From: Sphingobium sp. | Lineage (GTDB): Bacteria; Pseudomonadota; Alphaproteobacteria; Sphingomonadales; Sphingomonadaceae | NCBI GenBank assembly: GCA_017984895.1 | Contig: JAGNYO010000005.1 | Span: forward strand, 1,010-65,009 | Direction: 5' to 3' | DNA length: 64,000 nucleotides | Shown: in pieces, positions 1-64,000 of the stretch | How the letters are laid out: each line of letters starts with the position of its first letter | Position numbering within the stretch: position 1 is the stretch's first letter | Translations under genes and position numbers: made by a program | Notes under the pieces: model-generated | What the model saw: only the letters and a program-made list of their open reading frames with translations | What the model was told of the DNA's origin: nothing | The model's database searches: none

Positions 1-1211
<1,211 letters not shown>

Positions 1212-1219
<8 letters not shown>

Positions 1220-1919
1220 ATCTGAGGCCCATCGCCTCCAGCTTGCCGCGCATATCATATATATCGAGGCCCAGTTCACCTCCCGCGAGGCGCTGTCGCT
1301 TCGTTTCTTCGTTCGCCTCGCGCTCCTGTGCCTTTTTCAGGACGGCAGCGGCGTTGGCGCGCGGCACGATACACACGCCATCATCGTCGGCCACCACGAC
1401 ATCGCCCGCTTCGATTGGTCTGCCAGCGCATACTATCGGCACATTGACACTGCCCAGCGAGGCTTTGATGGTACCCTGCGCAAAGACGGCCTTGGACCAT
1501 ACCGGAAAGTTCATCCGCGTCAGATCGCGCACGTCCCTTACCCCCGCATCAATAATCAGGCCACGGCAGCCGCGCGCCTGCGCTGAAGTCGCCAGCAAAT
1601 CTCCAAAATACCCATCTTCGCACGGGCTGGTCGGTGCGATGACCAGAATATCCCCTGTCCTGATCTGCTCGATGGCGACATGGACCATCCAGTTATCGCC
1701 GGGAGGGGCGGATACGGTAATTGCGCTGCCCGCTATCCGCGCGCCGGAATAGATTGGCCGTATGAAGCTGGCGAGGAGGCCAGTGCGGCCCTGTGCTTCG
1801 TGTACCGTGGCGACACCGCACTCGGCCAGCCCGTCGATCACATCACTGTCCGCGCGTTCGATGTTCTGCACCACAATGCCCGTCATAGTTTGAACCTGCT
1901 CGTCCGGTTTTCGTCCCAT
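1212..1919 (-). CDS. ligK: 4-carboxy-4-hydroxy-2-oxoadipate aldolase / oxaloacetate decarboxylase (RraA-like class II aldolase)
   Basis: 235 aa. ..[51 protein letters not shown].. matches my recollection of LigK/GalC. AGGAAAG lies just upstream of ATG 1919. Alternative start is MTGIVV at 1886. Confidence 0.9.
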
Positions 1920-1994
1920 GCTTTCCTACACAGGAAAAATCTGCCGGGAAATCCGATCTATCAACCGGCTATAAGCTCATGCTAATAATATGTA

Positions 1995-3140
1995 ATGGAC
2001 ATATGGAAGCTCAACCTCCGTCACCTGCGCGCGGTAATGGCTATCGCCCAACAGGGCAGCATTTCCGCAGCGGCGCGCGCTGTCAGCATTACCCAGCCTG
2101 CAATCACCCAGGGGCTGGCACGACTGGAGGAGCATCTGGGCGAGGCGTTGTTTGAGCGACGACCGGACGGGATGCGTCCCACGGAGGCTGGCGAGCTTGT
2201 AGTGTCGCGCGTTGCTGCTGCAATGGGTCATATCCGCTCGGTGCGGGTGACGATGGCGCAAATGCATGCTTTTGTCGCCCTGGCCCGCGAAGGAAGCTAT
2301 GCTTCTGCTGCCCACAAGACAGGATTGTCGCAGCCTTCTCTGCATCGTGCTATCAGTGACCTCGCCATTGTCCTGCGCAGGCAGTTAGTGGAGCGGCATG
2401 GTAAGACCATTGGCCTGACGCAGCAGGGGCGCCTGGTGGCGCGGCGCTTTAGGCTCGCTGAAGCGGAGCTGCGCGCCTGCATGATAGAGCTGGGCACTCT
2501 GCGCGGCGGGAAGATGGGCAAGATTGTGATCGGGGCGATGCCTTTGTCGCGGGCGCGCCTTCTTCCAAGCACGTGCGCGTCGTTTGTGGCGCTGGATGAT
2601 GGCGCAGTGATCGAGGTTGTCGAAGGGGCTTATGCCGACCTTATCGAGCCGCTGCGCGATGGCGAAATCGACTTCATGATTGGCGCCTTACGCAGCCCGT
2701 CGCCGGAAGCGCTTGAGCAGACCCCGCTTTTCCATGACCAGCCGATGGTATTTGCGAGAGCCGGCCACCCGCTGGCGAAGAGCCGGCCTGAACTTGCTCA
2801 CCTTGCCGCCTATGACTGGGTAGTTCCGCCCCGCGCTGTCCCTCTGCGCGAAAGCTGGGAGCGCTGGTTCGCGAAAGCCGGGCTGGCACGGCCTCGGGTG
2901 CCGATCGAATGTGGTTCGGTCATCACCATTCGGGAGATATTGCGAGAAACGGATTTCCTGACCGTGCTGTCCCGCGATCAGGTTCGTGCCGAACTGGAGG
3001 CCGGGTGGCTCGTTCCTGTCATGCAGGTTCCCGCATGGTTTCATCGCACAATAGGCGTTACTATGCGGAGTGGATGGCGGCCTACGCCGGGACATCGCGC
3101 CTTTCTTGATCATCTCGTTCAGATAGCAAGTCAGTTATAA
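1995..3140 (+). CDS. ligR: LysR-family transcriptional regulator with two tandem N-terminal HTH modules (LigR-like by position)
   Basis: 381 aa, divergent from ligK. LysR-type wHTH is readable twice (aa ~6-66 and ~87-150), followed by a substrate-binding domain of normal length. The gene symbol is a positional inference. Confidence 0.8.
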   Translation: MDIWKLNLRHLRAVMAIAQQGSISAAARAVSITQPAITQGLARLEEHLGEALFERRPDGMRPTEAGELVVSRVAAAMGHIRSVRVTMAQMHAFVALAREGSYASAAHKTGLSQPSLHRAISDLAIVLRRQLVERHGKTIGLTQQGRLVARRFRLAEAELRACMIELGTLRGGKMGKIVIGAMPLSRARLLPSTCASFVALDDGAVIEVVEGAYADLIEPLRDGEIDFMIGALRSPSPEALEQTPLFHDQPMVFARAGHPLAKSRPELAHLAAYDWVVPPRAVPLRESWERWFAKAGLARPRVPIECGSVITIREILRETDFLTVLSRDQVRAELEAGWLVPVMQVPAWFHRTIGVTMRSGWRPTPGHRAFLDHLVQIASQL

Positions 3141-3150
3141 TTCGAAATTA
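3138..3150. promoter_or_regulatory. T-N11-A dyad TAATTCGAAATTA, candidate LTTR (LigR) site upstream of the ligJ-side operon
   Basis: Exact T-N11-A spacing with TAAT/ATTA ends, overlapping the ligR stop codon and 63 nt upstream of the next start. A 12-bp perfect palindrome GGATCATGATCC (3195..3206) lies 7 nt before ATG 3213. Confidence 0.3.
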
Positions 3151-3212
3151 CTTATATCATCCCCGCGCTTCCGATTGGCGCTTGAGGCGGGTTGGGATCA
3201 TGATCCTTAGCC

Positions 3213-4073
3213 ATGAAAGCGGATGTTTCCTTCCTGGGTTTCGGTGAGGCGGCCCTGGCTTTTGCGACCGCGCAAGGCTGGCGCAGTAGTGCGAGCGCCT
3301 ATGACAGAAAATTTGATGATCCTACACAGGCTGACACCAAGCGTCAGGACTGCCTGCATGCGAGCGTGACACCAGCAGCCAGCGCGGCCGAGGCGGCCAA
3401 GGCGTGCGGTTTCATCCTCTCACTGGTGACGGCGGATCAGGCCCTTGCTGCGGCGGCATCTGTTGCGGGGGCATTGCATCCCGGCACACTCTATTGCGAT
3501 GGCAACAGCGTCGCACCTCAAACCAAGCAGGCTGCCGCTGGTGTGATAGAGGCAGCGGGCGGCCACTATGTCGATATGGCGATCATGGCGCCAGTGTATC
3601 CGGCGCAGCTTTCCGTGCCGGTGTTACTGAGCGGGGCGCAGGCGCAGTCCGCAGCTAGGGCGCTCATCGCGCTGGGTTTCACCAATATCCGCATCATAGG
3701 CGATGATGTGGGCCGTGCCTCCACTATCAAGATGCTGCGCTCGGTGATGGTTAAAGGGATCGAAGCCCTTACGGCGGAATGTCTGCTCGCTTGCGAGAAG
3801 GCTGGCGTTGCCGATGAAGTGCTGTGCAGCTTCGGCAACTCCGTGGGGAGTGAGGACTGGGCAAACGGCGCGAATTACCGACTGGACCGGATGATCATGC
3901 ATGGCCTGCGCCGCGCCGCCGAGATGGAAGAAGTGGCATTGACTCTGGAAGGACTGGGCGTCGCTCCGTTGATGACGCGTGGCACGGTGGAGCGGCAGCG
4001 CCAGATCGGCTCCCGGCATGTTCGCCCGCTGCCAGACACCCTCGCAGCGAAGCTGAAATGGCTCATTCCATGA
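3213..4073 (+). CDS. NAD(P)-binding oxidoreductase, 6-phosphogluconate/3-hydroxyisobutyrate dehydrogenase-like with DUF1932-type C-terminus
   Basis: 286 aa. N-terminal Rossmann-like ..VSFLGFGEAALAF.. C-terminal region (..IKMLRSVMVKGIEALTAECLLA..RMIMHGLRRAAEMEEV..) resembles the DUF1932 family as I recall it. Confidence 0.6.
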   Translation: MKADVSFLGFGEAALAFATAQGWRSSASAYDRKFDDPTQADTKRQDCLHASVTPAASAAEAAKACGFILSLVTADQALAAAASVAGALHPGTLYCDGNSVAPQTKQAAAGVIEAAGGHYVDMAIMAPVYPAQLSVPVLLSGAQAQSAARALIALGFTNIRIIGDDVGRASTIKMLRSVMVKGIEALTAECLLACEKAGVADEVLCSFGNSVGSEDWANGANYRLDRMIMHGLRRAAEMEEVALTLEGLGVAPLMTRGTVERQRQIGSRHVRPLPDTLAAKLKWLIP

Positions 4074-5095
4074 CCTTGGTGATCGATTGCCACGGCCACT
4101 ACACGGTGCTGCCGAAAGAACATGATGCCTGGCGCGAGGCGCAAAAAGCGGCCTTCAGGGCTGGCACGCAGGCGCCGCCCTATCCCGATATTTCGGATGA
4201 GGAAATTCGCGAAACGATTGAAGCAAACCAGCTTCGCCTCATCAAGGAGCGCGGTGCGGATGTAACGATATTTTCGCCACGCGCATCGGCCATGGCACCC
4301 CATATAGGGGACGAAGCTATGGCGAAAGAATGGGCATTCCGCTGCAACACCCTGATTGCGCGCGTCGTGGAGCTATTCCCCGAAACCTTCGCGGGGGTGT
4401 GCATGCTGCCTCAATCACCCGCCGCCGGGATGAGCAACAGCATCGCCGAGCTGGAGCGGTGCGTGACGGAGCTGGGCTTCATCGGCTGCAACCTCAATCC
4501 CGATCCGGGTGGCGGGCATTTCACCCATCCGCCGCTCACCGATCGCACCTGGTATCCTTTTTACGAGAAAATGGTCGAGCTGGATGTCCCCGCGATGATC
4601 CATGTCTCGGGCAGTTGCAACCCGGCGATGCACGCAACCGGCGGCTATTATATCGCGGCGGACACCATTGCCTTCATGCAGTTGCTGGAAGGAGATCTGT
4701 TCACCGATTTCCCGACGCTGCGCTTCATCATCCCGCATGGTGGCGGCGCGGTGCCCTATCATTGGGGGCGCTATCGTGGGCTGGCGGACATGCTGAAAAA
4801 GCCTGCGCTTGACACGCATCTGATGAATAATATCTTCTTCGACACCTGCGTCTATCATCAGCCGGGTATCGATTTGCTGGCAGGCGTGATTGATACCAAG
4901 AACATATTGTTCGGCAGCGAGATGATCGGCGCGGTGCGGGGCATTGATCCGACAACCGGCCATTATTTCGATGATACCAAGAGGTATATCGACGCACTGG
5001 ATATAAGCTCCGAGGAAAAGCACGCAATCTTCGAAGGCAATGCCCGGCGGGTGTTTCCGCGGCTGGATGCGCAATTGAAGGAAAGGGGCCTATGA
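4058..5095 (+). CDS. ligJ: 4-oxalomesaconate hydratase (amidohydrolase_2 family)
   Basis: 345 aa. ..LVIDCHGHYTVLPKEHDAWREAQKAAF..DEEIRETIEANQLRLIKERGAD..MIHVSGSCNPAMHATG..RFIIPHGGGAVPYHWGR.. is very close to my recollection of SYK-6 LigJ. The second ATG at 4070 would give an ATGA overlap with the upstream stop. Confidence 0.9.
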   Translation: MAHSMTLVIDCHGHYTVLPKEHDAWREAQKAAFRAGTQAPPYPDISDEEIRETIEANQLRLIKERGADVTIFSPRASAMAPHIGDEAMAKEWAFRCNTLIARVVELFPETFAGVCMLPQSPAAGMSNSIAELERCVTELGFIGCNLNPDPGGGHFTHPPLTDRTWYPFYEKMVELDVPAMIHVSGSCNPAMHATGGYYIAADTIAFMQLLEGDLFTDFPTLRFIIPHGGGAVPYHWGRYRGLADMLKKPALDTHLMNNIFFDTCVYHQPGIDLLAGVIDTKNILFGSEMIGAVRGIDPTTGHYFDDTKRYIDALDISSEEKHAIFEGNARRVFPRLDAQLKERGL

Positions 5096-6135
5096 GCACC
5101 TGGCTGACAAACGCCTGGTATATCGCGGCATGGGACGCAGAGGTTGACCGTGCCCCGCTGGCCCGCACGATATGCGGTGTGCCTATGCTGTTCTACCGCA
5201 CGCTTGACCGCACGGTAATCGCGATGCGTGATGCCTGTCCTCATCGATTGCTGCCGCTCTCGCTCGGCATCCGCGAGGGTGATTCCATCCGTTGCAAATA
5301 TCATGGGTTGAAGCTGGGACCGGACGGTCGCGCCGAGGAAATGCCGGTCCGCACCGATTCCGTAAATCCGACGATCTGCGTTGAAACCTATATCACGCAT
5401 GAGCGGCACCGCTTCGTCTGGATTTGGGTCGGCGAGGGTGCCAAAGCCGATCCGGCGCTGATCCCGGACCTTTGGCCATGCTCTGCAATGGGCTGGACCT
5501 TCGATGGAGGATATTGCCGGATCGAGAGTGACTATCGCCTGATGATCGACAACCTGATGGACCTCACCCATGAAACCTATGTTCATGCCGGTTCCATCGG
5601 CCAGCCGGAAATCCTGGAAGCGCCCATAGAGACGCTGGTGGATAAGGAACGCGTGCTGGTGCACCGCTGGATGCCCAATATTGATGCGCCACCCTTCTGG
5701 CGCACGGCGCTCAAGCAGCATGGCCCCGTCGACCGCTGGCAGATCTGCCAGTTCCTGCTGCCTGCCGCTGTGATGATTGATGTAGGGGTGGCGCCGGTCA
5801 GCGCCGGGGCGACTCTAGACAGTCACGACCAGGGGGTGCGCGGCATGGTGATTGATTTCATGACTCCCGAGAGCGAGACAAGTCATCATTATTTCTGGGG
5901 CATGGCCCGCAACTTCGATACCGAGGACCCCGGCTTTACCGCACGGTTCAAGCATCAGCAGAGCACTGTGTTTGCCGAGGACAAAGTGGTGCTGGAAGCC
6001 CAGCAGCGGGCGATTATCGCAAACCCCGACCTGAAGCTCGCCGCCTATCGCATCGACGAGGGCGGTGTGCGGGCGCGCCAGCTCATCGCGCGCGCCATCA
6101 AGGCCGCACATTCCGCAGCGGAAATTTCCGCATGA
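5092..6135 (+). CDS. Rieske [2Fe-2S] aromatic-ring oxygenase, VanA-like (vanillate O-demethylase oxygenase family)
   Basis: 347 aa. Rieske motif CPHR-x17-CKYHG. Mononuclear-iron motif DNLMDLTHETYVH. ATGA overlap with the ligJ stop. Substrate unknown. Confidence 0.85.
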   Translation: MSTWLTNAWYIAAWDAEVDRAPLARTICGVPMLFYRTLDRTVIAMRDACPHRLLPLSLGIREGDSIRCKYHGLKLGPDGRAEEMPVRTDSVNPTICVETYITHERHRFVWIWVGEGAKADPALIPDLWPCSAMGWTFDGGYCRIESDYRLMIDNLMDLTHETYVHAGSIGQPEILEAPIETLVDKERVLVHRWMPNIDAPPFWRTALKQHGPVDRWQICQFLLPAAVMIDVGVAPVSAGATLDSHDQGVRGMVIDFMTPESETSHHYFWGMARNFDTEDPGFTARFKHQQSTVFAEDKVVLEAQQRAIIANPDLKLAAYRIDEGGVRARQLIARAIKAAHSAAEISA

Positions 6136-6171
6136 CACCCCCAATCATTATTCACGGAAAGTGAGAGCGTT

Positions 6172-6464
6172 ATGACCATCATCTCAAACGGGACCGCTGC
6201 TACATCCCAGGGCGACAAATATATACGCCAGCTTATCAAACACTGGGGCCACAAGTTCGAAACTTCATACGAGGAGGGTGTCGGCACAGTGCCCTTCGCG
6301 CCCGACGCCATTGCGCGCCTGACCAGCGACGCCGCATCCTTGCGCATTGAATTGCAAACCCCGGACGCCGAAGGCGCCACCGCGCTCCGCGGCGTCATCG
6401 AGCGTCATGTTGATCGCTTTGCCTTTCGCGAGGCGCCCTTATCCTATGCCTGGGAGCCGCTGTT

Positions 6465-6468
<4 letters not shown>
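6172..6468 (+). CDS. DUF2218-like small protein
   Basis: 98 aa. ..GDKYIRQLIKHWGHKFETSY.. resembles the DUF2218 signature as I recall it. ATGA overlap with the ligA start. Confidence 0.55.
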
Positions 6469-8693
<2,225 letters not shown>

Positions 8694-8697
8694 AATC

Positions 8698-9705
8698 GTG
8701 GTTTTGCCGCTTCGCAATCTCGGCTCCTTATCGTCCACCGCGATCGCGTTCGGCTGCATGAACCTTAGCCATGCCTATAATGTCGCGCCTCCCGAAGAGG
8801 AGGCCGTTGCCCTGCTCAATCATGCACTTGATGCAGGCATGACGATGTTCGATACGGCGGCGCTCTATGGCGGCGGCGGTAACGAGCGCCTGCTGGCCAA
8901 GGCGGTTATGCACCGGCGCAAGGAGTTCGTGCTGGCGAGCAAGTGCGTGCTGGATATGATTGACGGGAAGCGCGTGCTCGATGGCCGGCCGGAAACGATA
9001 ACCGCTTCGCTGGAACGGTCGCTGCAACGCCTCGGCACGGACTATATCGATCTCTATTATCTGCACCGGCTGGACAGGAACGTGCCCATCGAGGAGTCCA
9101 TGGGGGCGTTGGTACGGGCAAAGGAGGCCGGCAAAATCGGGCATATCGGTGTCTCTGAAATGTCTGCGGCAACCATCAGGTGCGCCCATGCCGTTCATCC
9201 ACTGACTGCCGTACAGAGCGAATACAGCATCTGTGTGCGCAACCCGGAAGTGGCGGTGCTCGAGGCCTGCCGCGAGCTGGGGATTGGTTTTGTCGCCTTC
9301 TCTCCGCTGATGCGCGGCCTGCTGGCCGATGCTGTCCATAACGATGCTTATGCGCCGGGCGACATCCGCCACATGATGCCGCGTTTCACTGAGCCTAATC
9401 TCAGCACGAACCTGACAATAATCAGCGCTTATAACCGATTGGCGCGGGATCTTGATATTACGCCTTCCCAACTGGCGCTGGCCTGGGTGCTATCGCGTGG
9501 GGATCATATCGTCGCGCTGCCCGGCACACAGTCGCAACGGCATCTGGATGAAAATCTTGGCGCGGCTTCGATCATGCTGGATTCTGCCACATTGGCGAAC
9601 ATAGAGGGCCTGTTCGCGCCGGGCGCTCTTCTAGGCGATCGCTATCCGCCGCAAATGCAGGCGCAGATCGATACCGAGTTGCTGCCGGAGGAAGTAGCCC
9701 CTTAG
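8698..9705 (+). CDS. Aldo/keto reductase
   Basis: 335 aa. ..FDTAALYGGGGNERLLAKA..IDLYYLHRLD..GVSEMSA.. are typical AKR motifs. GTG start 5 nt after the ligC stop, so it is probably the last gene of the lig operon. Confidence 0.85.
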   Translation: MVLPLRNLGSLSSTAIAFGCMNLSHAYNVAPPEEEAVALLNHALDAGMTMFDTAALYGGGGNERLLAKAVMHRRKEFVLASKCVLDMIDGKRVLDGRPETITASLERSLQRLGTDYIDLYYLHRLDRNVPIEESMGALVRAKEAGKIGHIGVSEMSAATIRCAHAVHPLTAVQSEYSICVRNPEVAVLEACRELGIGFVAFSPLMRGLLADAVHNDAYAPGDIRHMMPRFTEPNLSTNLTIISAYNRLARDLDITPSQLALAWVLSRGDHIVALPGTQSQRHLDENLGAASIMLDSATLANIEGLFAPGALLGDRYPPQMQAQIDTELLPEEVAP

Positions 9706-9743
9706 CGCTCGTCAGTGAAGAGCGTAACCTGCCCGAGGAATGA

Positions 9744-10907
9744 TCAGGTCCGTGTCATCAATAGTTTGCCCTCCAGCACAGTGAAGGCAAGGCGGCCCTC
9801 TACCAGATCGAGCGCGTCACGGCCGAACTGTTCGAACCGCCATCCTTCGAGAATGCATAGCCCCTCGCGCACGCCTGCCGCCAGCATCTCGACATCATCG
9901 GTGCGGGCGATGAGCCGCGCAGCAACATCGATCTCCTTGGCGCGAATCTTTAGCAGCAGCTTCAACAGGTCTGCCACCAGCGCGCCATCCTTGCCAAGAC
10001 CGGGGCGTTTCGGGTCGCGCTCTGGCATTTCCTCGCTCGGCAGGGGCACGGCGGAGGCCAGGGCCTGCATCAATCGCGAACCTATATCATTTACTTTCCA
10101 GGAAGCGGAAAGGCCACGCACCTTGCCCAGATCCTCCTGAACACGCGGCGAATGAGAGGCGAGGTCCGCCAGCGTCTCGTCCTTCACAATGCGGCCGCGC
10201 GGAATATCCTTGGTGCGCGCTTCCGTCTCGCGCCAGGCGGCAAGCGCTTTCAATCGGCCAAGCACGTCTGGCTTGCGGCTGGAAATGCGCACGCGCTTCC
10301 ATGCATCCTCCGGCCTGTTTTCATAATTGGCAGGGTCGCCGATCCGCTCCATCTCGTCATCGAGCCAGTCGCCACGCCCGGTTTTGCGCAGCTTTTCGAG
10401 CATCATCGGAAAAATCTGGACCAGATAGGTCACGTCTCCGATTGCATAGTCGATCTGCCGCTTGTCAAGGGGCCTGCGCGCCCAGTCGGTGAAGCGGGCG
10501 CCCTTGTCGAGTGTGATGCCCATCCAGGCATCGACGAGGTTGCCATAGCCGATCTGCTCGCCCAGCCCGAGCGCCATCGCTGCAATTTGCGTATCGAACA
10601 GCGGGTGCGGGGTCTTGCCGGTAAGATTGTAGATGATCTCCAGATCCTGCCCGCCCGCGTGAAAGACCTTCAGCACGTCCTCGTTATTGACCATCAGATC
10701 AAGCAGGGGGGTGAGGTCCAGCCCCGGCGCCTGGGGATCAATCGCGGCTGCCTCATGCTGATCAGCGATCTGGACGAGGCACAGTTCGGGCCAAAATGTG
10801 TTCTCGCGCATGAACTCGGTATCGATCGCGACCCAAGAGGAGCGGGAGAGGCGTTCGCACAGGGCGGCGAGGTCTTTGCTGTCGGTAATCAGCGGATGAA
10901 TTTGCAT
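9744..10907 (-). CDS. rnd: Ribonuclease D
   Basis: DEDD exonuclease motifs ..VAIDTEFMRE.., ..KVFHAGGQDLE.., ..QIDYAIGDVTYL.. plus an HRDC-like C-terminus. Start set to ATG 10907 (MQIHPL..); the ORF-track start at 10922 is GTG. Confidence 0.9.
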   Translation of the reverse strand: MQIHPLITDSKDLAALCERLSRSSWVAIDTEFMRENTFWPELCLVQIADQHEAAAIDPQAPGLDLTPLLDLMVNNEDVLKVFHAGGQDLEIIYNLTGKTPHPLFDTQIAAMALGLGEQIGYGNLVDAWMGITLDKGARFTDWARRPLDKRQIDYAIGDVTYLVQIFPMMLEKLRKTGRGDWLDDEMERIGDPANYENRPEDAWKRVRISSRKPDVLGRLKALAAWRETEARTKDIPRGRIVKDETLADLASHSPRVQEDLGKVRGLSASWKVNDIGSRLMQALASAVPLPSEEMPERDPKRPGLGKDGALVADLLKLLLKIRAKEIDVAARLIARTDDVEMLAAGVREGLCILEGWRFEQFGRDALDLVEGRLAFTVLEGKLLMTRT

Positions 10908-11020
10908 ATGGCCTTCGATCACATTATGGGCTGGCGCGCGGGTGCGCTGAGGTTCTTATACAAGAGTTGCAGCGCACATAGCCCGGTTACATCCATTTGT
11001 CATATTCAGAAACGAGCATC

Positions 11021-12802
11021 ATGCACGCATATCGCACCCATACCTGCGCCGAGCCGCGCCTTACTCACGCCGGGGAGACGATCCGGGTGTCCGGCTGGGT
11101 CCACCGCAAGCGCGATCATGGCGATCTGGTGTTCATCGATCTGCGCGATCATTATGGCATGGTGCAGATCGTTACCGAGGTCGATGGCCCGGTGTTCAAG
11201 GTGATCGAGAGCCTGAAGCCCGAAAGCGTGGTGACGATTACCGGCAGGGTGGTTGCCCGCGCCAAGGAGGCGATCAACCCCAATCTCCCCACGGGCGAGG
11301 TCGAGATCAGGGCGGATGACGCCGTGCTGCTCTCCGCCGCCGCCGAACTGCCGCTGCCGGTGGCGGGCGAGCAGGACTATCCGGAGGATGTCCGCCTGCG
11401 CTATCGCTTCCTGGACCTCAGGCGTGAGACGCTGCACGGCAATATCGTCAAGCGCACGAAGATAATCTCCGATATGCGCCGACGGATGGAAGCCGCAGGC
11501 TTCACCGAATATTCGACACCGATCCTGACGGCCAGCTCGCCCGAAGGCGCGCGCGATTTTCTGGTGCCCAGCCGCATCCATGCCGGCAAGTTTTATGCAC
11601 TCCCGCAGGCGCCGCAGCAATATAAGCAGCTTCTGATGGTCGCTGGTTTTGATCGCTATTTCCAGATCGCCCCCTGCTTCCGCGATGAGGACCCGCGCGC
11701 GGATCGTCTGCCCGGCGAGTTTTACCAGCTCGATCTCGAGATGAGCTTCGTCACGCAAGAAGATGTGTGGACCACGATGGAGCCGGTGATCGCGGAGGTG
11801 TTTGAAGCCTTCGCGGATGGCAAGCCAGTGACCCCTGCGGGCAGCTTTCCGCGCATCCCCCATGCCGAGGCCATGCTGAAATATGGCTCTGACAAGCCGG
11901 ACCTGCGCAATCCGGTGCTGATCACGGACGTGACGGATCATTTCGCCGGTTCCGGTTTCGGCATCTTTGCGGGAATTGTCGAAGGAGGCGGGGTGATCCG
12001 CGCGATCCCGGCGCCGGGCGCAGGGGCGGGCAGCCGCAAGTTCTTCGACGACATGAATGTCTGGGCGCGCGGCGAGGGCTATTCGGGCCTTGGCTACATC
12101 AACATCAAGGAAGGCGAGCCGGGCGGCCCGATCGCCAAAAATCATGGGCCTGAAGCCACCGCAAAGCTGATCGCGGCGCTGGGCCTTGGCCCCAATGACG
12201 GCGTGTTCTTCGCGGCGGGCAAGGAGGCTCAGGCGGCGAAGCTCGCCGGCCTCGCGCGCATCCGCGTGGGTGAGCAGCTCGACCTCATCAACAAGGATCG
12301 GTTTGAACTGTGCTGGATCGTCGATTTCCCGTTCTATGAGTATGACGAGGACGAGAAGAAGCTCGATTTCGCGCACAACCCGTTCTCTATGCCACAGGGC
12401 GGGATGGAGGCGCTGGAGGGTGCCGATCCGCTGTCGATCAAGGCCTATCAGTATGACATGGTCTGTAATGGCTTCGAGATCGCCTCCGGTTCGATCCGCA
12501 ACCAGCACCCCGATCTGATGGTCAAGGCGTTTGAACTGGTCGGCCTCTCCAAGGCGGATGTGGAGGAGCGGTTCGGCGGCCTCTATCGCGCGTTCCAATA
12601 TGGCGCGCCGCCCCATGGCGGCATGGCGGCAGGCGTGGATCGCATCGTCATGCTGCTCTGCGGCGCGCAGAACCTGCGCGAGGTGACACTTTTTCCGATG
12701 AACCAGCGCGCTGAGGATCTGCTGATGAGCGCACCGTCTACGGCTGCGCTCAAGCAGTTGCGCGAGCTGCATATCCGGGTGGTGGAACCGCAGAAGGGAT
12801 AA
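11021..12802 (+). CDS. aspS: Aspartate--tRNA ligase
   Basis: Class II aaRS. ..[25 protein letters not shown].. OB-fold anticodon domain. ..[10 protein letters not shown].. and ..[14 protein letters not shown].. motifs. Start set to ATG 11021 (MHAYRTH..) rather than TTG 10997. Confidence 0.95.
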
Positions 12803-12874
12803 ATCGTCTCCATTTGGGGCAGCGCAACAGGAAGGCACTGCTCGACAGGACGCGCCCGGCGCGGCTAGGCTCTG

Positions 12875-13669
12875 ATGATGGCGATCTCACTCAGTGATTA
12901 TGAACAGGGCAGCAATTTCGACGGCGATTATGACGCCGCGCTCGCTGATCTGCAACAGCGGCTGGATCATATCCAGGTCGCGCATATCGTGCATAAGCGG
13001 CGCAGCGTCGTGCTGTTCGAAGGCTGGGATGCGTCCGGCAAGGGCGGGATCATCAAGCGCCTGACGACTACCCTTGATCCGCGCTACTATCAGGTCTGGC
13101 CCATCGGCGCGCCCAATGAGGAGGAGCGCGACCATCATTTCCTCTGGCGTTTCTGGCGGCGCCTGCCCGCCGGGCGCAACATCGGCATCTTCGACCGGAG
13201 CTGGTATGGCCGCGTGCTGGTTGAGCGGGTAGAGGGTTTCTGTTCCGAACGTGAATGGAAGCGCGGCTATGACGAGATCAACGAGTTCGAGGCCCAGCAG
13301 ATCGATAGCGGCACGAATATCGTCAAGCTGTTCGTCCATGTGACTCAGGAAGAACAGGACCAGCAACTCGCCGAGCGTCTGGACGACCCCTGGAAGCGGT
13401 GGAAAACCGGCGAGGAGGATTATCGCAACCGCGCGCGCCGGGCGGACTATCTCGATGCGATGCACGACATGTTCCGCCTCACCGATACGCGATGGGCGCC
13501 GTGGACGGTGATCGACGGCAACAACCGCAAGGCTGGGCGCATCGCCGCACTCACCGCCATCGCCGAAGCACTGGAAAAGCGTGTACCGATGACCATGGCT
13601 GATGCTGATCCGGCGGTCGTGGCGCTGGCGCAGGATGCTTTCGGATACAGAGTTAAGGCCCCCGAATAG
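12875..13669 (+). CDS. Polyphosphate kinase 2 family protein (single-domain PPK2)
   Basis: 264 aa. Walker A ..FEGWDASGKGG.. and ..FDRSWYGR.. are typical of PPK2. Confidence 0.88.
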   Translation: MMAISLSDYEQGSNFDGDYDAALADLQQRLDHIQVAHIVHKRRSVVLFEGWDASGKGGIIKRLTTTLDPRYYQVWPIGAPNEEERDHHFLWRFWRRLPAGRNIGIFDRSWYGRVLVERVEGFCSEREWKRGYDEINEFEAQQIDSGTNIVKLFVHVTQEEQDQQLAERLDDPWKRWKTGEEDYRNRARRADYLDAMHDMFRLTDTRWAPWTVIDGNNRKAGRIAALTAIAEALEKRVPMTMADADPAVVALAQDAFGYRVKAPE

Positions 13670-13742
13670 CCAATTGCGCGGCCCGACTGGAAAATTCATC
13701 ACGATTGTGCTATATAGTGGCTTCGACAAAAGGAATTAGGCC

Positions 13743-14468
13743 ATGGTTGGCGGTTTGATCGCGTATCTGGATTCGATTAAGGCGCGTGATCCAGCGCCCC
13801 GCTCGCGCATGGAAATCCTGCTTTATCCCGGTGTATGGGCGGTGTTCTGGCACCGCATAGCCCACACGCTTTTCCGGGCACGGCTCTATTTTCTGGCCCG
13901 CGCGGTCAATCATCTCGCCCGTTTTCTGACGGGTAACGATATTCATCCTGGCGCGAAGATCGGTCGCAATCTGTTCATCGATCATGGCTTTACCGTGATT
14001 GGCGAAACCGCGGAGATCGGTGATAATGTTACGCTCTATCAGCATGTGACCCTGGGCGGCACAGACCCAGCGAATGGCATTGCCGGCAAGCGCCACCCTA
14101 CTTTGATGGATGGTGTGATCGTCGGGTCCGGTGCCCAGGTGCTCGGGCCGATTGTTGTCGGCGCGCGGGCGCGGGTCGGGGCCAATGCCGTCGTTACCAA
14201 GGATGTGCCCGATGGCGCGACCATGGTGGGTATTCCCGCGCGGCAGATGCTGGTTGATGTATCGGCCTATCAGCGGGATTTCGTGCCTTATGGCACCCCG
14301 TGCAGCGAAGTGTTCGATCCCGCGACCCAAAAGCTCGAAATTCTGCAATGCGAGGTGGAGCGGCTGACGAAGCTGATTGCCGCCATAAAGCAGGAGCGGG
14401 AGTTGACGCGCGAAGGCGGCGCGCTGTTTACCGATCAGGATGAACCCAAGGAGCGCGGTCGCGCCTGA
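13743..14468 (+). CDS. cysE: Serine O-acetyltransferase
   Basis: 241 aa. ..ARDPA..LLYPG..HR.AH.. N-terminal region and left-handed beta-helix hexapeptide repeats (..[31 protein letters not shown]..). Confidence 0.9.
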
Positions 14469-14809
14469 TGGGCGAAGTTTCCCCGTTTCCGCAGCATCGG
14501 CAGCCGGGTCAGACTGGCTTCGAGCGGGAAGAGTTGTCGCGCATCATGGATCTCTATGGCCGGATGGTTTCTGCCGGGCACTGGCGTGATTACGCGATGA
14601 ACTTCGACAAGGATGCCGCAATATTCTGCGCCTTTCGTCGCGCCGCTGAGCGCCCCGAATTTCGGATCGAGAAACGCCCGGCACTGCGGCATCGCCAAGG
14701 CATGTGGTCGCTGATCGGCGAGGCGGGCGCTGTGCTGAAACGCGGGCAGGAGCTGGCGGGTGTGCTTGCGCCTGTGGAGCGCAAGCTGGTTCGGCTCATC
14801 GAAAAATAG
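14468..14809 (+). CDS. DUF2794-like protein
   Basis: 113 aa. ..FEREELSRIMDLYGRMVSAGHWRDYAM.. resembles the alphaproteobacterial DUF2794 signature as I recall it. TGATG overlap with cysE. Confidence 0.6.
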   Translation: MGEVSPFPQHRQPGQTGFEREELSRIMDLYGRMVSAGHWRDYAMNFDKDAAIFCAFRRAAERPEFRIEKRPALRHRQGMWSLIGEAGAVLKRGQELAGVLAPVERKLVRLIEK

Positions 14810-14852
14810 GCCAGTCCGCACTCTGTTTGCTGCAAGCCAGGCAGGCAAGCGC

Positions 14853-14914
14853 ATGTCATAAAACATCCATGAAACTGTCATCTTACTGTAACAAAAACGT
14901 CATAGCGGCGTCAT
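14853..14914 (+). promoter_or_regulatory. Pho-box array: six 7-mers at exact 11-bp phase upstream of the porin gene
   Basis: 7-mers start at 14853 (ATGTCAT), 14864 (CATCCAT), 14875 (CTGTCAT), 14886 (CTGTAAC), 14897 (ACGTCAT) and 14908 (GCGTCAT). The central pair CTGTCAT-CTTA-CTGTAAC is a near-consensus PhoB box (E. coli consensus CTGTCAT-AWAW-CTGTMAY). Confidence 0.75.
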
Positions 14915-14936
14915 AGACGTTAACAGGGAGATAGTC

Positions 14937-16349
14937 ATGCCGCTGCGCTCATCCATTCGCCTCGCTATGCTGCTGGGGTGTTCCATGCTACCGCTGGCAG
15001 CACAGGCGCAGACGCTGACCTCTGAGGAAGCGGCGACGATGCGGGCTGAAATGGCAGCATTGAAGGCGCAAATGGACGCGCTGCAAGCACGGCTCGCGCA
15101 GGCCGAGGCGGGAGCGGCGACAGCCTCTGCTAACGCGCAGGCGGCCACCACCATTGCGCAAAAGGCTAGCGAGGTGGCGCAAAAGGCGGGGGCAGCACCC
15201 ACGATCAAGTTCAAGGGCGCGCCGGAAATCAGCGATGGGAAAGGCTGGTCTTTCAAGCCGCGCGGGCGCTTTCAGTGGGATGTTGCCAGCGTCAATGCGC
15301 CCAATGGCGTGAGCAATCCGGGGCTGGGCTTTTCCAACAAGCTGCGGCGGCTGTTCCTCGGGGTGCAAGGCACTATACCCGGAGGGTTCGGCTATCGTGC
15401 GGAGGCGGATTTCGCCAACAGCGCGGTTACGGTGACGGACGCGTATATCACCTATGATCGCGGACCGCTCAATATCACGCTGGGCCATCACAAGACTTAT
15501 GGCTCGCTCGACGAGCTGACAAGCGATCTCGATACCAGCTTTATGGAACGTGCGGCCTTCGTGCAGGCATTTGGGTTTGAACGCCGACTAGGGCTGGGCT
15601 TTGGCTACGCCAAAGGCGATATAGTCGTGAATGCAGGCGTGTTTACGGACAACATCCGGGATCTTTCTGGCACAGGAACGGATGCCAACAACAGTTACAG
15701 CCTCGACAGCCGCGTCGTATGGATGCCCAAGCTGGACGCGGTGCAGCTCCACGTTGGCGGCTCGGTGCACTGGCGTGACATGAATAGTCTTTCCAGCACT
15801 ACTGTTGCGTATCGCGCGCGTCCGGGCGCCGGCACTACCGATGTGCGCTTTATCTCTACGGGTAACAGACTTGTGACCAAGGAAGCCGGCGCGGGGCTGG
15901 AATTGGCGGCGATTTCCGGCCCGCTACATGCGACGGGCGAAGCCTATTGGTTCCGGCCCGAGCTGGCGGCCAGCGGCAAGGACGCGCATCTCTTCGGCGG
16001 CTATGGCGAAATCGGGTATATGCTAACCGGCGGCGACACGCGAGCATACAAGAAAGGGACTTTCGCTTCGGTCGTGCCGACAAAGCCGGTGGGCAAGGGC
16101 GGGATAGGCGCCATTCAGATTGTGGCGCGCTACGATTATCTTGACCTCAACGATCCCGCGCGCGGTATCACCGGCGGCACGCAAAGCGGCTATTATGCGG
16201 GGATCAACTGGTTCCCGGTCGAATATATCAAGTTCATGCTGAACTATGGGCATATCGATTACAGCAATGCGACCATCGCCAAAACCCCGAATGGCGACCG
16301 CAGCTATGGCGTCGATACCCTGGCGGCGCGGGCGCAACTGAGCTTTTGA
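14937..16349 (+). CDS. Outer-membrane porin, phosphate-selective OprO/OprP-like
   Basis: 470 aa. Signal peptide ..MLPLAAQA/QT. An Ala/Gln-rich coiled-coil segment. A beta-strand-rich body ending in ..ARAQLSF (aromatic C-terminus). Pho boxes upstream and pst genes adjacent. Confidence 0.8.
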   Translation: MPLRSSIRLAMLLGCSMLPLAAQAQTLTSEEAATMRAEMAALKAQMDALQARLAQAEAGAATASANAQAATTIAQKASEVAQKAGAAPTIKFKGAPEISDGKGWSFKPRGRFQWDVASVNAPNGVSNPGLGFSNKLRRLFLGVQGTIPGGFGYRAEADFANSAVTVTDAYITYDRGPLNITLGHHKTYGSLDELTSDLDTSFMERAAFVQAFGFERRLGLGFGYAKGDIVVNAGVFTDNIRDLSGTGTDANNSYSLDSRVVWMPKLDAVQLHVGGSVHWRDMNSLSSTTVAYRARPGAGTTDVRFISTGNRLVTKEAGAGLELAAISGPLHATGEAYWFRPELAASGKDAHLFGGYGEIGYMLTGGDTRAYKKGTFASVVPTKPVGKGGIGAIQIVARYDYLDLNDPARGITGGTQSGYYAGINWFPVEYIKFMLNYGHIDYSNATIAKTPNGDRSYGVDTLAARAQLSF

Positions 16350-16354
16350 GTGCG

Positions 16355-16398
16355 GGGAGGGGGCGGAGCTGTTCCGGCCTCCTCCCGAACGGCTTTTT
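16355..16398 (+). terminator. Hairpin (GGGAGGGGGC / GGCCTCCTCC) followed by a T-run between the convergent porin and phoB genes
   Basis: About 10-bp G/C stem (one G-U) at 16355..16386. Then a CCGAACGG mini-hairpin and TTTTT (16394..16398). Lies in the 48-nt gap between two stop codons. Confidence 0.45.
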
Positions 16399-17096
16399 CA
16401 ATAAGCGGCTTCTGAATCCAGCGCATAACCGGCGGAGCGCACCGTGCGGATGATGTCCCGCAGCCCGCCGGCGTTGATCGCCTTGCGCAGGCGGCGGATA
16501 TGCACGTCCACGGTGCGCAGCTCGATATCACTGTCATGGCCCCAAACGCTGTCCAGCAGCCGCTCGCGGGAGAACACCCAGCCGGGATGTTCGAGGAAAT
16601 GCTTGAGCAAACGATACTCGGTCGGCCCCAGCGGGATCAACTCACCCGCGCGCCGCACCTTGTGGCCTACTGTGTCCATCTCGATATCGACAAAAGTCAG
16701 TGTTTCCCCCGCCAATGCCGGACGGACCCGGCGCAGCACTGCGCCGACCCGCGCCACCAGCTCGCGCGGTGAGAAGGGCTTGGTGACATAATCGTCGGCG
16801 CCGGTTTCCAGGCCGCGCACCCGGTCCTCCTCCTCACCGCGGGCGGTGAGCATGATGATCGGCACGTTGGCGGTGTTGGAATGGCGGCGCAGGCGGCGAC
16901 ACACCTCGATACCCGAGAGGCTTTCGACCATCCAGTCCAGCAGCACGATATCGGGCACGCGTTCCTGCGCCATAATAAGCGCTTCCTCGCCATCAGGCGT
17001 GTGCGAAACCTCGAAATCCTCCTTGCGGAAGTGCCATGTAACCAGCTCAGCTAGCGCGGCATCGTCCTCAACCAGCAGCATGTGGGCGCGGCTCAT
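16398..17096 (-). CDS. phoB: Phosphate regulon response regulator PhoB (OmpR family)
   Basis: Start at internal M52 of ORF 16398..17249 (MSRAHMLLVEDD..). Receiver domain plus winged-helix C-terminus (..RTVDVHIRRLRKA..). Last gene of the pst-phoU-phoB string. Confidence 0.92.
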   Translation of the reverse strand: MSRAHMLLVEDDAALAELVTWHFRKEDFEVSHTPDGEEALIMAQERVPDIVLLDWMVESLSGIEVCRRLRRHSNTANVPIIMLTARGEEEDRVRGLETGADDYVTKPFSPRELVARVGAVLRRVRPALAGETLTFVDIEMDTVGHKVRRAGELIPLGPTEYRLLKHFLEHPGWVFSRERLLDSVWGHDSDIELRTVDVHIRRLRKAINAGGLRDIIRTVRSAGYALDSEAAY

Positions 17097-17110
17097 GGGA
17101 TAAGCTCCAT

Positions 17111-17800
17111 TCAGCTTTCGATTCTGATGTCTTTGTCGCGCTCCGGCAGATATTCGCCGGTCGCGGCGTAATAAACCATCTCCGCCACGTTGGTCGCGTG
17201 ATCGCCTATCCGCTCGATATTCTTGGCAATGAACAGCAAATGCGCGCATTCCGAAATGGTCTTTGGATTTTCGACCATGTAGGTGACGAGTGTGCGGAAA
17301 ATGCTGTTGTAGAAGCTGTCGACTACTGCATCGCGAGCGATGACGGCCTCAGCCAGCAGGGCATCCCGCGCGGAAAAGGCGTTCAAGGCATCGCCCACCA
17401 TCTCGCTCGCCACTTGCGCCATCGAGGGCAGCAGCGAGATCGGCTCGATCGTGCGGTGATCGCCGATCTTGGGGATGCGCTTGGCGATATTCTTGGCATA
17501 ATCGCCAATGCGCTCCACCACGCCGACGATCTTCAGCGCGGCGATCACTTCACGCAGATCATCCGCCAGCGGCGCGCGCAGGGCGATGATCTGCACCACC
17601 AGCCGCTCGACCTCGGCTTCCAGCGCGTCGATCCGCTCGTCTCCGAGCACCACGGCCTTGGCCTTCTTCACGTCTTGCTCGATGAGGGCGGTCATGGCCT
17701 CCTCGATCGCGGTTTCGACCCGTCCGCCCATCTCGGCGATCAGGCCGCGCAGGCGGTTTATGTCTTCGTCAAAGGCTTTGACAGTATGCTGTTCGGCCAT
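17111..17800 (-). CDS. phoU: Phosphate signalling complex protein PhoU
   Basis: 229 aa. Two PhoU repeats with ..ERIGDYAKNIA.. and ..ERIGDHATNVAE.. Confidence 0.93.
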   Translation of the reverse strand: MAEQHTVKAFDEDINRLRGLIAEMGGRVETAIEEAMTALIEQDVKKAKAVVLGDERIDALEAEVERLVVQIIALRAPLADDLREVIAALKIVGVVERIGDYAKNIAKRIPKIGDHRTIEPISLLPSMAQVASEMVGDALNAFSARDALLAEAVIARDAVVDSFYNSIFRTLVTYMVENPKTISECAHLLFIAKNIERIGDHATNVAEMVYYAATGEYLPERDKDIRIES

Positions 17801-17829
17801 AGTTCATTGCTCCAGCATGGAAATAGGGG

Positions 17830-18600
17830 TTAGCCATAGCGGCCCGTGATGTAATCCTTGGTGCGATCTTCGCGCGGATTGGTGAATATTTCGGATGTCG
17901 GGCCATATTCGACCAGATGCCCCAGATGAAAAAAGGCCGTGCGCTGAGAAACGCGGGCGGCCTGCTGCATATTGTGGGTGACGATGACGATGGCATAGCG
18001 CCCGCGCAGTTCGTGGATCAGCTCCTCGATCTTTGCGGTGGCAATAGGGTCCAGCGCGGAGCAAGGCTCGTCCATCAGGATCACTTCCGGCTCCACCGCG
18101 ATGGCGCGGCCAATGCACAGGCGCTGTTGTTGCCCGCCGGAAAGGGCGGTGCCGCTATCCTTGAGGCGATCCTTCACCTCTTCCCACAGGCCCGCACGAC
18201 GCAGCGAGGATTCGACAATCACATCGAGGTCCGCCTTGGCGCTCGCCAGCCCATGGATACGCGGGCCATAAGCGACATTGTCATAGATCGATTTCGGGAA
18301 AGGGTTCGGCTTTTGAAAGACCATACCGACACGGGCACGTAGCTGGACTACATCCATACCCGAGGAATAGATGTTTTCCCCGTCGAGGGTGATCTCGCCT
18401 TCCACCCGCGCATTGGCGACGGTGTCGTTCATGCGGTTCAAAGTGCGCAGGAAGGTCGATTTGCCGCAGCCTGACGGGCCGATGAAGGCGGTCACATTAT
18501 CCGTATCGACATTAATCGAGACAGAGTCGATCGCCTGTTTATCGCCGTAAAAGACGTTGACGTTGCGGGCGCTCATCTTGGGAAGGGTGGATTGGGACAT
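17830..18600 (-). CDS. pstB: Phosphate ABC transporter ATP-binding protein
   Basis: 256 aa. Walker [10 protein letters not shown], signature LSGGQQQRL, Walker B ILMDEP. Confidence 0.95.
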
Positions 18601-18607
18601 AAGCGCG

Positions 18608-19882
18608 TTACCAACGTCTTTCGAACTTGTTGCGTAAGTAGATGGCGATGCTGTTCATGCTGAGCAGGAAAAGCAGCAGAACGATGATCGCCGCGGAAGT
18701 TTTTTCGACAAAGCCTTTGCTGACCTCGTCGGACCACAGGAAAATCTGGACGGGCAGCACAGTGGCGGGGTCTGTGATGCCGCCGGGCGGGCTAGCGATA
18801 AACGCACGCATGCCGATCATCAGCAGCGGTGCCGTTTCACCCAGAGCGCGGGCCATACCGATGATCGTGCCGGTCATGATGCCCGGCAGGGCGAGGGGCA
18901 GCACATGATGGAATACCACCTGGATGGGTGATGCGCCGATGCCCAGCGCGGCATCACGGATGGATGGGGGCACCGCCTTGATCGCGTTGCGCCCCGCGAT
19001 GACGATCACCGGCATCGTCATCAGTGCCAGCGTCATGCCGCCAACCAGCGCGGCAGAGCGCGGCAGGTGCATGACATTGAGGAATACAGCGAGGCCGAGT
19101 AATCCGAAAATGATCGAGGGCACGGCGGCGAGGTTGTTGATCGAGACTTCGATAATATCCGTCCAGCGGTTGCGAGGCGCATATTCCTCCAGATAGAGCG
19201 CGGCGAGCACACCCACCGGGAAGCTCAGCAAAAGGGTAGCCGCCATGGTGAGCAATGAGCCTTTGAATGCGCCCCAGATACCCACCTGGGTGGGGTCTGT
19301 TCCATCACTGGCGGTGAGAAAGTTCCAGTTGATGGCGCGCTGAACCACACCAGCCTTGTGCAGGCGGGCATAGGCCGCTTCGGCATCCGGCGAGGCGTCT
19401 GATTTGGCGGCAAGATCCAGCTCGGCTGATGCGGCCAAATGCAACGTCACACTTCTTTGCAGGACAGTGGGGTCTTTCTTCACCGCATCGCGCACGCTGA
19501 GCCACGCGCCGGGAGACAGCCAGGCGCCATCTTTGCCCAACGCCGACTGGGCGGCCTGATCGGTCAGTGCTGGCCAGTTGACGGTAGCGAGCGCAGCGTC
19601 TGCACCCTCACCCCGCAGGCTCGTCGGATCAAGGAAGATCGGAGCCTTGGGGAAATCGATGGGCACCGCGATTTCCGTGCGGGTGAACCCGGCGAGGCCG
19701 CCGCTCATCATCGCAATCAGCAGATAAGCGAGGAAACCCGCCGACATGACGACGGCGGCGAGGCCGATGCGGCGGAAGCGGCGCTCAGAGCCATAGCGCG
19801 CGGCAATCCGCTTCTGCATCTCAATGCTCTTCCAGTCGGTAGGCTGGCGGCGCAGTTCAGCGCTGGGGAAGGGCGCGTTCAT
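18608..19882 (-). CDS. pstA: Phosphate ABC transporter permease PstA (long form)
   Basis: 424 aa, multi-TM. EAA-type loop ..[11 protein letters not shown].. ATGA overlap with the pstC stop. Confidence 0.9.
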
Positions 19883-21300
19883 TCATAGGCCTCCCGATAG
19901 CGCTTCACCACATGGAGCGCGACGATGTTGAGCAGCAGCGTCACGATGAACAGCACGAGGCCCAATGCAAATGCGGCGAGGGTCTTGGCGCTGTCAAACT
20001 CCTGATCCCCGGTCAGGAGCTGAACGATCTGTGTCGTCACTGTCGTCACACTGGCGAACGGATTGAGCGTGAGGTTGGCGGCCAGCCCTGCGGCCATCAC
20101 CACGATCATCGTCTCGCCAATCGCGCGGCTGACCGCGAGCAATACGCCGCCCACCACGCCGGGCAATGCGGCGGGGATCAGCACCTGGCGGATAGTTTCG
20201 CTGGTGGTGGCGCCCATGGCGAGGCTGCCGTCGCGCATGGCCTGCGGCACGCTGGCGATACTGTCATCCGCCATAGAAGAAACGAACGGGATGATCATCA
20301 CGCCCATGACCAGCCCGGCGGCGAGCGCACTCTCTGACGAGGCGTTATGGATGCCGATCCAGGCGGCGAAATCGCGCATATTGGGCGCGATGGTGAGCGC
20401 CGCGAAATAGCCGTAGACGACGGTAGGCACCCCTGCCAGCACCTCCAGCATCGGTTTCAACCATGCGCGAGCAGCGGGCTTGGCATATTGGGTGAGGTAG
20501 ACCGCGCTCATCAGCCCAAGCGGAATGGCGACGGCCATGGCGATGATAGCGCCAATGAAGATCGTGCCCCAAAACAACGGCACCGCGCCAAAGGCATCCT
20601 CATTGCCATAGCCCATCGCCGCCGATTGAGGGGACCATTTCGTCCCGAACAGGAAATCAATCGGGTTGACCATCGCAAAGAAGCGCAGCGACTCCCACAA
20701 TAGCGAGGCGACGATGCCCACCGTGGTGATGATGGCGATCAGGGAGGCGAGCAACAGGGCGAACATCACCACACGCTCGACCTTGGTGCGGGCGCGGAAA
20801 TCAGGTCGGATGCGGGTAAAGGCATAGGCGCCGCCCGCCAGAGCCAGCAGCAGCGCCACCAACGCGCCGCCATAGGAATAGAAACGGTTGGCGTCTCTAT
20901 AGGGTTCGATCAGGGCGTTGGCTCGGGGATCGAACGCTGACGATGCTTTGCCCAGCGCCACATTGCGGGCCTCGCCCAATATCGCGGAGCGGCTCATGGC
21001 ATCTGTCGGCAGGGCAGTGGCGGCGGGATCATGCAATACCCGGTCCGTTACCAGACCGGGCATGACATTCGACCACAAGGCAAGGAACAGCAACGGAGGC
21101 GCCAGCACCCACAGCGCCGCATACCAGCCGTGATAGGAAGGCAGCGAATGGAGTGCGGGCCTGACACTGGCGCTCGATGCGGCAGCACGATGCGGCTCAT
21201 GCGTGAAGGCAGGAACCAGCCGCGCGGCTTTGGTCCGCGCGCTGATCCAGGCAATCAGCCCAAGCCCCAAAATGAGCGTAACAATCGCAACCCCGTTCAC
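19879..21300 (-). CDS. pstC: Phosphate ABC transporter permease PstC (long form)
   Basis: 473 aa, multi-TM. ..SRAIGETMIV.. permease loop. Lies between pstS and pstA. Confidence 0.9.
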   Translation of the reverse strand: MNGVAIVTLILGLGLIAWISARTKAARLVPAFTHEPHRAAASSASVRPALHSLPSYHGWYAALWVLAPPLLFLALWSNVMPGLVTDRVLHDPAATALPTDAMSRSAILGEARNVALGKASSAFDPRANALIEPYRDANRFYSYGGALVALLLALAGGAYAFTRIRPDFRARTKVERVVMFALLLASLIAIITTVGIVASLLWESLRFFAMVNPIDFLFGTKWSPQSAAMGYGNEDAFGAVPLFWGTIFIGAIIAMAVAIPLGLMSAVYLTQYAKPAARAWLKPMLEVLAGVPTVVYGYFAALTIAPNMRDFAAWIGIHNASSESALAAGLVMGVMIIPFVSSMADDSIASVPQAMRDGSLAMGATTSETIRQVLIPAALPGVVGGVLLAVSRAIGETMIVVMAAGLAANLTLNPFASVTTVTTQIVQLLTGDQEFDSAKTLAAFALGLVLFIVTLLLNIVALHVVKRYREAYE

Positions 21301-21340
21301 CGCGCCCCCAATCCTTTCAGCCTGCGAAACCGGCTCCTTA

Positions 21341-22402
21341 TTATTTCAGGCCGCTGCCGTCCATCACCGTTAGCGTCTTGGTGTTTTCGGCGCTTTTTGC
21401 GCGGACCTCATCGGTCGATGCCACCATGCCGCGCTTGGCAAGGTAACCACCCGGCTCCCACGCCTTCGCGAATTCGGCGACATATTGCTGAAGGCCTGGA
21501 ATGGCCTGGATGTGCGCTTTCTTCACATAAATATACAGCGGGCGGGCGCCGGGATATTTGCCGCTCGCCACATTTTCGTAGCTCGCTTCCACGCCATTCA
21601 GCGGCACGTCTTTCAGCGCCCCCTTGTTCTCTTCCAGATAGCTGTAACCGAACACGCCGAGGCTGTTGGGGTTTGCAGTGAGCTTCTGGACGATCAGATT
21701 GTCGTTCTCGCCCGAGTCGACATACTTCCCGTCCTCGCGGATGCGGGTGCAGGCGGCCTTGTAAGCCTTTTCGTCCTTGTCCTTAAGCTCCTTCATCGCC
21801 GGATCGCTCTGGCATCCCTTTTCGAGGATCAGTTCCGAGAGCGAATCACGCGTGCCGGAGGTGGACGGCGGGCCAAATACCGAAATTGTAACCTTGGGCA
21901 GGCTGGGGTCGATGTCGGCCCAGGTCTGCGCCTTGTTTTCGCCCTTGCCGAACGGATTGGCTGCCAGCGCCTTGTAGATCAGCTCGGGCGTCAGTTTGAA
22001 GCCGGGGCCTTTGATCGATTCGGCGAAGGCAAGCCCATCGACACCGATCTGGACTTCGACGATTTCTTTGACGCCATTGGCCTGACAGCTCTCGAACTCG
22101 CTCTTCTTCATTCTGCGCGAGGCGTTCTCTATGTCAGGATGCTGCGCGCCCACGCCGGCGCAAAACAGCTTCATCCCCGCGCCGGTGCCGGTCGATTCGA
22201 TGATCGGCGATTTCATGCCGGCATTGTTCTGCACGAACTGCTCGGCGACCGCAGTGGCGAAGGGATAGACGGTCGATGAGCCAACCGCGCGGATCTGATC
22301 GCGCGTGCCGCTGGCGCCGCCGCTCGCCGCCTGATCCTGACATGCCGTGAGCATGGTGGCGCAGGCGAGGGCTGAAATGGCATGGATTGCTTTATGGTTC
22401 AT
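21341..22402 (-). CDS. pstS: Phosphate ABC transporter substrate-binding lipoprotein (PstS family)
   Basis: 353 aa. Lipobox ..MLTAC.. ..VGSSTVYPF.. and ..GTGAG.. are typical of PBP-like phosphate binders. First gene after the Pho boxes. Confidence 0.88.
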   Translation of the reverse strand: MNHKAIHAISALACATMLTACQDQAASGGASGTRDQIRAVGSSTVYPFATAVAEQFVQNNAGMKSPIIESTGTGAGMKLFCAGVGAQHPDIENASRRMKKSEFESCQANGVKEIVEVQIGVDGLAFAESIKGPGFKLTPELIYKALAANPFGKGENKAQTWADIDPSLPKVTISVFGPPSTSGTRDSLSELILEKGCQSDPAMKELKDKDEKAYKAACTRIREDGKYVDSGENDNLIVQKLTANPNSLGVFGYSYLEENKGALKDVPLNGVEASYENVASGKYPGARPLYIYVKKAHIQAIPGLQQYVAEFAKAWEPGGYLAKRGMVASTDEVRAKSAENTKTLTVMDGSGLK

Positions 22403-22475
22403 GGTGAAACTCCTTCTTCAGCCGACCGGCGCCGTCCGATTCTATCCGGCCCTAGCGGCGTGTGAAGCATCCATT

Positions 22476-22504
22476 GTGACGGTTAGATGACAGTTTTATG
22501 ACAC
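22476..22504 (-). promoter_or_regulatory. Pho-box array upstream of pstS (three 11-bp-phased half-sites) overlapping the phoR stop codon
   Basis: Minus-strand read GTGTCAT-AAAA-CTGTCAT-CTAA-CCGTCAC. It lies 74 nt upstream of the pstS ATG. The phoR TAA (22498..22496) falls inside the first spacer. Confidence 0.75.
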
Positions 22505-23797
22505 GGCAGCCGATGCGGCTCCGGCATCTTCCTCATCTCCGTCGCTGGTACGCTCCGCCTGTGGCAATAGCACGCAAACCATGGTCCCTTTACCTATCGT
22601 GCTCATGATGTCGAGCCTGCCCCGATGGCGTTCGACAATATGTTTCACGATGGCGAGGCCGAGGCCTGTTCCGCCGAGTGCGCGGCTGCGGCCCGAATCG
22701 ACCCGGTAGAAGCGTTCGGTCAGGCGCGGCAGATGATCGGGCGGTATACCTTCACCCTCGTCGCTCACCTCAAGCCGCACCATACCGGATTCGAGTGCGC
22801 GGACATGCACGATAATGGGGGTGCCGGGCCGGCCATATTTGGCGCTGTTGCTGACAAGATTGTGCAGAAGCTGGCCGATCTGGAGGCGGTCCCCCTGCAC
22901 TGGCGGGATATCGTCCCCCATCTCGGCGATGATGTCCGCTCCGCGCTGGCCCAGATTCTGGCGCGATACCGCAAGAACCTCTGCCACAAGCTCTGGCATG
23001 ACGATCATTTCGGTTGGCAGGCGATGCTTGTCCGCCTCGATGCGCGAGAGGGACATCAGGTCATCGACCAACTGACGCATCCGCCGCGCCTCGTTTTCGA
23101 GGATCGAGAGAAAACGACCGCGCGTCTGCGGATCGCCGCCGGCATGGGGATCTTGCAGGGTTTCGACGAATCCGAGGATCGCGGCCAGCGGCGTGCGCAG
23201 TTCATGACTCGCATTGGCGACGAAATCGCCGCGCGCCCGCTCCGCCGCATGCGTGTCCGTTTCGTCGTCCAGATAGACAAACAACCGTTGCTGCCCGCTG
23301 GCAGGCTCCAGCGGGATGATGCGCATCGCCCAGCGCTGGGCGCGGGTGCCAAGGCCCACAATATCGATACGGACCGGCGCATCCATCAGCTCGGTGCTGG
23401 TAAGCCGTTCCGCTGCGGCGGGATGGCGGATCGCAATCCGCACATCCTCGCCGAGGATATGCTGGCCGAGCAGCTTGAGCGCGGGTGCGTTGGCGGTCAT
23501 CACCTTGCCGTTCTCGATGACGAGGACAGGGGCATCCAGCCCTTCGATGATTCGTCGTGTGGCGGGCAGATTAAGAAAATCGGTCTGCTCCGCTCCTGAG
23601 CCGGGCTGAGAGCTTGGGGCGGAGGGACGATCTTCGTCCTGATGCAGCATCATGAAGGTCAGCACCAGCGCGCTGGACACCAGTATGGCGATGACATCCG
23701 CCCCGGCACCGACCATCATCACCGCAACGACAGCGACTGCAATCACCGTCAACGCGGTGGCAAGGTGCATGGCCTTATTCTGAATCATCATGTGCAC
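22496..23797 (-). CDS. phoR: Phosphate regulon sensor histidine kinase PhoR
   Basis: 433 aa. N-terminal TM segment, PAS-like region, H-box ..SHELRTPLAAILGF.., and an ATPase domain with ..GTGLGLAIVKH.. The track start at 23797 is GTG; in-frame ATGs follow at 23791 and 23788. Confidence 0.9.
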   Translation of the reverse strand: MHMMIQNKAMHLATALTVIAVAVVAVMMVGAGADVIAILVSSALVLTFMMLHQDEDRPSAPSSQPGSGAEQTDFLNLPATRRIIEGLDAPVLVIENGKVMTANAPALKLLGQHILGEDVRIAIRHPAAAERLTSTELMDAPVRIDIVGLGTRAQRWAMRIIPLEPASGQQRLFVYLDDETDTHAAERARGDFVANASHELRTPLAAILGFVETLQDPHAGGDPQTRGRFLSILENEARRMRQLVDDLMSLSRIEADKHRLPTEMIVMPELVAEVLAVSRQNLGQRGADIIAEMGDDIPPVQGDRLQIGQLLHNLVSNSAKYGRPGTPIIVHVRALESGMVRLEVSDEGEGIPPDHLPRLTERFYRVDSGRSRALGGTGLGLAIVKHIVERHRGRLDIMSTIGKGTMVCVLLPQAERTSDGDEEDAGAASAAVS

Positions 23798-23820
23798 TCT
23801 GGATTATTCTCACAAATATT

Positions 23821-23838
23821 GCGATGGAATGATGACAG
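23821..23838 (-). promoter_or_regulatory. Weak Pho-box-like site upstream of phoR (one consensus half-site)
   Basis: Minus-strand CTGTCAT-CATT-CCATCGC. Only the first 7-mer is consensus. It lies in the 57-nt divergent gap between phoR and the Tat-signal ORF. Confidence 0.3.
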
Positions 23839-23854
23839 TTTTTGAGATTGGCGA

Positions 23855-24310
23855 GTGGAAACACACATGGAGGACCGAAACCTGGAGAACGCGGATGCAC
23901 GCCAAGCCGTTGATCGGGATGCGGGCGGAAGCGCGGCGGAGCATGGCGTTGGCAGGCGCCGGCTGTTACTGGGCGGCGGGCTGGCAGCGGCCTCCGCAGT
24001 AATTTCCATCCGCCCCGCGCTGGCGCAGACGGCGGCGTCTGTCCTGCATTGCCAGATCCCGGTGCCCGATCCATCACGATCAGGCCAGGCAATCGCGGTG
24101 GATGGCTCGCTGGTCCCGGCGGGCACCAAGGGGGCGTTTCCCGCCAGTGGCCGGCCGTTCACGGGGGAAGAAGTGAAGGCGGCATTGCGTGGCCGGACCT
24201 TGCCCGGCACCAGCTATGAGCAGAGCAGTGCCTACCTCAACTATATCCGCCGCCTGCAAAGCGGGACGAGCGGTTTCACCTGCTACGCTTCGTTGCAGAT
24301 GCCGCGCTGA
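23855..24310 (+). CDS. Hypothetical secreted protein with twin-arginine (Tat) signal
   Basis: 151 aa from GTG 23855 (ATG alternative at 23867). ..GRRRLLLGGGLAAASAVISIRPALA/QT.. is a Tat-type signal. The mature part is about 94 aa with two Cys. I recognise no family. Its stop is 5 nt before the PqqD-like ORF. Confidence 0.55.
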   Translation: METHMEDRNLENADARQAVDRDAGGSAAEHGVGRRRLLLGGGLAAASAVISIRPALAQTAASVLHCQIPVPDPSRSGQAIAVDGSLVPAGTKGAFPASGRPFTGEEVKAALRGRTLPGTSYEQSSAYLNYIRRLQSGTSGFTCYASLQMPR

Positions 24311-24315
24311 GCCTG

Positions 24316-24621
24316 ATGGCGGCGGGGCAAGCGCGGGCCTATTGCCGGTGTGAAAGCGGGCACATGGTCTGGCGGGCACTGGACGGGCTGACGCTGGTCT
24401 TTCATCGTCCCTCCGGCCTTACGCATATGCTCGCCTCGCCCCTGCCTGAGATCATGGCGGCGCTGGACGACGCGACCTTGACGGCGCCTGCCCTGCTGGA
24501 GCGCCTCTCAGCGCGCTTTGACCTCGGCGATGAGGGGGATAGGCTGGCTGCACTGGAGGCGCATCTGGAGGAGTTGGCGGCGCTGGGTTTGATCAGGAGT
24601 ATGCCGTGCGCCACGCCCTGA
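24316..24621 (+). CDS. PqqD-family (RRE-like) peptide-chaperone protein, HPr-rel-A-system type
   Basis: 101 aa (85 aa if from ATG 24364, MVWRALDGL..). ..LVFHRPSGLTHMLASPLPEIMAAL..LTAPALLERLSARFDL..LEAHLEELAALGLI.. fits the PqqD winged-helix pattern. Confidence 0.7.
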   Translation: MAAGQARAYCRCESGHMVWRALDGLTLVFHRPSGLTHMLASPLPEIMAALDDATLTAPALLERLSARFDLGDEGDRLAALEAHLEELAALGLIRSMPCATP

Positions 24622-25472
24622 CACTCGCCATTGGCCCAGCGCGCTTGCGCATCGGTTCGGCATGGGAACAGCCAGTTGCGCAACTCCGCGCGCTCTATGC
24701 CGCCTATCCGCAGGATGATGCAGCGGTGGCGGATTTTACCGTGCGGCTGGAGCCTGCCGGGCCATTGCGGCGCTGGTGGCGGCCCTCGGTGCGGATCGCG
24801 GGCGACCATATGCTGCCGGACGCCGCGCCGATGGCCTTGCGGCACGGCCTGCTCGCCGCCGAAATGGGCATGAACCTGCAAATGGCGCTGGGCTGGCGGC
24901 GACACCTGTTGATTCATGCGAGCAGCGTTGAGAAGGATGGCCGCGCGATTGTCATGACCGGCGACTCCGGCTCCGGCAAATCTACGCTCGCGGCGCTGCT
25001 GGGAGAGCGCGGCTGGCGCTTCATGGGCGATGAGTTTGCATTGCTCGATCTGGCGGACGGGCGCGTGCATCCGTTCCCCCGTCTGGTGTCGCTGAAGAAC
25101 GCGGCGATTGCGGCTATGCGCACCGAGGTGAACGACGCCGCCCGCTTTGGCCCGATGATGCGCGATACGCCGAAGGGGGATATCATCCACCTCATCCCGC
25201 CGCTGGAGGCGATTGCGCGGATGTGCGAACCCGCCCGGCCGGCGCTGCTACTCTTTCCACGCTATGGATACGCGCAGGATCTGCGGCCGGTGGGGCAGGG
25301 CGAGGCGTTCATGCGGCTCACTCAGGCCTCCACCAACTATGTCGCACTGGGCGAGGCGGGGTTTGACGCGCTGCACCGCTTCGTGAGCGATGTTCCGGCG
25401 ATGGCAGTCGATTATGAGAGCAGTGCGCAGGCGCTGGAGCTTGTCGACGCGCTGTGGAGCGAGATTGCATGA
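24606..25472 (+). CDS. HprK-related P-loop kinase (HprK-related kinase A type)
   Basis: 288 aa, GTG start overlapping the upstream stop by 16 nt. ..AIVMTGDSGSGKSTLAALLGERGWRFMGDE.. parallels the HPr kinase P-loop region (..GDSGxGKSE..L..G..LV.DD..). Confidence 0.75.
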   Translation: MRHALTLAIGPARLRIGSAWEQPVAQLRALYAAYPQDDAAVADFTVRLEPAGPLRRWWRPSVRIAGDHMLPDAAPMALRHGLLAAEMGMNLQMALGWRRHLLIHASSVEKDGRAIVMTGDSGSGKSTLAALLGERGWRFMGDEFALLDLADGRVHPFPRLVSLKNAAIAAMRTEVNDAARFGPMMRDTPKGDIIHLIPPLEAIARMCEPARPALLLFPRYGYAQDLRPVGQGEAFMRLTQASTNYVALGEAGFDALHRFVSDVPAMAVDYESSAQALELVDALWSEIA

Positions 25473-26464
25473 GCGCGGCAGCGCTGGTTAGCCTGATGCG
25501 CGCGCCGGATCGCGCCCCAGCATTGCGTGCGGATCAGTGGAACGGTTTAATCTCTGCCGCGCGGGCGGAACGGTTGCTCGGCACGCTGGCGGTGCTTTTG
25601 GAGGATATCGCGGTGCCCGACACTGTGCGCGCGATCCTGTCAGAAGCGCGCCTCGATGCAGAGCGGGAGCAACGCATCGCCCTGTGGGAGGCGAACCGCG
25701 CGGCTGAGGCCCTCGCGCCACTGGGGCTGGCGTCGATCCTGCTCAAAGGCGCGGCCTATGCGGCGGCTAGTCTCCGTGCGTCGGATGGGCGGATGGTGGG
25801 CGATCTCGATATTCTCGTGCCACGCGACCGGCTGGAGGAGGCGGAGGCCGCGCTGCGCGACGCCGGGTGGGAATGGGTGAAGCCCGATCCTTATGACGAC
25901 GCCTATTACCGGCAATGGATGCACGAGCTGCCGCCGCTGATCCACCGCGAGCGGGACCGGATGATCGATGTGCACCACACGATCCTGCCACTCACCGCGC
26001 GGCCCCGCCCAGATGCGTCAGCCCTGATCGCGCAGAGTGTGGATGTCGGAGGCGGGCTGAGGGTGCTGTCGCCAGAGGACAGGGTGGTTCATGCCGTCGC
26101 GCATATGCTCGCCGATGGAGATTTGTCGGGTGGTTTGAGAAATCTGTGGGATATTAGATGCTTGATTGCAGAAGTTGAAGATAAAGATAAATTAGACCGG
26201 CGGGCCGCACACCACGGCCTTACAAAACACCTCGCCCGCGTGTGGCGGCTGGTTGATCATGTTTACGGGCAAGGCAAGACTGGGCTGCACCTAACCGATC
26301 GCTTATTCCTGCGCCGCCTGCTTACCCGCGATGGCTGGGGGCGAGACAGCCGCAAAGGACTTGGCCTCGCCTTCTATATCCGCTCCCACCTGCTGCGGAT
26401 GCCGCCGCTGATGCTGATCCGCCACCTGTTCACCAAATGGCGCAAGGGGCATCGGCCGGTTTGA
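25469..26464 (+). CDS. Nucleotidyltransferase family protein (NTP_transf_5-like)
   Basis: 331 aa from ATG 25469 (ATGA overlap with the kinase stop). ..ILLKGAAYAA..GRMVGDLDILVPRD.. has the G-x-D-x-D polymerase-beta-type nucleotidyltransferase motif. Helical C-terminal half. Confidence 0.7.
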   Translation: MSAAALVSLMRAPDRAPALRADQWNGLISAARAERLLGTLAVLLEDIAVPDTVRAILSEARLDAEREQRIALWEANRAAEALAPLGLASILLKGAAYAAASLRASDGRMVGDLDILVPRDRLEEAEAALRDAGWEWVKPDPYDDAYYRQWMHELPPLIHRERDRMIDVHHTILPLTARPRPDASALIAQSVDVGGGLRVLSPEDRVVHAVAHMLADGDLSGGLRNLWDIRCLIAEVEDKDKLDRRAAHHGLTKHLARVWRLVDHVYGQGKTGLHLTDRLFLRRLLTRDGWGRDSRKGLGLAFYIRSHLLRMPPLMLIRHLFTKWRKGHRPV

Positions 26465-26495
26465 TCCGAAACGCGCCGCCTTGCGGCGTTTCGGA
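26465..26495 (+). terminator. Hairpin immediately after the nucleotidyltransferase stop
   Basis: TCCGAAACGC ... GCGTTTCGGA, a perfect 10-bp stem starting 1 nt after the TGA. No T-run follows. Confidence 0.4.
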
Positions 26496-26499
26496 TGTG

Positions 26500-26579
26500 C
26501 GGCACCAGCCCGCTCCCCCTCCCAACCTCCCATAGGATACCCTGTCGGGGTGGCTGGGAGGGGGAGCGGGCTGGTGCCG
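26500..26579. repeat. 80-nt palindromic element with perfect 25-bp arms
   Basis: Left arm C-GGCACCAGCCCGCTCCCCCTCCCA (26500..26524), 30-nt spacer, right arm TGGGAGGGGGAGCGGGCTGGTGCC-G (26555..26579). It fills most of the gap between the convergent nucleotidyltransferase and gph genes. Confidence 0.85.
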
Positions 26580-26582
26580 AAA

Positions 26583-27248
26583 CTAAGCTCCCCATCCCTC
26601 AAGCAGCGCCACGAGATCTTCGAACCGATGCAAAATCGCGTCCGCGCCCAGCTCTGCACTGGCATCTGTAAAGCCAAAGCTCACGGCGATGCTCGCCAGC
26701 CCCGCATTTTTCGCGCCGTCGATGTCGTTCGACGTATCGCCCAGAAACACACAGCGTCCGCCGCCCGCGCGCCGCACCATTTCGTGCAACGGCTCCGGGT
26801 GCGGCTTGGCCTTGCCGACGGTATCGCCTCCGATGATCGCATCGAAATGCGGCTCCAGCTCCAGATCCCGCAACAACGGCAATGTAAACCGCTCGAACTT
26901 GTTGGTGCAGATGGCGAGCCTTACTCCCCGCCCGCGCAACTCCGCCATCGCCTCCGCTGCGCCGGGGTAAAGCAGGGTGTGGTCGGTCAGATGCTCCTGA
27001 TACCACGCCATCAGCACCGGGGTGAGGCTATCCAGCAACTCCGGCGTATAATCGCCCGAGGCTTTGAGTGCCCGCTCCAGCATCACCCGCGTGCCCTTGC
27101 CCACAAACTGCTTGATCTCGTCCACCTCATGCGGCGGCAGGCCCACCGTGCCGAGCGTGTGGTTGACTGCGGCGGCAAGATCAAGGCTGCTGTCGACCAG
27201 CGTGCCATCGAGGTCAAAGCCAACAATGTCGAAAGGAATTTGTGCCAT
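26583..27248 (-). CDS. gph: HAD-superfamily phosphoglycolate phosphatase
   Basis: Start at internal M15 (MAQIPFDIVGFDLDGTLVDS..). HAD motifs DLDGTL, ..ICTNK.., ..GDTSNDIDGAKNAG.. Confidence 0.8.
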   Translation of the reverse strand: MAQIPFDIVGFDLDGTLVDSSLDLAAAVNHTLGTVGLPPHEVDEIKQFVGKGTRVMLERALKASGDYTPELLDSLTPVLMAWYQEHLTDHTLLYPGAAEAMAELRGRGVRLAICTNKFERFTLPLLRDLELEPHFDAIIGGDTVGKAKPHPEPLHEMVRRAGGGRCVFLGDTSNDIDGAKNAGLASIAVSFGFTDASAELGADAILHRFEDLVALLEGWGA

Positions 27249-27336
27249 CAGCGCGCCCTTGCCTTCTGCACTGTGGCATTGGCAAGTCAAACATGGCAGA
27301 GGAACGGTACATGTGTGTTGTTTTGCATGAGGTCAG

Positions 27337-28707
27337 GTGACGGGTGTGAGCGAATATTCGGAAACGAGGCCGCTGGCGGTCATCATATTGGCCGCCGGGC
27401 AGGGCACGCGGATGAAATCAGGCCTGCACAAGGTGCTGCACACCATCGCCGGGCGGCCGATGCTGCTGCATCTGCTCGCCACGGTCGAGGCGCTGGGGGT
27501 GGAACGCAAGGTCATCGTCGTCGGCGCGGGGCGCGATCAGGTCGAGGCGGCTGTTGGGGGCCATGGCGTCGATATTGTCGTGCAGGCGCCGCAGCTTGGC
27601 ACAGGCCATGCGGTCGCTCAGGCGCATGATGCACTCGAAGGCTTTGCGGGGGATGTGCTGATCCTCTACGGCGACGTGCCGCTGGTGCGCGCCGAGACGA
27701 TGCGCGCGATGATCGAGCGGCTGAACATGGGCGATGCGCCGCGCAGCGTGGTGCTGGGTTTTCGGCCCGATGATGCGGCCGCTTATGGCCGAATCATTGC
27801 TGATGCGCAGGGACTGATCGGCAAGATGGTGGAGTATAAGGACGCTTGCGCAGAGGAGCGCGCGGTAACTTTGTGCAACAGCGGGCTGATGGCTGTGCGG
27901 GCGACCGATCTGTTCATCCTGCTCGACCAGATCGGCAACGACAACGCCGCCGGGGAATATTATCTGCCCGATATCGTCATGCTGCCCGGCAGCCAGAGCG
28001 CGGTGATCGAGACGGAGGCGGACGAGGTTGCGGGCGTCAACAGCCGGGTCGAGCTGGCGAGCGTCGAGGCGCGCTGGCAGGCGCGGCGGCGCGATGAGGC
28101 GATGCGCGAGGGCGCGACGCTGATTGCGCCCGAAACCGTGTTCTTTGCGCACGATACAGTGCTGGGGCGCGATGTGGTAGTCGAGCCCCATGTGGTGTTC
28201 GGGCCGGGGGTGGTGATTGCGGACGATGTGACGATCCACAGCTTCTCGCATCTTGAGGGCGCGGTTGTGCATTCGGGTGCGCAGATTGGCCCCTATGCGC
28301 GGCTGCGGCCCGGTGCGGATATCGGCAAAAAGGCGCGGGTCGGCAATTTTGTCGAGATCAAGCAGGCGAGCCTGGGCGAGGGTGCCAAGGCCAATCATTT
28401 GTCCTATATTGGCGATGCGTCTGTCGGCGCGGGGGCGAACATCGGCGCGGGCACTATCACCTGCAACTATGATGGATTTTTGAAATATAAAACGGAAATC
28501 GGCGCGGGCGCTTTCATCGGCTCCAACAGCGCTTTGGTGGCACCGGTCAAGATAGGCGATGGCGCGATTGTCGGCGCGGGAAGCGTTGTAACTCAAGAGG
28601 TTAGCGCGGATGCCCTCGCCCTCACGCGTGCGATCCAACAGGAAAAGCCGGGCTGGGCCAAGCGGTTTCGCGACATCATGTCCACGAAGAAAAAGGCATC
28701 GAAATAA
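27337..28707 (+). CDS. glmU: Bifunctional UDP-N-acetylglucosamine diphosphorylase / glucosamine-1-phosphate N-acetyltransferase
   Basis: 456 aa, GTG start. ..ILAAGQGTRMKS.. N-terminal motif. C-terminal hexapeptide repeats (..GNFVEIK..ANHLSYIGD..GAGANIGAGTITCNYDG..). Confidence 0.93.
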   Translation: MTGVSEYSETRPLAVIILAAGQGTRMKSGLHKVLHTIAGRPMLLHLLATVEALGVERKVIVVGAGRDQVEAAVGGHGVDIVVQAPQLGTGHAVAQAHDALEGFAGDVLILYGDVPLVRAETMRAMIERLNMGDAPRSVVLGFRPDDAAAYGRIIADAQGLIGKMVEYKDACAEERAVTLCNSGLMAVRATDLFILLDQIGNDNAAGEYYLPDIVMLPGSQSAVIETEADEVAGVNSRVELASVEARWQARRRDEAMREGATLIAPETVFFAHDTVLGRDVVVEPHVVFGPGVVIADDVTIHSFSHLEGAVVHSGAQIGPYARLRPGADIGKKARVGNFVEIKQASLGEGAKANHLSYIGDASVGAGANIGAGTITCNYDGFLKYKTEIGAGAFIGSNSALVAPVKIGDGAIVGAGSVVTQEVSADALALTRAIQQEKPGWAKRFRDIMSTKKKASK

Positions 28708-30530
28708 TGTGCGGCATCATTGGAATAGTAGGGCGGGAAGATGTCGCGGAGCGGCTGCTCGAAGGCTTGAAGCGCCTCGAATATAGGGGCTATGACAGCG
28801 CGGGCATCGCCACCGTTTTTGACGGCGCGATCGAGCGGCGGCGGGCCGAGGGCAAGCTTGGCAACCTCGCGAAGGAGCTGCGCGATGAAACGTTGCCCGG
28901 CACCATCGGCATCGCCCACACCCGCTGGGCCACGCATGGCGCACCGACCACCGCCAACGCCCACCCGCACGCCACGCGCGAGGTGGCGCTGGTCCACAAC
29001 GGCATCATCGAGAATTTCAAACAGTTGCGCGAGGAACTGATCGCGCGCGGTCGCCATTTTGATAGCCAGACCGATACCGAGGTCGTCGCGCATCTGGTGA
29101 GTGAGAGGATAGAGCACGGCGCATCACCGGAGGAGGCGGTGAAGGCGGTGCTGCCCCGCCTGCATGGCGCCTTTGCGCTCGCCATCCTGTTTCGTGCGCA
29201 TCCCGATCTCCTGATTGGCGCCCGGCTCGGCTCGCCGCTGGTGGTGGGTTATGGAGACGGAGAAACCTATCTCGGTTCAGATGCCCTGGCGTTGGCGCCG
29301 CTGACTCAGCGGATCGCCTATCTGGAGGAGGGCGACTGGGTCGTCATAACCCGTGAAGGCGCCAGGATATATGACCGCGACAACAATCCTGTCGACCGCC
29401 CGGTAACAATTTCCGGCGTCTCCGGTGCGATGATCGACAAGGGCAACCATCGGCATTTCATGGCGAAGGAGATTTACGAACAGCCCGTCGTCGTCGCGCA
29501 GACGTTGCGCTCATACCTGAGGCGGATGGAAAATCAGGTGTCGCTGCCGGATATGGAGTTTGATCCTGGTTCCGTAAAGCGTGTGACAATTGTTGCTTGT
29601 GGCACCAGCTTTTACGCAGGCATGGTCGCGAAATACTGGTTCGAGAAATTTGCGCGTATCCCGGTGGACATCGATGTAGCGAGCGAGTTTCGCTATCGTG
29701 ACCCGGTGCTGGAGGAGGGTGGCCTTGCCCTGTTTATCAGCCAGTCGGGCGAGACGGCGGATACTCTTGCCGCGCTGCGCCATGCCCGTGCGCAGGGGCA
29801 GATCATCGCAGTTGTCGTCAATGTGCCGACCAGCAGTATGGCGCGCGAGGCGGACCTCCTGCTGCCTACCCATGCCGGGCCGGAGATTGGCGTTGCCTCT
29901 ACCAAGGCCTTCACGTGCCAACTAGCTGTGCTGGCCGCGCTCGCTGCCAATCTGGCGCGGGCCAATGGCAGGCTCAGCGCGGCAGAAGAGGCGGAAATCG
30001 TCTGGCATCTGTCCGAAGCGCCCGCCGCGATGAACGAGGCGCTTTCCCATGATGCCGAGATTGAGGCGATGGCGCATCTGATCGCGCCTGCGCGGGATGT
30101 GCTGTATATGGGGCGGGGGCCGGATTATCCGATGGCGCTTGAAGGGGCGCTCAAGCTCAAGGAAATCAGTTATATCCACGCCGAAGGCTATGCAGCCGGC
30201 GAGATGAAGCATGGCCCTATCGCCCTGATAGACGATGCCGTGCCTGTCATCGTTATCGCGCCATCGGGACCATTGTTCGAGAAAACTGTCTCCAACATGC
30301 AGGAAGTGCAGGCGCGCGGCGGCAAGGTAGTGCTGATTTCGGACGCCGAAGGGATCGCGCAGGCAGGCGAAGGCTGCATGGCGAGCATCGAGATGCCCAA
30401 GGTGCATCCCCTGATTGCCCCTCTGGTCTATGCTGTGCCGGTACAGTTGCTGGCCTATCATGTCGCGGTGGCTAAGGGCACGGATGTCGATCAGCCACGC
30501 AATCTCGCCAAGTCCGTCACGGTAGAGTAA
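28707..30530 (+). CDS. glmS: Glutamine--fructose-6-phosphate aminotransferase (isomerising)
   Basis: 607 aa. MCGIIGIVG Ntn nucleophile, two SIS domains, C-terminal ..LAKSVTVE. TAATG overlap with glmU. Confidence 0.95.
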   Translation: MCGIIGIVGREDVAERLLEGLKRLEYRGYDSAGIATVFDGAIERRRAEGKLGNLAKELRDETLPGTIGIAHTRWATHGAPTTANAHPHATREVALVHNGIIENFKQLREELIARGRHFDSQTDTEVVAHLVSERIEHGASPEEAVKAVLPRLHGAFALAILFRAHPDLLIGARLGSPLVVGYGDGETYLGSDALALAPLTQRIAYLEEGDWVVITREGARIYDRDNNPVDRPVTISGVSGAMIDKGNHRHFMAKEIYEQPVVVAQTLRSYLRRMENQVSLPDMEFDPGSVKRVTIVACGTSFYAGMVAKYWFEKFARIPVDIDVASEFRYRDPVLEEGGLALFISQSGETADTLAALRHARAQGQIIAVVVNVPTSSMAREADLLLPTHAGPEIGVASTKAFTCQLAVLAALAANLARANGRLSAAEEAEIVWHLSEAPAAMNEALSHDAEIEAMAHLIAPARDVLYMGRGPDYPMALEGALKLKEISYIHAEGYAAGEMKHGPIALIDDAVPVIVIAPSGPLFEKTVSNMQEVQARGGKVVLISDAEGIAQAGEGCMASIEMPKVHPLIAPLVYAVPVQLLAYHVAVAKGTDVDQPRNLAKSVTVE

Positions 30531-30607
30531 CCGCGCTATATCCCCCTTGCGCTGACGTGAGGCGATCCTATGTGCGTTACAAGATTCGCAGGACCAAGGG
30601 GCATGAT

Positions 30608-31573
30608 ATGACGACCAGCAGACACACGCGCATGTTGATCCTTGGTTCCGGGCCGGCAGGTCTGTCAGCCGCGATCTATGGTGCGCGCGCTGGGTTGAAG
30701 CCGTTGGTCGTGCAAGGCATGCAGCCGGGCGGTCAGCTTACGATCACCACCGATGTCGAGAACTATCCCGGTTTCCGCGACGTGATCCAGGGGCCTTGGC
30801 TGATGCAGGAGATGCAGGCGCAGGCGGAGCATGTGGGTGCGGAAATGCACTGGGACCAGATCGTCGATGTCGATCTGTCGCGGCGCCCGTTTCGCCTCAC
30901 TGGCGACGGCGGTGATGTCTATACGGCCGATAGCCTCATCATCAGCACCGGCGCGCAGGCGCAATGGCTGGGTATCGAGGGTGAGCAAGCGCTTTCGGGT
31001 AAGGGTGTTTCCGCCTGCGCCACCTGCGACGGCTTCTTCTATCGCCGCAAGAAAGTGGTGGTGATCGGCGGCGGCAACACAGCGGTTGAGGAAGCGCTTT
31101 ATCTCACCAACCATAGCCAGGACGTGACGCTGATTCATCGGCGAGACAGCTTGCGGGCGGAAAAGATCTTGCAAGAGCGGCTGTTCGCGCATCCGCATAT
31201 CAAGGTGCTATGGAACAAGCGGGCCGACCGTTTTGTCGGAGGCGGCAGCCCTGAGGGGCTGGTGGGCGTTAATCTTGTCGATACTATAACTGGCGAGGCA
31301 TCGTATGAGCCAACGGAAGGCGCGTTCGTCGCGATCGGCCACAAGCCCTCGACCGAGCTGTTTGCGGGCAAGCTCCCTCTTGATAACGGCTATCTGGTAG
31401 TGGAAAAGGGCGGATCAAAAACCGCGATTCCCGGTGTGTTTGCAGCAGGCGACGTGGCGGATCAGGTTTATCGCCAGGCGGTGACAGCGGCGGGCATGGG
31501 CTGCATGGCCGCGCTGGATGCCGAGCGCTTCCTTGCCGAGACGGATTTCGAGGCGGCGCAGGCGGCGGAATAA
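30608..31573 (+). CDS. trxB: Thioredoxin-disulfide reductase
   Basis: Start at internal M18 (MTTSRHTRMLILGSGPAG..). Redox CATC motif (..ACATCDGFF..). NADPH motif ..VIGGGNTAVEEA.. Confidence 0.93.
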   Translation: MTTSRHTRMLILGSGPAGLSAAIYGARAGLKPLVVQGMQPGGQLTITTDVENYPGFRDVIQGPWLMQEMQAQAEHVGAEMHWDQIVDVDLSRRPFRLTGDGGDVYTADSLIISTGAQAQWLGIEGEQALSGKGVSACATCDGFFYRRKKVVVIGGGNTAVEEALYLTNHSQDVTLIHRRDSLRAEKILQERLFAHPHIKVLWNKRADRFVGGGSPEGLVGVNLVDTITGEASYEPTEGAFVAIGHKPSTELFAGKLPLDNGYLVVEKGGSKTAIPGVFAAGDVADQVYRQAVTAAGMGCMAALDAERFLAETDFEAAQAAE

Positions 31574-31582
31574 TCCCCGCGA

Positions 31583-31879
31583 TTAACGCCTCGTGGCGAG
31601 CTTGCTTTCCACGAAGGCAGTGAGGGCACCAAACGTCTCGAAGGTGTCGCCATCCACATCGTCATCTTCTATGACAATGCCGAATCGATCCTCAATCTCG
31701 GTCAGAAGGGTGGCTACGGCCATCGAGTCCAGTTCCGGAATCGCACCGAACAGAGGCGTATCTGCCGAAAGCGCGCTGGCCGTGGCGCCCTTCAACGCCA
31801 GAACATCCCGCAATGTATCACGCAGGCGCACCTCTACTGACGGAGGAGCCACATTCTTTTCATGAGATTTATCACGCAT
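31583..31879 (-). CDS. Acyl carrier protein (exosortase-locus associated)
   Basis: 98 aa from ATG 31879 (MRDKSHEK..). Phosphopantetheine-site context ..FGAIPELDSMAVATLLTEIEDRFG.. The longer 162-aa track ORF would overlap the upstream GNAT gene. Confidence 0.8.
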   Translation of the reverse strand: MRDKSHEKNVAPPSVEVRLRDTLRDVLALKGATASALSADTPLFGAIPELDSMAVATLLTEIEDRFGIVIEDDDVDGDTFETFGALTAFVESKLATRR

Positions 31880-31895
31880 GTGCGCGCCTCTATCG

Positions 31896-32933
31896 TCAAG
31901 TAGGGCGGCGGACAAGCTGGGAAATGCGGGTTCTAAGAGCGGGGAGCCACTGGCCTGCCCTGCGCGGATCAAAGCAATCGAGCCGCAGCATCGGGCGTTC
32001 GCGCTCCATCCAATCCCGCTTGTAAGCGTTGCCGCCGGTGCCATAATCGATGCGGGAGACTTTCTCGACATCGATCATGTGGGCGAACATGTGATGACTG
32101 AGTAGGGTGCCTGGGGAGTGGGAATCTTCGGTGTTATCATGCGCGATCTTGTGGATGCAGGCGGTGTCGCCCTCGATCGTCCAGAGCTGGGCGGCGACAC
32201 CGTGCCCGTCATGGCGCGCGATACCGAGGCGCAGGTATCCGCGCGCGCCCGCCTCCTCCGCTACGGCACGGACCATAGCGGGATACGGCTCGGCGTTTTT
32301 CCAGCTCGCGGCATAGACGGCGCAATATTCCTGCCACAGTGGATCGTTCAGATTCCTATGAATGTCGTAGGCATAGCGGCCTGAACGTTGTTTCCGTCGG
32401 ACAGAGGCGCGTAATGCGCCTGGTCGCGTTCGCCAATAGGCCTCGAAATCTTGGCTTTCCAGATCAACAATATAATTGCCGCCCTGATCGGTCAGCAGTG
32501 CGATCCACCCCGCGCAGGCGAAGGCGCGGCGCAGCAATTCGGGCATAGCATCGCCTTCATTGTCGATCAGCGGATAGAGGCTGATTCGCCCCGCACTCCC
32601 GCGCAGGCCCGCCGCGATCTGAAGCACCAGCGCGTCGCGCACGGCCGCGTCCTCCACGCCCTCGAACACCGGCGCGTAGGAGAAGCTGTAATAGTTGGCG
32701 AGCGCGCTCAAACGGCCATCCTCGGCATCCCGCACCAGCGGTAGCACGGCGGATGCATCGCCGATCCGCGCCTGCGGGGTCAGCACTTCGCGTCCTGCAA
32801 AGCAATGCCGTGCCAGCATATCGAACCACGCACGCCGGTGAAAACCCCACGCGGCGCCAGTCGCGGCCCTACCATCCAGCTCCGCGGCGCTATCGTCTTT
32901 CCGTGGCGGGGAAATGTCTCTATCCCGGTTCAT
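31896..32933 (-). CDS. GNAT / FemAB-like (Acetyltransf_6, CelD-like) acyltransferase
   Basis: 345 aa from ATG 32933 (MNRDRD..; the track start at 32963 is TTG). ..YYSFSYAPV.., ..FEAYW..RPGALRASVRRK.., ..YLRLGI..G..VAAQLW..IHK.AHD..SPGTLL.. resemble the BioF2-like/CelD acetyltransferase family as I recall it. Confidence 0.65.
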   Translation of the reverse strand: MNRDRDISPPRKDDSAAELDGRAATGAAWGFHRRAWFDMLARHCFAGREVLTPQARIGDASAVLPLVRDAEDGRLSALANYYSFSYAPVFEGVEDAAVRDALVLQIAAGLRGSAGRISLYPLIDNEGDAMPELLRRAFACAGWIALLTDQGGNYIVDLESQDFEAYWRTRPGALRASVRRKQRSGRYAYDIHRNLNDPLWQEYCAVYAASWKNAEPYPAMVRAVAEEAGARGYLRLGIARHDGHGVAAQLWTIEGDTACIHKIAHDNTEDSHSPGTLLSHHMFAHMIDVEKVSRIDYGTGGNAYKRDWMERERPMLRLDCFDPRRAGQWLPALRTRISQLVRRPT

Positions 32934-32957
32934 GATGCGCCTGAATAGCGTATAGTC

Positions 32958-34511
32958 GTGCAAATGGGGTTAAGTGATTTGCCAGTGAAGCCAATAGACC
33001 ATTTGCCGATAGCGGGCGCGGCTGTGGCCGGAGGCGAAGCGCAGGCAATAGCGGGCAAGGCCGGGGCGCTGAGCTATGCCGCGCTCGAAGAGGCAGTGGG
33101 CCGCATGGCGGGCTGGCTGGCTTCGCATGGCTTCGCGCCGGGCGCGCGGATGGCGAGCTGGGTAAGCAAAGGTCGACTCGCCTGCATCATGCCATTGGCT
33201 GCGCCGCGCGCCGGGCTGATCCATGTGCCGATCAACCCGCTGTTGAAGCACGCGCAGGTGGCGCATATCCTTGCCGATAGCGGCGCGAGCTTGATAATCG
33301 GGACGGCGGCGCGGCTCGGCTCCCTGGAGCCAGGCGACGTGCCGGAGGCATGCCTCACAAGGGTCGAGGATGCGGCGCTGGCTGAGGCGCAGCACTGCAC
33401 CGCCATGCCGCCATCGGATGCTGAGCAGCATGCGCTCGCTGCCATCCTTTACACTTCCGGCTCCACCGGCAGACCCAAGGGCGTGATGCTGAGCCATGCG
33501 AATCTGTGGCTGGGCGCGGTATCTGTGGCGGAGTATCTGTGCTTCAGCCCGCAGGACCGTGTGCTCGGGGTGCTGCCGTTCAGCTTTGATTATGGCCAGA
33601 ACCAGATGCTCTCTACATGGGCAGCGGGGGGCACGGTGGTGCCGCTCGATTACCTCACCGCGCGCGATGTGGTGAAGGCGGTAGAACGGGAGGGCATCAC
33701 CACGCTCGCCGGTGTGCCGCCGCTCTGGGTGCAGCTTGTGGAGGCAGAGTGGCCACCCGAGACGGCGGCGCGGATGCGGCGCATCACCAATAGCGGCGGT
33801 GCGCTGACCAAGGCGCTGATCGGACGGTTGGCTGCGCTGTTCCCCAATGCAGACATCTATCCCATGTATGGCCTGACGGAGGCGTTTCGCTCCACTTATC
33901 TGCCGCCGGAGCTGGTCGCCACCCACCCCGAAAGCATGGGCCGCGCGATCCCCCATGCGGAGATTCTCGTCTGTCGCCCTGACGGCAGCCTGACAGCGGA
34001 TGACGAGCCGGGCGAGCTGGTGCATTGCGGGCCGCTGGTGGCGCAAGGCTATTGGAACGACCCGGTGCGCACCGCTGAGCGGTTTCGCCCCGCGCCGCCC
34101 TGCTCCAGCTATGACGGGCTGGCGGTGTGGTCTGGCGATACTGTGCGGCGGGATGAGGAAGGCTTGCTCACTTTCGTGGGGCGGGAGGACGCGATGATAA
34201 AATCCGCTGGCAACCGCATCAGCCCCACGGAGGTTGAGGAAGCGGCGCAATCGGTGGCGGGCGTGGCGGAGGCGGTGGCGCTCGGCGTGCCGGATGCGCG
34301 TCTGGGGCAGGCAGTGCTGCTGCTGGTGCGAGTGTTGAGCGACGATGCGGTGGACGCGCTGCGTGAAAGTTTGAAGAAGGAGCTGCCCAATTTCATGATG
34401 CCGTCTGAAATCCGCGTGGTGGAGGCCTTCCCGCGCAACGCCAATGGCAAGATAGACCGCGTGGCTTTGGCGCAGGAGTGGCGCGCGCTGGCCGGGGAGG
34501 GCGCGGAATGA
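32958..34511 (+). CDS. AMP-forming acyl-CoA/acyl-carrier ligase, exosortase A system-associated type
   Basis: 517 aa. AMP-binding motif ..ILYTSGSTGRPKGVMLSHANL.. A8/A10-like ..GDTVRRDEEGLLTFVGRED..IK.. and ..NANGKIDR.. Start ambiguous (GTG 32958, ATG 32964 or GTG 32985). Confidence 0.85.
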   Translation: MQMGLSDLPVKPIDHLPIAGAAVAGGEAQAIAGKAGALSYAALEEAVGRMAGWLASHGFAPGARMASWVSKGRLACIMPLAAPRAGLIHVPINPLLKHAQVAHILADSGASLIIGTAARLGSLEPGDVPEACLTRVEDAALAEAQHCTAMPPSDAEQHALAAILYTSGSTGRPKGVMLSHANLWLGAVSVAEYLCFSPQDRVLGVLPFSFDYGQNQMLSTWAAGGTVVPLDYLTARDVVKAVEREGITTLAGVPPLWVQLVEAEWPPETAARMRRITNSGGALTKALIGRLAALFPNADIYPMYGLTEAFRSTYLPPELVATHPESMGRAIPHAEILVCRPDGSLTADDEPGELVHCGPLVAQGYWNDPVRTAERFRPAPPCSSYDGLAVWSGDTVRRDEEGLLTFVGREDAMIKSAGNRISPTEVEEAAQSVAGVAEAVALGVPDARLGQAVLLLVRVLSDDAVDALRESLKKELPNFMMPSEIRVVEAFPRNANGKIDRVALAQEWRALAGEGAE

Positions 34512-35764
34512 GTATAGGCAGGGGCATGAAGCCGATGGGGCCGATCCCGCCAGGCTATGAGGCAGAGGAGGGGATGCTGCTGATCGGCGGGTGTGGCGCT
34601 GCGGCGCTGGTCGATGAAGCGGGCGATACACCGCTGTTCGTTTATGACATGGCGCTGGTGCGTAGGCGCGTGGCGATGCTGCGCGAGGCAATGCCGGACG
34701 GGCTGCACCTGCATTACGCGATCAAGGCCAACCCCTATCCGCCGCTGCTTGCCGCCATGACGGAGGTGGTCGACGGGTTCGATATCGCGTCTGGCGGCGA
34801 GTTGGCGCGTGCACTGGAGGCCGGGATGGGGGCGGAAGCGATCAGCTTTGCCGGGCCGGGCAAGCGTGACGACGAGCTGCGCGCCGCGATTCAGGCGGGC
34901 GTAACGATCAACCTCGAGTCGGAAGGCGAGGCGATGCGGGCGTTGCGGATTGGCGAGGTGGTGGGCGTCACCCCGCGCCTTGCTGTGCGTGTGAACCCGG
35001 ACTTTGACCTCAAGGGCTCCGGTATGAAGATGGGCGGCGGGGCGAAGCCGTTTGGGCTAGATGCGGACCGCGCCGCGGCGCTGGCGCGGGAAGTGATTGG
35101 CGCCGGGGCGGACTGGCGCGGGTGGCATATCTTTGCGGGCAGCCAGGCGCTCGATGCCGCCTCGATCATCGAAGCACAGGCGGCGACTTTGGCGCTGGCG
35201 GCGCGGCTGTCGGAGGAGGTAGGCGCGACTCCGCCGCTCGTGAACCTCGGCGGGGGTTTTGGCGTGCCCTATTTCCCTGGCGACTTGCCGCTGGATATCC
35301 GCGCGGTCGGCCTCGCATTGGAGGAGGGACTGACGCTGTTGCCCGATGCGCTGAAAGGCAGCGCCATCGCGCTGGAGCTGGGGCGCTATCTGGTGGCGGA
35401 GGCGGGCGTCTATCTCACGCGTGTTGTCGATGTGAAAGTCAGCCATGGCGAGCGGTTCGCGGTGGTGGACGGCGGCCTGCATCATCAACTGGCGGCGAGT
35501 GGCAACTTCGGCACGGTGGTGCGGCGCAATTATCCGCTCGTCATCGCCAACAAATATGGGCTGGCGGACGAAGCGCAGGAGCCGGTCAGCGTGGTGGGTT
35601 GCCTGTGCACCCCGCTGGACAAGCTGGGTGACAAGGTGATGCTGCCGCCCGTAGAGACGGGCGATCTGGTGGCGATCTTCCTCGCCGGTGCCTATGGCGC
35701 CAGCGCATCCCCCGCTGCCTTTCTGGGTCATGCGCCAGCGAATGAGATCCTCCTCGGCGAATAG
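34508..35764 (+). CDS. PLP-dependent decarboxylase (Orn/DAP/Arg decarboxylase fold), exosortase A system-associated type
   Basis: 418 aa from ATG 34508 (ATGA overlap with the ligase stop). ..HYAIKANP.. PLP-lysine motif, ..GGGFGVPY.., ..VGCLCTPLD.. are typical of DAP-decarboxylase-like enzymes. Confidence 0.85.
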   Translation: MSIGRGMKPMGPIPPGYEAEEGMLLIGGCGAAALVDEAGDTPLFVYDMALVRRRVAMLREAMPDGLHLHYAIKANPYPPLLAAMTEVVDGFDIASGGELARALEAGMGAEAISFAGPGKRDDELRAAIQAGVTINLESEGEAMRALRIGEVVGVTPRLAVRVNPDFDLKGSGMKMGGGAKPFGLDADRAAALAREVIGAGADWRGWHIFAGSQALDAASIIEAQAATLALAARLSEEVGATPPLVNLGGGFGVPYFPGDLPLDIRAVGLALEEGLTLLPDALKGSAIALELGRYLVAEAGVYLTRVVDVKVSHGERFAVVDGGLHHQLAASGNFGTVVRRNYPLVIANKYGLADEAQEPVSVVGCLCTPLDKLGDKVMLPPVETGDLVAIFLAGAYGASASPAAFLGHAPANEILLGE

Positions 35765-35916
35765 GGGAAACCCGACCCTAATACGATATTTTACAGACTG
35801 TCCTAACGGTATGTTCACCGTTTGCGGGCAATAGCAGCTATTATCACGCGTCCTGTATTCCTGCCCCGTTTCATAGTAAGGGAAGGTGTGCGGGGCATCG
35901 ACACGAGGTAAAAGGC

Positions 35917-36561
35917 ATGATGCGCGCATCTTTAGCGAAACTAGTTATCGGCTTGGCGGCCGCATCGGCGCTGCTGACCGGATGCTCCAGCGGATCGTCC
36001 GACGCACAGCTTCCTCCCGCGAGCTTCGTCGGGACACAGGAAGGGCCGGGCGAGGAATATATCATCGGCCCGCTGGATGAGCTGACAATCTTTGTCTGGC
36101 GCAACCCCGAGCTGGGTTCGAAGGTGCAGGTGCGCCCTGATGGCCGCATCACCACGCCGCTGATCGCGGACATGCCCGCCGTCGGCAAGACGCCCAAGAT
36201 GCTATCCGAGGATATCAAGCTGGCGCTGTCCAGCTATATCCAGAATCCGCTGGTTTCTGTCATTGTCAACAATTTTTCCGGCACCTTCAGCCAGCAGATC
36301 CGCATCGTCGGCGCGACCGAAAAGCCCGCCTCGATCCCCTATCGCGCCAACATGACGCTGCTCGATGCGATGATCGCAGTGGGTGGCCTCTCGGAATATG
36401 CCGCTGGCAACCGCGCGCGCCTCGTCCGTTATGACAAGCCGAGCGGCAAGCAGAAGGAATATAAGGTGCGGATCAACGACCTGATCAAGCAGGGCGACAC
36501 CAAGGCGAATGTGCTGCTCGCACCGGGTGATGTCATCATCATCCCCGAGAGCATGTTCTAA
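35917..36561 (+). CDS. Polysaccharide export lipoprotein (Wza-like periplasmic domain; PEP-CTERM locus type)
   Basis: 214 aa. Lipobox ..LLTGC.. ..YIIGPLDELTIFVW..V.PDGRIT.PLI.. Poly_export motif. Soluble-ligand-binding repeat ..GDVIIIPE.. Confidence 0.85.
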   Translation: MMRASLAKLVIGLAAASALLTGCSSGSSDAQLPPASFVGTQEGPGEEYIIGPLDELTIFVWRNPELGSKVQVRPDGRITTPLIADMPAVGKTPKMLSEDIKLALSSYIQNPLVSVIVNNFSGTFSQQIRIVGATEKPASIPYRANMTLLDAMIAVGGLSEYAAGNRARLVRYDKPSGKQKEYKVRINDLIKQGDTKANVLLAPGDVIIIPESMF

Positions 36562-36587
36562 GTAATCGAGCGACTGGACGACCCAAT

Positions 36588-38105
36588 ATGCCGAGCCTCT
36601 ATGACGAATTGCTGATCGCGCTCCATGGCGTCTGGAACCGGCGCTGGCTGGCGCTGGCGGTCGCGTGGGGCGTGTGTATGGCCGGGTGGCTGGCGGTGTC
36701 GCTGATCCCGAATGCCTATGAATCCAAAGCCAAGGTGTTTGTCGCCACCCAGTCGATCATACAGGACAAGATCGGCATTTCTGCGGCGGAGCAGCAGAAA
36801 AATCTCGATGCCATCCGCCAGACTTTGGGCAGCGCCGCCAACCTTGAGAAGGTGGTGCGCGGCACGGATCTGGCCGGCACCGTGGCGTCCGAGGCGGATA
36901 TCGCCGCGCGGGCAGGGTCACTCAAGGACAAAATCTCTATCGTATCGAGCGAGAATAACCTGTTCGAGATCACGACGACGATTGCCGATAGCGGTAATTC
37001 AGACCGCGCCAATGCGCGCCTCGCCAACCAGATCACACAGAAGCTGCTCGATATTTTCCAGGAGGAGAACATCACCGGCAACCGCGACGAGACGAAGCAG
37101 GGCCTCGCTTTCCTCGATCAGCAGATCGCGCAGACCGGCAAGTCGTTGGCAGACGCGGAAAAAAAGCGGGTGGAGTTCAACCAGCAGTTCGCAGGGATTT
37201 TGCCCGGCGCGGGGTCTATCTTTGACCGGATGGCGGCGGCGCAGACCGAGCTGAACCAGATCGAGTCGCAACTGATGGGCGCGCAGAGCGCGCTGGCGGC
37301 GATGAATGGCCAACTCGCCGGAACGCCCGCCAATATTGCGGGCGGCGCAGGCGGCGGCACTCCTTCGGCTTTGGCGCAGGCGCAGGGCGAACTGGCTTCG
37401 GCCAAGGCGCGCGGCTGGACCGACAATCACCCCGATGTTATTGCGATGAAGCGCCAGATCGCGGCGATCAAGGCGGCGGGCGGCGGCGCGGCGAGCGCGG
37501 GCAGCAGTGCGCCCAACCCAGCCTATCTCTCGATCCGCTCGATGCAGGCGGAGCGTGCGGCGGCGGTGAACGCGTTGTCTGCGCGCAAGAGCCAGATCGA
37601 GGCTGATCTCGCTGCCGTGACGACGCGGCAGATCGCTGATCCCGGCCTTGCGTCCGAGGGCGAGCGGCTGGACCGGGATTATGATGTGCTGAAGGCGCAA
37701 TATGACAAGCTGCTCTCCGATCGGGGCGAGGTGCGCTTGCGCGGCGATGTGCAGAGCGAAACGAAGGGCGCTGCTTTTCGCATCATCGATCCGCCGAGTA
37801 TGCCTACAGCGCCAGCCTCGCCCAACCGGCCGATGCTGCTTGTCGGTGTGCTGATAGTCGGTATTGGCGCGGGCATCGGCGTGGCGTTCCTGCTGGGGCA
37901 GGTGCATCCCACTTTCCCGACAGCGGCGCGGCTGAGCAAGGCGGCGGGTCTGCCGGTGATCGGCACGGTGACGGAGACGCTGAATGCAGGCCAGATTGCG
38001 GAGCGCAAGCACAAGATGAAGCTGTTTGCCGGCGCGAGCGGAGCGTTGGGTGCGGCGTGTATGTTGCTCATCGTCGTCGAGTTCATTCAGCGCGGCATGG
38101 CATGA
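36588..38105 (+). CDS. Polysaccharide chain-length determinant (Wzz/PCP family; PEP-CTERM locus type)
   Basis: 505 aa. N-terminal TM, a long coiled-coil periplasmic region, and a C-terminal TM after a ..PP.P..P..P.. motif (..IDPPSMPTAPASPNRPMLL..). Confidence 0.85.
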   Translation: MPSLYDELLIALHGVWNRRWLALAVAWGVCMAGWLAVSLIPNAYESKAKVFVATQSIIQDKIGISAAEQQKNLDAIRQTLGSAANLEKVVRGTDLAGTVASEADIAARAGSLKDKISIVSSENNLFEITTTIADSGNSDRANARLANQITQKLLDIFQEENITGNRDETKQGLAFLDQQIAQTGKSLADAEKKRVEFNQQFAGILPGAGSIFDRMAAAQTELNQIESQLMGAQSALAAMNGQLAGTPANIAGGAGGGTPSALAQAQGELASAKARGWTDNHPDVIAMKRQIAAIKAAGGGAASAGSSAPNPAYLSIRSMQAERAAAVNALSARKSQIEADLAAVTTRQIADPGLASEGERLDRDYDVLKAQYDKLLSDRGEVRLRGDVQSETKGAAFRIIDPPSMPTAPASPNRPMLLVGVLIVGIGAGIGVAFLLGQVHPTFPTAARLSKAAGLPVIGTVTETLNAGQIAERKHKMKLFAGASGALGAACMLLIVVEFIQRGMA

Positions 38106-39079
38106 AGGGGACGCCAGATATGGGCAAAGAAAATTTCCCGCATCGTGACCGCAGCACCGCCGTCCCTGCCAGAGGGTTGCTGGAGCGCGCGTCGGACATA
38201 TTCGATTTTGGTGGGGCGCTGAAAGGGCAGGGCTTGCCGCCGCTGGCCGTGCCGCCGGAGCTGATCCCGCCGCCGCCGGTCTACACCGCGCCCGCCGCGC
38301 CGCCGACCGCGCCTGGCATTGCTCCCAAGCCTCGCGCTGCGGACTGGGCCGGGCCGGTGCAGGCGCTTGACCGCGAGGTGCTGGGCGAGAACGGCTTTAT
38401 CGTCCCCGGCGCGCCGATCACTGGCCTCGCCGAGGAGTTTCGCATCATCAAGCGCGAGTTGCAGGCGGGCCTGCGGCAGGATGGCGAGGCGCATGAGGAC
38501 GGCCGCGTCGTGCTGATCGCATCCGCGCATCCGGGCGATGGCAAGACCTTCTGCGCCGTCAATCTCGCGCTCTCGCTCGCTGCGGAAAGCCATGTCGAGG
38601 TGCTGCTGGTCGATGGCGATGTGGCGAAGCCTGATGCGCCGCGCCTGCTGGGGCTGGAGGCAGGCAAAGGCTTGCTCGATGTGCTGGCCAATCCGGCGTT
38701 GCGAGTAGAGGATTATGTGATCCGCACCGATGTGCCGGGCCTTGCCGTGCTGCCGGCCGGAACCGGCACCACGCGCGATGGCGAATTTCTTGCCTCGGCG
38801 CAGATGGACGCGGTGATCAAGGCGCTGGTTTCCGGGCGGCCGGAGCGGATCGTCATCATGGATTCTGCGCCGTTGCTCGCTGCGTCTGCCGCCTCGATCC
38901 TTGCTGCGCATGTGGGCCTGACGCTGCTGGTTGTGCGCGCAGACCGCACCAGCGAGACGGCGCTACGCGACGCGGCGGAGTTGCTCAACGGCTGCAAGAA
39001 TGTGCAGCTCATGCTCAACGGCGTCAAATTCTCCGCCAGCGGCCGCCGCTTCGGCACCTATTACGGCAGGGAGAGCTGA
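38102..39079 (+). CDS. BY-kinase-like P-loop ATPase (chain-length-determinant tyrosine kinase type)
   Basis: 325 aa from ATG 38102 (ATGA overlap). Walker A ..SAHPGDGKTF.., A' ..VLLVDGD.., B ..IVIMDSAP.. C-terminus ..GTYYGRES. Pro-rich N-terminal linker. Confidence 0.8.
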   Translation: MKGTPDMGKENFPHRDRSTAVPARGLLERASDIFDFGGALKGQGLPPLAVPPELIPPPPVYTAPAAPPTAPGIAPKPRAADWAGPVQALDREVLGENGFIVPGAPITGLAEEFRIIKRELQAGLRQDGEAHEDGRVVLIASAHPGDGKTFCAVNLALSLAAESHVEVLLVDGDVAKPDAPRLLGLEAGKGLLDVLANPALRVEDYVIRTDVPGLAVLPAGTGTTRDGEFLASAQMDAVIKALVSGRPERIVIMDSAPLLAASAASILAAHVGLTLLVVRADRTSETALRDAAELLNGCKNVQLMLNGVKFSASGRRFGTYYGRES

Positions 39080-39084
39080 GCCTC

Positions 39085-40680
39085 GTGCGCCGCTCGCTCC
39101 TATCCCTAACCGCGCTCACCGCCGCCGTGCTGCACCCCGCGCTGGCGCATGCGCGCACCGAGGTGCACCCCTATATCGAGGCGAGCCAGACTTTTGTCGC
39201 GAACCTGAAGGGCGGCGCGGAGGATGTGCTGACCTATACCTCGCTCGCTGCGGGCGTGGACGCTACGTTCCAGACCGCCCGCACTGAGGTGCGCGCAGAC
39301 GCGCGCTATGAGCACCAGTTCGGTTGGGGCAAACGCGCGCCCGACAGCGATATCCTCTCCGGCATGCTGCGCGGACGCTATGCCGTCATCCCCGACAAGC
39401 TCTCGATCGAAGGCGGCGCGCTTGCCACGCGAGTGCGCACCGATGGCCTGTCGAGCGCCAATGGCGGCACGCTGATCACGGCGGGCGACTCGGTTTCGCA
39501 GCTTTATTCGCTCTATGCCGGGCCGACGCTGACCACGCATGTGAACGACCTCTCCGTGAATGCCGCCTATCGCATCGGCTACACCCGGATTGAGGACGAC
39601 GTGAATCTAGCCGTGGGCGGCATTCCTGCGTTCGGCGTGTTTGACGAGAGCGTCTATCAGAGCGCGACGGCGTCCGTCGGCATGCAGCCCGGCCCGTTGC
39701 CCTTTGGCTGGGCTATTGGCGTGGGCTATGATCGCGAGGATGCCAGCGAACTCGATCAACGCTATCAGGACAAGTGGATACGCGGCGATGTTACCGTGCC
39801 TGTTTCCCCAACGCTCGCGCTGGTGGGCGGGGTCGGCTATGAAGACATCATAATCGACCAACGCGCCGCCCTTGTGGATGGCGCGGGCAACCCAGTGCTG
39901 GATGGCAAGGGGCGCCTGATTTCGGATACCTCCGTGCCGCGCCTCATCGCCTATGACACAGAAGGGCTGATCTGGGATGCGGGCGTGCTCTGGCGCCCCA
40001 GCCGCCGCACCAGCCTGGAGGCGCGGGTGGGCGAGCGTTATGACAGCATGCACTATATCGGCAGCTTCACCTGGCGCGCCAGCCCGCACAGCCTGTTCCA
40101 GATCGCCTATTTCGACCGGATCGACAGCTTTGGCCGCGCGCTACACGGCAACCTCGTAGCATTACCGACCGACTTCATCGCCGCGCGCAACCCGTTCAGC
40201 GGTGACCTTACCGGCTGCGTCAGCGGCCAGAGCGGCGGCACCTGCCTCAACAACACATTGGCGGCGATCAACGGCTCGAACTTTCGCCATCGCGGCATCG
40301 CGGCGCAATATGGCTGGACTGGGCGGCGCTGGAACTGGGGCGCTGCCGGCGGATGGTCGCAACGCAAGTTCCTCGCCCCACGCGGATCAATCTTCAGCAC
40401 CGTCAACGGCGCACACAGCGATTATTATTACGGGCAGGTCTTTGGTGGGCACAAGATCGACATCGCGTCGACGCTGGGCGCCAGCCTCTATGCCAATTAT
40501 CTCGATGCACCGGCGGGCGGCATAGATGTGAGCAATTACGGCGCATACACCACCTACAACCGGCAGTTCGGCCGGCATTTGAGCGCGCAGGCCTCGCTGG
40601 GGCTGGATGCGCTCGATACCACCGCCATAGAAACCATCGTCAACCTGCTGGGGCAGGTGGGCGTGCGCTATACGTTCTAG
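39085..40680 (+). CDS. Outer-membrane beta-barrel protein of the PEP-CTERM/EPS locus
   Basis: 531 aa, GTG start. Signal peptide ..ALAHA/RT. Alternating beta-strand pattern throughout. C-terminal ..VGVRYTF. Confidence 0.75.
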   Translation: MRRSLLSLTALTAAVLHPALAHARTEVHPYIEASQTFVANLKGGAEDVLTYTSLAAGVDATFQTARTEVRADARYEHQFGWGKRAPDSDILSGMLRGRYAVIPDKLSIEGGALATRVRTDGLSSANGGTLITAGDSVSQLYSLYAGPTLTTHVNDLSVNAAYRIGYTRIEDDVNLAVGGIPAFGVFDESVYQSATASVGMQPGPLPFGWAIGVGYDREDASELDQRYQDKWIRGDVTVPVSPTLALVGGVGYEDIIIDQRAALVDGAGNPVLDGKGRLISDTSVPRLIAYDTEGLIWDAGVLWRPSRRTSLEARVGERYDSMHYIGSFTWRASPHSLFQIAYFDRIDSFGRALHGNLVALPTDFIAARNPFSGDLTGCVSGQSGGTCLNNTLAAINGSNFRHRGIAAQYGWTGRRWNWGAAGGWSQRKFLAPRGSIFSTVNGAHSDYYYGQVFGGHKIDIASTLGASLYANYLDAPAGGIDVSNYGAYTTYNRQFGRHLSAQASLGLDALDTTAIETIVNLLGQVGVRYTF

Positions 40681-40708
40681 GGGCGCGGCCCCGTGGAGAG
40701 ACACGACG

Positions 40709-41902
40709 ATGTATGACCAGTTTTACGCGCTGAAGGGCCGCCCGTTTCAGCTGACGCCGGACCCGCATTTCTATTTCGAGAGCGGCACGCACCGCAAGGC
40801 ACTGTCCTACCTCGGTTATGGTCTGGCGCAGGGCGAAGGCTTCATCGTCATCACCGGCGAGATTGGCGCGGGTAAGACCACTTTGGTCGGCCATGTGATG
40901 TCGAGCATCGATCCGCACCGTTTGACGGCGGTGAAGATCGTCTCGACGCAGGTGGAGGGGGATGACCTGCTACGCCTCGTCGCGCAGCAGTTCGGCATTA
41001 CCGAGGAGCATCTGCCCAAGGCGCAACTACTCCAGCGGATCGAGGCGTTCTTGCATGCGCAGGCGCGCAAAGGACTGCGCACGCTGCTGATCGTCGATGA
41101 GGCGCAGGGGCTTTCGGTGTCCGCTATCGAGGAGCTGCGGATGCTGAGCAATTTTCAGCTCGGCGGGCAGGCGCTGCTCCAGATTTTTCTGCTCGGCCAG
41201 CCGGAATTCCGCGATCTGATGAATGCGCCGGAGCTTGAGCAATTGCGCCAGCGTGTAATCGCCACGCACCATCTTGAGCCGATGCTGGCGAACGAGGTGG
41301 AACCCTATATCCGCCACCGCCTGTCGCTGGTCGGGTGGACAAACAACCCGCATTTCACGGCGGATGCCTATGCAGCCATTTATGCGGCTACCGATGGCGT
41401 GCCACGCCGTATCAACGCGCTGATGAGCCGGGTGATGCTGTTGGGTGCGGTCGATCATCTGACCGAGATCGACGTGCAGGCAGTGCAGGCTGTGGCTGCC
41501 GATATGGGGCTGGATGACGGGGCGGCTGGGGTGGCCGAGGCCGTAGCGGTAGAGGAAACCACCGCGCAAGACACCGCGCTTGCCCCGGACGCCGAGCCGA
41601 TGCATATGGTGAACATGACCGAGGATGATGCGCCGGTCGGGGAGATGGTCGACGCGCCGGATGCCGCCCCGCTGGAGCTGCATCGCATCCGCGAGGAACT
41701 GGATGCCCTACGCCGGGTGATCAACCTGAGCGGTGATCGCGCGCCAGAGCAGCGGGCGCTGGGCGATAGGCTGGACGCCATCGCGGTGCGGGTCAATGGG
41801 CTTGAGGAGCGCAGCGGCGAGCAGGAAGCAGCGCTGCGCAAGGTGCTTAATCTGCTGGTTGACTGGGTGGAAAACGAAAACCCGGAAAGTCGTGCGGCCT
41901 GA
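40709..41902 (+). CDS. AAA-type ATPase (GspA/ExeA-like), XrtA/PEP-CTERM system-associated type
   Basis: 397 aa. ..FQLTPDP.FYF.S..H..AL..L.YG.. N-terminus. Walker A GEIGAGKTT. Walker B LLIVDEAQ. Acidic/coiled-coil C-terminal tail. Confidence 0.85.
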   Translation: MYDQFYALKGRPFQLTPDPHFYFESGTHRKALSYLGYGLAQGEGFIVITGEIGAGKTTLVGHVMSSIDPHRLTAVKIVSTQVEGDDLLRLVAQQFGITEEHLPKAQLLQRIEAFLHAQARKGLRTLLIVDEAQGLSVSAIEELRMLSNFQLGGQALLQIFLLGQPEFRDLMNAPELEQLRQRVIATHHLEPMLANEVEPYIRHRLSLVGWTNNPHFTADAYAAIYAATDGVPRRINALMSRVMLLGAVDHLTEIDVQAVQAVAADMGLDDGAAGVAEAVAVEETTAQDTALAPDAEPMHMVNMTEDDAPVGEMVDAPDAAPLELHRIREELDALRRVINLSGDRAPEQRALGDRLDAIAVRVNGLEERSGEQEAALRKVLNLLVDWVENENPESRAA

Positions 41903-41927
41903 GGGCGAATTCTAGGCAGGGGCGTTG

Positions 41928-42797
41928 ATGTCAAATATTATCAATGCTTTATCCATTGATGTTGAAGACTGGTTTCAGGTTGGTGCCTTTGAAACTACTT
42001 TCTCGCGCAGTGACTGGGCGGGCTGCGAATCCCGCGTTGTGGCCAACACGGAACGGCTGCTCGATCTGTTTGCGCGCCACAATGTGAAGGCGACATTTTT
42101 CACATTGGGTTGGGTGGCGGAGCGGCACCCGGACCTTATCCGTCGCATTGTGGCCGCCGGGCATGAGCTTGCGAGCCACGGCTATGACCATAGCCGCGTC
42201 TTTACCTTCACCCCCGAACAGTTCCGTGCGGATCTGCGCAAATCGCGTGCGCTGCTGGAGCAGGCGGGCGCGGTGCCAGTGCGCGGCTATCGCGCGCCGA
42301 GTTTTTCTATTGATGCACGCACGCCTTGGGCGCACATTATTCTCGCCGAAGAGGGCTATAGCTATTCCAGCAGTGTCGCGCCGGTGCGGCATGACCATTA
42401 TGGCTGGCCGGAGGCGCCGCGCTTTGCCTATCGCCCGCTTCCCGGTTCGCCGCTGGTCGAGCTACCCGTGACGACTGCGCGGCTGCTGGGCCGCACGATT
42501 GCGGCGGGCGGCGGCGGGTTTTTCCGGCTGATGCCCTATGATTTCACACGCTGGGCGGTGAAGCAGGTCAACAGTGCCTATCAACGCCCGGCGATCTTTT
42601 ATTTCCACCCGTGGGAGATCGATGCGGATCAGCCGCGCGTCGCCCATGCCCCGCTCAAATCCCGCCTGCGGCACTATACCAACCTCGCCACCACCGAGGC
42701 GAAGCTCGACCAGCTGATCGGCGCATTTCGCTGGGGCAGGGTGGATGATGTGCTCGCCGGTCAGGCGAAAGATGCTTCATACTGGCCCGCGGCATGA
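41928..42797 (+). CDS. Polysaccharide deacetylase (CE4), PEP-CTERM locus subfamily
   Basis: 289 aa from ATG 41928. ..ALSIDVEDWFQV.., ..ATFFTLGWVAERHP.., ..HELASHGYDH.. CE4 motifs. Confidence 0.88.
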   Translation: MSNIINALSIDVEDWFQVGAFETTFSRSDWAGCESRVVANTERLLDLFARHNVKATFFTLGWVAERHPDLIRRIVAAGHELASHGYDHSRVFTFTPEQFRADLRKSRALLEQAGAVPVRGYRAPSFSIDARTPWAHIILAEEGYSYSSSVAPVRHDHYGWPEAPRFAYRPLPGSPLVELPVTTARLLGRTIAAGGGGFFRLMPYDFTRWAVKQVNSAYQRPAIFYFHPWEIDADQPRVAHAPLKSRLRHYTNLATTEAKLDQLIGAFRWGRVDDVLAGQAKDASYWPAA

Positions 42798-43840
42798 TCG
42801 TATCGCGCGCCAATCTCGATGACGCCCGAACCGTGGCGGAACTGGAGGCGTGGATCGGCGCGCGGCCCGACTCTACGCCGTTTCACCGCCCGGCGTGGAT
42901 CAGCGCGGTGGCGCGCGGCACCGGGCAGGAGGCGATGATGCTGGTCTGCCGTCATGGCGGCGGGGACATCGCGGGCGTCCTGCCCTTGAACCTCATTCAT
43001 TCGCCGCTGTTTGGCCGGGCGCTGGTATCGAGCGGCTTTGCAGTCGATGGCGGGATATTGGCGGACGATGCGGCGGTGGCAGAGGCTCTCGCGCAGGAAT
43101 TCTGGCGGCTGGCGCAGGTGTTGAGCTGCCCCACGGCGGAGTTGCGCGGCGGAGCGTTGCCGCGTGAAGGCTGGACGCTCAAGAGCGGCGTCTATCTCAA
43201 CTTCGCCAAGGCGCTGGAGGCGGACGACGACGCGCAGCTGCTCGCTATTCCGCGCAAACATCGGGCCGAGGTGCGCAAGGGGTTGGACAATGGCCTTGAT
43301 ATGGAATTCGGGCGGGATCAGCGCCTGCTCGACATTCACTATCGCCTCTATGCCGAGAATGTGCACCGGCTCGGCACACCTGTTTTTCCTAAAGCAATGT
43401 TTGCCGAGGTGCTGGCCACCTTTGGTGCAGATGCTGACATTGCGCTGGTGAGCAAGGACGGCGCGCCGCTCACTACCATTTTCAGCCTCTATCACAACGG
43501 CGTCTGCATGCCCTATTGGCAGGGCGCAACGCTGGCGGCGCGCAAGATGCGTTCCAACGAGGCGGGCTATTTCCAGCTCATGAGTCATGCACGTGAGCGC
43601 GGTTGCACTCATTTCGATTTTGGGCGATCCAAGGTCGGCACCGGCCCTGCGGCGTGGAAAAAAACCTGGGGCTGGGAAGGCGAGCCGCTGACCTATGCCA
43701 CGCGCGCGGCGGAGGGCTACGACGCGCGGGATATCAACCCGCTCTCGCCGCAATATCAACGCAAGGTGGCGCTGTGGAAGAAGCTGCCGCTTCCCATAGC
43801 GAGCTTCATTGGGCCATATATCGCGCGCGGCCTGGGCTGA
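42794..43840 (+). CDS. FemAB-related acyl/aminoacyl-transferase, PEP-CTERM system-associated type
   Basis: 348 aa. ATGA overlap with the deacetylase stop. ..FHRPAW..G..LPL..SPLFGRALVS.GF..GGIL.. and ..FDFGRSK.GTG...FK..WG.. resemble the FemAB-related family as I recall it. Confidence 0.8.
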   Translation: MIVSRANLDDARTVAELEAWIGARPDSTPFHRPAWISAVARGTGQEAMMLVCRHGGGDIAGVLPLNLIHSPLFGRALVSSGFAVDGGILADDAAVAEALAQEFWRLAQVLSCPTAELRGGALPREGWTLKSGVYLNFAKALEADDDAQLLAIPRKHRAEVRKGLDNGLDMEFGRDQRLLDIHYRLYAENVHRLGTPVFPKAMFAEVLATFGADADIALVSKDGAPLTTIFSLYHNGVCMPYWQGATLAARKMRSNEAGYFQLMSHARERGCTHFDFGRSKVGTGPAAWKKTWGWEGEPLTYATRAAEGYDARDINPLSPQYQRKVALWKKLPLPIASFIGPYIARGLG

Positions 43841-43849
43841 GACGGCGTC

Positions 43850-45061
43850 ATGGCGGAGCTTGGTGAGATCCTGTTTCTGGTGCATCGCATCCCATTCCCG
43901 CCGGACCGGGGCGACAAGATCCGCTCGCATCACATATTCCATGCGCTGCGCGACATCGGCCCTGTGCATGTTGGCTGCTTTGCAGACGATGCTCGAGACA
44001 TGAGCTTTGCCGACGAGATGGCGATGCTCACCGCCAGCCAATGCGTGGTGCGGCGGGATCGGTCGCGCGCGGTGGCGGGAGTGAACGGGCTGCTGCGCCG
44101 CCAGCCAATGCTGGTCGCAATGTATGAAAGTGCAAGGATGCATCAATGGGTGCGGGAGGTGCTGGGAACCCGTCCAATCCGTGCCATTGTTGCCTACTCG
44201 GTACAGATGGCGCACTTCGTGCCGCATGACCTGCCCGAGGGGGTGCGCTTCATCATGGATTTCGTCGATTTCGACAGCGCGAAATATGCGGCCTATGGCG
44301 CAGTGCAGGGCGGCGTGATGGGCTGGGTCAACCGGCGCGAGGGGCGGGTGCTGATGCGCTTCGAGCGGGAGACGGCGCTGCGGGCGGATGTCTCTGCCTT
44401 CGTCAGCGCGGCGGAAGCGGCCATGTTCGTGCGCACTGCCGTGGTTGAGGGTGCGGATGTCCGGGCACTGGATAATGGCGTTGATTTGAAGTATTTCAAT
44501 GCACTACCGGATATTTCTCTCATTGATAATCAGCAGAAGCCACTGCTCGTTTTCACCGGCCAGATGGATTATCGCCCTAATATCGAAGCGGTGAAGAGCT
44601 TCGCGTGCGCGGTATTTCCGTCCATCCGTGCCACGCATCCCAACGCGCGCTTCGCTATTGTGGGCCGCAACCCCACGCCACAGGTGAGCGCGCTGGCCGA
44701 GCTGCCCGGCGTGGTCGTGACTGGCGGCGTGCCCGATGTGCGCGGCTGGCTGGCGGCGGCGGATGTGGTGGTCGCGCCGTTGAGGATCGCACGGGGCATC
44801 CAGAACAAAGTGTTGGAAGCGATGGCGATGGGCCGGCCGGTCGTTGCCTCGCCGCAAGCTGCCGAAGGTATCGATGCGCAAGACGGCGCGCATTTCGTAA
44901 TCGCCAACACACCGGCTGAGGAGGCGCAGGCGATAGTCGCGCTGCTGGCTGAGCCGGAGCGCGCTACGGCGCTTGGCAAAGCGGCGCGCGCGCGGATGGA
45001 AGCCCGCTATGAATGGGCAGCAACGCTCACGCCGTTGGCCGATATGGTGACGGGCGGATGA
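43850..45061 (+). CDS. GT4-type glycosyltransferase, PEP-CTERM/EpsH1 system-associated sugar transferase type
   Basis: 403 aa. N-terminal ..ILFLVHRIPFPPDRGDKIRSHH.. C-terminal ..GRNP..L..LPGV..TG.V.DVR.....ADV.V.PL..ARG.QNKVLEAMAMG.PVV.. GT-B motif. Confidence 0.85.
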   Translation: MAELGEILFLVHRIPFPPDRGDKIRSHHIFHALRDIGPVHVGCFADDARDMSFADEMAMLTASQCVVRRDRSRAVAGVNGLLRRQPMLVAMYESARMHQWVREVLGTRPIRAIVAYSVQMAHFVPHDLPEGVRFIMDFVDFDSAKYAAYGAVQGGVMGWVNRREGRVLMRFERETALRADVSAFVSAAEAAMFVRTAVVEGADVRALDNGVDLKYFNALPDISLIDNQQKPLLVFTGQMDYRPNIEAVKSFACAVFPSIRATHPNARFAIVGRNPTPQVSALAELPGVVVTGGVPDVRGWLAAADVVVAPLRIARGIQNKVLEAMAMGRPVVASPQAAEGIDAQDGAHFVIANTPAEEAQAIVALLAEPERATALGKAARARMEARYEWAATLTPLADMVTGG

Positions 45062-46557
45062 GCGCGCAGGGCTGGCGCGGGCATTTGACGCTGTTGGGCG
45101 GCCTTACGCTCGCCGTGCTGCTGCTGTTCCATCATGACGCCGTTGATATGGCGCGCATCTGGTGGACCAGCTCGACTTATGGGCACTGCCTGTTCATCCT
45201 GCCGCTCATCGGCTGGCTAGTGATGCAGCGCGCGGGGCAGATCGCGCAGCTTCAGCCCCTCACATGGACGCCGGGGCTGGCGTGGCTGGGCGGGGGCGCG
45301 ATGCTCTGGCTGCTGGGCGATGCGGCGAGCCTTGGGGTGTTGCGGCATGGCGGCTTGATCGTGATGCTGCAAGGCGCTGTCATAGTATCGCTCGGCCCGG
45401 TAGTCAGCCGCGCCCTGCTGTTTCCGCTATTCTACGCTTTTTTCCTGGTGCCGATCGGCAGCGAGCTGGAGCCGGTGCTGCAACTGCTGACCGCCGACAT
45501 GGCGATGGCGCTGCTGCGTCTGGTAGGCATCCCCGCGCATATCGAGGGTATCTTCATCACCACGCCGACTGGCTATTTCGAGGTGGCAGAGGCGTGCTCA
45601 GGCGCGAAGTTCGTGGTGGCGATGACCGCTTATGGGGTGCTGGTGTGCCATGTGTGTTTCCGTTCATGGCTGCGGCGGGCGGCGTTCCTCGCGTTTGCGC
45701 TGATGACGTGCATTGTGGCGAACGGCGTGCGCGCGTTTGGCACCATCTTTATAGCGCACAAGCGCGGCATTGAGACGGCGGTGGGTGTCGATCACGTCGT
45801 CTGGGGTTGGCTGTTTTTTGCCATCGTGATGGCGCTGGTGATGCTGGTGGCTTGGCCGTTTTTCGATCGACGGCCCGGTGAACAGGCGTTGGATATGGTC
45901 ACGCTGCGGCGGATACGCACGCGGCCCGGCCCATCCGCTTCACTGTTGGCGGGGATGGCCTTAGCCGTCATGACCGCCGCGCCGGCATGGAGCCATATTT
46001 CCGCGCTGAAAGGGGCGGGCGATTTCGCCGCCTTGACGCCGCCTTCCTTCCCCGGCTGGCAGCGCACCGATGCATCGATGGCCTATGCGTGGGCGCCGCA
46101 TTTTGCCTCTGCGGACCGGCGTATTCAGGCGCGCTATGCCGACGGAAAGGGTCATGTCATTGATCTGGCGATTGTCGCCTATGACCGTCAGTCCGAAGGG
46201 CGCGAGCTGATCGGCTTCGGACAGGGTGCGGCCAATCCGGCAAGCGAATGGAGATGGTCCGCTCCCGCCTGGGCGCCTAATGAAGCGCGCGGCGAGATCA
46301 TCACCGCGCCCGGCCCCATCCGGCGGCATGTCGTTAGTTTCTACCGCGTCGGCAGTTCGGGGATGACAGGCAGCACCAGTGCAATCAAGCTCGCTACCAT
46401 GAAGGCCAAACTACTGATGCGTGATCAGCGCGCGCTCGCCATCCTGATCTCCGCCGAGGACCGGGAGGGCGCGCCCGCTGAGGCCGCAATCCACGCGTTC
46501 CTTGTTTCTTTGGGCAACCCGCAATCGCTGGCTGACGCCATCGCGCCAAGCCGTTAA
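45058..46557 (+). CDS. xrtA: Exosortase A (XrtA) fused to a C-terminal EpsI-family domain
   Basis: 499 aa from ATG 45058 (ATGA overlap). Multi-TM N-terminal half carries the exosortase catalytic-type motifs ..VAEACSGAKF.. (Cys), ..ANGVRAFG.. (Arg) and ..DHVVWGWLFF.. (His). After a further TM, the C-terminal ~200 aa resemble EpsI (..FPGWQR..W.P.F..AD....Y.....V.L.IV.Y..Q..G.ELI..). Confidence 0.85.
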   Translation: MSAQGWRGHLTLLGGLTLAVLLLFHHDAVDMARIWWTSSTYGHCLFILPLIGWLVMQRAGQIAQLQPLTWTPGLAWLGGGAMLWLLGDAASLGVLRHGGLIVMLQGAVIVSLGPVVSRALLFPLFYAFFLVPIGSELEPVLQLLTADMAMALLRLVGIPAHIEGIFITTPTGYFEVAEACSGAKFVVAMTAYGVLVCHVCFRSWLRRAAFLAFALMTCIVANGVRAFGTIFIAHKRGIETAVGVDHVVWGWLFFAIVMALVMLVAWPFFDRRPGEQALDMVTLRRIRTRPGPSASLLAGMALAVMTAAPAWSHISALKGAGDFAALTPPSFPGWQRTDASMAYAWAPHFASADRRIQARYADGKGHVIDLAIVAYDRQSEGRELIGFGQGAANPASEWRWSAPAWAPNEARGEIITAPGPIRRHVVSFYRVGSSGMTGSTSAIKLATMKAKLLMRDQRALAILISAEDREGAPAEAAIHAFLVSLGNPQSLADAIAPSR

Positions 46558-46570
46558 GGGCGAGAGCATC

Positions 46571-48463
46571 ATGTGTGGCATAGCGGGCATCTTTCATCTT
46601 GAAACGGCCAAGCCGGTCGATCCCGCGCGCGTGCACGGGATGATCGACGCCATGCCGCATCGCGGACCGGACGGCACCGGGCTATGGACCGCGCCGGGCG
46701 TAGGGCTGGGTCATTGCCGCCTCTCGATCATAGACCTTGCGGGCGGCGCACAGCCGATGGCGAATGCGGACGCCAGCCTCATCGTCAGCTACAACGGCGA
46801 GATATACAATTTCGCCGAAGTGCGCGCAGAATTGCAGGCGCACGGTCACAAGTTCCGCACCCATGGCGACACGGAGGTGATTCTCCACGCCTATCGCCAG
46901 TGGGGCGAGGCGTGTGTAGAACGGTTCAACGGCATGTTCGCCTTCGCGCTCTACGAGGCGGCGACGCAATCGCTGTGGCTGGTGCGGGACCGGCTCGGCG
47001 TCAAGCCGCTGCATTATGCGCAGGTGTCTGACGGCAGCGTGATCTTCGGTTCGGAGCTGAAGGCGCTACTAGTCCACCCGCTGCTGCGGCGCGCGCCCGA
47101 TCTCAGCGCGGTCGAGGATTATATCGCGCTCGGCTATGTGCCCGATGACGCGTGCATCGTTGCTGGCGTGAAAAAGCTGGGCGCGGGCGAGCATCTGCGC
47201 CTTGTGCGGGGCAGGGGCATGGCGGCTCCCCGGCGCTGGTGGGATGTAAGTTTTGCTGACCGCTCGACCGCCAAGCCCGCAACGCTGGGTGAGGAGCTGG
47301 TGGCGCTGATGCGCGATGCAGTGAAGCTGCGGATGGTGGCGGATGTGCCGCTGGGCGCGTTTCTCTCGGGCGGAGTGGATAGCAGCTCGGTCGTCGCGAT
47401 GATGGCGGAGCAGTCTGCGCGCGCGGTCAAGACCTGCACGATCGGTTTTGATGTCGAGAGCCTCGACGAGCGCGCCCATGCTGATCATGTTGCACGTCGC
47501 TTTGCCACTGATCATCGCACGCGTATCGTCTCGCCCGATGATTATGGTCTGCTCGACCGCATCGTCGGCCATTTCGATGAACCATTCGCCGATGCCTCTG
47601 CACTGCCCACCTACCGGGTGTGCGAGCTGGCGCGCGAAGAGGTGACGGTGGCGCTGTCCGGCGATGGTGCGGACGAGGCGTTTGCAGGGTATCGCCGCCA
47701 CTTGTTCCAGCACCGTGGCGAGGGTATGCGCGGACTGTTGCCGCAGGGCTTGCGCGGGCCACTATTTGGCGCGCTCGGGCGGGCCTATCCCAAGGCGGAC
47801 TGGGCGCCACGCTTTTTGCGCGCGAAATCGACCTTTCAGGAGCTGGCGATGAGCGGAAGCGAGGCCTATGCCCGCTCGGTCGGCTTCACCTCGCCAGAGC
47901 TGCGTGCCCGCCTCTATGGCGCGGAGTTTGCCCGCGCCGTTTCCGGCCATCGCGCCGAGGACCGCATCGTTGCGGCGATGGACAGCGCCCCCGCGCGTGA
48001 CCCGCTAGACCGCGCGCAATATGCCGATCTCAAGATCTGGTTGCCGGGTGATATCCTCACCAAGACGGACCGGATGAGCATGGCCGTCAGCCTCGAAGCG
48101 CGCGAGCCGCTGCTCGATTATCGACTGGTCGAATTCGCCGCGCGCCTGCCGGTGAGCCAGCGCATCCACGGCAATACCGGCAAATATCTGATGAAACGGG
48201 CGATGGAGCCGCATCTGCCGCACAATATCCTCTATCGCAGCAAAATGGGGTTCGTGACGCCGATCGCGCAATGGTTTCGCGGTGCGCTGGCGGATGAAGC
48301 GGCCGCGGTGGCGGATGGCTCCATGCTGGCGCGCACCGGCTGGTTCGAGCGCGGGCAAATGGCGAAACTGGCGCACGATCACAAGGCAGGCAAGGCTGAT
48401 CACGGCCGGTTATTGTGGCAATTATTGGTGCTGGATAAATCCTTGAGGCGTCTGTTCGGCTAA
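46571..48463 (+). CDS. Asparagine synthase (glutamine-hydrolysing)-like amidotransferase, exosortase A system-associated type
   Basis: 630 aa from ATG 46571 (MCGIAGIF.., Ntn Cys2). ..YNGEIYNF.. glutaminase motif. ..LSGGVDSS.. PP-loop synthetase motif. Confidence 0.9.
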   Translation: MCGIAGIFHLETAKPVDPARVHGMIDAMPHRGPDGTGLWTAPGVGLGHCRLSIIDLAGGAQPMANADASLIVSYNGEIYNFAEVRAELQAHGHKFRTHGDTEVILHAYRQWGEACVERFNGMFAFALYEAATQSLWLVRDRLGVKPLHYAQVSDGSVIFGSELKALLVHPLLRRAPDLSAVEDYIALGYVPDDACIVAGVKKLGAGEHLRLVRGRGMAAPRRWWDVSFADRSTAKPATLGEELVALMRDAVKLRMVADVPLGAFLSGGVDSSSVVAMMAEQSARAVKTCTIGFDVESLDERAHADHVARRFATDHRTRIVSPDDYGLLDRIVGHFDEPFADASALPTYRVCELAREEVTVALSGDGADEAFAGYRRHLFQHRGEGMRGLLPQGLRGPLFGALGRAYPKADWAPRFLRAKSTFQELAMSGSEAYARSVGFTSPELRARLYGAEFARAVSGHRAEDRIVAAMDSAPARDPLDRAQYADLKIWLPGDILTKTDRMSMAVSLEAREPLLDYRLVEFAARLPVSQRIHGNTGKYLMKRAMEPHLPHNILYRSKMGFVTPIAQWFRGALADEAAAVADGSMLARTGWFERGQMAKLAHDHKAGKADHGRLLWQLLVLDKSLRRLFG

Positions 48464-49260
48464 CCGAACAAAATCCGCGCCACTTTATCCCACATCATGG
48501 GTGAGGCGGCGGCGAGCATGCCGGTGGTGTCGGATGATGCAAGATAGGGCGCGCCGTCGAACCGGCAGGCCATGCCCCCCGCTTCGTTGAGAAACAGAAC
48601 CCCCGCCGCATGATCCCACGCCAGTGTGCGCTTGAATAGCGCGAGGTCGTTCTGCCCTAGCACAATGCGGGGATATTGTTCCGCTGCGCAACGCGGGATG
48701 CTGACAATATCGAGCTTCCCGTCCATGCGTGCCTCTATCTGCGCGCGTTCCTCGGGGTTGAGGAACAGCGTCGATATACCTGCGAGCGGGAGTTGTGCGC
48801 CGCTTTCTCGCGCCATTATGCGCTCGCCATTAATGGTCGCACCTTGCCCGCGCGCGGCATGGCACATGCGCCCGGTAAGCGGATCGTATATCCAGCCCGC
48901 AATCGGTTCGCCACGTTCGGCGAGGGCAATGATGACGCCGAAGGGCGCACGCCCGGCCGCAAAGTTACCAGTGCCGTCGATCGGGTCGATGATCCAGCAC
49001 AGCTCGCTCGCCAACCCGCCCGCCACCCCAGGATCCGCTGCGCAGGCTTCCTCGCCCACGATCAGCGCGTCGGGCAACAGCCGCGCCAGCCCTTCAGATA
49101 GCCGCAGCTCGCTCTCCCTGTCGGCGATGGTGACGAGGTCGTTCTTCGCCTTCTCGATCACCTCATGCGCAGCAAGGTTCTGGAAGCGTGGCAGGATCAC
49201 CTCTGCCGCCACAGTGCGCATCAGCGCGCCGACATTCTCTCTCAGCATAGCATCCGTCAT
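48460..49260 (-). CDS. Inositol monophosphatase family protein
   Basis: 266 aa. ..WIIDPIDGTGNF.. and ..WDHAAG.. motifs. Its stop overlaps the convergent amidotransferase stop by 4 nt. Confidence 0.88.
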   Translation of the reverse strand: MTDAMLRENVGALMRTVAAEVILPRFQNLAAHEVIEKAKNDLVTIADRESELRLSEGLARLLPDALIVGEEACAADPGVAGGLASELCWIIDPIDGTGNFAAGRAPFGVIIALAERGEPIAGWIYDPLTGRMCHAARGQGATINGERIMARESGAQLPLAGISTLFLNPEERAQIEARMDGKLDIVSIPRCAAEQYPRIVLGQNDLALFKRTLAWDHAAGVLFLNEAGGMACRFDGAPYLASSDTTGMLAAASPMMWDKVARILFG

Positions 49261-49886
49261 GGCTTTAGCCGCGCTATCGCCATGCCTGCCGCCAGCGCCA
49301 TGAAGATGCCGCCAGACACGCGTGCCATCCGCCGCTCAGCAGCGGGAGAGAGAGCAAGGCCGCCGAGCCGGTAAGCGAGCAGGCCATAGCCCGTCAGCAC
49401 GAGCACTTCGAAGGTGATGCCAATGGCGCCGAGTGCTATGATCTGTGGCACGATGGGGCGGCTGAGCATGAGGAAAGGCGGCACAAAAACCATAAAAAAC
49501 AACAGCGCCTTGGGATTGGCAAGTTGAACCGCCAATCCGGTCGGCACGCCGCGCAGCAGGCCGGTTTGCCTTCCTGCCCGGCCCGTTTCGAGATGCGCGC
49601 GTTTCCGCCAGGTCTGCACACCGAGCCAGAACAGATAGGCGATGCCCGCCCAGCCGAGCACCGCGAGCACCACGGGCGCACGCTCAACCAGCGCGACAAG
49701 GCCCGTGCCCACCATCATATACCAGATGGCGTTGCCCGCATTGATGCCGATTATCGCGCCGGCCATGCCACGCAACGAGCCGCTAAGCCCAAAGCCGGTT
49801 ACTGTCGCTACCGCCGGGCCTGGCATCAGGCAGGCAATCAGTTCCATGATCGCGAACGCTATGAGCAGGTGGACGGTGTCCTCCAC
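49257..49886 (-). CDS. LysE-family amino-acid efflux translocator
   Basis: About 209 aa from GTG 49886 (VEDTVHLLIAFAIMELIACLMPGPAV..). Start placed 5 nt after the argJ stop, with PGP about 22 aa from the start as is typical for LysE/RhtB. ..NPKALLFF.. motif. ATGA overlap with the IMPase start. Confidence 0.75.
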   Translation of the reverse strand: MEDTVHLLIAFAIMELIACLMPGPAVATVTGFGLSGSLRGMAGAIIGINAGNAIWYMMVGTGLVALVERAPVVLAVLGWAGIAYLFWLGVQTWRKRAHLETGRAGRQTGLLRGVPTGLAVQLANPKALLFFMVFVPPFLMLSRPIVPQIIALGAIGITFEVLVLTGYGLLAYRLGGLALSPAAERRMARVSGGIFMALAAGMAIARLKP

Positions 49887-49891
49887 CGCCG

Positions 49892-51115
49892 TCAGCTCCG
49901 GTAATCGGCGTTGATGGAGATATAACCGTGGGTTAGGTCGCAGGTCCACACACTGGCCCGGCCATTGCCCAGCCCGATGTCGACGCCAATTTCGATATGA
50001 TGGCCCTTGAGGTGCGCAGAGACTGGCGCTTCATCATAACCTTCTACCGGATAGCCATTGGCGGCGACCCTGGTGGCGCCGAAGCTGATCGAGAGCGTAT
50101 CCCGGTCAGCCGGTTCACCCGCCTTGCCGACCGCCATGACAACGCGGCCCCAGTTGGCATCCTCGCCCGCGATGGCGGTTTTTACCAGCGGCGAGTTGGC
50201 GATGGACAGGCCGATGCGCCGTGCGCTCTCGTCAGACACAGCGCCGGTCACGCGGATTTCGATGAACTTCTGCGCGCCCTCGCCATCCTTCACCACAAGG
50301 TGCGCGAGCTGGGTGCAGATGTCCCTTAGCGCAGCCTGAAACGCGTCTGCGCCGGGGCTGTCGCGGCGGATGAGCGGCACGTTGTCTGCCTTGCCAGTCG
50401 CGAACACCAGTACGGTGTCCGATGTCGAGGTGTCGCCATCAACCGTAATGCAGGAAAAGCTCTGGGCATTGGCGTCATTGAGCATCTGCTGCAACAACGC
50501 GGGATCAATCGCGGCATCGGTGAAGATATAGCCGAGCATCGTCCCCATATCGGGCGCAATCATGCCGCTGCCCTTGATGATGCCGGAGAGTGTCACCTTG
50601 GTGCCGCCGATCATGGCGGAGGTGGTCGCGCCCTTGGGGAAGGTGTCGGTCGTGCCGATGGTCAGCGCCGCGTCCTCCCAGCCGCACGGCGCGGCGGTGA
50701 GGGCCGCCTCCACGCCTGCGCGCGCCTTGTCCTTAGGCAGCGGCACACCGATGACGCCGGTGGAGGAGACGAACACCTCGGACGGCGCACACCCGATATG
50801 CGTCGCCACCTGACCCATGATCTGCTCTACCGCCTCGCGCCCGCGATAGCCGGTGAAGGCGTTGCTGTTGCCCGCATTGACGACGAGCGCCCGCGCACGC
50901 CCGCCTTTTACACCCTCGCGGCACAGTTCTACCTCGCTGGAGCAGCAGAGGTTTTTCGTGGTAACGCCTGCCACGCTCGTTCCTTCCGCAAGCTCGGCAA
51001 AGGTGAGGTCGCACCTGTCCCATTCCTTGTAGCGCGCCCGCGCCACGCGCAGGGTGACGCCCGCGACAGTGGGCAGATCGGGAAAGGCGGCGGGGGCAAG
51101 AGGCGAGCGTTCCAT
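49892..51115 (-). CDS. argJ: Bifunctional glutamate N-acetyltransferase / amino-acid acetyltransferase
   Basis: 407 aa from internal M104 of ORF 49892..51424 (MERSPLAP..). ..GSGMIAPDMGTMLGYIFTDA.. contains the autoproteolytic T site. ..ANWGRV.. and C-terminal ..YISINADYRS. Confidence 0.93.
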   Translation of the reverse strand: MERSPLAPAAFPDLPTVAGVTLRVARARYKEWDRCDLTFAELAEGTSVAGVTTKNLCCSSEVELCREGVKGGRARALVVNAGNSNAFTGYRGREAVEQIMGQVATHIGCAPSEVFVSSTGVIGVPLPKDKARAGVEAALTAAPCGWEDAALTIGTTDTFPKGATTSAMIGGTKVTLSGIIKGSGMIAPDMGTMLGYIFTDAAIDPALLQQMLNDANAQSFSCITVDGDTSTSDTVLVFATGKADNVPLIRRDSPGADAFQAALRDICTQLAHLVVKDGEGAQKFIEIRVTGAVSDESARRIGLSIANSPLVKTAIAGEDANWGRVVMAVGKAGEPADRDTLSISFGATRVAANGYPVEGYDEAPVSAHLKGHHIEIGVDIGLGNGRASVWTCDLTHGYISINADYRS

Positions 51116-51218
51116 GAGGATCGCGATTAGCGGATTTGGGGCGGGGGTCAACATGGCGCTTGTGGGACGCGAGATGAGATGGCACCACGAGGACGATGTT
51201 GACGGGGCAGGGGGGACT

Positions 51219-52160
51219 ATGAAGGCGATCCGGGGCATGATGTTTTTGGCCGCTGCGATGCTGGGCATGGGCGTTGCGCAGGCCGACATCCCCAAGGCTA
51301 TACCGCTCGCGCCGCCGCCAATCCCCATGCCTTCACTGCACGCGCCCTCCAAACCCGCTCCGCCGCTCCCGCCTACGCCGAAGGTAAGGGCCAAGCCAGC
51401 GGAATCGCCGGGCATTTGGATCAATCCCGATGATTATCCCAGGCCGGCGCTCTATAACGAGATGACGGGCATCTCCGGGGTTCGCCTGTTTATAGATCCC
51501 TCAGGCAAGGTTAACCACTGTCAGATCACGGCGGGCAGCGGCTTCGAGGTCCTGGATAACGCTGCATGCGAGCGCCTGATCGAGCATGGCAACTTCACCC
51601 CCGCAAAAGACGCGAAGGGCAAAGCGGTGGCCGATATATGGACCAGCCGCGTGGTGTGGAAAATGCCCTTCACCACACCTCAACCCATGCGAGAAGGAAC
51701 AGGGATCGCCACCCTCCAGATCAACAAGCTAGGCGTCGTTATCGACTGCGCGGTGAAAGTGAAATCCTGGGACGCCGAAACATCACAGGAGCAATGCTGG
51801 AGCGCAGATACTGTGCCGCCGCTCGCCGCGTTGGAAATGCGGGGATATGGCGAGGTGCCGATGGTTGAGGTCGATATGGAGTGGTCGTCCACATTCAGTA
51901 GTGCCGGGCGGGATCGGCTAATGCAGGAAAGGTCCGGCTTTGAAACGCGTTCGTTGCTGGTGTTCCGCTTTGAAATCAATACGGAAGGCCAGATGATCCA
52001 ATGCGTGATGGAGCGGCAAAGGGGGAGTGAAAAGCTGATAACCAATCTGTGCTTGCAGGCCACCAAACAGCTTTATGCGCCGGTGAAGGACGCTACCGGC
52101 ACCCCGGTTTCCACTCCCGGCTGGTTTGTCTATCGCATCCTGCGCAAGTTGGGGCCATAA
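51219..52160 (+). CDS. Secreted TonB-C-terminal-domain-like protein (repeated domain)
   Basis: 313 aa from internal M56 ([23 protein letters not shown]..). Pro-rich linker. A clear TonB_C-like module (..[62 protein letters not shown]..). A second, weaker copy near the C-terminus. Confidence 0.65.
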
Positions 52161-52288
52161 GCGCTCGCGTCCGCACGTTAAACCCGCCGCCTTCAATTGA
52201 CTTCCCGCTGCCTCAACCCTACATCGCGGCGGTAATTTATGTGCGCGATCCGCTATGGGCAGCGCACCCGTTCAGTCAGGATGGTTTC

Positions 52289-55006
52289 ATGCTCGGCGCG
52301 TTCGCCAAATCCCTCTTTGGTTCGTCCAACGATCGTTATGTCAAGTCGCTGGGCCGCATCGTCGGCCAGATCGGCGCATTTGAGCCTACCATATCGGCGC
52401 TGACCGATGCGGAGCTGGTCGATCAGACCCGCAAGTTTCGCGAGCGCCTCGGCGGTAAAGAAACGCTCGATGATCTGCTGCCCGAAGCCTTTGCCACGGT
52501 GCGCGAGGCGGGCAAGCGCGTGCTCGGCATGCGGCATTTCGATGTGCAGATGATCGGCGGCATCGTGCTCCATCGCGGCGAGATTGCGGAGATGCGCACG
52601 GGCGAGGGCAAAACCCTCGTGGCGACGCTCGCGACCTATCTCAACGCGCTGGAGGGCAAGGGCGTCCATGTCGTCACCGTGAACGACTATCTGGCCCGGC
52701 GTGACTGCGACTGGATGGGGCAGGTCTATCGTTTCCTTGGTCTTACGACAGGCGTTATCGTGCCTAATCTGCGCGAGGATGAGCGCCGCCTGGCCTATGC
52801 GGCAGACATCACCTACGCCACAAACAACGAGCTGGGCTTCGATTATCTGCGCGATAACATGAAATATGATCGTGCCCAGATGGTGCAGCGGCCCTTCAAC
52901 TACGCGATTGTCGACGAGGTGGACTCGATCCTGATCGACGAGGCGCGCACGCCGCTGATCATTTCCGGTCCAACAGACGACAAATCCGAGCTATATCTCA
53001 GCGTCGATGCGCTGGTGAAGCAGCTTGGGTCGGACGCCTATGATAAGGACGAGAAGCAGCGCAATATCACGCTGACCGAGGAAGGCACCGAGACGATTGA
53101 GCGGCTGTTGGAAACTGCCGGGTTACTCCAGGGCAGCAACCTCTATGACTTCGAGAATACGCAGGTCGTCCACCACGTTAATCAGTCGTTGCGCGCCAAT
53201 ATGATGTTCAAGCGCGATATCGATTACATCGTGAAAGACGATAAGGTCATCATCATCGACGAGTTCACCGGACGCATGATGGACGGCCGCCGCTGGTCAG
53301 ACGGGCTGCATCAGGCGGTCGAGGCCAAGGAGGGCGTCCAGATCGAGCCGGAGAACCAGACGCTCGCCTCGATCACCTTCCAGAATTATTTCCGCATGTA
53401 TCCCAAACTTTCGGGCATGACCGGCACCGCCGCGACCGAAGCGACCGAATTCCACGAAATCTACAAGATGAACGTGGTGACGATCCCCACCAATGTGCCG
53501 GTGCTGCGGATCGACGAAGAGGACCTGTTTTACAAGAGCATTGAGGACAAGTTCGCCGGCATCGCCAAGACGATCCGCGAGCATCAGGCCAAGGGCCAGC
53601 CGGTGCTGGTCGGCACAGTGAGCATCGAGAAATCGGAAATGCTTTCGGAGTTTCTCAACAAGGAAGGCGTGACGCACAGTGTCTTGAACGCCCGCTTCCA
53701 CGAGAGCGAGGCACATATCGTGGCGCAGGCCGGGCGGCTGGGCATGGTGACGATCGCGACCAACATGGCCGGGCGTGGCACCGACATTCAACTTGGCGGC
53801 AACCTCGATTTTCGTATCGAGGATGAGCTGAGGGATGTGTCCGAGGGGCGGGAGCGCGATGCCGCGATCGAGCGCCTTCGCGCCGAGATTGCCGCCGAGA
53901 AGGCCAAGGTGCTGGAAGCGGGTGGCCTGTGCGTCATCGGCACTGAACGACACGAGAGCCGCCGCATCGACAACCAGCTGCGCGGCCGTTCGGGCCGTCA
54001 GGGCGACCCCGGCCTTTCGCGTTTTTACCTCAGCCTTGACGACGATCTGTTGCGCATCTTTGGCCCCGATACGTTGTTTGCCCGTATGATGCGCTCCAGC
54101 CTGGAGGATGGCGAGGCGCTGCCCCCCTCCAAATGGATGTCAAAGGCCATCGAGACTGCGCAAAAGAAAGTTGAGGCGCGCAACTATGATGTGCGCAAGC
54201 AGGTCGTCGAGTATGACGACGTGATGAACGACCAGCGCAAGGTGATTTACGAGCAGCGCGGCGACATCATGGATGCCGAGACGGTGGACGATGTAGTCGT
54301 CGATATGCGGCACGAGACGGTCAATGATATTGTCGGTGCCTGCTGCCCCCCTGGAACTTATCCGGAGCAGTGGAATGTAGACGCGCTCAAGACGCGGGTG
54401 CGCGATACCCTTAGTCTTGAGCCGGATATCGACGGCTGGCTGGCGGAGGACGCAGTGGCACCCGAAATCCTCGAAGAGCGGCTGATCGCGCTGGCGGATG
54501 CGGCGGTTGCGGAAAAGGTAGGGGCGCTGGACGAGGAAAGCTGGCATGGCATAGAAAAAAGCATCCTGCTGCAAAACCTCGATCATCACTGGAAGGAACA
54601 TCTGGCAACGCTCGACGCGCTGCGGCAGGTGGTGCATCTGCGCGCATATGCCCAAAAAACGCCCATTAATGAGTATAAGGCGGAGGCGTTTGCACTGTTT
54701 GAGCGGATGCTGGGTAATATTCGCGAAGACGTGACGCAGACGATTTCGCGCGTGCAGTTCCAGTTTGAGAACGCGGCCGATATCCTGGAATTGCCGACCC
54801 TGCCCGAGTTCATCACCAATTACGGCGCGGATGGCGGCGCGGGGGCGGGCGTGGATGAAAACGGCTTTGTCACCACGCGCATCCCCGGTATTTCGGGGGG
54901 AGTAGATGGGAGCGATCCCTATGCCGGGCAAGGCGTCAGCCGTAACGCATTGTGCCCTTGCGGATCGGGCAAACGCTATAAGCATTGCCACGGCGCGTTG
55001 AGCTGA
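52289..55006 (+). CDS. secA: Preprotein translocase ATPase SecA
   Basis: 905 aa from internal M81 ([19 protein letters not shown]..). ..[13 protein letters not shown].. Walker A, ..[20 protein letters not shown].. DEAD-like motif, C-terminal zinc site [14 protein letters not shown]. Confidence 0.97.
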
Positions 55007-55018
55007 GGTTAAACGGAC

Positions 55019-55534
55019 TCAAACAGGCCGCGGACCCAGCATCCCGCTCAGCATGGGCAGTGGAGCAACACCCGGCATATCACGCGCCAGAAGGCGGCGC
55101 TGCTCTACTGGCCCAGGCGCGCGCCATTGCGCTGTCATGTTCGCGCCAAACCCCCAGAAACGGCCATAATATTCCGGGTCACCTATCATCATTAGCGGGC
55201 CATTCGTCTGTGCATCCGCGTCAGCAATCAGCCGGTCCATCAGCAGCTTGCCAAAGCCTTCGCCCTGCCGTTCGGGCAGCACGGCGACCGGGCCGACCAT
55301 GATGAGCGCGGTGCATGCGCCATCATCGCCATGCAGCGCCACCGGCCAGCTTTGCAGCAGCCCCACAAACGTGCCCGCATCGTCCGCCAGCCCATAGCTC
55401 AACTCTGGCAGCCAGCGCATGCCGGTGCGGATCGCATAGGCGGTGCGGCCATGCCTGTCTTGCCCAAAGGCTGCATCCAGCAGTGCATCGATGGTGTCGG
55501 CGTTGTGGGTAGCCAAGGGGGAAAGGGTCGTCAC
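55019..55534 (-). CDS. GNAT-family N-acetyltransferase (YhbS-like)
   Basis: About 171 aa from GTG 55534 (VTTLSPLATHNADTIDALLDAAFG..). ..VGPVAVLPERQGEGFGKLLM.. acetyl-CoA-binding motif. Start uncertain. Confidence 0.7.
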   Translation of the reverse strand: MTTLSPLATHNADTIDALLDAAFGQDRHGRTAYAIRTGMRWLPELSYGLADDAGTFVGLLQSWPVALHGDDGACTALIMVGPVAVLPERQGEGFGKLLMDRLIADADAQTNGPLMMIGDPEYYGRFWGFGANMTAQWRAPGPVEQRRLLARDMPGVAPLPMLSGMLGPRPV

Positions 55535-55647
55535 TCTTGCTGTTCTATCACTAAAAGGGCATGAGCGCCCGGAAGCCGCGCCCTTTAGCGCGCAGCCATC
55601 AAATTGAAAGACATTTTTCGTTTGTCCGCACCGGAGCATCATTTCGC

Positions 55648-56040
55648 ATGAACGAGTTTCGCTTTACCGAGGGTGACTTTCTTGTGCTGGAGGTCGAGGA
55701 TCTGCATGTCGATGTTCTCACCGGCATCTATTCTGAAGAGACGCATCTGCCCCAGCCGCTGAGGATTTCAGTGCGAACCCTGGTCGCGCAGGAAGATCAT
55801 TACGCGCCCGATACACCGCTCAGCCGATCCAAAAACTATATGGACCTGAAGCACGCCGCGACCGACGCTCTACCCAAGGACCGGCATTTCAAGCTGATTG
55901 AGGCAGTGGCGGATCATATCATTGACACGATCTTCCTTCAGGACACCAAGGTGCGTCATGTGCGGGTCAAGATCGTGAAGCTCGCACTGTCAGAAAATGG
56001 CGAGTCGATTGGTATCACTATGGCGCGGGCACGGCGATAG
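55648..56040 (+). CDS. folB: Dihydroneopterin aldolase family protein
   Basis: 130 aa from internal M30 (MNEFRF..). ..GIYSEETHLPQPLRISV.. and ..SKNYMDLK..FKLIEAVA..I.. fit the FolB pattern. Confidence 0.7.
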   Translation: MNEFRFTEGDFLVLEVEDLHVDVLTGIYSEETHLPQPLRISVRTLVAQEDHYAPDTPLSRSKNYMDLKHAATDALPKDRHFKLIEAVADHIIDTIFLQDTKVRHVRVKIVKLALSENGESIGITMARARR

Positions 56041-56064
56041 ACGGGCAAATGAGGGCAGAATCGT

Positions 56065-57864
56065 TTAGGAGCGGGCTGGCGCATCTCCGCTACGTAACCG
56101 CCGCAGACGCGGTGCATGGTCGAGGTTCGCGGCACGCTTGATGTCCTGTCTCAAATCCTCACGCTGCTGGTGGATCGAGGCGATGACCGGCCCCATCGCC
56201 ACGCCCAGTTCGATCAACGCCGTCTCGGCGAGCTGGAGTGAACTTTCCAATGTCTCCGGAACGGCCTCGGTTGCACCAACCTCATAAAGCCTGCTGGCAT
56301 GATCCGCATCGCGCGCCCGGGCGACAATGGGCAGATCTGGAAAGGCTTGCCGTGCTGCGCGGGTAATCTTTACGCATAGGACCGGGTCGTCCATCGTGAG
56401 GATGAGCACTCTTGCCTTGTCCAGCGCCAGGCTGTCCAGCGTTTGCGGCCGGGTCACGTTGCCGAAGCGGATGGCATAGCCTTCTTTGCGTCCCTCGATC
56501 ACGATGTCCGGATTGGAATCGATTGCAACATAAGGCTGATCATGCCCGCGCAGCAGATCGCATACCATGCGCCCGACCCGCCCAAAGCCCAGCACGACCG
56601 TGCGGTCATGGGCGGCATCCCCTTGTCGTTCGGCGGCTGCCGGACCATCCGATGCATGGGTGCGATGCTCGATTTGGCGGGCGAGGTTATGGCCCATCCG
56701 CGCCAGCAGAGGCGTGAGCGTCAGTCCGATGGCTGTGGCGATTTGCCAGAATATTGCGGCCTGAGCATTGATGATATTCGCCGCCGAAGCTGTGGCAAGG
56801 ACGATCAGGGTCGTTTCGGAAGGACTGGCCATCAAAAGGCCAACCTCCGCCGCCACACTGCGCCGCGCGCCATACATCCGCAGCAGGAACGCCGTCACCA
56901 GCGTCTTGACCACGACCACACCGCATATCGCGAGCAACAGCGCGGGCCATTGCGCGGCGATGATCTTGAGGTCGAGGCTCATGCCCACAGTCAGAAGGAA
57001 TACCCCCAGCGCCAGCCCTCGGAACGGCGCGGTAATGGTTTCCACTTCGCCACGATAATCTGTCTCGGCGATCAACAGGCCTGCAAGCAGCGCGCCGACT
57101 ATGGGGGATAGGCCAGTGAGTGCAGTCGTCAGGCTTGCCATGATGACGACAAGCAGGCTGGCGGCGAGAAACACCTCGGGGCTTTTGGTGCGCGCGGCCT
57201 GAGCAAATAGCCGGGGCAACACATATGGCCCGGCGAGCAACATTATGATCACGGTGGCGCCGCCGATAAGAACCGTTTGGCCAAGTTGCGCCAGATTATT
57301 CTCTCCGCTTACCGGCGCGATCGCACCCAGAAAGAATATGATCGGGACCAGCGCCAGATCCTCGAAGAGTAGCATGGAAAAGGCGGTGCTACCGACCGGG
57401 GTCTTGGTGCCGACCATCGGCAGCACCAGCGCGGTGGATGAAAGCGCCAGCGCGAGGCCAAGGCCGATCGCCGCCGCGCCGCTATTACCCATTATAATGA
57501 GGATCACTGCAATCAGCGATGCAGAACCGATCAGCTCCATTGCACCCACGCCGAACACCATCTTGCGCATGGACCACAGGCGCTTGAAGCTCAGCTCGAG
57601 GCCGATAGAAAACAAGAGCAATATAATGCCCAGCTCGGCAAAAGGAGCGATGGCTTCGGGCCTGGATATGGTGGCATATTCGAGCCAGGGGAACCGATCC
57701 GCCATCGCGCCGAGTCCGGACGGGCCGACTATCAGCCCCGCGAGAATGAAGCCGATCACCGGGCTTATCTGGAACCGGGCGAAAGTGGGAATGATGATAC
57801 CCGCCGCGCCTAGAATGACGAGAGTATCACTGAGTCCGCTGGTGCTATGAATTTCCAGAGCCAT
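56065..57864 (-). CDS. Monovalent cation:proton antiporter-2 (CPA2) family K+ efflux protein with TrkA-N domain (KefB/KefC-like)
   Basis: 599 aa. About 12 TM segments, then ..VVLGFGRVGRMVCDLL.. Rossmann (TrkA-N) domain. Confidence 0.88.
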   Translation of the reverse strand: MALEIHSTSGLSDTLVILGAAGIIIPTFARFQISPVIGFILAGLIVGPSGLGAMADRFPWLEYATISRPEAIAPFAELGIILLLFSIGLELSFKRLWSMRKMVFGVGAMELIGSASLIAVILIIMGNSGAAAIGLGLALALSSTALVLPMVGTKTPVGSTAFSMLLFEDLALVPIIFFLGAIAPVSGENNLAQLGQTVLIGGATVIIMLLAGPYVLPRLFAQAARTKSPEVFLAASLLVVIMASLTTALTGLSPIVGALLAGLLIAETDYRGEVETITAPFRGLALGVFLLTVGMSLDLKIIAAQWPALLLAICGVVVVKTLVTAFLLRMYGARRSVAAEVGLLMASPSETTLIVLATASAANIINAQAAIFWQIATAIGLTLTPLLARMGHNLARQIEHRTHASDGPAAAERQGDAAHDRTVVLGFGRVGRMVCDLLRGHDQPYVAIDSNPDIVIEGRKEGYAIRFGNVTRPQTLDSLALDKARVLILTMDDPVLCVKITRAARQAFPDLPIVARARDADHASRLYEVGATEAVPETLESSLQLAETALIELGVAMGPVIASIHQQREDLRQDIKRAANLDHAPRLRRLRSGDAPARS

Positions 57865-57934
57865 AGATCCTGTATAAAGCAGGCACTGGCGGCACTGTCA
57901 TGGTATAAAATTACTGGCAGCTAAATATACGCCA

Positions 57935-57962
57935 CTTCCCCTTCCTCATGAGGAAGGGGAAG
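57935..57962 (-). terminator. 28-nt perfect palindrome CTTCCCCTTCCTCA|TGAGGAAGGGGAAG downstream of icd
   Basis: Perfect 14+14 self-complementarity, 12 nt after the icd stop (57975..57977) on the minus strand. No clear T-run. Confidence 0.5.
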
Positions 57963-57974
57963 GGCGCAGGGAGA

Positions 57975-59195
57975 TCATTTCCAGTCGCTCATTGCCGTTT
58001 CGAGGTTGGCGCGGATGGCCTCGAAGAACTGCTCGGTGGTCATCCAGCTTTGCTCGGGGCCGATCAGCAGCGCGAGATCCTTGGTCATCGCGCCACTCTC
58101 TACCGTCTGGATGCAGACGCGCTCCAGTGTCTCGGCAAAGCGGGTGACTTCCGGGGTGTCGTCGAACTTACCGCGATAGACCAGACCCTGCGTCCACGCG
58201 AAGATCGACGCGATCGGGTTGGTTGAGGTGGCCTTACCCTGCTCATGCTGGCGAAAGTGGCGGGTGACGGTGCCGTGCGCGGCTTCGGCCTCGATAGTCT
58301 TGCCATCCGGCGTCATCAGCACCGAGGTCATGAGGCCGAGGCTGCCGAAGCCTTGCGCAACCTGATCGGACTGCACGTCTCCATCATAGTTCTTGCAGGC
58401 CCAGACGAACTTGCCGCTCCACTTCAGCGCGGAGGCTACCATGTCGTCGATCAGGCGGTGTTCGTAAACGATGCCGGCAGCCTTGAATTTATCCTTGAAC
58501 TCTGCCTCGAACACCTCGGCGAACAGATCCTTGAACCGGCCATCATAGGCCTTCAAAATCGTGTTCTTGGTCGAGAGATAGACCGGCCAGTTGCGTCCGA
58601 GGCCATAGTTCATTGAGGCACGGGCGAAATCGCGGATCGAGTCGTCCAGATTATACATGGCGAGTGCCACGCCAGAGCTGGGATATTGGAACACTTCCTC
58701 GTCGATCACATCGCCATTGTCGCCCTCCCATACAAGGCGCAGTTTGCCGGGGCCGGGGACGCGGAAATCGGTCGCTTTATACTGGTCGCCAAAGGCATGG
58801 CGGCCAACGACGATCGGGTCGGTCCAGCCGGGGATCAGGCGCGGCACGTTCTTGATGACGATCGGTTCACGGAACACCACGCCGCCCAGAATATTGCGGA
58901 TGGTGCCATTGGGCGATTTCCACATTTTCTTGAGCTTGAATTCCTCGACGCGGGCTTCGTCGGGTGTGATCGTGGCGCATTTCACGCCGATGCCATATTT
59001 CTTGATGGCGTTGGCGGAATCGACTGTGACCTTGTCGTCGGTGCGGTCACGCTCTTCCATGCCGAGATCGTAATAATGCAGATCGATGTCGAGATAGGGC
59101 TTGATGAGCCGCTCGCGGATCCACTCCCAGATAATCCGGGTCATCTCGTCGCCGTCGATCTCGACCACCGGATTTTTGACTTTTATTTTGGCCAT
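57975..59195 (-). CDS. icd: NADP-dependent isocitrate dehydrogenase (type II, eukaryote-like homodimeric)
   Basis: 406 aa from internal M26 ([23 protein letters not shown]..). ..[32 protein letters not shown].. Confidence 0.95.
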
Positions 59196-59368
59196 GGCTC
59201 TCGTTCCGCTTTCTCTCTTGGATGGGGAGGATGCGATGGCTCTAGGCAAAGCGCGCACCGGATTCAACATCTCATCGCGTGATTATAGCGGCCAATCCTT
59301 GCCAAAAGCCATAGCAAGCCCTCTGTCCGCCGTTGTGTTGACGGACATCAGCGCCTAAATAGCCAGAT

Positions 59369-60124
59369 ATGGAACCTGATACAGACAGTTTGCGCGGCGC
59401 GGCCATGCCGGGCGACTCGCAATCCGGCGTCAAATGGCGCTTTCCCGCAGTTCACCCTGAAGGCCGAAAATTCGGGGCAATTGCCATCGGCATTACCCTG
59501 CTGTTCTGGGTGGTCGGTTGGGGCGTCTTGGCTTGGCTAATGGCAGGCGTGAGCATTTGGGTGTTTGCGTTTTTTCGGGATCCAGTGCGGGCAACGCCGC
59601 AAGGGCAGGATTTGCTGGTTGCGCCTGCCGATGGCCTTATCACCCTGATCCAGACGGTAATCCCCCCACGCGAGATTGCGGGCGTGGATGGTATCGGGAC
59701 CGCGCCGATGGTGCGTGTATCGATCTTCATGAGTGTATTCGACGTGCATATCAATCGTACCCCCATCAGCGGCACTGTGCGACAAGTGGTCTATATCTCC
59801 GGCAAGTTTATCAATGCGGACCTCGATAAGGCTAGCGAGGACAATGAGCGCCAACATATCGTGGTGGAGCGCGGTGACGGACTGCGCATCGGCTTCACCC
59901 AGATCGCCGGGCTGGTGGCGCGCCGGATTGTGCCTTTCGTGAAAACGGGTGATGTGGTGGCGGCAGGCCAGCGCATCGGCCTCATTCGCTTCGGGAGCCG
60001 GGTGGACATTTATCTGCCCGAAGGGACCGCGCCGCGTGTCGTGCTGGGGCAGCGCACTATCGCTGGAGAGACGGTTATCGCCAAGCTAGGCGAGGCAGAG
60101 AATTTGCGCGGGATTTTCCAGTGA
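59369..60124 (+). CDS. psd: Phosphatidylserine decarboxylase proenzyme (short alphaproteobacterial form)
   Basis: 251 aa (alternative start M13 at 59405). ..HPEGRKF.., TM segments, ..APADG.., ..[13 protein letters not shown].. and ..[12 protein letters not shown].. containing the G-S self-cleavage site. Confidence 0.88.
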
Positions 60125-60891
60125 GGCGCCGCCGCGCCATACCAAGGGGTTTGCGGCGCGGCATCTCGCTGCGTCAGGTAGCGCCCAATGCGGTGACTGC
60201 GATGGCGTTGTGCTTCGGCCTGACGGGCGTGCGCTTTGCGATGAGCGGCCAATGGGAATTTGCGGTGGCCAGCGTCATTCTCGCCGGGGTTTTGGACGGG
60301 CTGGATGGCCGTATCGCTAGGCTGCTACAGGGAGAAAGCCGGTTTGGAGCGGAGCTGGACTCTCTGTCTGATTGCATTGCTTTCGGGGTTTCGCCCGCGA
60401 TCATCATTTATCTTTGGTCGTTGCAGCATATGCCTAAGCTGGGCTGGGTATTCGCGCTGGCCCATGCGCTGATGTGTGCCCTAAGGCTGGCGCGCTTCAA
60501 TGCTGCGATTGATGCCGACGAGCAGCCACATAAGTCCGCAGGCTTTCTTACGGGTGTGCCTGCGCCTACTGGTGCCGGCCTATTGTTCGTACCGCTCTAC
60601 TGCTGGTTTGTAACGGATAATGATCTGTTTCGCGCTTGGTATGTGGTGGCTCCCTGGACTGCGCTGGTCGCATTTCTGATGATTTCCAGTCTGGCGACCT
60701 ACAGCTGGTCGGCGCTCCGATTACGCCGCACAATCCGGCTCGAGGCCATTGCACTGGCAGGACTCCTTGCAGCACTACTGCTCACCGTTCCGTGGCTTAC
60801 TCTATTGGTGATCTCTACGCTTTATCTTGCCATGATTCCATTTGGAGTGAACGGTTATCGCAAAGTGAGGGCCGCAACAGCAAAAAGCTAA
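60121..60891 (+). CDS. pssA: CDP-diacylglycerol--serine O-phosphatidyltransferase
   Basis: 256 aa, GTG start overlapping the psd stop (GTGA). CDP-alcohol phosphatidyltransferase motif [26 protein letters not shown]. Confidence 0.9.
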
Positions 60892-60905
60892 TTCAGTGGT
60901 TTTCC

Positions 60906-61145
60906 TCAGGCCGCAAGCCGGGCTGGGCCAATATTAGCGTGCTTAGTGGGTTCCCCAAGAATGACCATTTTCTCCCTGGTTGGAGGGAGGGGTGCAATCT
61001 CTTTTCCGGGATACACTTCCAGCCTTAGCGCCGCCAGCATCTTTGGGCCGTGGCTTTTCAGCATGGAACTGATTATTCCGACAGCCACCATCAATGCGAT
61101 GGGGAAAATTACTGCGGTTACTGTCATCATAGTCGCCACCTTCAT
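60906..61145 (-). CDS. Hypothetical small membrane protein (doubtful)
   Basis: 79 aa. One TM-like segment (MMTVTAVIFPIALMVAVGIISSML). GGAAAAGGA precedes the ATG. It lies in a visibly AT-richer stretch with poor GC3, and is fully antisense to a 72-aa plus-strand ORF (60946..61164). No family recognised. Confidence 0.25.
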   Translation of the reverse strand: MKVATMMTVTAVIFPIALMVAVGIISSMLKSHGPKMLAALRLEVYPGKEIAPLPPTREKMVILGEPTKHANIGPARLAA

Positions 61146-61358
61146 TCCTTTTCCTGCTCACTAACGCATATCAGCGCTTACAGGTTCCATGTTCACTATA
61201 TGTTCTCATCATTACGGCCTGTCAACTGCCTATTTCACCTTGCAATCCATGGCCCGTCAGACTAATGGCCCGCCATTCCACATGGGATTCGCACATACCG
61301 GTGCCGGATTTTAATTCGGTTACTGAATCCCAGAGGCACAACCGGAAGGAGAAAGACC

Positions 61359-62120
61359 ATGGCGGCCCCTGTCGTCACCATACAGCAATTGATTGAGGCC
61401 GGAGCGCATTTCGGCCACCAGACCCACCGCTGGAACCCCCGCATGAAGCCGTATATCTTCGGCGAGCGGAACGGCGTTCACATCCTTGACCTCAGCCAGA
61501 CCGTGCCACTATTCGCGCGCGCGCTAGAGTTTGTGGCAGGGACAGTGGCTGCGGGCGGCAAGGTCCTGTTCGTTGGCACCAAGCGCCAGGCACAGGAAGC
61601 GATTGCCGAGAGTGCCCGCAAGTCAGGCCAGCATTTCGTCAACCATCGCTGGCTGGGTGGCATGCTCACCAACTGGAAAACGATTTCCGGTTCGATCAAG
61701 CGCTTGAAAACGCTGGAAGAGAAGCTCTCGGGGGATACCCACGGCCTCACCAAGAAGGAAGTGCTCCAGATGACGCGCGAGCGCGACAAGCTGGAAATGA
61801 GCCTCGGCGGTATCCGTGATATGGGCGGCATTCCGGACGTGATGTTTGTGATCGACGCCAACAAGGAAGAACTGGCGATCAAGGAAGCCAACACGCTGGG
61901 CATTCCGGTGGTGGCGATCCTCGATTCGAACGTGAAACCTGATGGCATCGCGTTCCCGGTTCCGGCGAACGATGACGCCAGCCGCGCGATACGCCTCTAT
62001 TGCGAAGCGATTGCAACCGCAGCTACCCGTGGCAACCGTGGCGCCCAGCAGGCCTCCGGCGTCGATGTCGGAGCGCTGGCGGAGCCGCCAGCCGAGGAAG
62101 CCGTCGCCGCCGAAGCGTAA
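61359..62120 (+). CDS. rpsB: 30S ribosomal protein S2
   Basis: 253 aa. ..[35 protein letters not shown].. GGAAGGAG SD upstream. Confidence 0.97.
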
Positions 62121-62217
62121 GTTTCGCCAGATTGCAATATTTTCTGGGCAGGGCGCTTGGCGGGATAACCGATGAGCGCCCGTCCGTTTGTAAAAACCTC
62201 TTTCAAAGGAAATGACG

Positions 62218-63144
62218 ATGGCCGAGATTACTGCTGCCGCTGTCAAGGAACTGCGTGAGCGTTCCGGCGCAGGCATGATGGATTGCAAGAAGGCTCTCAC
62301 CGAAACCAATGGTGATATGGAAGCGGCGATTGACTGGCTGCGCGCCAAGGGTCTTGCGGCTGCGCAGAAGAAATCGAGTCGCACTGCCGCCGAAGGGTTG
62401 GTCGGTGTTGCGGTTGCTGGCACCAAGGGCGTTGCGGTTGAGGTCAACAGCGAGACGGATTTCGTCGCCAAGAACGAGCAGTTTCAGGACTTTGTGCGCA
62501 ATGTCACCCAGGTGGCGCTCAGCACTGGCATGGCGGATGCAGAGGCGCTGGCCTCTGCCGATTATCCGGGCGGCGGCACGGTATCTGAAAAGCTCGTCGC
62601 CAACATCGCCACCATCGGCGAGAATCAGACGCTGCGCCGCGTGGGCAGCGTTTCCGTGAGCAACGGGCTTGTGGTCGATTATGTCCATAACGCGGTGGTG
62701 CCGGGACTTGGCAAGATCGGTGTGCTGGTCGCGCTTGAGGGCGATGCTGCGGCGGACGTGCTCCAGCCGCTCGGAAAGCAGCTCGCGATGCACATTGCGG
62801 CAGCCTTCCCGCTGGCGCTGTCGGCGGACCAGATCGACCCTGCCCTGCTGGAGCGTGAGCGTTCCATCGCGGCGGAAAAGGCGGCCGAGAGCGGCAAGCC
62901 CGCCGAGATTGTCGCCAAGATGGTCGATGGCTCGGTAGCGAAGTTCGCCAAGGAGAATGCGCTTCTGTCTCAGTTGTTCGTGATGGATAACAAGACACCG
63001 ATCGCTGATGTTGTTGCCAAGGCAGCGAAGGAGGCGGGCTCTTCGATCACTCTCAAGGACTATGTCCGCTTCCAGCTCGGCGAAGGTATCGAGAAGGAAG
63101 AGAGCGATTTCGCGGCGGAAGTCGCGGCTGCCGCTGGCGTCTGA
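62218..63144 (+). CDS. tsf: Translation elongation factor Ts
   Basis: 308 aa from the second ATG ([27 protein letters not shown]..). AAAGGA SD 7 nt upstream. Confidence 0.96.
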
Positions 63145-63205
63145 TCTAATGATCTAAATTTATTTCCGGGTGCCTCGGCGCTTGGCACAATGGTGCGCTG
63201 ATACA

Positions 63206-63262
63206 GAAGCATTTTCAGGAAAAGTGGGAACCGGCTTTCCGCCTGAAAATGCTTCTTTTTTT
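63206..63262 (+). terminator. Rho-independent terminator of tsf = copy B of the dispersed hairpin repeat
   Basis: 14-bp stem GAAGCATTTTCAGG (63206..63219) / CCTGAAAATGCTTC (63242..63255). Inner GGAAA/TTTCC pairing. Followed by T7 (63256..63262). Confidence 0.8.
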
Positions 63263-63360
63263 GTTGTGGCCATTTTCCGGGTTGATGGGCGTTTACGCCC
63301 AGCGCGAAAATGGTCTAGGGTGCGCGCCATTCCTGTATCTGAAGCGGATTCACAAGCTCT

Positions 63361-64000
63361 ATGACACGCCCCACACCTCAACGCATCCTGCTGAAACTGT
63401 CTGGCGAAGTGCTTATGGGCGAGGGTGCGTTTGGCATTGATCCGGCGACGGTGGATCGGATCGCGGGCGAAGTCGCCGCCGCAAAGGAGGCAGGCTTCGA
63501 GATTTGCATGGTCGTGGGCGGGGGCAATATCTTCCGCGGCCTTGCCGCCGCCGCCAAGGGCTTTGACCGCACTAGCGCCGACTATATGGGCATGCTCGCC
63601 ACGGTGATGAACGCGCTCGCGGTGCAGAACGCGCTGGAGCGCATGGGGCACCAGACGCGCGTGCAATCCGCGATCCCGATGGAAACAGTGTGCGAGCCGT
63701 ATATTCGCCGCCGCGCCATGCGCCATATGGAGAAAGGGCGGATCGTGATTTTTGCGGCGGGCACCGGTAATCCGTTTTTCACGACAGACACCGCTGCCGC
63801 GCTGCGTGCCGCTGAAATGGGCTGCGACGCGTTATACAAAGGCACCTCGGTCGATGGCGTCTATGATGCCGACCCCAAGAAGGTGGCCGCAGCAAAGCGT
63901 TATGACTCAGTGTCTTTTGACCGGGTCTTAAATGACAATCTTAAGGTGATGGATGCGTCTGCGGTGGCTTTGTGCCGCGAGAACAGCATCCCCATCGTCG
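63361..64000 (+). CDS. pyrH: UMP kinase, 5' portion (runs off window end)
   Basis: Hand translation from ATG 63361: [75 protein letters not shown].. Not in the ORF track because it has no stop in the window. Confidence 0.93.

Follow-up and report, generated by a model that had tools for sequence, protein, structure and literature searches.

A four-gene cassette of Sphingobium as a candidate recognition-element-dependent system for the modification of a small Tat-exported protein

The closest described systems pair a RiPP recognition element (RRE) with an HprK-like kinase and an NTP transferase. In the linear polyphosphorylated peptide (LPP) clusters of Bacillota, this trio, with no cyclase, can form a stand-alone RiPP class, which polyphosphorylates Ser3 of the core and whose precursors, of 35-200 aa, have a conserved N-terminal region and highly variable C termini (Popov et al., Nat Commun 2026, PMC13381572). 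In lasso-peptide tailoring, the kinase makes a phospho- or polyphospho-Ser, and the nucleotidyltransferase (NTase) puts one or more hexoses on the phosphate (PsmK/PsmN, PMC6993621). No activity was seen for LppN in the LPP study (PMC13381572), which leaves PsmN, followed in vivo, as the single known case of the NTase chemistry. The HPr-rel-A system has a computational definition only, which names two proteins, HprK_rel_A (TIGR04352) and PqqD_rel_X (TIGR04353); no model covers a Tat-leader protein, and in the literature searched no paper mentions TIGR04352, TIGR04353 or HPr-rel-A.

A member of the HPr-rel-A system, with both genes adjacent, was found in the window (the 64,000-nucleotide stretch of a Sphingobium sp. 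contig analyzed here) as part of a four-gene cassette encoded entirely on the forward strand (Table 1). Here it is proposed, with about even chances of being right, that the cassette is an RRE-dependent system modifying a small Tat-exported protein. Genes 1 and 2 are separated by 5 nt (24311-24315), genes 2 and 3 overlap by 16 nt (24606-24621), and genes 3 and 4 share an ATGA (25469-25472); phoU-pstBACS-phoR lies on the 5' side, and the genes for a HAD phosphatase, glmU, glmS and trxB lie on the 3' side, followed by an XrtA exopolysaccharide (EPS) locus at ~31.6 to 48.5 kb. The first-pass annotation had given the same ORFs and junctions, with the Pho regulon on one side, a glmUS/exosortase EPS region on the other and the EPS locus boundary about 5 kb away, and all of these were recovered when re-derived. 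The four genes are under purifying selection (dN/dS 0.06-0.48) and are best explained as one operon and one functional unit. The operon promoter presumably lies in the divergent intergenic region, and the hairpin, which is terminator-like with no T-run, is probably the operon end.

Table 1. Features of the cassette and its boundaries in the window.
Feature	Position	Strand	Remarks
Divergent intergenic region	23798..23866	.	Common to phoR (- strand, start 23797)
Gene 1, small protein with twin-arginine-type leader, candidate substrate/precursor	23867..24310	+	147 aa from ATG 23867; longest ORF 23855..24310, 151 aa from GTG at 23855
Conserved leader core of gene 1, RRRLLLGGGLAAASAVISIRPALA	23954..24025	+	Twin arginine, weakly hydrophobic h-region, c-region S-I-R-P-A-L-A
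S58-V-L-H-C62 of gene 1	24038..24052	+	Invariant Ser (+5 from predicted cleavage site) and invariant Cys
Conserved C-terminal motif SGTSGFTC139YASLQMPR of gene 1	24263..24310	+	Second invariant Cys, conserved T138 and S142
Gene 2, PqqD-family RRE protein (PqqD_rel_X)	24316..24621	+	101 aa; TIGR04353
Gene 3, HprK-related kinase A	24606..25472	+	288 aa; HprK/PEPCK-like P-loop fold; TIGR04352
Key residues of gene 3	H104 24915-24917; P-loop G119-T127 24960-24986; D142-E143 25029-25034	+	
Gene 4, NTP_transf_5 nucleotidyltransferase-fold enzyme	25469..26464	+	331 aa; ATG overlaps kinase stop; PF14907; longer reading 25454..26464, 336 aa from GTG at 25454
Catalytic carboxylates of gene 4	D112 and D114 25802-25810 (GDLDILV); D167 25967-25969 (IDVHH)	+	
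Perfect 11-bp-stem hairpin	26464..26496	.	Inverted repeat I2, 100% complementary; directly 3' of NTase stop, between convergent genes

The assignment of the cassette to the HPr-rel-A system with an NTP_transf_5 partner, already made from the first reading, was borne out by profile searches with all three models. Gene 2 matches TIGR04353 with 69.5 bits (cut-off 35), and gene 4 matches PF14907 with 177.3 bits (cut-off 31.2); orthologues of gene 2 in distant loci match TIGR04353 as well. Gene 3 reaches 245.6 bits against TIGR04352 (cut-off 200) and merely 20.4 bits against the true HprK model TIGR00679 (cut-off 240). The AF2 model of the kinase (pLDDT 93.9, pTM 0.90) has PEP carboxykinases, that is, small-molecule enzymes, as its top Foldseek matches (ATP-PEPCK, E 5e-7, TMq 0.5-0.59), and HprK/P matches with E 7e-4 to 6e-3. 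The P-loop string earlier read as HPr kinase-like is present in gene 3, and in the alignment to Lactobacillus casei HprK/P, the preceding His, GDSGxGKS and the acidic pair (DD/DE) are kept. The C-terminal domain fold is also common to both; however, gene 3 has another N-terminal domain, no HPr context and only 12-17% identity to HprK/P on structural alignment. Across 38 diverse homologues there is no variation in H104, the P-loop or D142/E143, and the DD pair corresponding to D142/E143 is essential in PsmK (PMC6993621). In gene 4, K93, G94, G107, R108, D112, D114, D167, H169 and H170 are invariant in 21 orthologues, and PsmN, the enzyme that puts one or more hexoses on phospho-Ser, requires D134/D136, the equivalents of this D-x-D (PMC6993621). 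All three enzymes are tied together by natural fusions, of PqqD with the kinase (P0181, P0266, P0273) and of the kinase with the NTase (P0155, P0165, P0186).

The new element here is the Tat-type ORF, which is a fourth component of the cassette and its likely substrate. Gene 1 has 3577 homologues, every one annotated as hypothetical and with no Pfam domain, and is under purifying selection (dN/dS 0.06-0.27). Its Tat-type signal is called at the level of the motif, GRRRLLLGGG...SIRPALA/Q, with a predicted signal-peptidase site at ALA/Q (24025/24026) and a consensus across loci of RR...S-x-R-P-A/V-L/W-A/G; the Pfam and NCBIfam Tat-signal models gave no match to the ORF of the window at E<=0.01, and TIGR01409 matches the equivalent ORF of locus L057. 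In each locus, a single in-frame ORF matches the leader regular expression, and it is in every case the ORF 5' of PqqD. Mean pairwise identity is 0.65 in the leader, 0.14 in the hypervariable n-region, 0.61 in the mature part and 0.76 in the C-terminal 29 aa, where G136, F137, T138, C139 and S142 are invariant. In hhalign, alpha- and beta-type proteins align in the leader only, with no homology detectable in the mature part, whose length is 45-200 aa; this conserved leader with variable cargo is the classic precursor pattern, as in LPP precursors (PMC13381572). In lasso and LPP leaders, RREs bind an xxPx(L/V) motif, and xRPAL of the gene 1 leader is proposed to be the PqqD/RRE-binding motif; this leader does not have the Tyr or Trp with which the canonical [Y/W]xxP motif starts, so the binding of RPAL is suggested by analogy. 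S58 and C62 are invariant in alignments A4 and A6, and the S-x-x-x-C pattern is also present in Kordiimonas L056, L052, L054 and L057. Ser58 is proposed to be the residue that is phosphorylated, by likeness to Ser3 in the core of LPPs (PMC13381572); this site would not be universal, because in beta-type proteins the residue four places before the Cys is not a Ser.

The cassette arrangement recurs in >120 independent loci, far beyond chance, and is intact and syntenic in >50 Sphingomonadales genomes. A Tat-type leader ORF lies directly 5' of PqqD in 59 of the 63 assessable loci of Alpha- and Betaproteobacteria (Sphingomonadales, Kordiimonas, Rhodocyclaceae, Methyloversatilis, Oxalobacteraceae-type, Gallionella and sulfur-oxidiser-type); in the reverse search with the Tat ORF, PqqD or the kinase was directly 3' in 65/68 metagenome loci. 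The linkage is not absolute, since four Sphingopyxis-type loci (L017, L021, L027, L033) keep PqqD, kinase and NTase with MarR and TonB-dependent receptor genes in place of the Tat ORF, and in two metagenome loci the Tat ORF stands without the cassette. The divergent phoR neighbour is kept in ~45 Sphingomonadales loci, the synteny with glmU-glmS is likewise kept in Sphingomonadales, and phoU also neighbours the module in Methyloversatilis. Synteny with phoR and glmU is found in Sphingomonadales and Kordiimonas only, the context elsewhere being EPS or housekeeping genes, and may be simple vertical inheritance. The Pho-box half-site of this locus is not conserved (5/45 loci).

Five betaproteobacterial loci (L057, L081-L084) have the module within XrtA/PEP-CTERM EPS loci, adjoining PEP-CTERM proteins, a priming glycosyltransferase and PrsT, and the cassette of the window is 5 kb from its XrtA locus, which bears out the suggestion in the first-pass annotation that such cassettes tend to occur in exosortase-encoding genomes. 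A GT4 glycosyltransferase gene is present inside the operon in L004, L006 and L007 and in 18/68 metagenome loci, approximately one-quarter of the sampled loci. The lack of a lasso cyclase, noted earlier for this locus, extends from the window to 58 full-length relatives, none with a cyclase-like gene beside the cassette; more distant HprK-like kinases (L068-L075) adjoin Asn-synthase-like cyclase candidates. The missing core RiPP enzyme had been read as an anomaly; the absence holds but is not anomalous, because RRE, HprK-like kinase and NTP transferase can be the core (PMC13381572). Similarly, the four-gene content stands as described, but not the statement that there is no obvious precursor, as the Tat-signal ORF is itself the best precursor candidate.

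Like LPP clusters, the cassette has a candidate precursor whose N-terminus is conserved and whose C-terminus varies, a predicted signal-peptidase site that may be likened to leader cleavage by a signal-peptidase-type enzyme, a candidate Ser58 comparable to the phospho-Ser a few residues past the LPP cleavage site, and an association with EPS loci, as LPP clusters co-localise with capsule/EPS loci rich in glycosyltransferases (PMC13381572). Unlike LPPs, described as Bacillota-restricted (PMC13381572), it is hosted by Proteobacteria, has a kinase from a family of its own (TIGR04352), and in Sphingomonadales is a stable, vertically transmitted part of the chromosome, whereas LPP loci are patchy and horizontally transferred. 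It also has no SipW-like SpI peptidase, no MsbA-like exporter and no YxxPxVLxHQxIxFETxxS leader; the leader has twin-arginine features instead, so export and cleavage presumably proceed via the general Tat and LepB machinery. Lasso tailoring by PadeK (paeninodin) and PsmK/PsmN (pseudomycoidin) is comparable, with a kinase of the HprK family, whose acidic pair is essential, acting before an NTP_transf-type enzyme, whose D-x-D is essential; however, both have an accessory role there, beside a cyclase, B2 protease and ABC exporter, and their target is the C-terminal Ser of a ~20-aa core, whereas the cassette has no cyclase, protease or C-terminal Ser, and a folded protein of 90-200 aa as candidate substrate. 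Bufferins, which are MNIO-modified RiPPs with Sec signal peptides (PMC11626156), resemble the proposed system in having a small folded precursor, a general-secretion signal peptide replacing the classical leader and dedicated exporter, and a periplasmic disulfide-containing product; their chemistry is thiooxazole formation by MNIO and DUF2063, their export is by Sec instead of Tat, and they can be modified without the Sec signal, whereas in the cassette no candidate recognition element is more conserved than the signal region.

Because a B1-like RRE, an HprK-like kinase and an NTase are the tailoring trio of paeninodin-/pseudomycoidin-type clusters, and Sphingobium yanoikuyae carries a kinase-containing lasso cluster, the cassette could be read as what is left of a decayed phosphorylated-lasso-peptide cluster whose cyclase, protease, precursor and exporter are gone; this is effectively refuted by the intact ORFs, their purifying selection (dN/dS 0.06-0.48) and the same synteny in >50 genomes across the order. 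Moreover, the kinase has its own equivalog family, and cyclase-like genes were found beside none of the full-length TIGR04352 members, yet do adjoin the distant kinases. It is unlikely that the trio acts on another target, such as a lipid-linked or nucleotide sugar, the EPS itself or another protein, e.g., PEP-CTERM, with the Tat protein as a periplasmic accessory or effector. Such a target would fit the PEPCK likeness of the kinase, these being small-molecule phosphotransferases, the position of the module in EPS loci beside PEP-CTERM proteins, the priming glycosyltransferase and PrsT, the glmU-glmS synteny in Sphingomonadales and the Sphingopyxis-type loci that retain the three enzymes with no adjacent Tat ORF. 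However, a PqqD-family RRE is a peptide-binding module, here even fused to the kinase, every characterised RRE-paired HprK-like kinase phosphorylates peptides, and the conserved-leader/variable-cargo pattern of gene 1 would be left unexplained for a mere accessory.

Tat proofreading chaperones such as TorD, DmsD and NapD resemble the PqqD protein in its proposed role, that of a small cytoplasmic protein bound to a twin-arginine signal peptide until maturation ends, but their fold is unrelated (all-helical in TorD, a winged-helix RRE in PqqD), and they serve cofactor insertion and not covalent side-chain modification. HprK/P is a bifunctional, metabolite-regulated kinase/phosphorylase. A decidedly unlikely reading joins the two in an export switch, in which PqqD would hold the Tat signal peptide as those chaperones do, and reversible phosphorylation or nucleotidylylation (cf. 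HprK/P, GlnE) would gate the release of the protein to the Tat translocase according to metabolic state, e.g., phosphate or UDP-GlcNAc supply. The conserved element does sit within the signal peptide itself, and the regulation of HprK/P and the conserved neighbours phoR, phoU (Methyloversatilis) and glmU/glmS are in keeping with it; against it are the non-conserved Pho-box half-site, the limited and possibly vertical phoR/glmU synteny, and the GT4 insertions, which argue for a stable decoration. Very unlikely is a lanthionine-type crosslink, analogous to class II-V lanthipeptide logic, in which the phosphate (or nucleotidylated phosphate) of Ser58 would be eliminated to dehydroalanine and Cys62 added to close an S-x-x-x-C thioether ring: the invariant Ser four residues before an invariant Cys in alpha-type proteins, Kordiimonas, L052, L054 and L057, and a second conserved T-C-x-x-S cluster at the C-terminus would suit it, but no lyase/cyclase domain is encoded, lyase activity is not known for NTP_transf_5, the Ser(-4)-Cys spacing is missing from beta-type proteins and the two Cys are more simply read as a periplasmic disulfide.

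Most likely, the gene 1 protein is decorated by PqqD, kinase and NTase before export. It would be translated with the twin-arginine leader at its N-terminus, and binding of the leader end (...S-I-R-P-A-L-A) by the PqqD-family protein would recruit both enzymes. The HprK/PEPCK-fold P-loop kinase would phosphorylate, possibly repeatedly, a hydroxyl side chain just C-terminal to the leader, the best acceptor candidate being invariant Ser58, five residues past the predicted ALA/Q site, and the NTP_transf_5 enzyme would add a hexose or nucleotide onto the phosphate in a phosphodiester linkage, which the operon-encoded GT4 glycosyltransferase may extend in some Sphingobium species. The modified, probably folded protein would then exit via the general Tat translocase and have its leader cut by the general signal peptidase I, which would explain the absence of a dedicated peptidase or exporter. 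The cassette looks like an undescribed Gram-negative counterpart of LPP systems, one that often occurs with EPS loci, and its product would act in the envelope, probably linked to exopolysaccharide or biofilm biology.

The four co-directional ORFs described by the first-pass annotation are present in the ORF map (table), and the 5-nt gap, the 16-nt overlap and the ATGA overlap that join them can be read straight from the sequence. ORF2 matches the "HPr-rel-A system PqqD family peptide chaperone" (TIGR04353; 69.5 bits, cut-off 35), ORF3 the "HprK-related kinase A" (TIGR04352; 245.6 bits, cut-off 200) over residues 6-283 of its 288 aa, and ORF4 the nucleotidyltransferase (NTase) family NTP_transf_5 (PF14907; 177 bits). 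The HPr-rel-A identity had been suggested in the first-pass annotation; with both TIGR models above their cut-offs in overlapping genes, and with the PF14907 partner matched, the locus is, by profile assignment, a member of this name-only system. ORF1 has zero matches in Pfam or NCBIfam in the profile searches. The cassette is flanked by phoU-pstBACS-phoR upstream and by genes for a HAD phosphatase, glmU, glmS and trxB downstream, and lies 5 kb from the boundary of an XrtA/PEP-CTERM exopolysaccharide (EPS) locus at ~31.6-48.5 kb. Systems of this type are widespread and uncharacterised: a search that scored up to 8000 candidates gave at least 5018 homologues of the kinase at E<=1e-5, the literature search returned no paper naming TIGR04352, TIGR04353, HPr-rel-A, or exosortase together with HPr kinase, and PF14907 appears there only as a passing mention in a phosphonate survey.

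Coordinates of the cassette genes and terminal hairpin in the window, and of glycosyltransferase (GT4) genes inserted in the operon of relatives
Feature	Location	Positions	Strand	Remarks
ORF1 (gene 1), Tat-type leader protein	window	23855..24310	+	151 aa from GTG; 147 aa from the ATG at 23867, which is more plausible
ORF2, PqqD-family	window	24316..24621	+	101 aa
ORF3, kinase	window	24606..25472	+	288 aa
ORF4, NTase	window	25454..26464	+	331 aa from the ATG at 25469
Hairpin after last stop codon	window	26464-26496		perfect 11-bp stem
GT4 insertion	locus L004	8475-9653		inside operon, between ORF1 and PqqD
GT4 insertion	locus L006	8492-9652		inside operon, between ORF1 and PqqD
GT4 insertion	locus L007	8334-9494		inside operon, between ORF1 and PqqD
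GT4 insertion, metagenome examples	loci L097, L099, L101-L104			

The kinase (model pLDDT 93.9, pTM 0.90) is predicted to have an HprK/PEPCK-like P-loop fold, with Foldseek matches to ATP-PEPCK (E ~5e-7, TMq 0.5-0.59) and HprK/P (E 7e-4 to 6e-3). When its residues 91-145 are aligned to L. casei HprK/P, the catalytic His (H104), the GDSGxGKS P-loop and the acidic pair D142-E143 are in register, and none of them varies among 38 homologues with identities as low as 31%; the lasso kinase PsmK requires the equivalent DD pair (PMC6993621). The likeness to HPr kinase/phosphorylase consists of these residues and the fold; however, there is no full-length match to the HprK models TIGR00679 (20.4 bits, cut-off 240) and PF07475 (19.2, cut-off 33.3), which cover residues 101-144 only. 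The score for ScmC of the SynChlorMet cassette (TIGR04249) is also low (30.3 bits, cut-off 125), and no radical-SAM gene of the kind that partners it is found near the cassette in the window. Across 21 orthologues, the NTase has the invariant set K-G...G-R...D-x-D...D-V-H-H, and it has no sequence relative in the PDB. PsmN, an enzyme that attaches one or two hexoses to the phospho-Ser produced by PsmK, requires its D-x-D pair (PMC6993621). Natural fusions link the three enzymes together, as kinase-NTase proteins of ~700 aa (P0155, P0165, P0186) and as PqqD-kinase proteins (P0181, P0266, P0273). In one Sphingomonadales MAG (L021) the operon is split between the kinase and NTase genes by a 390-aa transposase-like ORF (10876-12048, minus strand; N-terminus MPQISAGIDIAKEVHW), which resembles the IS110 family by eye.

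The trio of RiPP recognition element (RRE), HprK-like kinase and NTase had until recently been known solely from the tailoring of paeninodin- and pseudomycoidin-type lasso peptides (PMC8498205, PMC6993621), a precedent that the first-pass annotation had cited correctly and under which the cassette could be the remnant of a lasso cluster. Scanning a single genome for each GTDB species gave 58 loci with a full-length kinase relative; an Asn-synthase-like cyclase adjoins the cassette in none of them, whereas it does adjoin several more distant HprK-like kinases from the same scan (L068, L069, L073-L075). On this difference, together with the conserved gene order and the dN/dS values given below, the decayed-cluster reading was rejected and is given practically no chance, and the suggestion that a lasso core might always accompany the cassette in the operons of relatives did not hold. 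In the window and in relatives, no macrolactam cyclase is found within +/-10 kb of the cassette; the sole cyclase homologue of the window, 20 kb off at 46502-48463, corresponds to the XrtA amidotransferase (TIGR03108, 915.8, cut-off 816.9, versus 249 for NF033535, cut-off 525). As first noted, the window flanks have no lasso cyclase, leader protease or radical-SAM gene, and no dedicated exporter within 5 kb, the only ABC genes nearby being pstB/pstA/pstC. These flanks also have no B2 transglutaminase-like leader protease and no short precursor ORF ending in a Ser on which the kinase could act, and the candidate substrates, the gene-1 proteins of several lineages, end in ...QMPR, ...KPKK, ...YLGQ, ...VCDR and ...TTWN. 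The gene order, with the pho operon divergent from ORF1-PqqD-kinase-NTase and HAD-glmU-glmS convergent with it, is conserved in ~50 Sphingomonadales genomes of at least 10 genera, and dN/dS against five relatives is 0.06-0.27 for ORF1, 0.19-0.48 for PqqD, 0.11-0.25 for the kinase and 0.12-0.30 for the NTase.

The main new result is the recognition of ORF1 as the fourth component of the cassette. In 59 of the 63 assessable loci, the gene that directly precedes PqqD, in the same orientation, encodes a twin-arginine-type leader; the loci with it include Sphingomonadales, Kordiimonas (L056), Rhodocyclaceae (L055), an unclassified betaproteobacterium (L057), Methyloversatilis (L058), Janthinobacterium-like loci (L081, L083, L084), Gallionella (L082) and sulfur-oxidiser-type contigs (L085, L086). 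The four exceptions are Sphingopyxis-type loci (L017, L021, L027, L033). These retain PqqD-kinase-NTase-HAD-glmU-glmS, but upstream (~9280-9730), where other loci have the pho operon and the Tat-leader gene, they have what by eye resemble a regulator of the MarR family (148 aa) and a receptor of the TonB-dependent type. The linkage also holds in reverse: of 80 metagenome loci collected through the ORF1 alignment, 68 with at least 700 bp downstream were assessed, and PqqD or kinase follows ORF1 directly in 65, one of the remaining three stopping inside an inserted glycosyltransferase gene and two being without the cassette. All 3577 ORF1 homologues are annotated as "hypothetical" and none has a Pfam domain.

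The gene-1 proteins share the leader RR-x-(F/L)...(S/T)-x-R-(P/S)-(A/V)-(L/W)-(A/G), and a regular expression for it finds exactly one in-frame ORF per locus, always gene 1, with no second precursor in the window. Their mature parts, of ~45 to ~200 aa, form families without detectable homology between the Alphaproteobacteria and the Betaproteobacteria; homology of the two types was dropped and they are treated as unrelated, as hhalign pairs the leader alone (probability 1.4%, E 0.037). Mean pairwise identity in Sphingomonadales is 65% for the leader (RR to ALAQ), 14% for the n-region and 61% for the mature protein. The leader has the look of a Tat signal, with its motifs (S/T-R-R-x-F/L-L-K, a weakly hydrophobic h-region, a basic c-region residue and an A-x-A site) visible in every lineage; TIGR01409 is above its cut-off for the L057 ORF only, and ORF1 of the window has zero Tat-HMM matches. 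Invariant residues are Ser58 and Cys62, just past the predicted ALA|Q site, and a C-terminal G-F-T138-C139-x-x-S142. The AF2 model of the mature domain is moderately confident (pLDDT 76-90 over residues 60-130), and the Foldseek search of the PDB gave no match (best E 2.9, TM <0.2). Small-ORF searches proposed in the first pass yielded no other precursor, since 23798-24364 is fully taken by gene 1 and 26465-26582 contains nothing more than a hairpin plus a long palindromic repeat. Low-complexity inserts were seen in the mature parts in Gallionella (L082, 8899-9663, Ser/Asp-rich repeats), in L086 (8996-9727, a (GQ)n run) and in Kordiimonas (L056, 5492-6262, an extremely acidic D/E/G/H-rich stretch of ~90 aa), suggesting that conserved ends flank a freely varying middle.

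The suggestion that such cassettes tend to occur in exosortase-encoding genomes is right for part of the family, as the module lies inside XrtA loci in some lineages and in a housekeeping context in others. It is inside an XrtA/PEP-CTERM locus in the Oxalobacteraceae-type L081, L083 and L084, in Gallionella L082 and in L057, with neighbours including ACP, the exosortase-A-associated hydrolases 1 and 2 (TIGR03100/TIGR03101), the TIGR03013 priming glycosyltransferase, PrsT, a two-component pair of PrsK/R type, the acyl-CoA ligase and the decarboxylase specific to the system, and PEP-CTERM proteins. In L058, L085 and L086 it is found among housekeeping genes, and in these and most Sphingomonadales it is not near EPS genes. 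Three Sphingobium species and 18/68 metagenome loci have a GT4 glycosyltransferase gene (PF00534, 96-109 bits), absent from the window, between ORF1 and PqqD (table), which points to glycan chemistry on the product; strains with this insertion include S. scionense DSM 19371 and S. lactosutens DS20.

Several further features of these surroundings were recorded. The HAD-IA phosphatase gene of the window (26583-27290, minus strand), which converges on the operon, falls just short of the cut-offs for phosphoglycolate phosphatase (185 vs 225 and 172 vs 180) and is kept beside the NTase across Sphingomonadales and in Kordiimonas (L056); it is possibly a functional partner, for example a phosphatase, or possibly mere synteny. 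In Methyloversatilis (L058, 11980-13407) the cassette is followed by rpiA and phoU (255 bits on NF008332, curated cut-off 342), a second, independent neighbourhood with a phosphate-signalling gene, though perhaps by coincidence. The EPS region of the window has two FemAB-like genes: one at 42794-43840 (plus strand; TIGR03019, 320 bits) and one at 31896-32963 (minus strand), beside ACP and acyl-CoA ligase, with no NCBIfam match at E<=1e-5 and with orthologues in the relative loci L001 and L002 at 70-73% identity. The exosortase gene (45013-46557) encodes a 514-aa XrtA-EpsI fusion (TIGR03109, 307 bits, and C-terminal TIGR02914, 80 bits).

Among regulatory elements, a perfect Pho-box half-site, CTGTCAT, is present at 23832-23838 (minus strand) in the 69-bp divergent phoR/gene-1 region. 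Pho regulation of the cassette was considered and dropped, because the half-site is kept in only 5/45 orthologous regions. Promoter and terminator consensus scans gave nothing beyond shuffled expectation. Distinct from the hairpin after the last stop codon, the stretch separating the convergent NTase and HAD genes has a long inverted repeat (26500-26579; two 32-nt arms that are 94% complementary, spaced by 16 nt), which resembles a palindromic element of the REP or MITE kind.

The closest known systems are the linear polyphosphorylated peptides (LPPs) described in May 2026 by Popov et al. (PMC13381572), who report them as restricted to Bacillota. LPP precursors (35-200 aa) are conserved at the N-terminus and vary at the C-terminus, core Ser3 is polyphosphorylated by the kinase, the leader is cut off by a signal-peptidase homologue with RRE assistance, and the clusters are located in capsule loci (PMC13381572). 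The cassette shares with them the enzyme trio (a discrete RRE, HprK-like kinase and NTP transferase, also without a macrolactam cyclase), the kind of precursor and the genomic company. However, three defining features of LPPs are absent. There is no archaeal-type (SipW-like) signal peptidase I, as none is encoded within 5 kb (ORFs: pho, HAD, glmU, glmS, trxB) and no peptidase Pfam is found in L081-L086; there is no MsbA-like ABC exporter, and L081-L086 have no ABC genes; and YxxPxVLxHQxIxFETxxS is replaced by RR...S-I-R-P-A-L-A|Q-T-A-A-S, in which likeness to the LPP leader is limited to the P-x-L part and a Ser shortly past the cleavage site, the c-region RP(A/V)(L/W) resembling the Px(L/V/I/F/A) half of the RRE-binding motif (PMC13381572). 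The cassette was therefore classed as working in an LPP-like manner and not as an LPP member; its enzyme logic is already known from LPPs, and it is not categorically new. With a Tat-type leader, a dedicated protease and pump would be unnecessary. That a small folded protein bearing a general-secretion (Sec) signal can serve as a RiPP precursor is known from bufferins (PMC11626156), and the literature search found no twin-arginine leader with RRE and kinase in any RiPP context.

Here it is proposed that PqqD would bind the ORF1 leader and that the kinase would phosphorylate a Ser just past it, with Ser58, in the peptide QTAASVLHCQIPVPDPSR, put forward by analogy to LPPs only. The NTase, and GT4 where present, would extend the phosphate, and the gene-1 protein would be exported by Tat and then cut by signal peptidase I, the product having an envelope- or EPS-related role. 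Taken jointly, these steps are the best explanation and are given about an even chance of being right. More tentatively, the Tat signal may double as the RRE leader of a ribosomal small protein that is phospho-(glyco/nucleotidyl)ated in the cytoplasm, general Tat and signal-peptidase machinery replacing the dedicated protease and exporter; the cassettes might then form a large Gram-negative sister class of LPPs, with thousands of alpha- and betaproteobacterial loci, whose product would be an unrecognised protein of XrtA/PEP-CTERM EPS systems.

Other explanations were weighed against the proposed leader-guided phosphorylation. The trio could act on a non-peptide or other-protein substrate, ORF1 being an accessory, as the Sphingopyxis-type loci with the trio and no adjacent leader gene would allow; this is considered unlikely. 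The cassette could also be an export-gating or regulatory switch, a quite unlikely reading. Phosphorylation followed by elimination could produce a thioether between Ser58 and Cys62, both invariant; this is considered very improbable.

To our knowledge, the TIGR04352/TIGR04353 pair, annotated in thousands of proteobacterial genomes, has no known role. If the proposed mechanism is true, the pair would gain a function, a substrate and a testable site (Ser58), LPP-type chemistry would reach beyond Bacillota, and the leader would be the first Tat signal peptide acting as a RiPP leader. Precursor-gene searches would have to change: mining tools such as RODEO and antiSMASH presuppose a short leader peptide and a dedicated exporter. 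A modified secreted protein would also be tied to the XrtA/PEP-CTERM exopolysaccharide machinery, which was described computationally in 2006. Even if the mechanism is wrong, these four genes, conserved as a module, remain the mark of an uncharacterised pathway related to the envelope.

What the first reader, a model, noticed from the sequence alone, without database searches (positions are those of the whole stretch)
31583..35764. Carrier-protein cassette (ACP, FemAB-like GNAT, AMP-ligase, PLP decarboxylase) of unknown chemistry at the head of the exosortase locus
Two gene pairs diverge here. ACP plus an Acetyltransf_6/FemAB-like acyltransferase run on the minus strand. An AMP-forming ligase (YTSGSTGRPKGV) ATGA-coupled to an Orn/DAP-type PLP decarboxylase (HYAIKANP) runs on the plus strand. 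To my recollection the ligase and decarboxylase correspond to 'exosortase A system-associated' families defined only by genome context, with no biochemical characterisation. The logic resembles carrier-protein-dependent polymer decoration, such as Dlt-type D-alanylation. The ligase would load an acid or amino acid onto the ACP, the decarboxylase would generate an amine partner, and the FemAB-like enzymes (this one and 42794..43840) would transfer it to the polysaccharide, a lipid or the PEP-CTERM protein. The two alpha/beta hydrolases I recall as usual companions are absent here.
Basis: partly seen in the sequence, partly recalled or inferred. Interest (0 to 1): 0.6.

Follow-up and report, generated by a model that had tools for sequence, protein, structure and literature searches.

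The report
Carrier-protein aminoacyl cassette beside exosortase locus
Four genes at the head of a Sphingobium slime-polysaccharide (exosortase A) locus most likely load aspartate or glutamate onto a small carrier protein, remove CO2 from it there and hand the resulting amino-acyl group to a sugar; the gene set is already named but has never been studied, and its chemistry can now be tested directly.

Summary
ACP (31583-31879, -) and a PF13480 GNAT (31896-32933, -) diverge from a TIGR03098 ligase (32958-34511, +) and a TIGR03099 PLP decarboxylase (34508-35764, +). They sit directly upstream of a complete XrtA/PEP-CTERM EPS locus.

The interpretation needs one correction. The decarboxylase's closest solved relative is BtrK, the L-glutamyl-[ACP] decarboxylase. 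It shares BtrK-specific motifs, lacks DAP-decarboxylase substrate motifs, and the genome has its own LysA.

The ligase is a stand-alone NRPS-type adenylation enzyme, not a fatty-acid ligase. It carries the VinN-type signature: Asp235, an aromatic at 236, Ser301, and a shortened beta13-beta14 loop with Arg. So the likely chemistry is side-chain loading of Asp or Glu on the ACP, then decarboxylation on the carrier to beta-alanyl- or GABA-S-ACP. This is not production of a free amine.

The GNAT models as a FemX-like tandem GNAT. Larger relatives sit directly behind sugar aminotransferases with the same ACP and ligase, which suggests transfer to an amino sugar.

The two usual hydrolases are absent from the whole genome. 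That is genus-wide: 76 of 80 GNAT-anchored loci, almost all Sphingobium, lack them. All four genes are under purifying selection and co-occur with XrtA.

This is an ordinary member of a named but uncharacterised cassette. The mechanism is inferred, not shown.

The parts
31583..31879 (-). Dedicated acyl/aminoacyl carrier protein (98 aa), Ser attachment site in LDSMAV
   Evidence: PF00550 at 31.6 bits. Best PDB match is 2lki at 59 bits. An ACP is adjacent to the ligase/decarboxylase pair in most TIGR03099 loci from other families. It follows the GNAT in 78 of the 80 GNAT-anchored loci; the other two are short contigs that end before it. dN/dS is 0.10-0.22.
31896..32933 (-). FemX-like tandem-GNAT transferase (PF13480, 345 aa), 16 bp upstream of the ACP in the same operon
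   Evidence: PF13480 at 69.5 bits with no NCBIfam hit. The AF2 model has pLDDT 89. Foldseek top hits are FemX, Sba18/Sbb17 and the MprF C-terminal domain. Orthologues always lie inside the cassette. dN/dS is 0.16-0.31.
32934..32957 (.). 24-bp gap between the divergent start codons of the GNAT and the ligase
   Evidence: Read directly from the sequence. The promoters must overlap coding sequence, or the GNAT start is misplaced. GNAT residues 1-27 are unconserved and low-confidence.
32958..34511 (+). Stand-alone adenylation enzyme (TIGR03098), predicted amino acid:ACP ligase
   Evidence: TIGR03098 at 632.9 bits against a cut-off of 592.35. The best single-domain PDB matches are NRPS adenylation domains and VinN (192 bits); fatty-acyl ligases score 130 bits or less. 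The specificity code is DYNGTSMRSK: D235, R330 and K517 are invariant across all 32 ligases compared, and the other positions vary only between similar residues. The beta13-beta14 loop is 1-2 residues shorter than in LgrA A1/A2.
34508..35764 (+). BtrK-like alanine-racemase-fold PLP decarboxylase (TIGR03099); alternative start at 34526
   Evidence: TIGR03099 at 558 bits against a cut-off of 478.45. BtrK is the best PDB match at 231 bits and 37.6% identity over 380 residues; the next match scores 143 bits. It carries the shared motifs LCTPxD and VDGG[LM]HHxxAAS and has no R-P motif. In the tree it lies apart from the clade holding LysA and SbnH.
35917..41902 (+). XrtA-type EPS export genes: export protein, chain-length determinant, Tyr autokinase, outer-membrane protein, ATPase
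   Evidence: TIGR03027, TIGR03007 and TIGR03015 score above cut-off. TIGR03018 (194 bits against 231) and TIGR03016 (40 bits against 91) score below cut-off.
41925..43840 (+). XrtA polysaccharide deacetylase (41925-42797) and XrtA FemAB-family protein (42794-43840)
   Evidence: TIGR03006 at 423 bits and TIGR03019 at 320 bits. The FemAB protein is only remotely similar to the cassette GNAT.
43850..48463 (+). Glycosyltransferase stp1, XrtA-EpsI fusion and AsnB-like amidotransferase
   Evidence: TIGR03087, TIGR03109 plus TIGR02914, and TIGR03108 all score above cut-off.

Best explanation
The four genes form a carrier-protein pathway that builds a small omega-amino-acyl group and puts it on a glycan made by the adjacent XrtA EPS locus. 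The steps below are all inferred unless marked otherwise.

1. The genome's single AcpS-type phosphopantetheinyl transferase converts the ACP to its holo form.
2. The TIGR03098 enzyme is a stand-alone NRPS-like adenylation enzyme. It adenylates the side-chain carboxyl of an acidic amino acid and thioesterifies it to the ACP. L-Asp is most likely, L-Glu second. This rests on homology and active-site signature.
3. The TIGR03099 enzyme is a BtrK-type PLP decarboxylase. It removes the free alpha-carboxyl while the substrate is on the carrier, giving beta-alanyl-S-ACP (or gamma-aminobutyryl-S-ACP). This rests on homology and gene linkage.
4. The FemX-like tandem GNAT, translated from the same operon as the ACP, transfers this group to an amine. 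The acceptor is probably an amino sugar or deacetylated sugar of the EPS or its lipid- or nucleotide-linked precursor. This rests on fold and on the genomic context of relatives.

In Sphingobium the two alpha/beta hydrolases that accompany the cassette elsewhere were lost, and the GNAT-ACP pair was kept.
For: Family membership:
- Searches place the ligase and decarboxylase above the TIGR03098 and TIGR03099 cut-offs.

Decarboxylase:
- BtrK is by far the best solved relative: 231 bits against 143 for SbnH and about 130 for DAP decarboxylases. Identity is 37.6% end to end.
- It shares LCTPxD and VDGG[LM]HHxxAAS with BtrK. DAP decarboxylases have CE[ST]GD and the substrate-binding R-P motif at those positions.
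- The genome's real LysA is elsewhere, at C55, with TIGR01048 at 430 bits.
- In the tree, the TIGR03099 clade (support 99) stands with sub-cut-off relatives that also neighbour a ligase, often with an ACP. LysA, SbnH and lone decarboxylases form a separate clade (support 98).

Ligase:
- D235 and K517 of the NRPS code are invariant, and the 10-residue code is nearly constant across families.
- Y236, S301, and a shortened beta13-beta14 loop with Arg reproduce the VinN hallmarks (PMC11253843; PMC7756342).

Precedents for loading and then decarboxylating on the carrier:
- BtrJ/I/K (PMC7857480), VinN/L/O (PMC11284099) and BolO/C/N (PMC7756342).

GNAT:
- The AF2 model has pLDDT 89. Top structural matches are FemX, Sba18/Sbb17 and MprF, all aminoacyl transferases.
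- In 4 of 6 contexts of more distant relatives, the same ACP and AMP-ligase are present. The two- and three-module forms lie directly behind a DegT/EryC1 sugar aminotransferase.

Conservation:
- Synteny is identical in 80 loci.
- dN/dS is 0.10-0.31.
- XrtA is over cut-off in 25 of 27 genomes with the decarboxylase over cut-off, against 0 of 16 with sub-cut-off relatives.
- The genome encodes at least 7 PEP-CTERM proteins.
Against: - No step has biochemical support for this family, and no paper on it was found.
- The position of BtrK in the tree is not firmly resolved. It has a long branch, and support for its nearest grouping is 88.
- Part of the ligase family (the DASAATMRSK variant) has Ala at 236 and Thr at 301, so the VinN signature is not complete everywhere.
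- Every solved structural relative of the GNAT takes its aminoacyl group from tRNA, not from a carrier protein.
- Two of six distant GNAT relatives sit beside glycosyltransferases with no ACP.
- Asp versus Glu cannot be decided from sequence.
- The acceptor is unknown.
- Some lineages have the hydrolases and no GNAT (L046-L049), so the GNAT is not the universal off-loading enzyme.
Confidence: 0.5

Rival explanations
1. The first three steps are the same, but the GNAT has a different role. It uses an aminoacyl-tRNA as donor and the free amine of the beta-alanyl- or GABA-S-ACP as acceptor. The result is a dipeptidyl-ACP, a protecting or extending step like VinM or BtrJ. Another enzyme then off-loads the product: the hydrolases in other lineages, or the TIGR03019 FemAB protein or something else here.
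For: - All solved structural relatives of the GNAT are aminoacyl-tRNA-dependent.
- Both characterised pathways protect the amine of the omega-aminoacyl-ACP by aminoacylation before transfer (PMC11284099).
- The GNAT and the hydrolases coexist in many loci (L036, L043-45, L069-72, Rhizorhapis). That fits sequential roles rather than redundant ones.
Against: - Sphingobium has no hydrolases at all, so an off-loading enzyme would be missing.
- Multi-module GNAT relatives follow a sugar aminotransferase directly, which points to a sugar amine as the acceptor.
Confidence: 0.2
2. The ligase loads an acid onto the ACP. The decarboxylase separately makes a free amine from a free amino acid such as DAP, Orn or Lys. 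The GNAT then condenses the two.
For: - The decarboxylase belongs to the Orn/DAP/Arg decarboxylase fold and scores 226 bits on the lysA model.
- Relatives such as SbnH and FigC act on soluble conjugates (PMC7857480).
Against: - The lysA score is below its cut-off of 297.9, and the R-P and CE[ST]GD motifs are missing.
- BtrK is much the closest characterised relative.
- The genome has its own LysA.
- The decarboxylase is tightly linked to a ligase across this clade and its sisters, often with an ACP as well, whereas lone decarboxylases fall in the other clade.
- The ligase's own pocket expects an amino group and a carboxylate on its substrate.
Confidence: 0.12
3. The database name is right. The ligase is an acyl-CoA or fatty-acyl-ACP ligase, and the cassette lipidates the EPS, a lipid or the PEP-CTERM proteins. 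The decarboxylase plays an unrelated role.
For: - NCBIfam calls TIGR03098 an acyl-CoA ligase.
- A long-chain fatty-acid-CoA ligase model scores 265 bits, about the same as the amino-acid adenylation domain model at 262 bits.
Against: - Both of those scores are far below their cut-offs.
- Single-domain PDB matches rank peptide synthetase adenylation domains and VinN (212 and 192 bits) above FadD13 (130 bits).
- Asp235, which binds the substrate amino group, is invariant.
- The decarboxylase is fused into the same operon by an ATGA overlap.
Confidence: 0.08
4. The product is not a glycan decoration. It is a diffusible or membrane small molecule, for example a beta-alanine- or GABA-containing amide, that merely shares regulation with the EPS locus.
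For: - BtrK-like, VinN-like and ACP trios occur in natural-product clusters (bolagladin, vicenistatin, butirosin; PMC7756342, PMC11284099).
- Sub-cut-off relatives occur without XrtA.
Against: - There is no condensation, KS or NRPS partner in the window.
- The position at the head of the XrtA locus is strictly conserved in 80 loci.
- GNAT relatives associate with glycosyltransferases and a sugar aminotransferase.
Confidence: 0.1

Closest known systems
NCBIfam/TIGRFAMs 'exosortase A system-associated' set: TIGR03098 ligase, TIGR03099 decarboxylase, with TIGR03100/TIGR03101 hydrolases 1 and 2
   Same: The ligase and decarboxylase score above both curated cut-offs, are adjacent to each other, and lie at an XrtA locus. 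An ACP neighbours them as in most other loci.
   Different: Hydrolases 1 and 2 are missing from the whole genome. A PF13480 tandem GNAT with no NCBIfam model sits in front of the ACP instead. This is the state in 76 of the 80 GNAT-anchored loci, almost all Sphingobium. The family names imply acyl-CoA chemistry, which the active-site signature does not support.
BtrI/BtrJ/BtrK of butirosin side-chain synthesis (Bacillus circulans)
   Same: Both have a dedicated carrier protein and an alanine-racemase-fold PLP decarboxylase. The decarboxylase here is 37.6% identical to BtrK and shares motifs that DAP decarboxylases lack.
   Different: The loading enzyme here belongs to the ANL (adenylate-forming) superfamily, not the ATP-grasp class of BtrJ. 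There is no BtrH- or BtrG-type transferase or cyclotransferase. The setting is an EPS locus, not an aminoglycoside cluster.
VinN/VinL/VinO (vicenistatin) and BolO/BolC/BolN (bolagladin)
   Same: An ANL adenylation enzyme activates the beta-carboxyl of an aspartate-type substrate onto a free-standing ACP, and a PLP decarboxylase then acts on the thioester. The ligase here has the VinN hallmarks: D235, an aromatic at 236, S301, and a short beta13-beta14 loop with a basic residue. VinN is its second-best single-domain PDB match (PMC11253843; PMC7756342).
   Different: The ligase shows only 192 bits of similarity to VinN. There is no PKS, NRPS or KAS III acceptor. A FemX-like GNAT stands in place of VinK, VinM and VinJ.
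FemX/FemAB, Sba18/Sbb17 and the MprF C-terminal domain (aminoacyl-tRNA-dependent aminoacyl transferases)
   Same: They share the tandem-GNAT fold, with Foldseek probability 1.0 and TM-scores of 0.53-0.59 normalised to the query. They also share PF13480 and clan membership, and the role of adding an aminoacyl group to an amine or hydroxyl on a cell-envelope or sugar acceptor.
   Different: Sequence identity is 12-18%. There is no PF02388 or TIGR03019 match. The GNAT is genetically welded to a carrier protein, so the donor may be aminoacyl-S-ACP rather than aminoacyl-tRNA; this is untested.
Dlt D-alanylation (DltA/DltC/DltB/DltD) and AlmEFG glycine addition to lipid A
   Same: The general logic is shared: an ANL ligase loads an amino acid onto a small carrier protein for decoration of an envelope polymer.
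   Different: The DltA models score 159-167 bits against cut-offs of 476-560. No MBOAT or DltD partner was seen among the annotated genes. Neither system has a decarboxylation step.

Membership tests
TIGR03098 (ligase, exosortase A system-associated) | Score at or above the curated cut-off of 592.35 bits | tested here: met
   632.9 bits over the full length.
TIGR03098 (ligase, exosortase A system-associated) | Lies next to a TIGR03099 decarboxylase in a genome with XrtA | tested here: met
   The ligase stop and a decarboxylase start overlap as ATGA. XrtA lies at 45013-46557.
TIGR03099 (PLP decarboxylase, exosortase A system-associated) | Score at or above the curated cut-off of 478.45 bits | tested here: met
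   558 bits. It falls inside the clade with support 99 in the tree.
Full exosortase-A accessory cassette | Hydrolase 1 (TIGR03100) and hydrolase 2 (TIGR03101) present | tested here: not met
   The best whole-genome matches score 27 and 27.5 bits against cut-offs of 168 and 203. The ACP stop lies 9 bp from the trxB stop.
BtrK-type carrier-protein-dependent decarboxylase | Closer to BtrK than to DAP, Orn or Arg decarboxylases, and carries the BtrK motifs | tested here: met
   231 bits against 143 or less for other PDB matches. The motifs LCTPxD and VDGG[LM]HHxxAAS are shared, and the R-P motif is lacking. The TIGR03099 clade is separate from the LysA/SbnH clade, but BtrK's exact branch is weakly supported.
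BtrK-type carrier-protein-dependent decarboxylase | Decarboxylates an aminoacyl thioester on a carrier protein | not testable with these tools
   The only evidence is gene linkage to an ACP and a ligase.
VinN-type side-chain-carboxyl-activating adenylation enzyme | D235, a bulky residue at 236, Ser at 301, and a shortened beta13-beta14 loop with a basic residue (PMC11253843) | tested here: met
   The code is DYNGTSMRSK. There is a 1-2-residue gap relative to LgrA A1/A2 at the loop. A sub-group of the family has A236 and T301, so the feature is not universal.
VinN-type side-chain-carboxyl-activating adenylation enzyme | Adenylates the beta- or gamma-carboxyl of Asp or Glu and loads a free-standing ACP | not testable with these tools
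   Needs ATP-PPi exchange assays and intact-protein MS.
FemX/FemAB aminoacyl transferases | Tandem-GNAT fold | tested here: met
   AF2 model with pLDDT 89 and pTM 0.85. FemX, Sba18 and MprF are the top hits, with E-values from 1e-11 to 3e-10.
FemX/FemAB aminoacyl transferases | Sequence-family membership (PF02388, or TIGR03019 for the XrtA FemAB) | tested here: not met
   Only PF13480 matches, and there is no NCBIfam hit. Similarity to the window's TIGR03019 protein is marginal.
FemX/FemAB aminoacyl transferases | Aminoacyl-tRNA as donor | not testable with these tools
   The operon link to an ACP suggests another donor, but this is untested.
Diaminopimelate decarboxylase (LysA) | TIGR01048 at or above 297.9 bits, plus the DAP-binding motifs | tested here: not met
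   226 bits. The CE[ST]GD and R-P motifs are replaced. A separate LysA in the genome scores 430 bits.
Dlt system | A DltA equivalog together with DltB (MBOAT) and DltD partners | tested here: not met
   The DltA models score 159-167 bits, far below their cut-offs. None of the genes annotated between 27 and 51 kb is an MBOAT or DltD. No dedicated MBOAT search was run.

The most novel reading that the evidence does not exclude
The omega-amino-acyl group (beta-alanyl or GABA) that this cassette puts on an EPS sugar could be the long-sought nucleophile for exosortase A. XrtA would cleave the PEP-CTERM signal and join the protein's new C-terminus to this amine. That would mirror how sortase uses the FemAB-built cross-bridge amine of lipid II, and it would link PEP-CTERM proteins covalently to the polysaccharide. 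The reading would explain three things: why the cassette tracks XrtA so closely (25 of 27 against 0 of 16 genomes), why FemX-like enzymes and a deacetylase are fixed parts of the locus, and why both EPS and PEP-CTERM proteins are needed for flocs.
Probability: 0.12. Interest if true: 0.85.

Novelty: new variant of a known kind. Interest (0 to 1): 0.45.

Why it matters
TIGR03098 and TIGR03099 are annotated in very many genomes. In this sample, 27 of 401 Pseudomonadota have the decarboxylase above cut-off. Yet the families are defined only by context, one of them under a misleading 'acyl-CoA ligase' name.

Tying them to the Btr/Vin/Bol chemistry gives a concrete hypothesis testable by mass spectrometry. 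It predicts a beta-alanyl or GABA amide substituent on XrtA-type exopolysaccharides. These are the matrix polymers of activated-sludge flocs and many environmental biofilms.

Sphingobium offers the simplest version of the pathway, with four genes and no hydrolases, and so is a good system for reconstitution. If the GNAT really takes its substrate from a carrier protein, that would extend the FemX/MprF fold beyond tRNA donors.

Tried and rejected
- Literature: searches for the family accessions and names, and for PEP-CTERM/floc papers that mention the ligase, decarboxylase or ACP, found nothing on the cassette. The VinN structure paper (PMC4223343) is not held. VinN residues were taken from two other papers instead.
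- PDB sequence search with the GNAT gave no hit. A fold search was needed.
- First-pass ORF picking in high-GC loci mis-called strands. It was replaced by stop-to-stop ORFs scored with phmmer/HMM.
- VinN could not be shown residue by residue, because five LgrA entries fill the alignment slots. Loop length was judged against LgrA A1/A2 instead.
- The search for related loci patterns derived from the GNAT alignment reached only Sphingobium and close relatives. Wider GNAT contexts came from representative searches and contig look-ups.
- Rejected: that the decarboxylase is the housekeeping LysA.
- Rejected: that the loss of the hydrolases is special to this genome. It is genus-wide.
- Rejected: that the GNAT is a close paralogue of the locus's TIGR03019 FemAB protein.

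Full report
**Observation.**
- On the minus strand lie a 98-aa carrier protein (31583-31879; PF00550; Ser in LDSMAV) and, 16 bp upstream of it, a 345-aa PF13480 GNAT (31896-32933). No NCBIfam model matches the GNAT.
- On the plus strand, 24 bp from the GNAT start, lies the ligase (32958-34511). It scores 632.9 bits on TIGR03098 against a cut-off of 592.35.
- The decarboxylase follows. It scores 558 bits on TIGR03099 against a cut-off of 478.45.
- The ATGA overlap at 34508-34511 exists. Gene callers elsewhere prefer the ATG at 34526.
- Downstream is a complete XrtA locus (35917-48463): export protein, chain-length determinant, Tyr kinase, outer-membrane protein, ATPase, deacetylase, FemAB (TIGR03019), glycosyltransferase stp1, an XrtA-EpsI fusion and an AsnB-like amidotransferase.
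- Upstream are housekeeping glmU, glmS and trxB.
- The genome encodes at least seven PEP-CTERM proteins.

**The decarboxylase.** Its best solved relative is BtrK, the L-glutamyl-[BtrI carrier protein] decarboxylase.
- BtrK scores 231 bits, against 143 for SbnH and about 130 or less for DAP decarboxylases.
- Identity to BtrK is 37.6% over 380 residues.
- It shares LCTPxD and VDGG[LM]HHxxAAS with BtrK. At those positions the genome's own LysA has CETGD and the R-P motif (DAAMNDLARPAM).
- That LysA lies on another contig and scores 430 bits on TIGR01048. The cassette enzyme scores 226 bits, below the cut-off of 297.9.
- I built a tree of 45 sequences. The TIGR03099 clade has support 99. It groups with sub-cut-off relatives and BtrK, and stands apart from a clade with support 98 that holds LysA, SbnH and decarboxylases with no ligase nearby.
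- BtrK's own branch is long and its nearest grouping has only 88 support.
- The context map supports the split. Members on the BtrK side almost always sit beside an ANL ligase, often with an ACP. Members on the LysA side do not.

**The ligase.** Its name says acyl-CoA ligase, but the evidence points to an amino-acid adenylation enzyme.
- The best single-domain PDB matches are a peptide-synthetase adenylation domain (212 bits) and VinN (192 bits). FadD13-type enzymes score about 130 bits.
- I anchored the ten specificity positions on the conserved motifs and read DYNGTSMRSK. The code is nearly constant in 32 ligases from many families. D235, R330 and K517 are invariant.
- According to PMC11253843 and PMC7756342, VinN activates the beta-carboxyl of 3-methylaspartate using D230 (GrsA 235), F231 (236), S299 (301), and K330/R331 in a beta13-beta14 loop that is one residue shorter than in alpha-amino-acid domains.
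- The window's enzyme has D, Y, S and an Arg in that loop. The loop is one to two residues shorter than in LgrA A1 and A2.
- A sub-group of the family has A236 and T301, so the match is not universal.
- VinN/VinL/VinO, BtrJ/BtrI/BtrK and the proposed BolO/BolC/BolN all load an acidic amino acid by its side-chain carboxyl and decarboxylate it on the carrier (PMC11284099, PMC7857480, PMC7756342).
- I therefore read the cassette as making beta-alanyl-S-ACP from Asp, or GABA-S-ACP from Glu. This is inference from homology. The choice between Asp and Glu is open.

**The GNAT.** It has no sequence match in the PDB.
- An AlphaFold model from a 40-sequence alignment is confident, with pLDDT 89 and pTM 0.85.
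- The fold is a tandem GNAT. The nearest structures are Weissella FemX, the aminoacyl-tRNA-dependent peptide synthases Sba18/Sbb17 (Sba18 solved with the amino-sugar acceptor streptothrisamine), and the MprF synthase domain.
- The family is large: 1020 clusters at 50% identity score E <= 1e-30. Many are two- or three-module fusions.
- I looked up six contexts.
  - Four contain the same ACP and AMP-ligase (P0243, P0270 and P0281), or an unannotated 83-aa ORF in the ACP's position plus a hydrolase on a contig where no ligase is called (P0274).
  - The 752-aa and 1083-aa forms start 4-5 bp after a DegT/EryC1 sugar aminotransferase.
  - The other two sit only beside glycosyltransferases.
- This supports a sugar amine as acceptor.
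- The donor could be ACP or tRNA. Every solved relative uses tRNA, so that question stays open and defines the main rival explanation.

**Conservation.**
- TIGR03099 is over cut-off in 27 of 401 sampled Pseudomonadota.
- XrtA is over cut-off in 25 of those 27, and in 0 of 16 genomes with only sub-cut-off decarboxylases.
- In 20-kb contexts, the ligase and decarboxylase are adjacent nearly everywhere, and the ACP is present in most loci.
- Hydrolases 2 and 1 follow the ACP in many families and in all ten other Sphingomonadaceae genomes sampled.
- The GNAT orthologue occurs in five of those Sphingomonadaceae genera and sporadically in two other families.
- Two Sphingomonadaceae genera have the hydrolases but no GNAT.
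- Seen from the GNAT, 80 loci were fetched, all Sphingobium or close Sphingomonadaceae relatives. In 76 of them no hydrolase follows the GNAT-ACP pair. Wherever the contig extends far enough, the decarboxylase and ligase diverge from GNAT-ACP at the head of the XrtA locus, and trxB converges on the ACP in all but a few.
- The four Rhizorhapis loci keep the hydrolases.
- The window's own genome has no hydrolase 1 or 2 anywhere.
- So the hydrolase-less, GNAT-bearing form is an old, stable state in Sphingobium, not a peculiarity of this genome.
- dN/dS against five relatives is 0.10-0.31 for all four genes, similar to the neighbouring export gene and trxB.

**Comparison with what is known.**
- The ligase and decarboxylase are members of two named NCBIfam families. 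Those families are defined by context only. I found no paper that addresses them, and Haft's 2006 PEP-CTERM paper does not mention them.
- The proposed chemistry is that of the Btr, Vin and Bol pathways. It differs from them in the loading enzyme (compared with Btr), in the transferase, and in the setting at an EPS locus.
- Earlier agents of this scan reached similar BtrK-type readings on other genomes. I treat that as agreement between notes, not as independent evidence. Every point used here was re-derived.

**Verdict.** The finding is real, and its interpretation is right in outline but wrong about the decarboxylase's substrate. The window holds an ordinary, well-conserved member of a widespread, named but unstudied cassette. 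The value lies in a specific, cheap biochemical test, and in Sphingobium offering the minimal four-gene version. All mechanistic steps are inferred.

Noticed in passing
window 23855-26464: An 'HPr-rel-A system' lies a few kb upstream of the cassette. It comprises HprK-related kinase A (24606-25472, TIGR04352 at 245.6 bits) and its PqqD-family peptide chaperone (24316-24621, TIGR04353 at 69.5 bits). Two ORFs with no family match flank them (23855-24310 and 25454-26464). The function is unknown.
   Followed up: partly
own genome C67:4569-9270: A second small ACP (C67:9010-9270) sits beside another ANL ligase (C67:6886-8424). That ligase's best NCBIfam match is again TIGR03098, but at only 148 bits. 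A LuxC-like acyl reductase homologue lies nearby (C67:4569-5912). This looks like a separate carrier-protein module of unknown role.
   Followed up: partly
own genome C33:29009-29785 and C33:15575-16342: A second exosortase-family gene lies on the same contig as one of the seven PEP-CTERM proteins. It scores 132.8 bits on the XrtA model, below the cut-off.
   Followed up: no
L158:6408-11252, L159, L160:169-4861: In soil-metagenome contigs, two-module (752 aa) and three-module (1083 aa) fusions of the PF13480 unit start directly after a DegT/EryC1 sugar aminotransferase. An ACP, two alpha/beta hydrolases, an AMP-ligase and glycosyltransferases surround them. This is a larger version of the same cassette.
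   Followed up: partly
L033:11178-14366: In one genome of another family, a 1062-aa ORF with no NCBIfam match is inserted between the decarboxylase and the ligase. A related 794-aa ORF lies beside the cassette in L037.
   Followed up: no
window 32934-32957: Only 24 bp separate the divergent start codons of the GNAT and the ligase. Either both promoters lie inside coding sequence, or the GNAT starts further in. Its first 27 residues are unconserved and modelled with pLDDT below 50.
   Followed up: no
L035, L036, L033, L051: In several other families the AsnB-like XrtA amidotransferase (TIGR03108 type) lies directly beside the decarboxylase. This hints that it works on the same product.
   Followed up: no
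window 31573-31583: The ACP stop and the convergent trxB stop are 9 bp apart, with no room for a separate terminator. Rhizorhapis has hydrolases 2 and 1 after the ACP, and in one of those loci (L112) they lie exactly here, between the ACP and trxB.
   Followed up: partly
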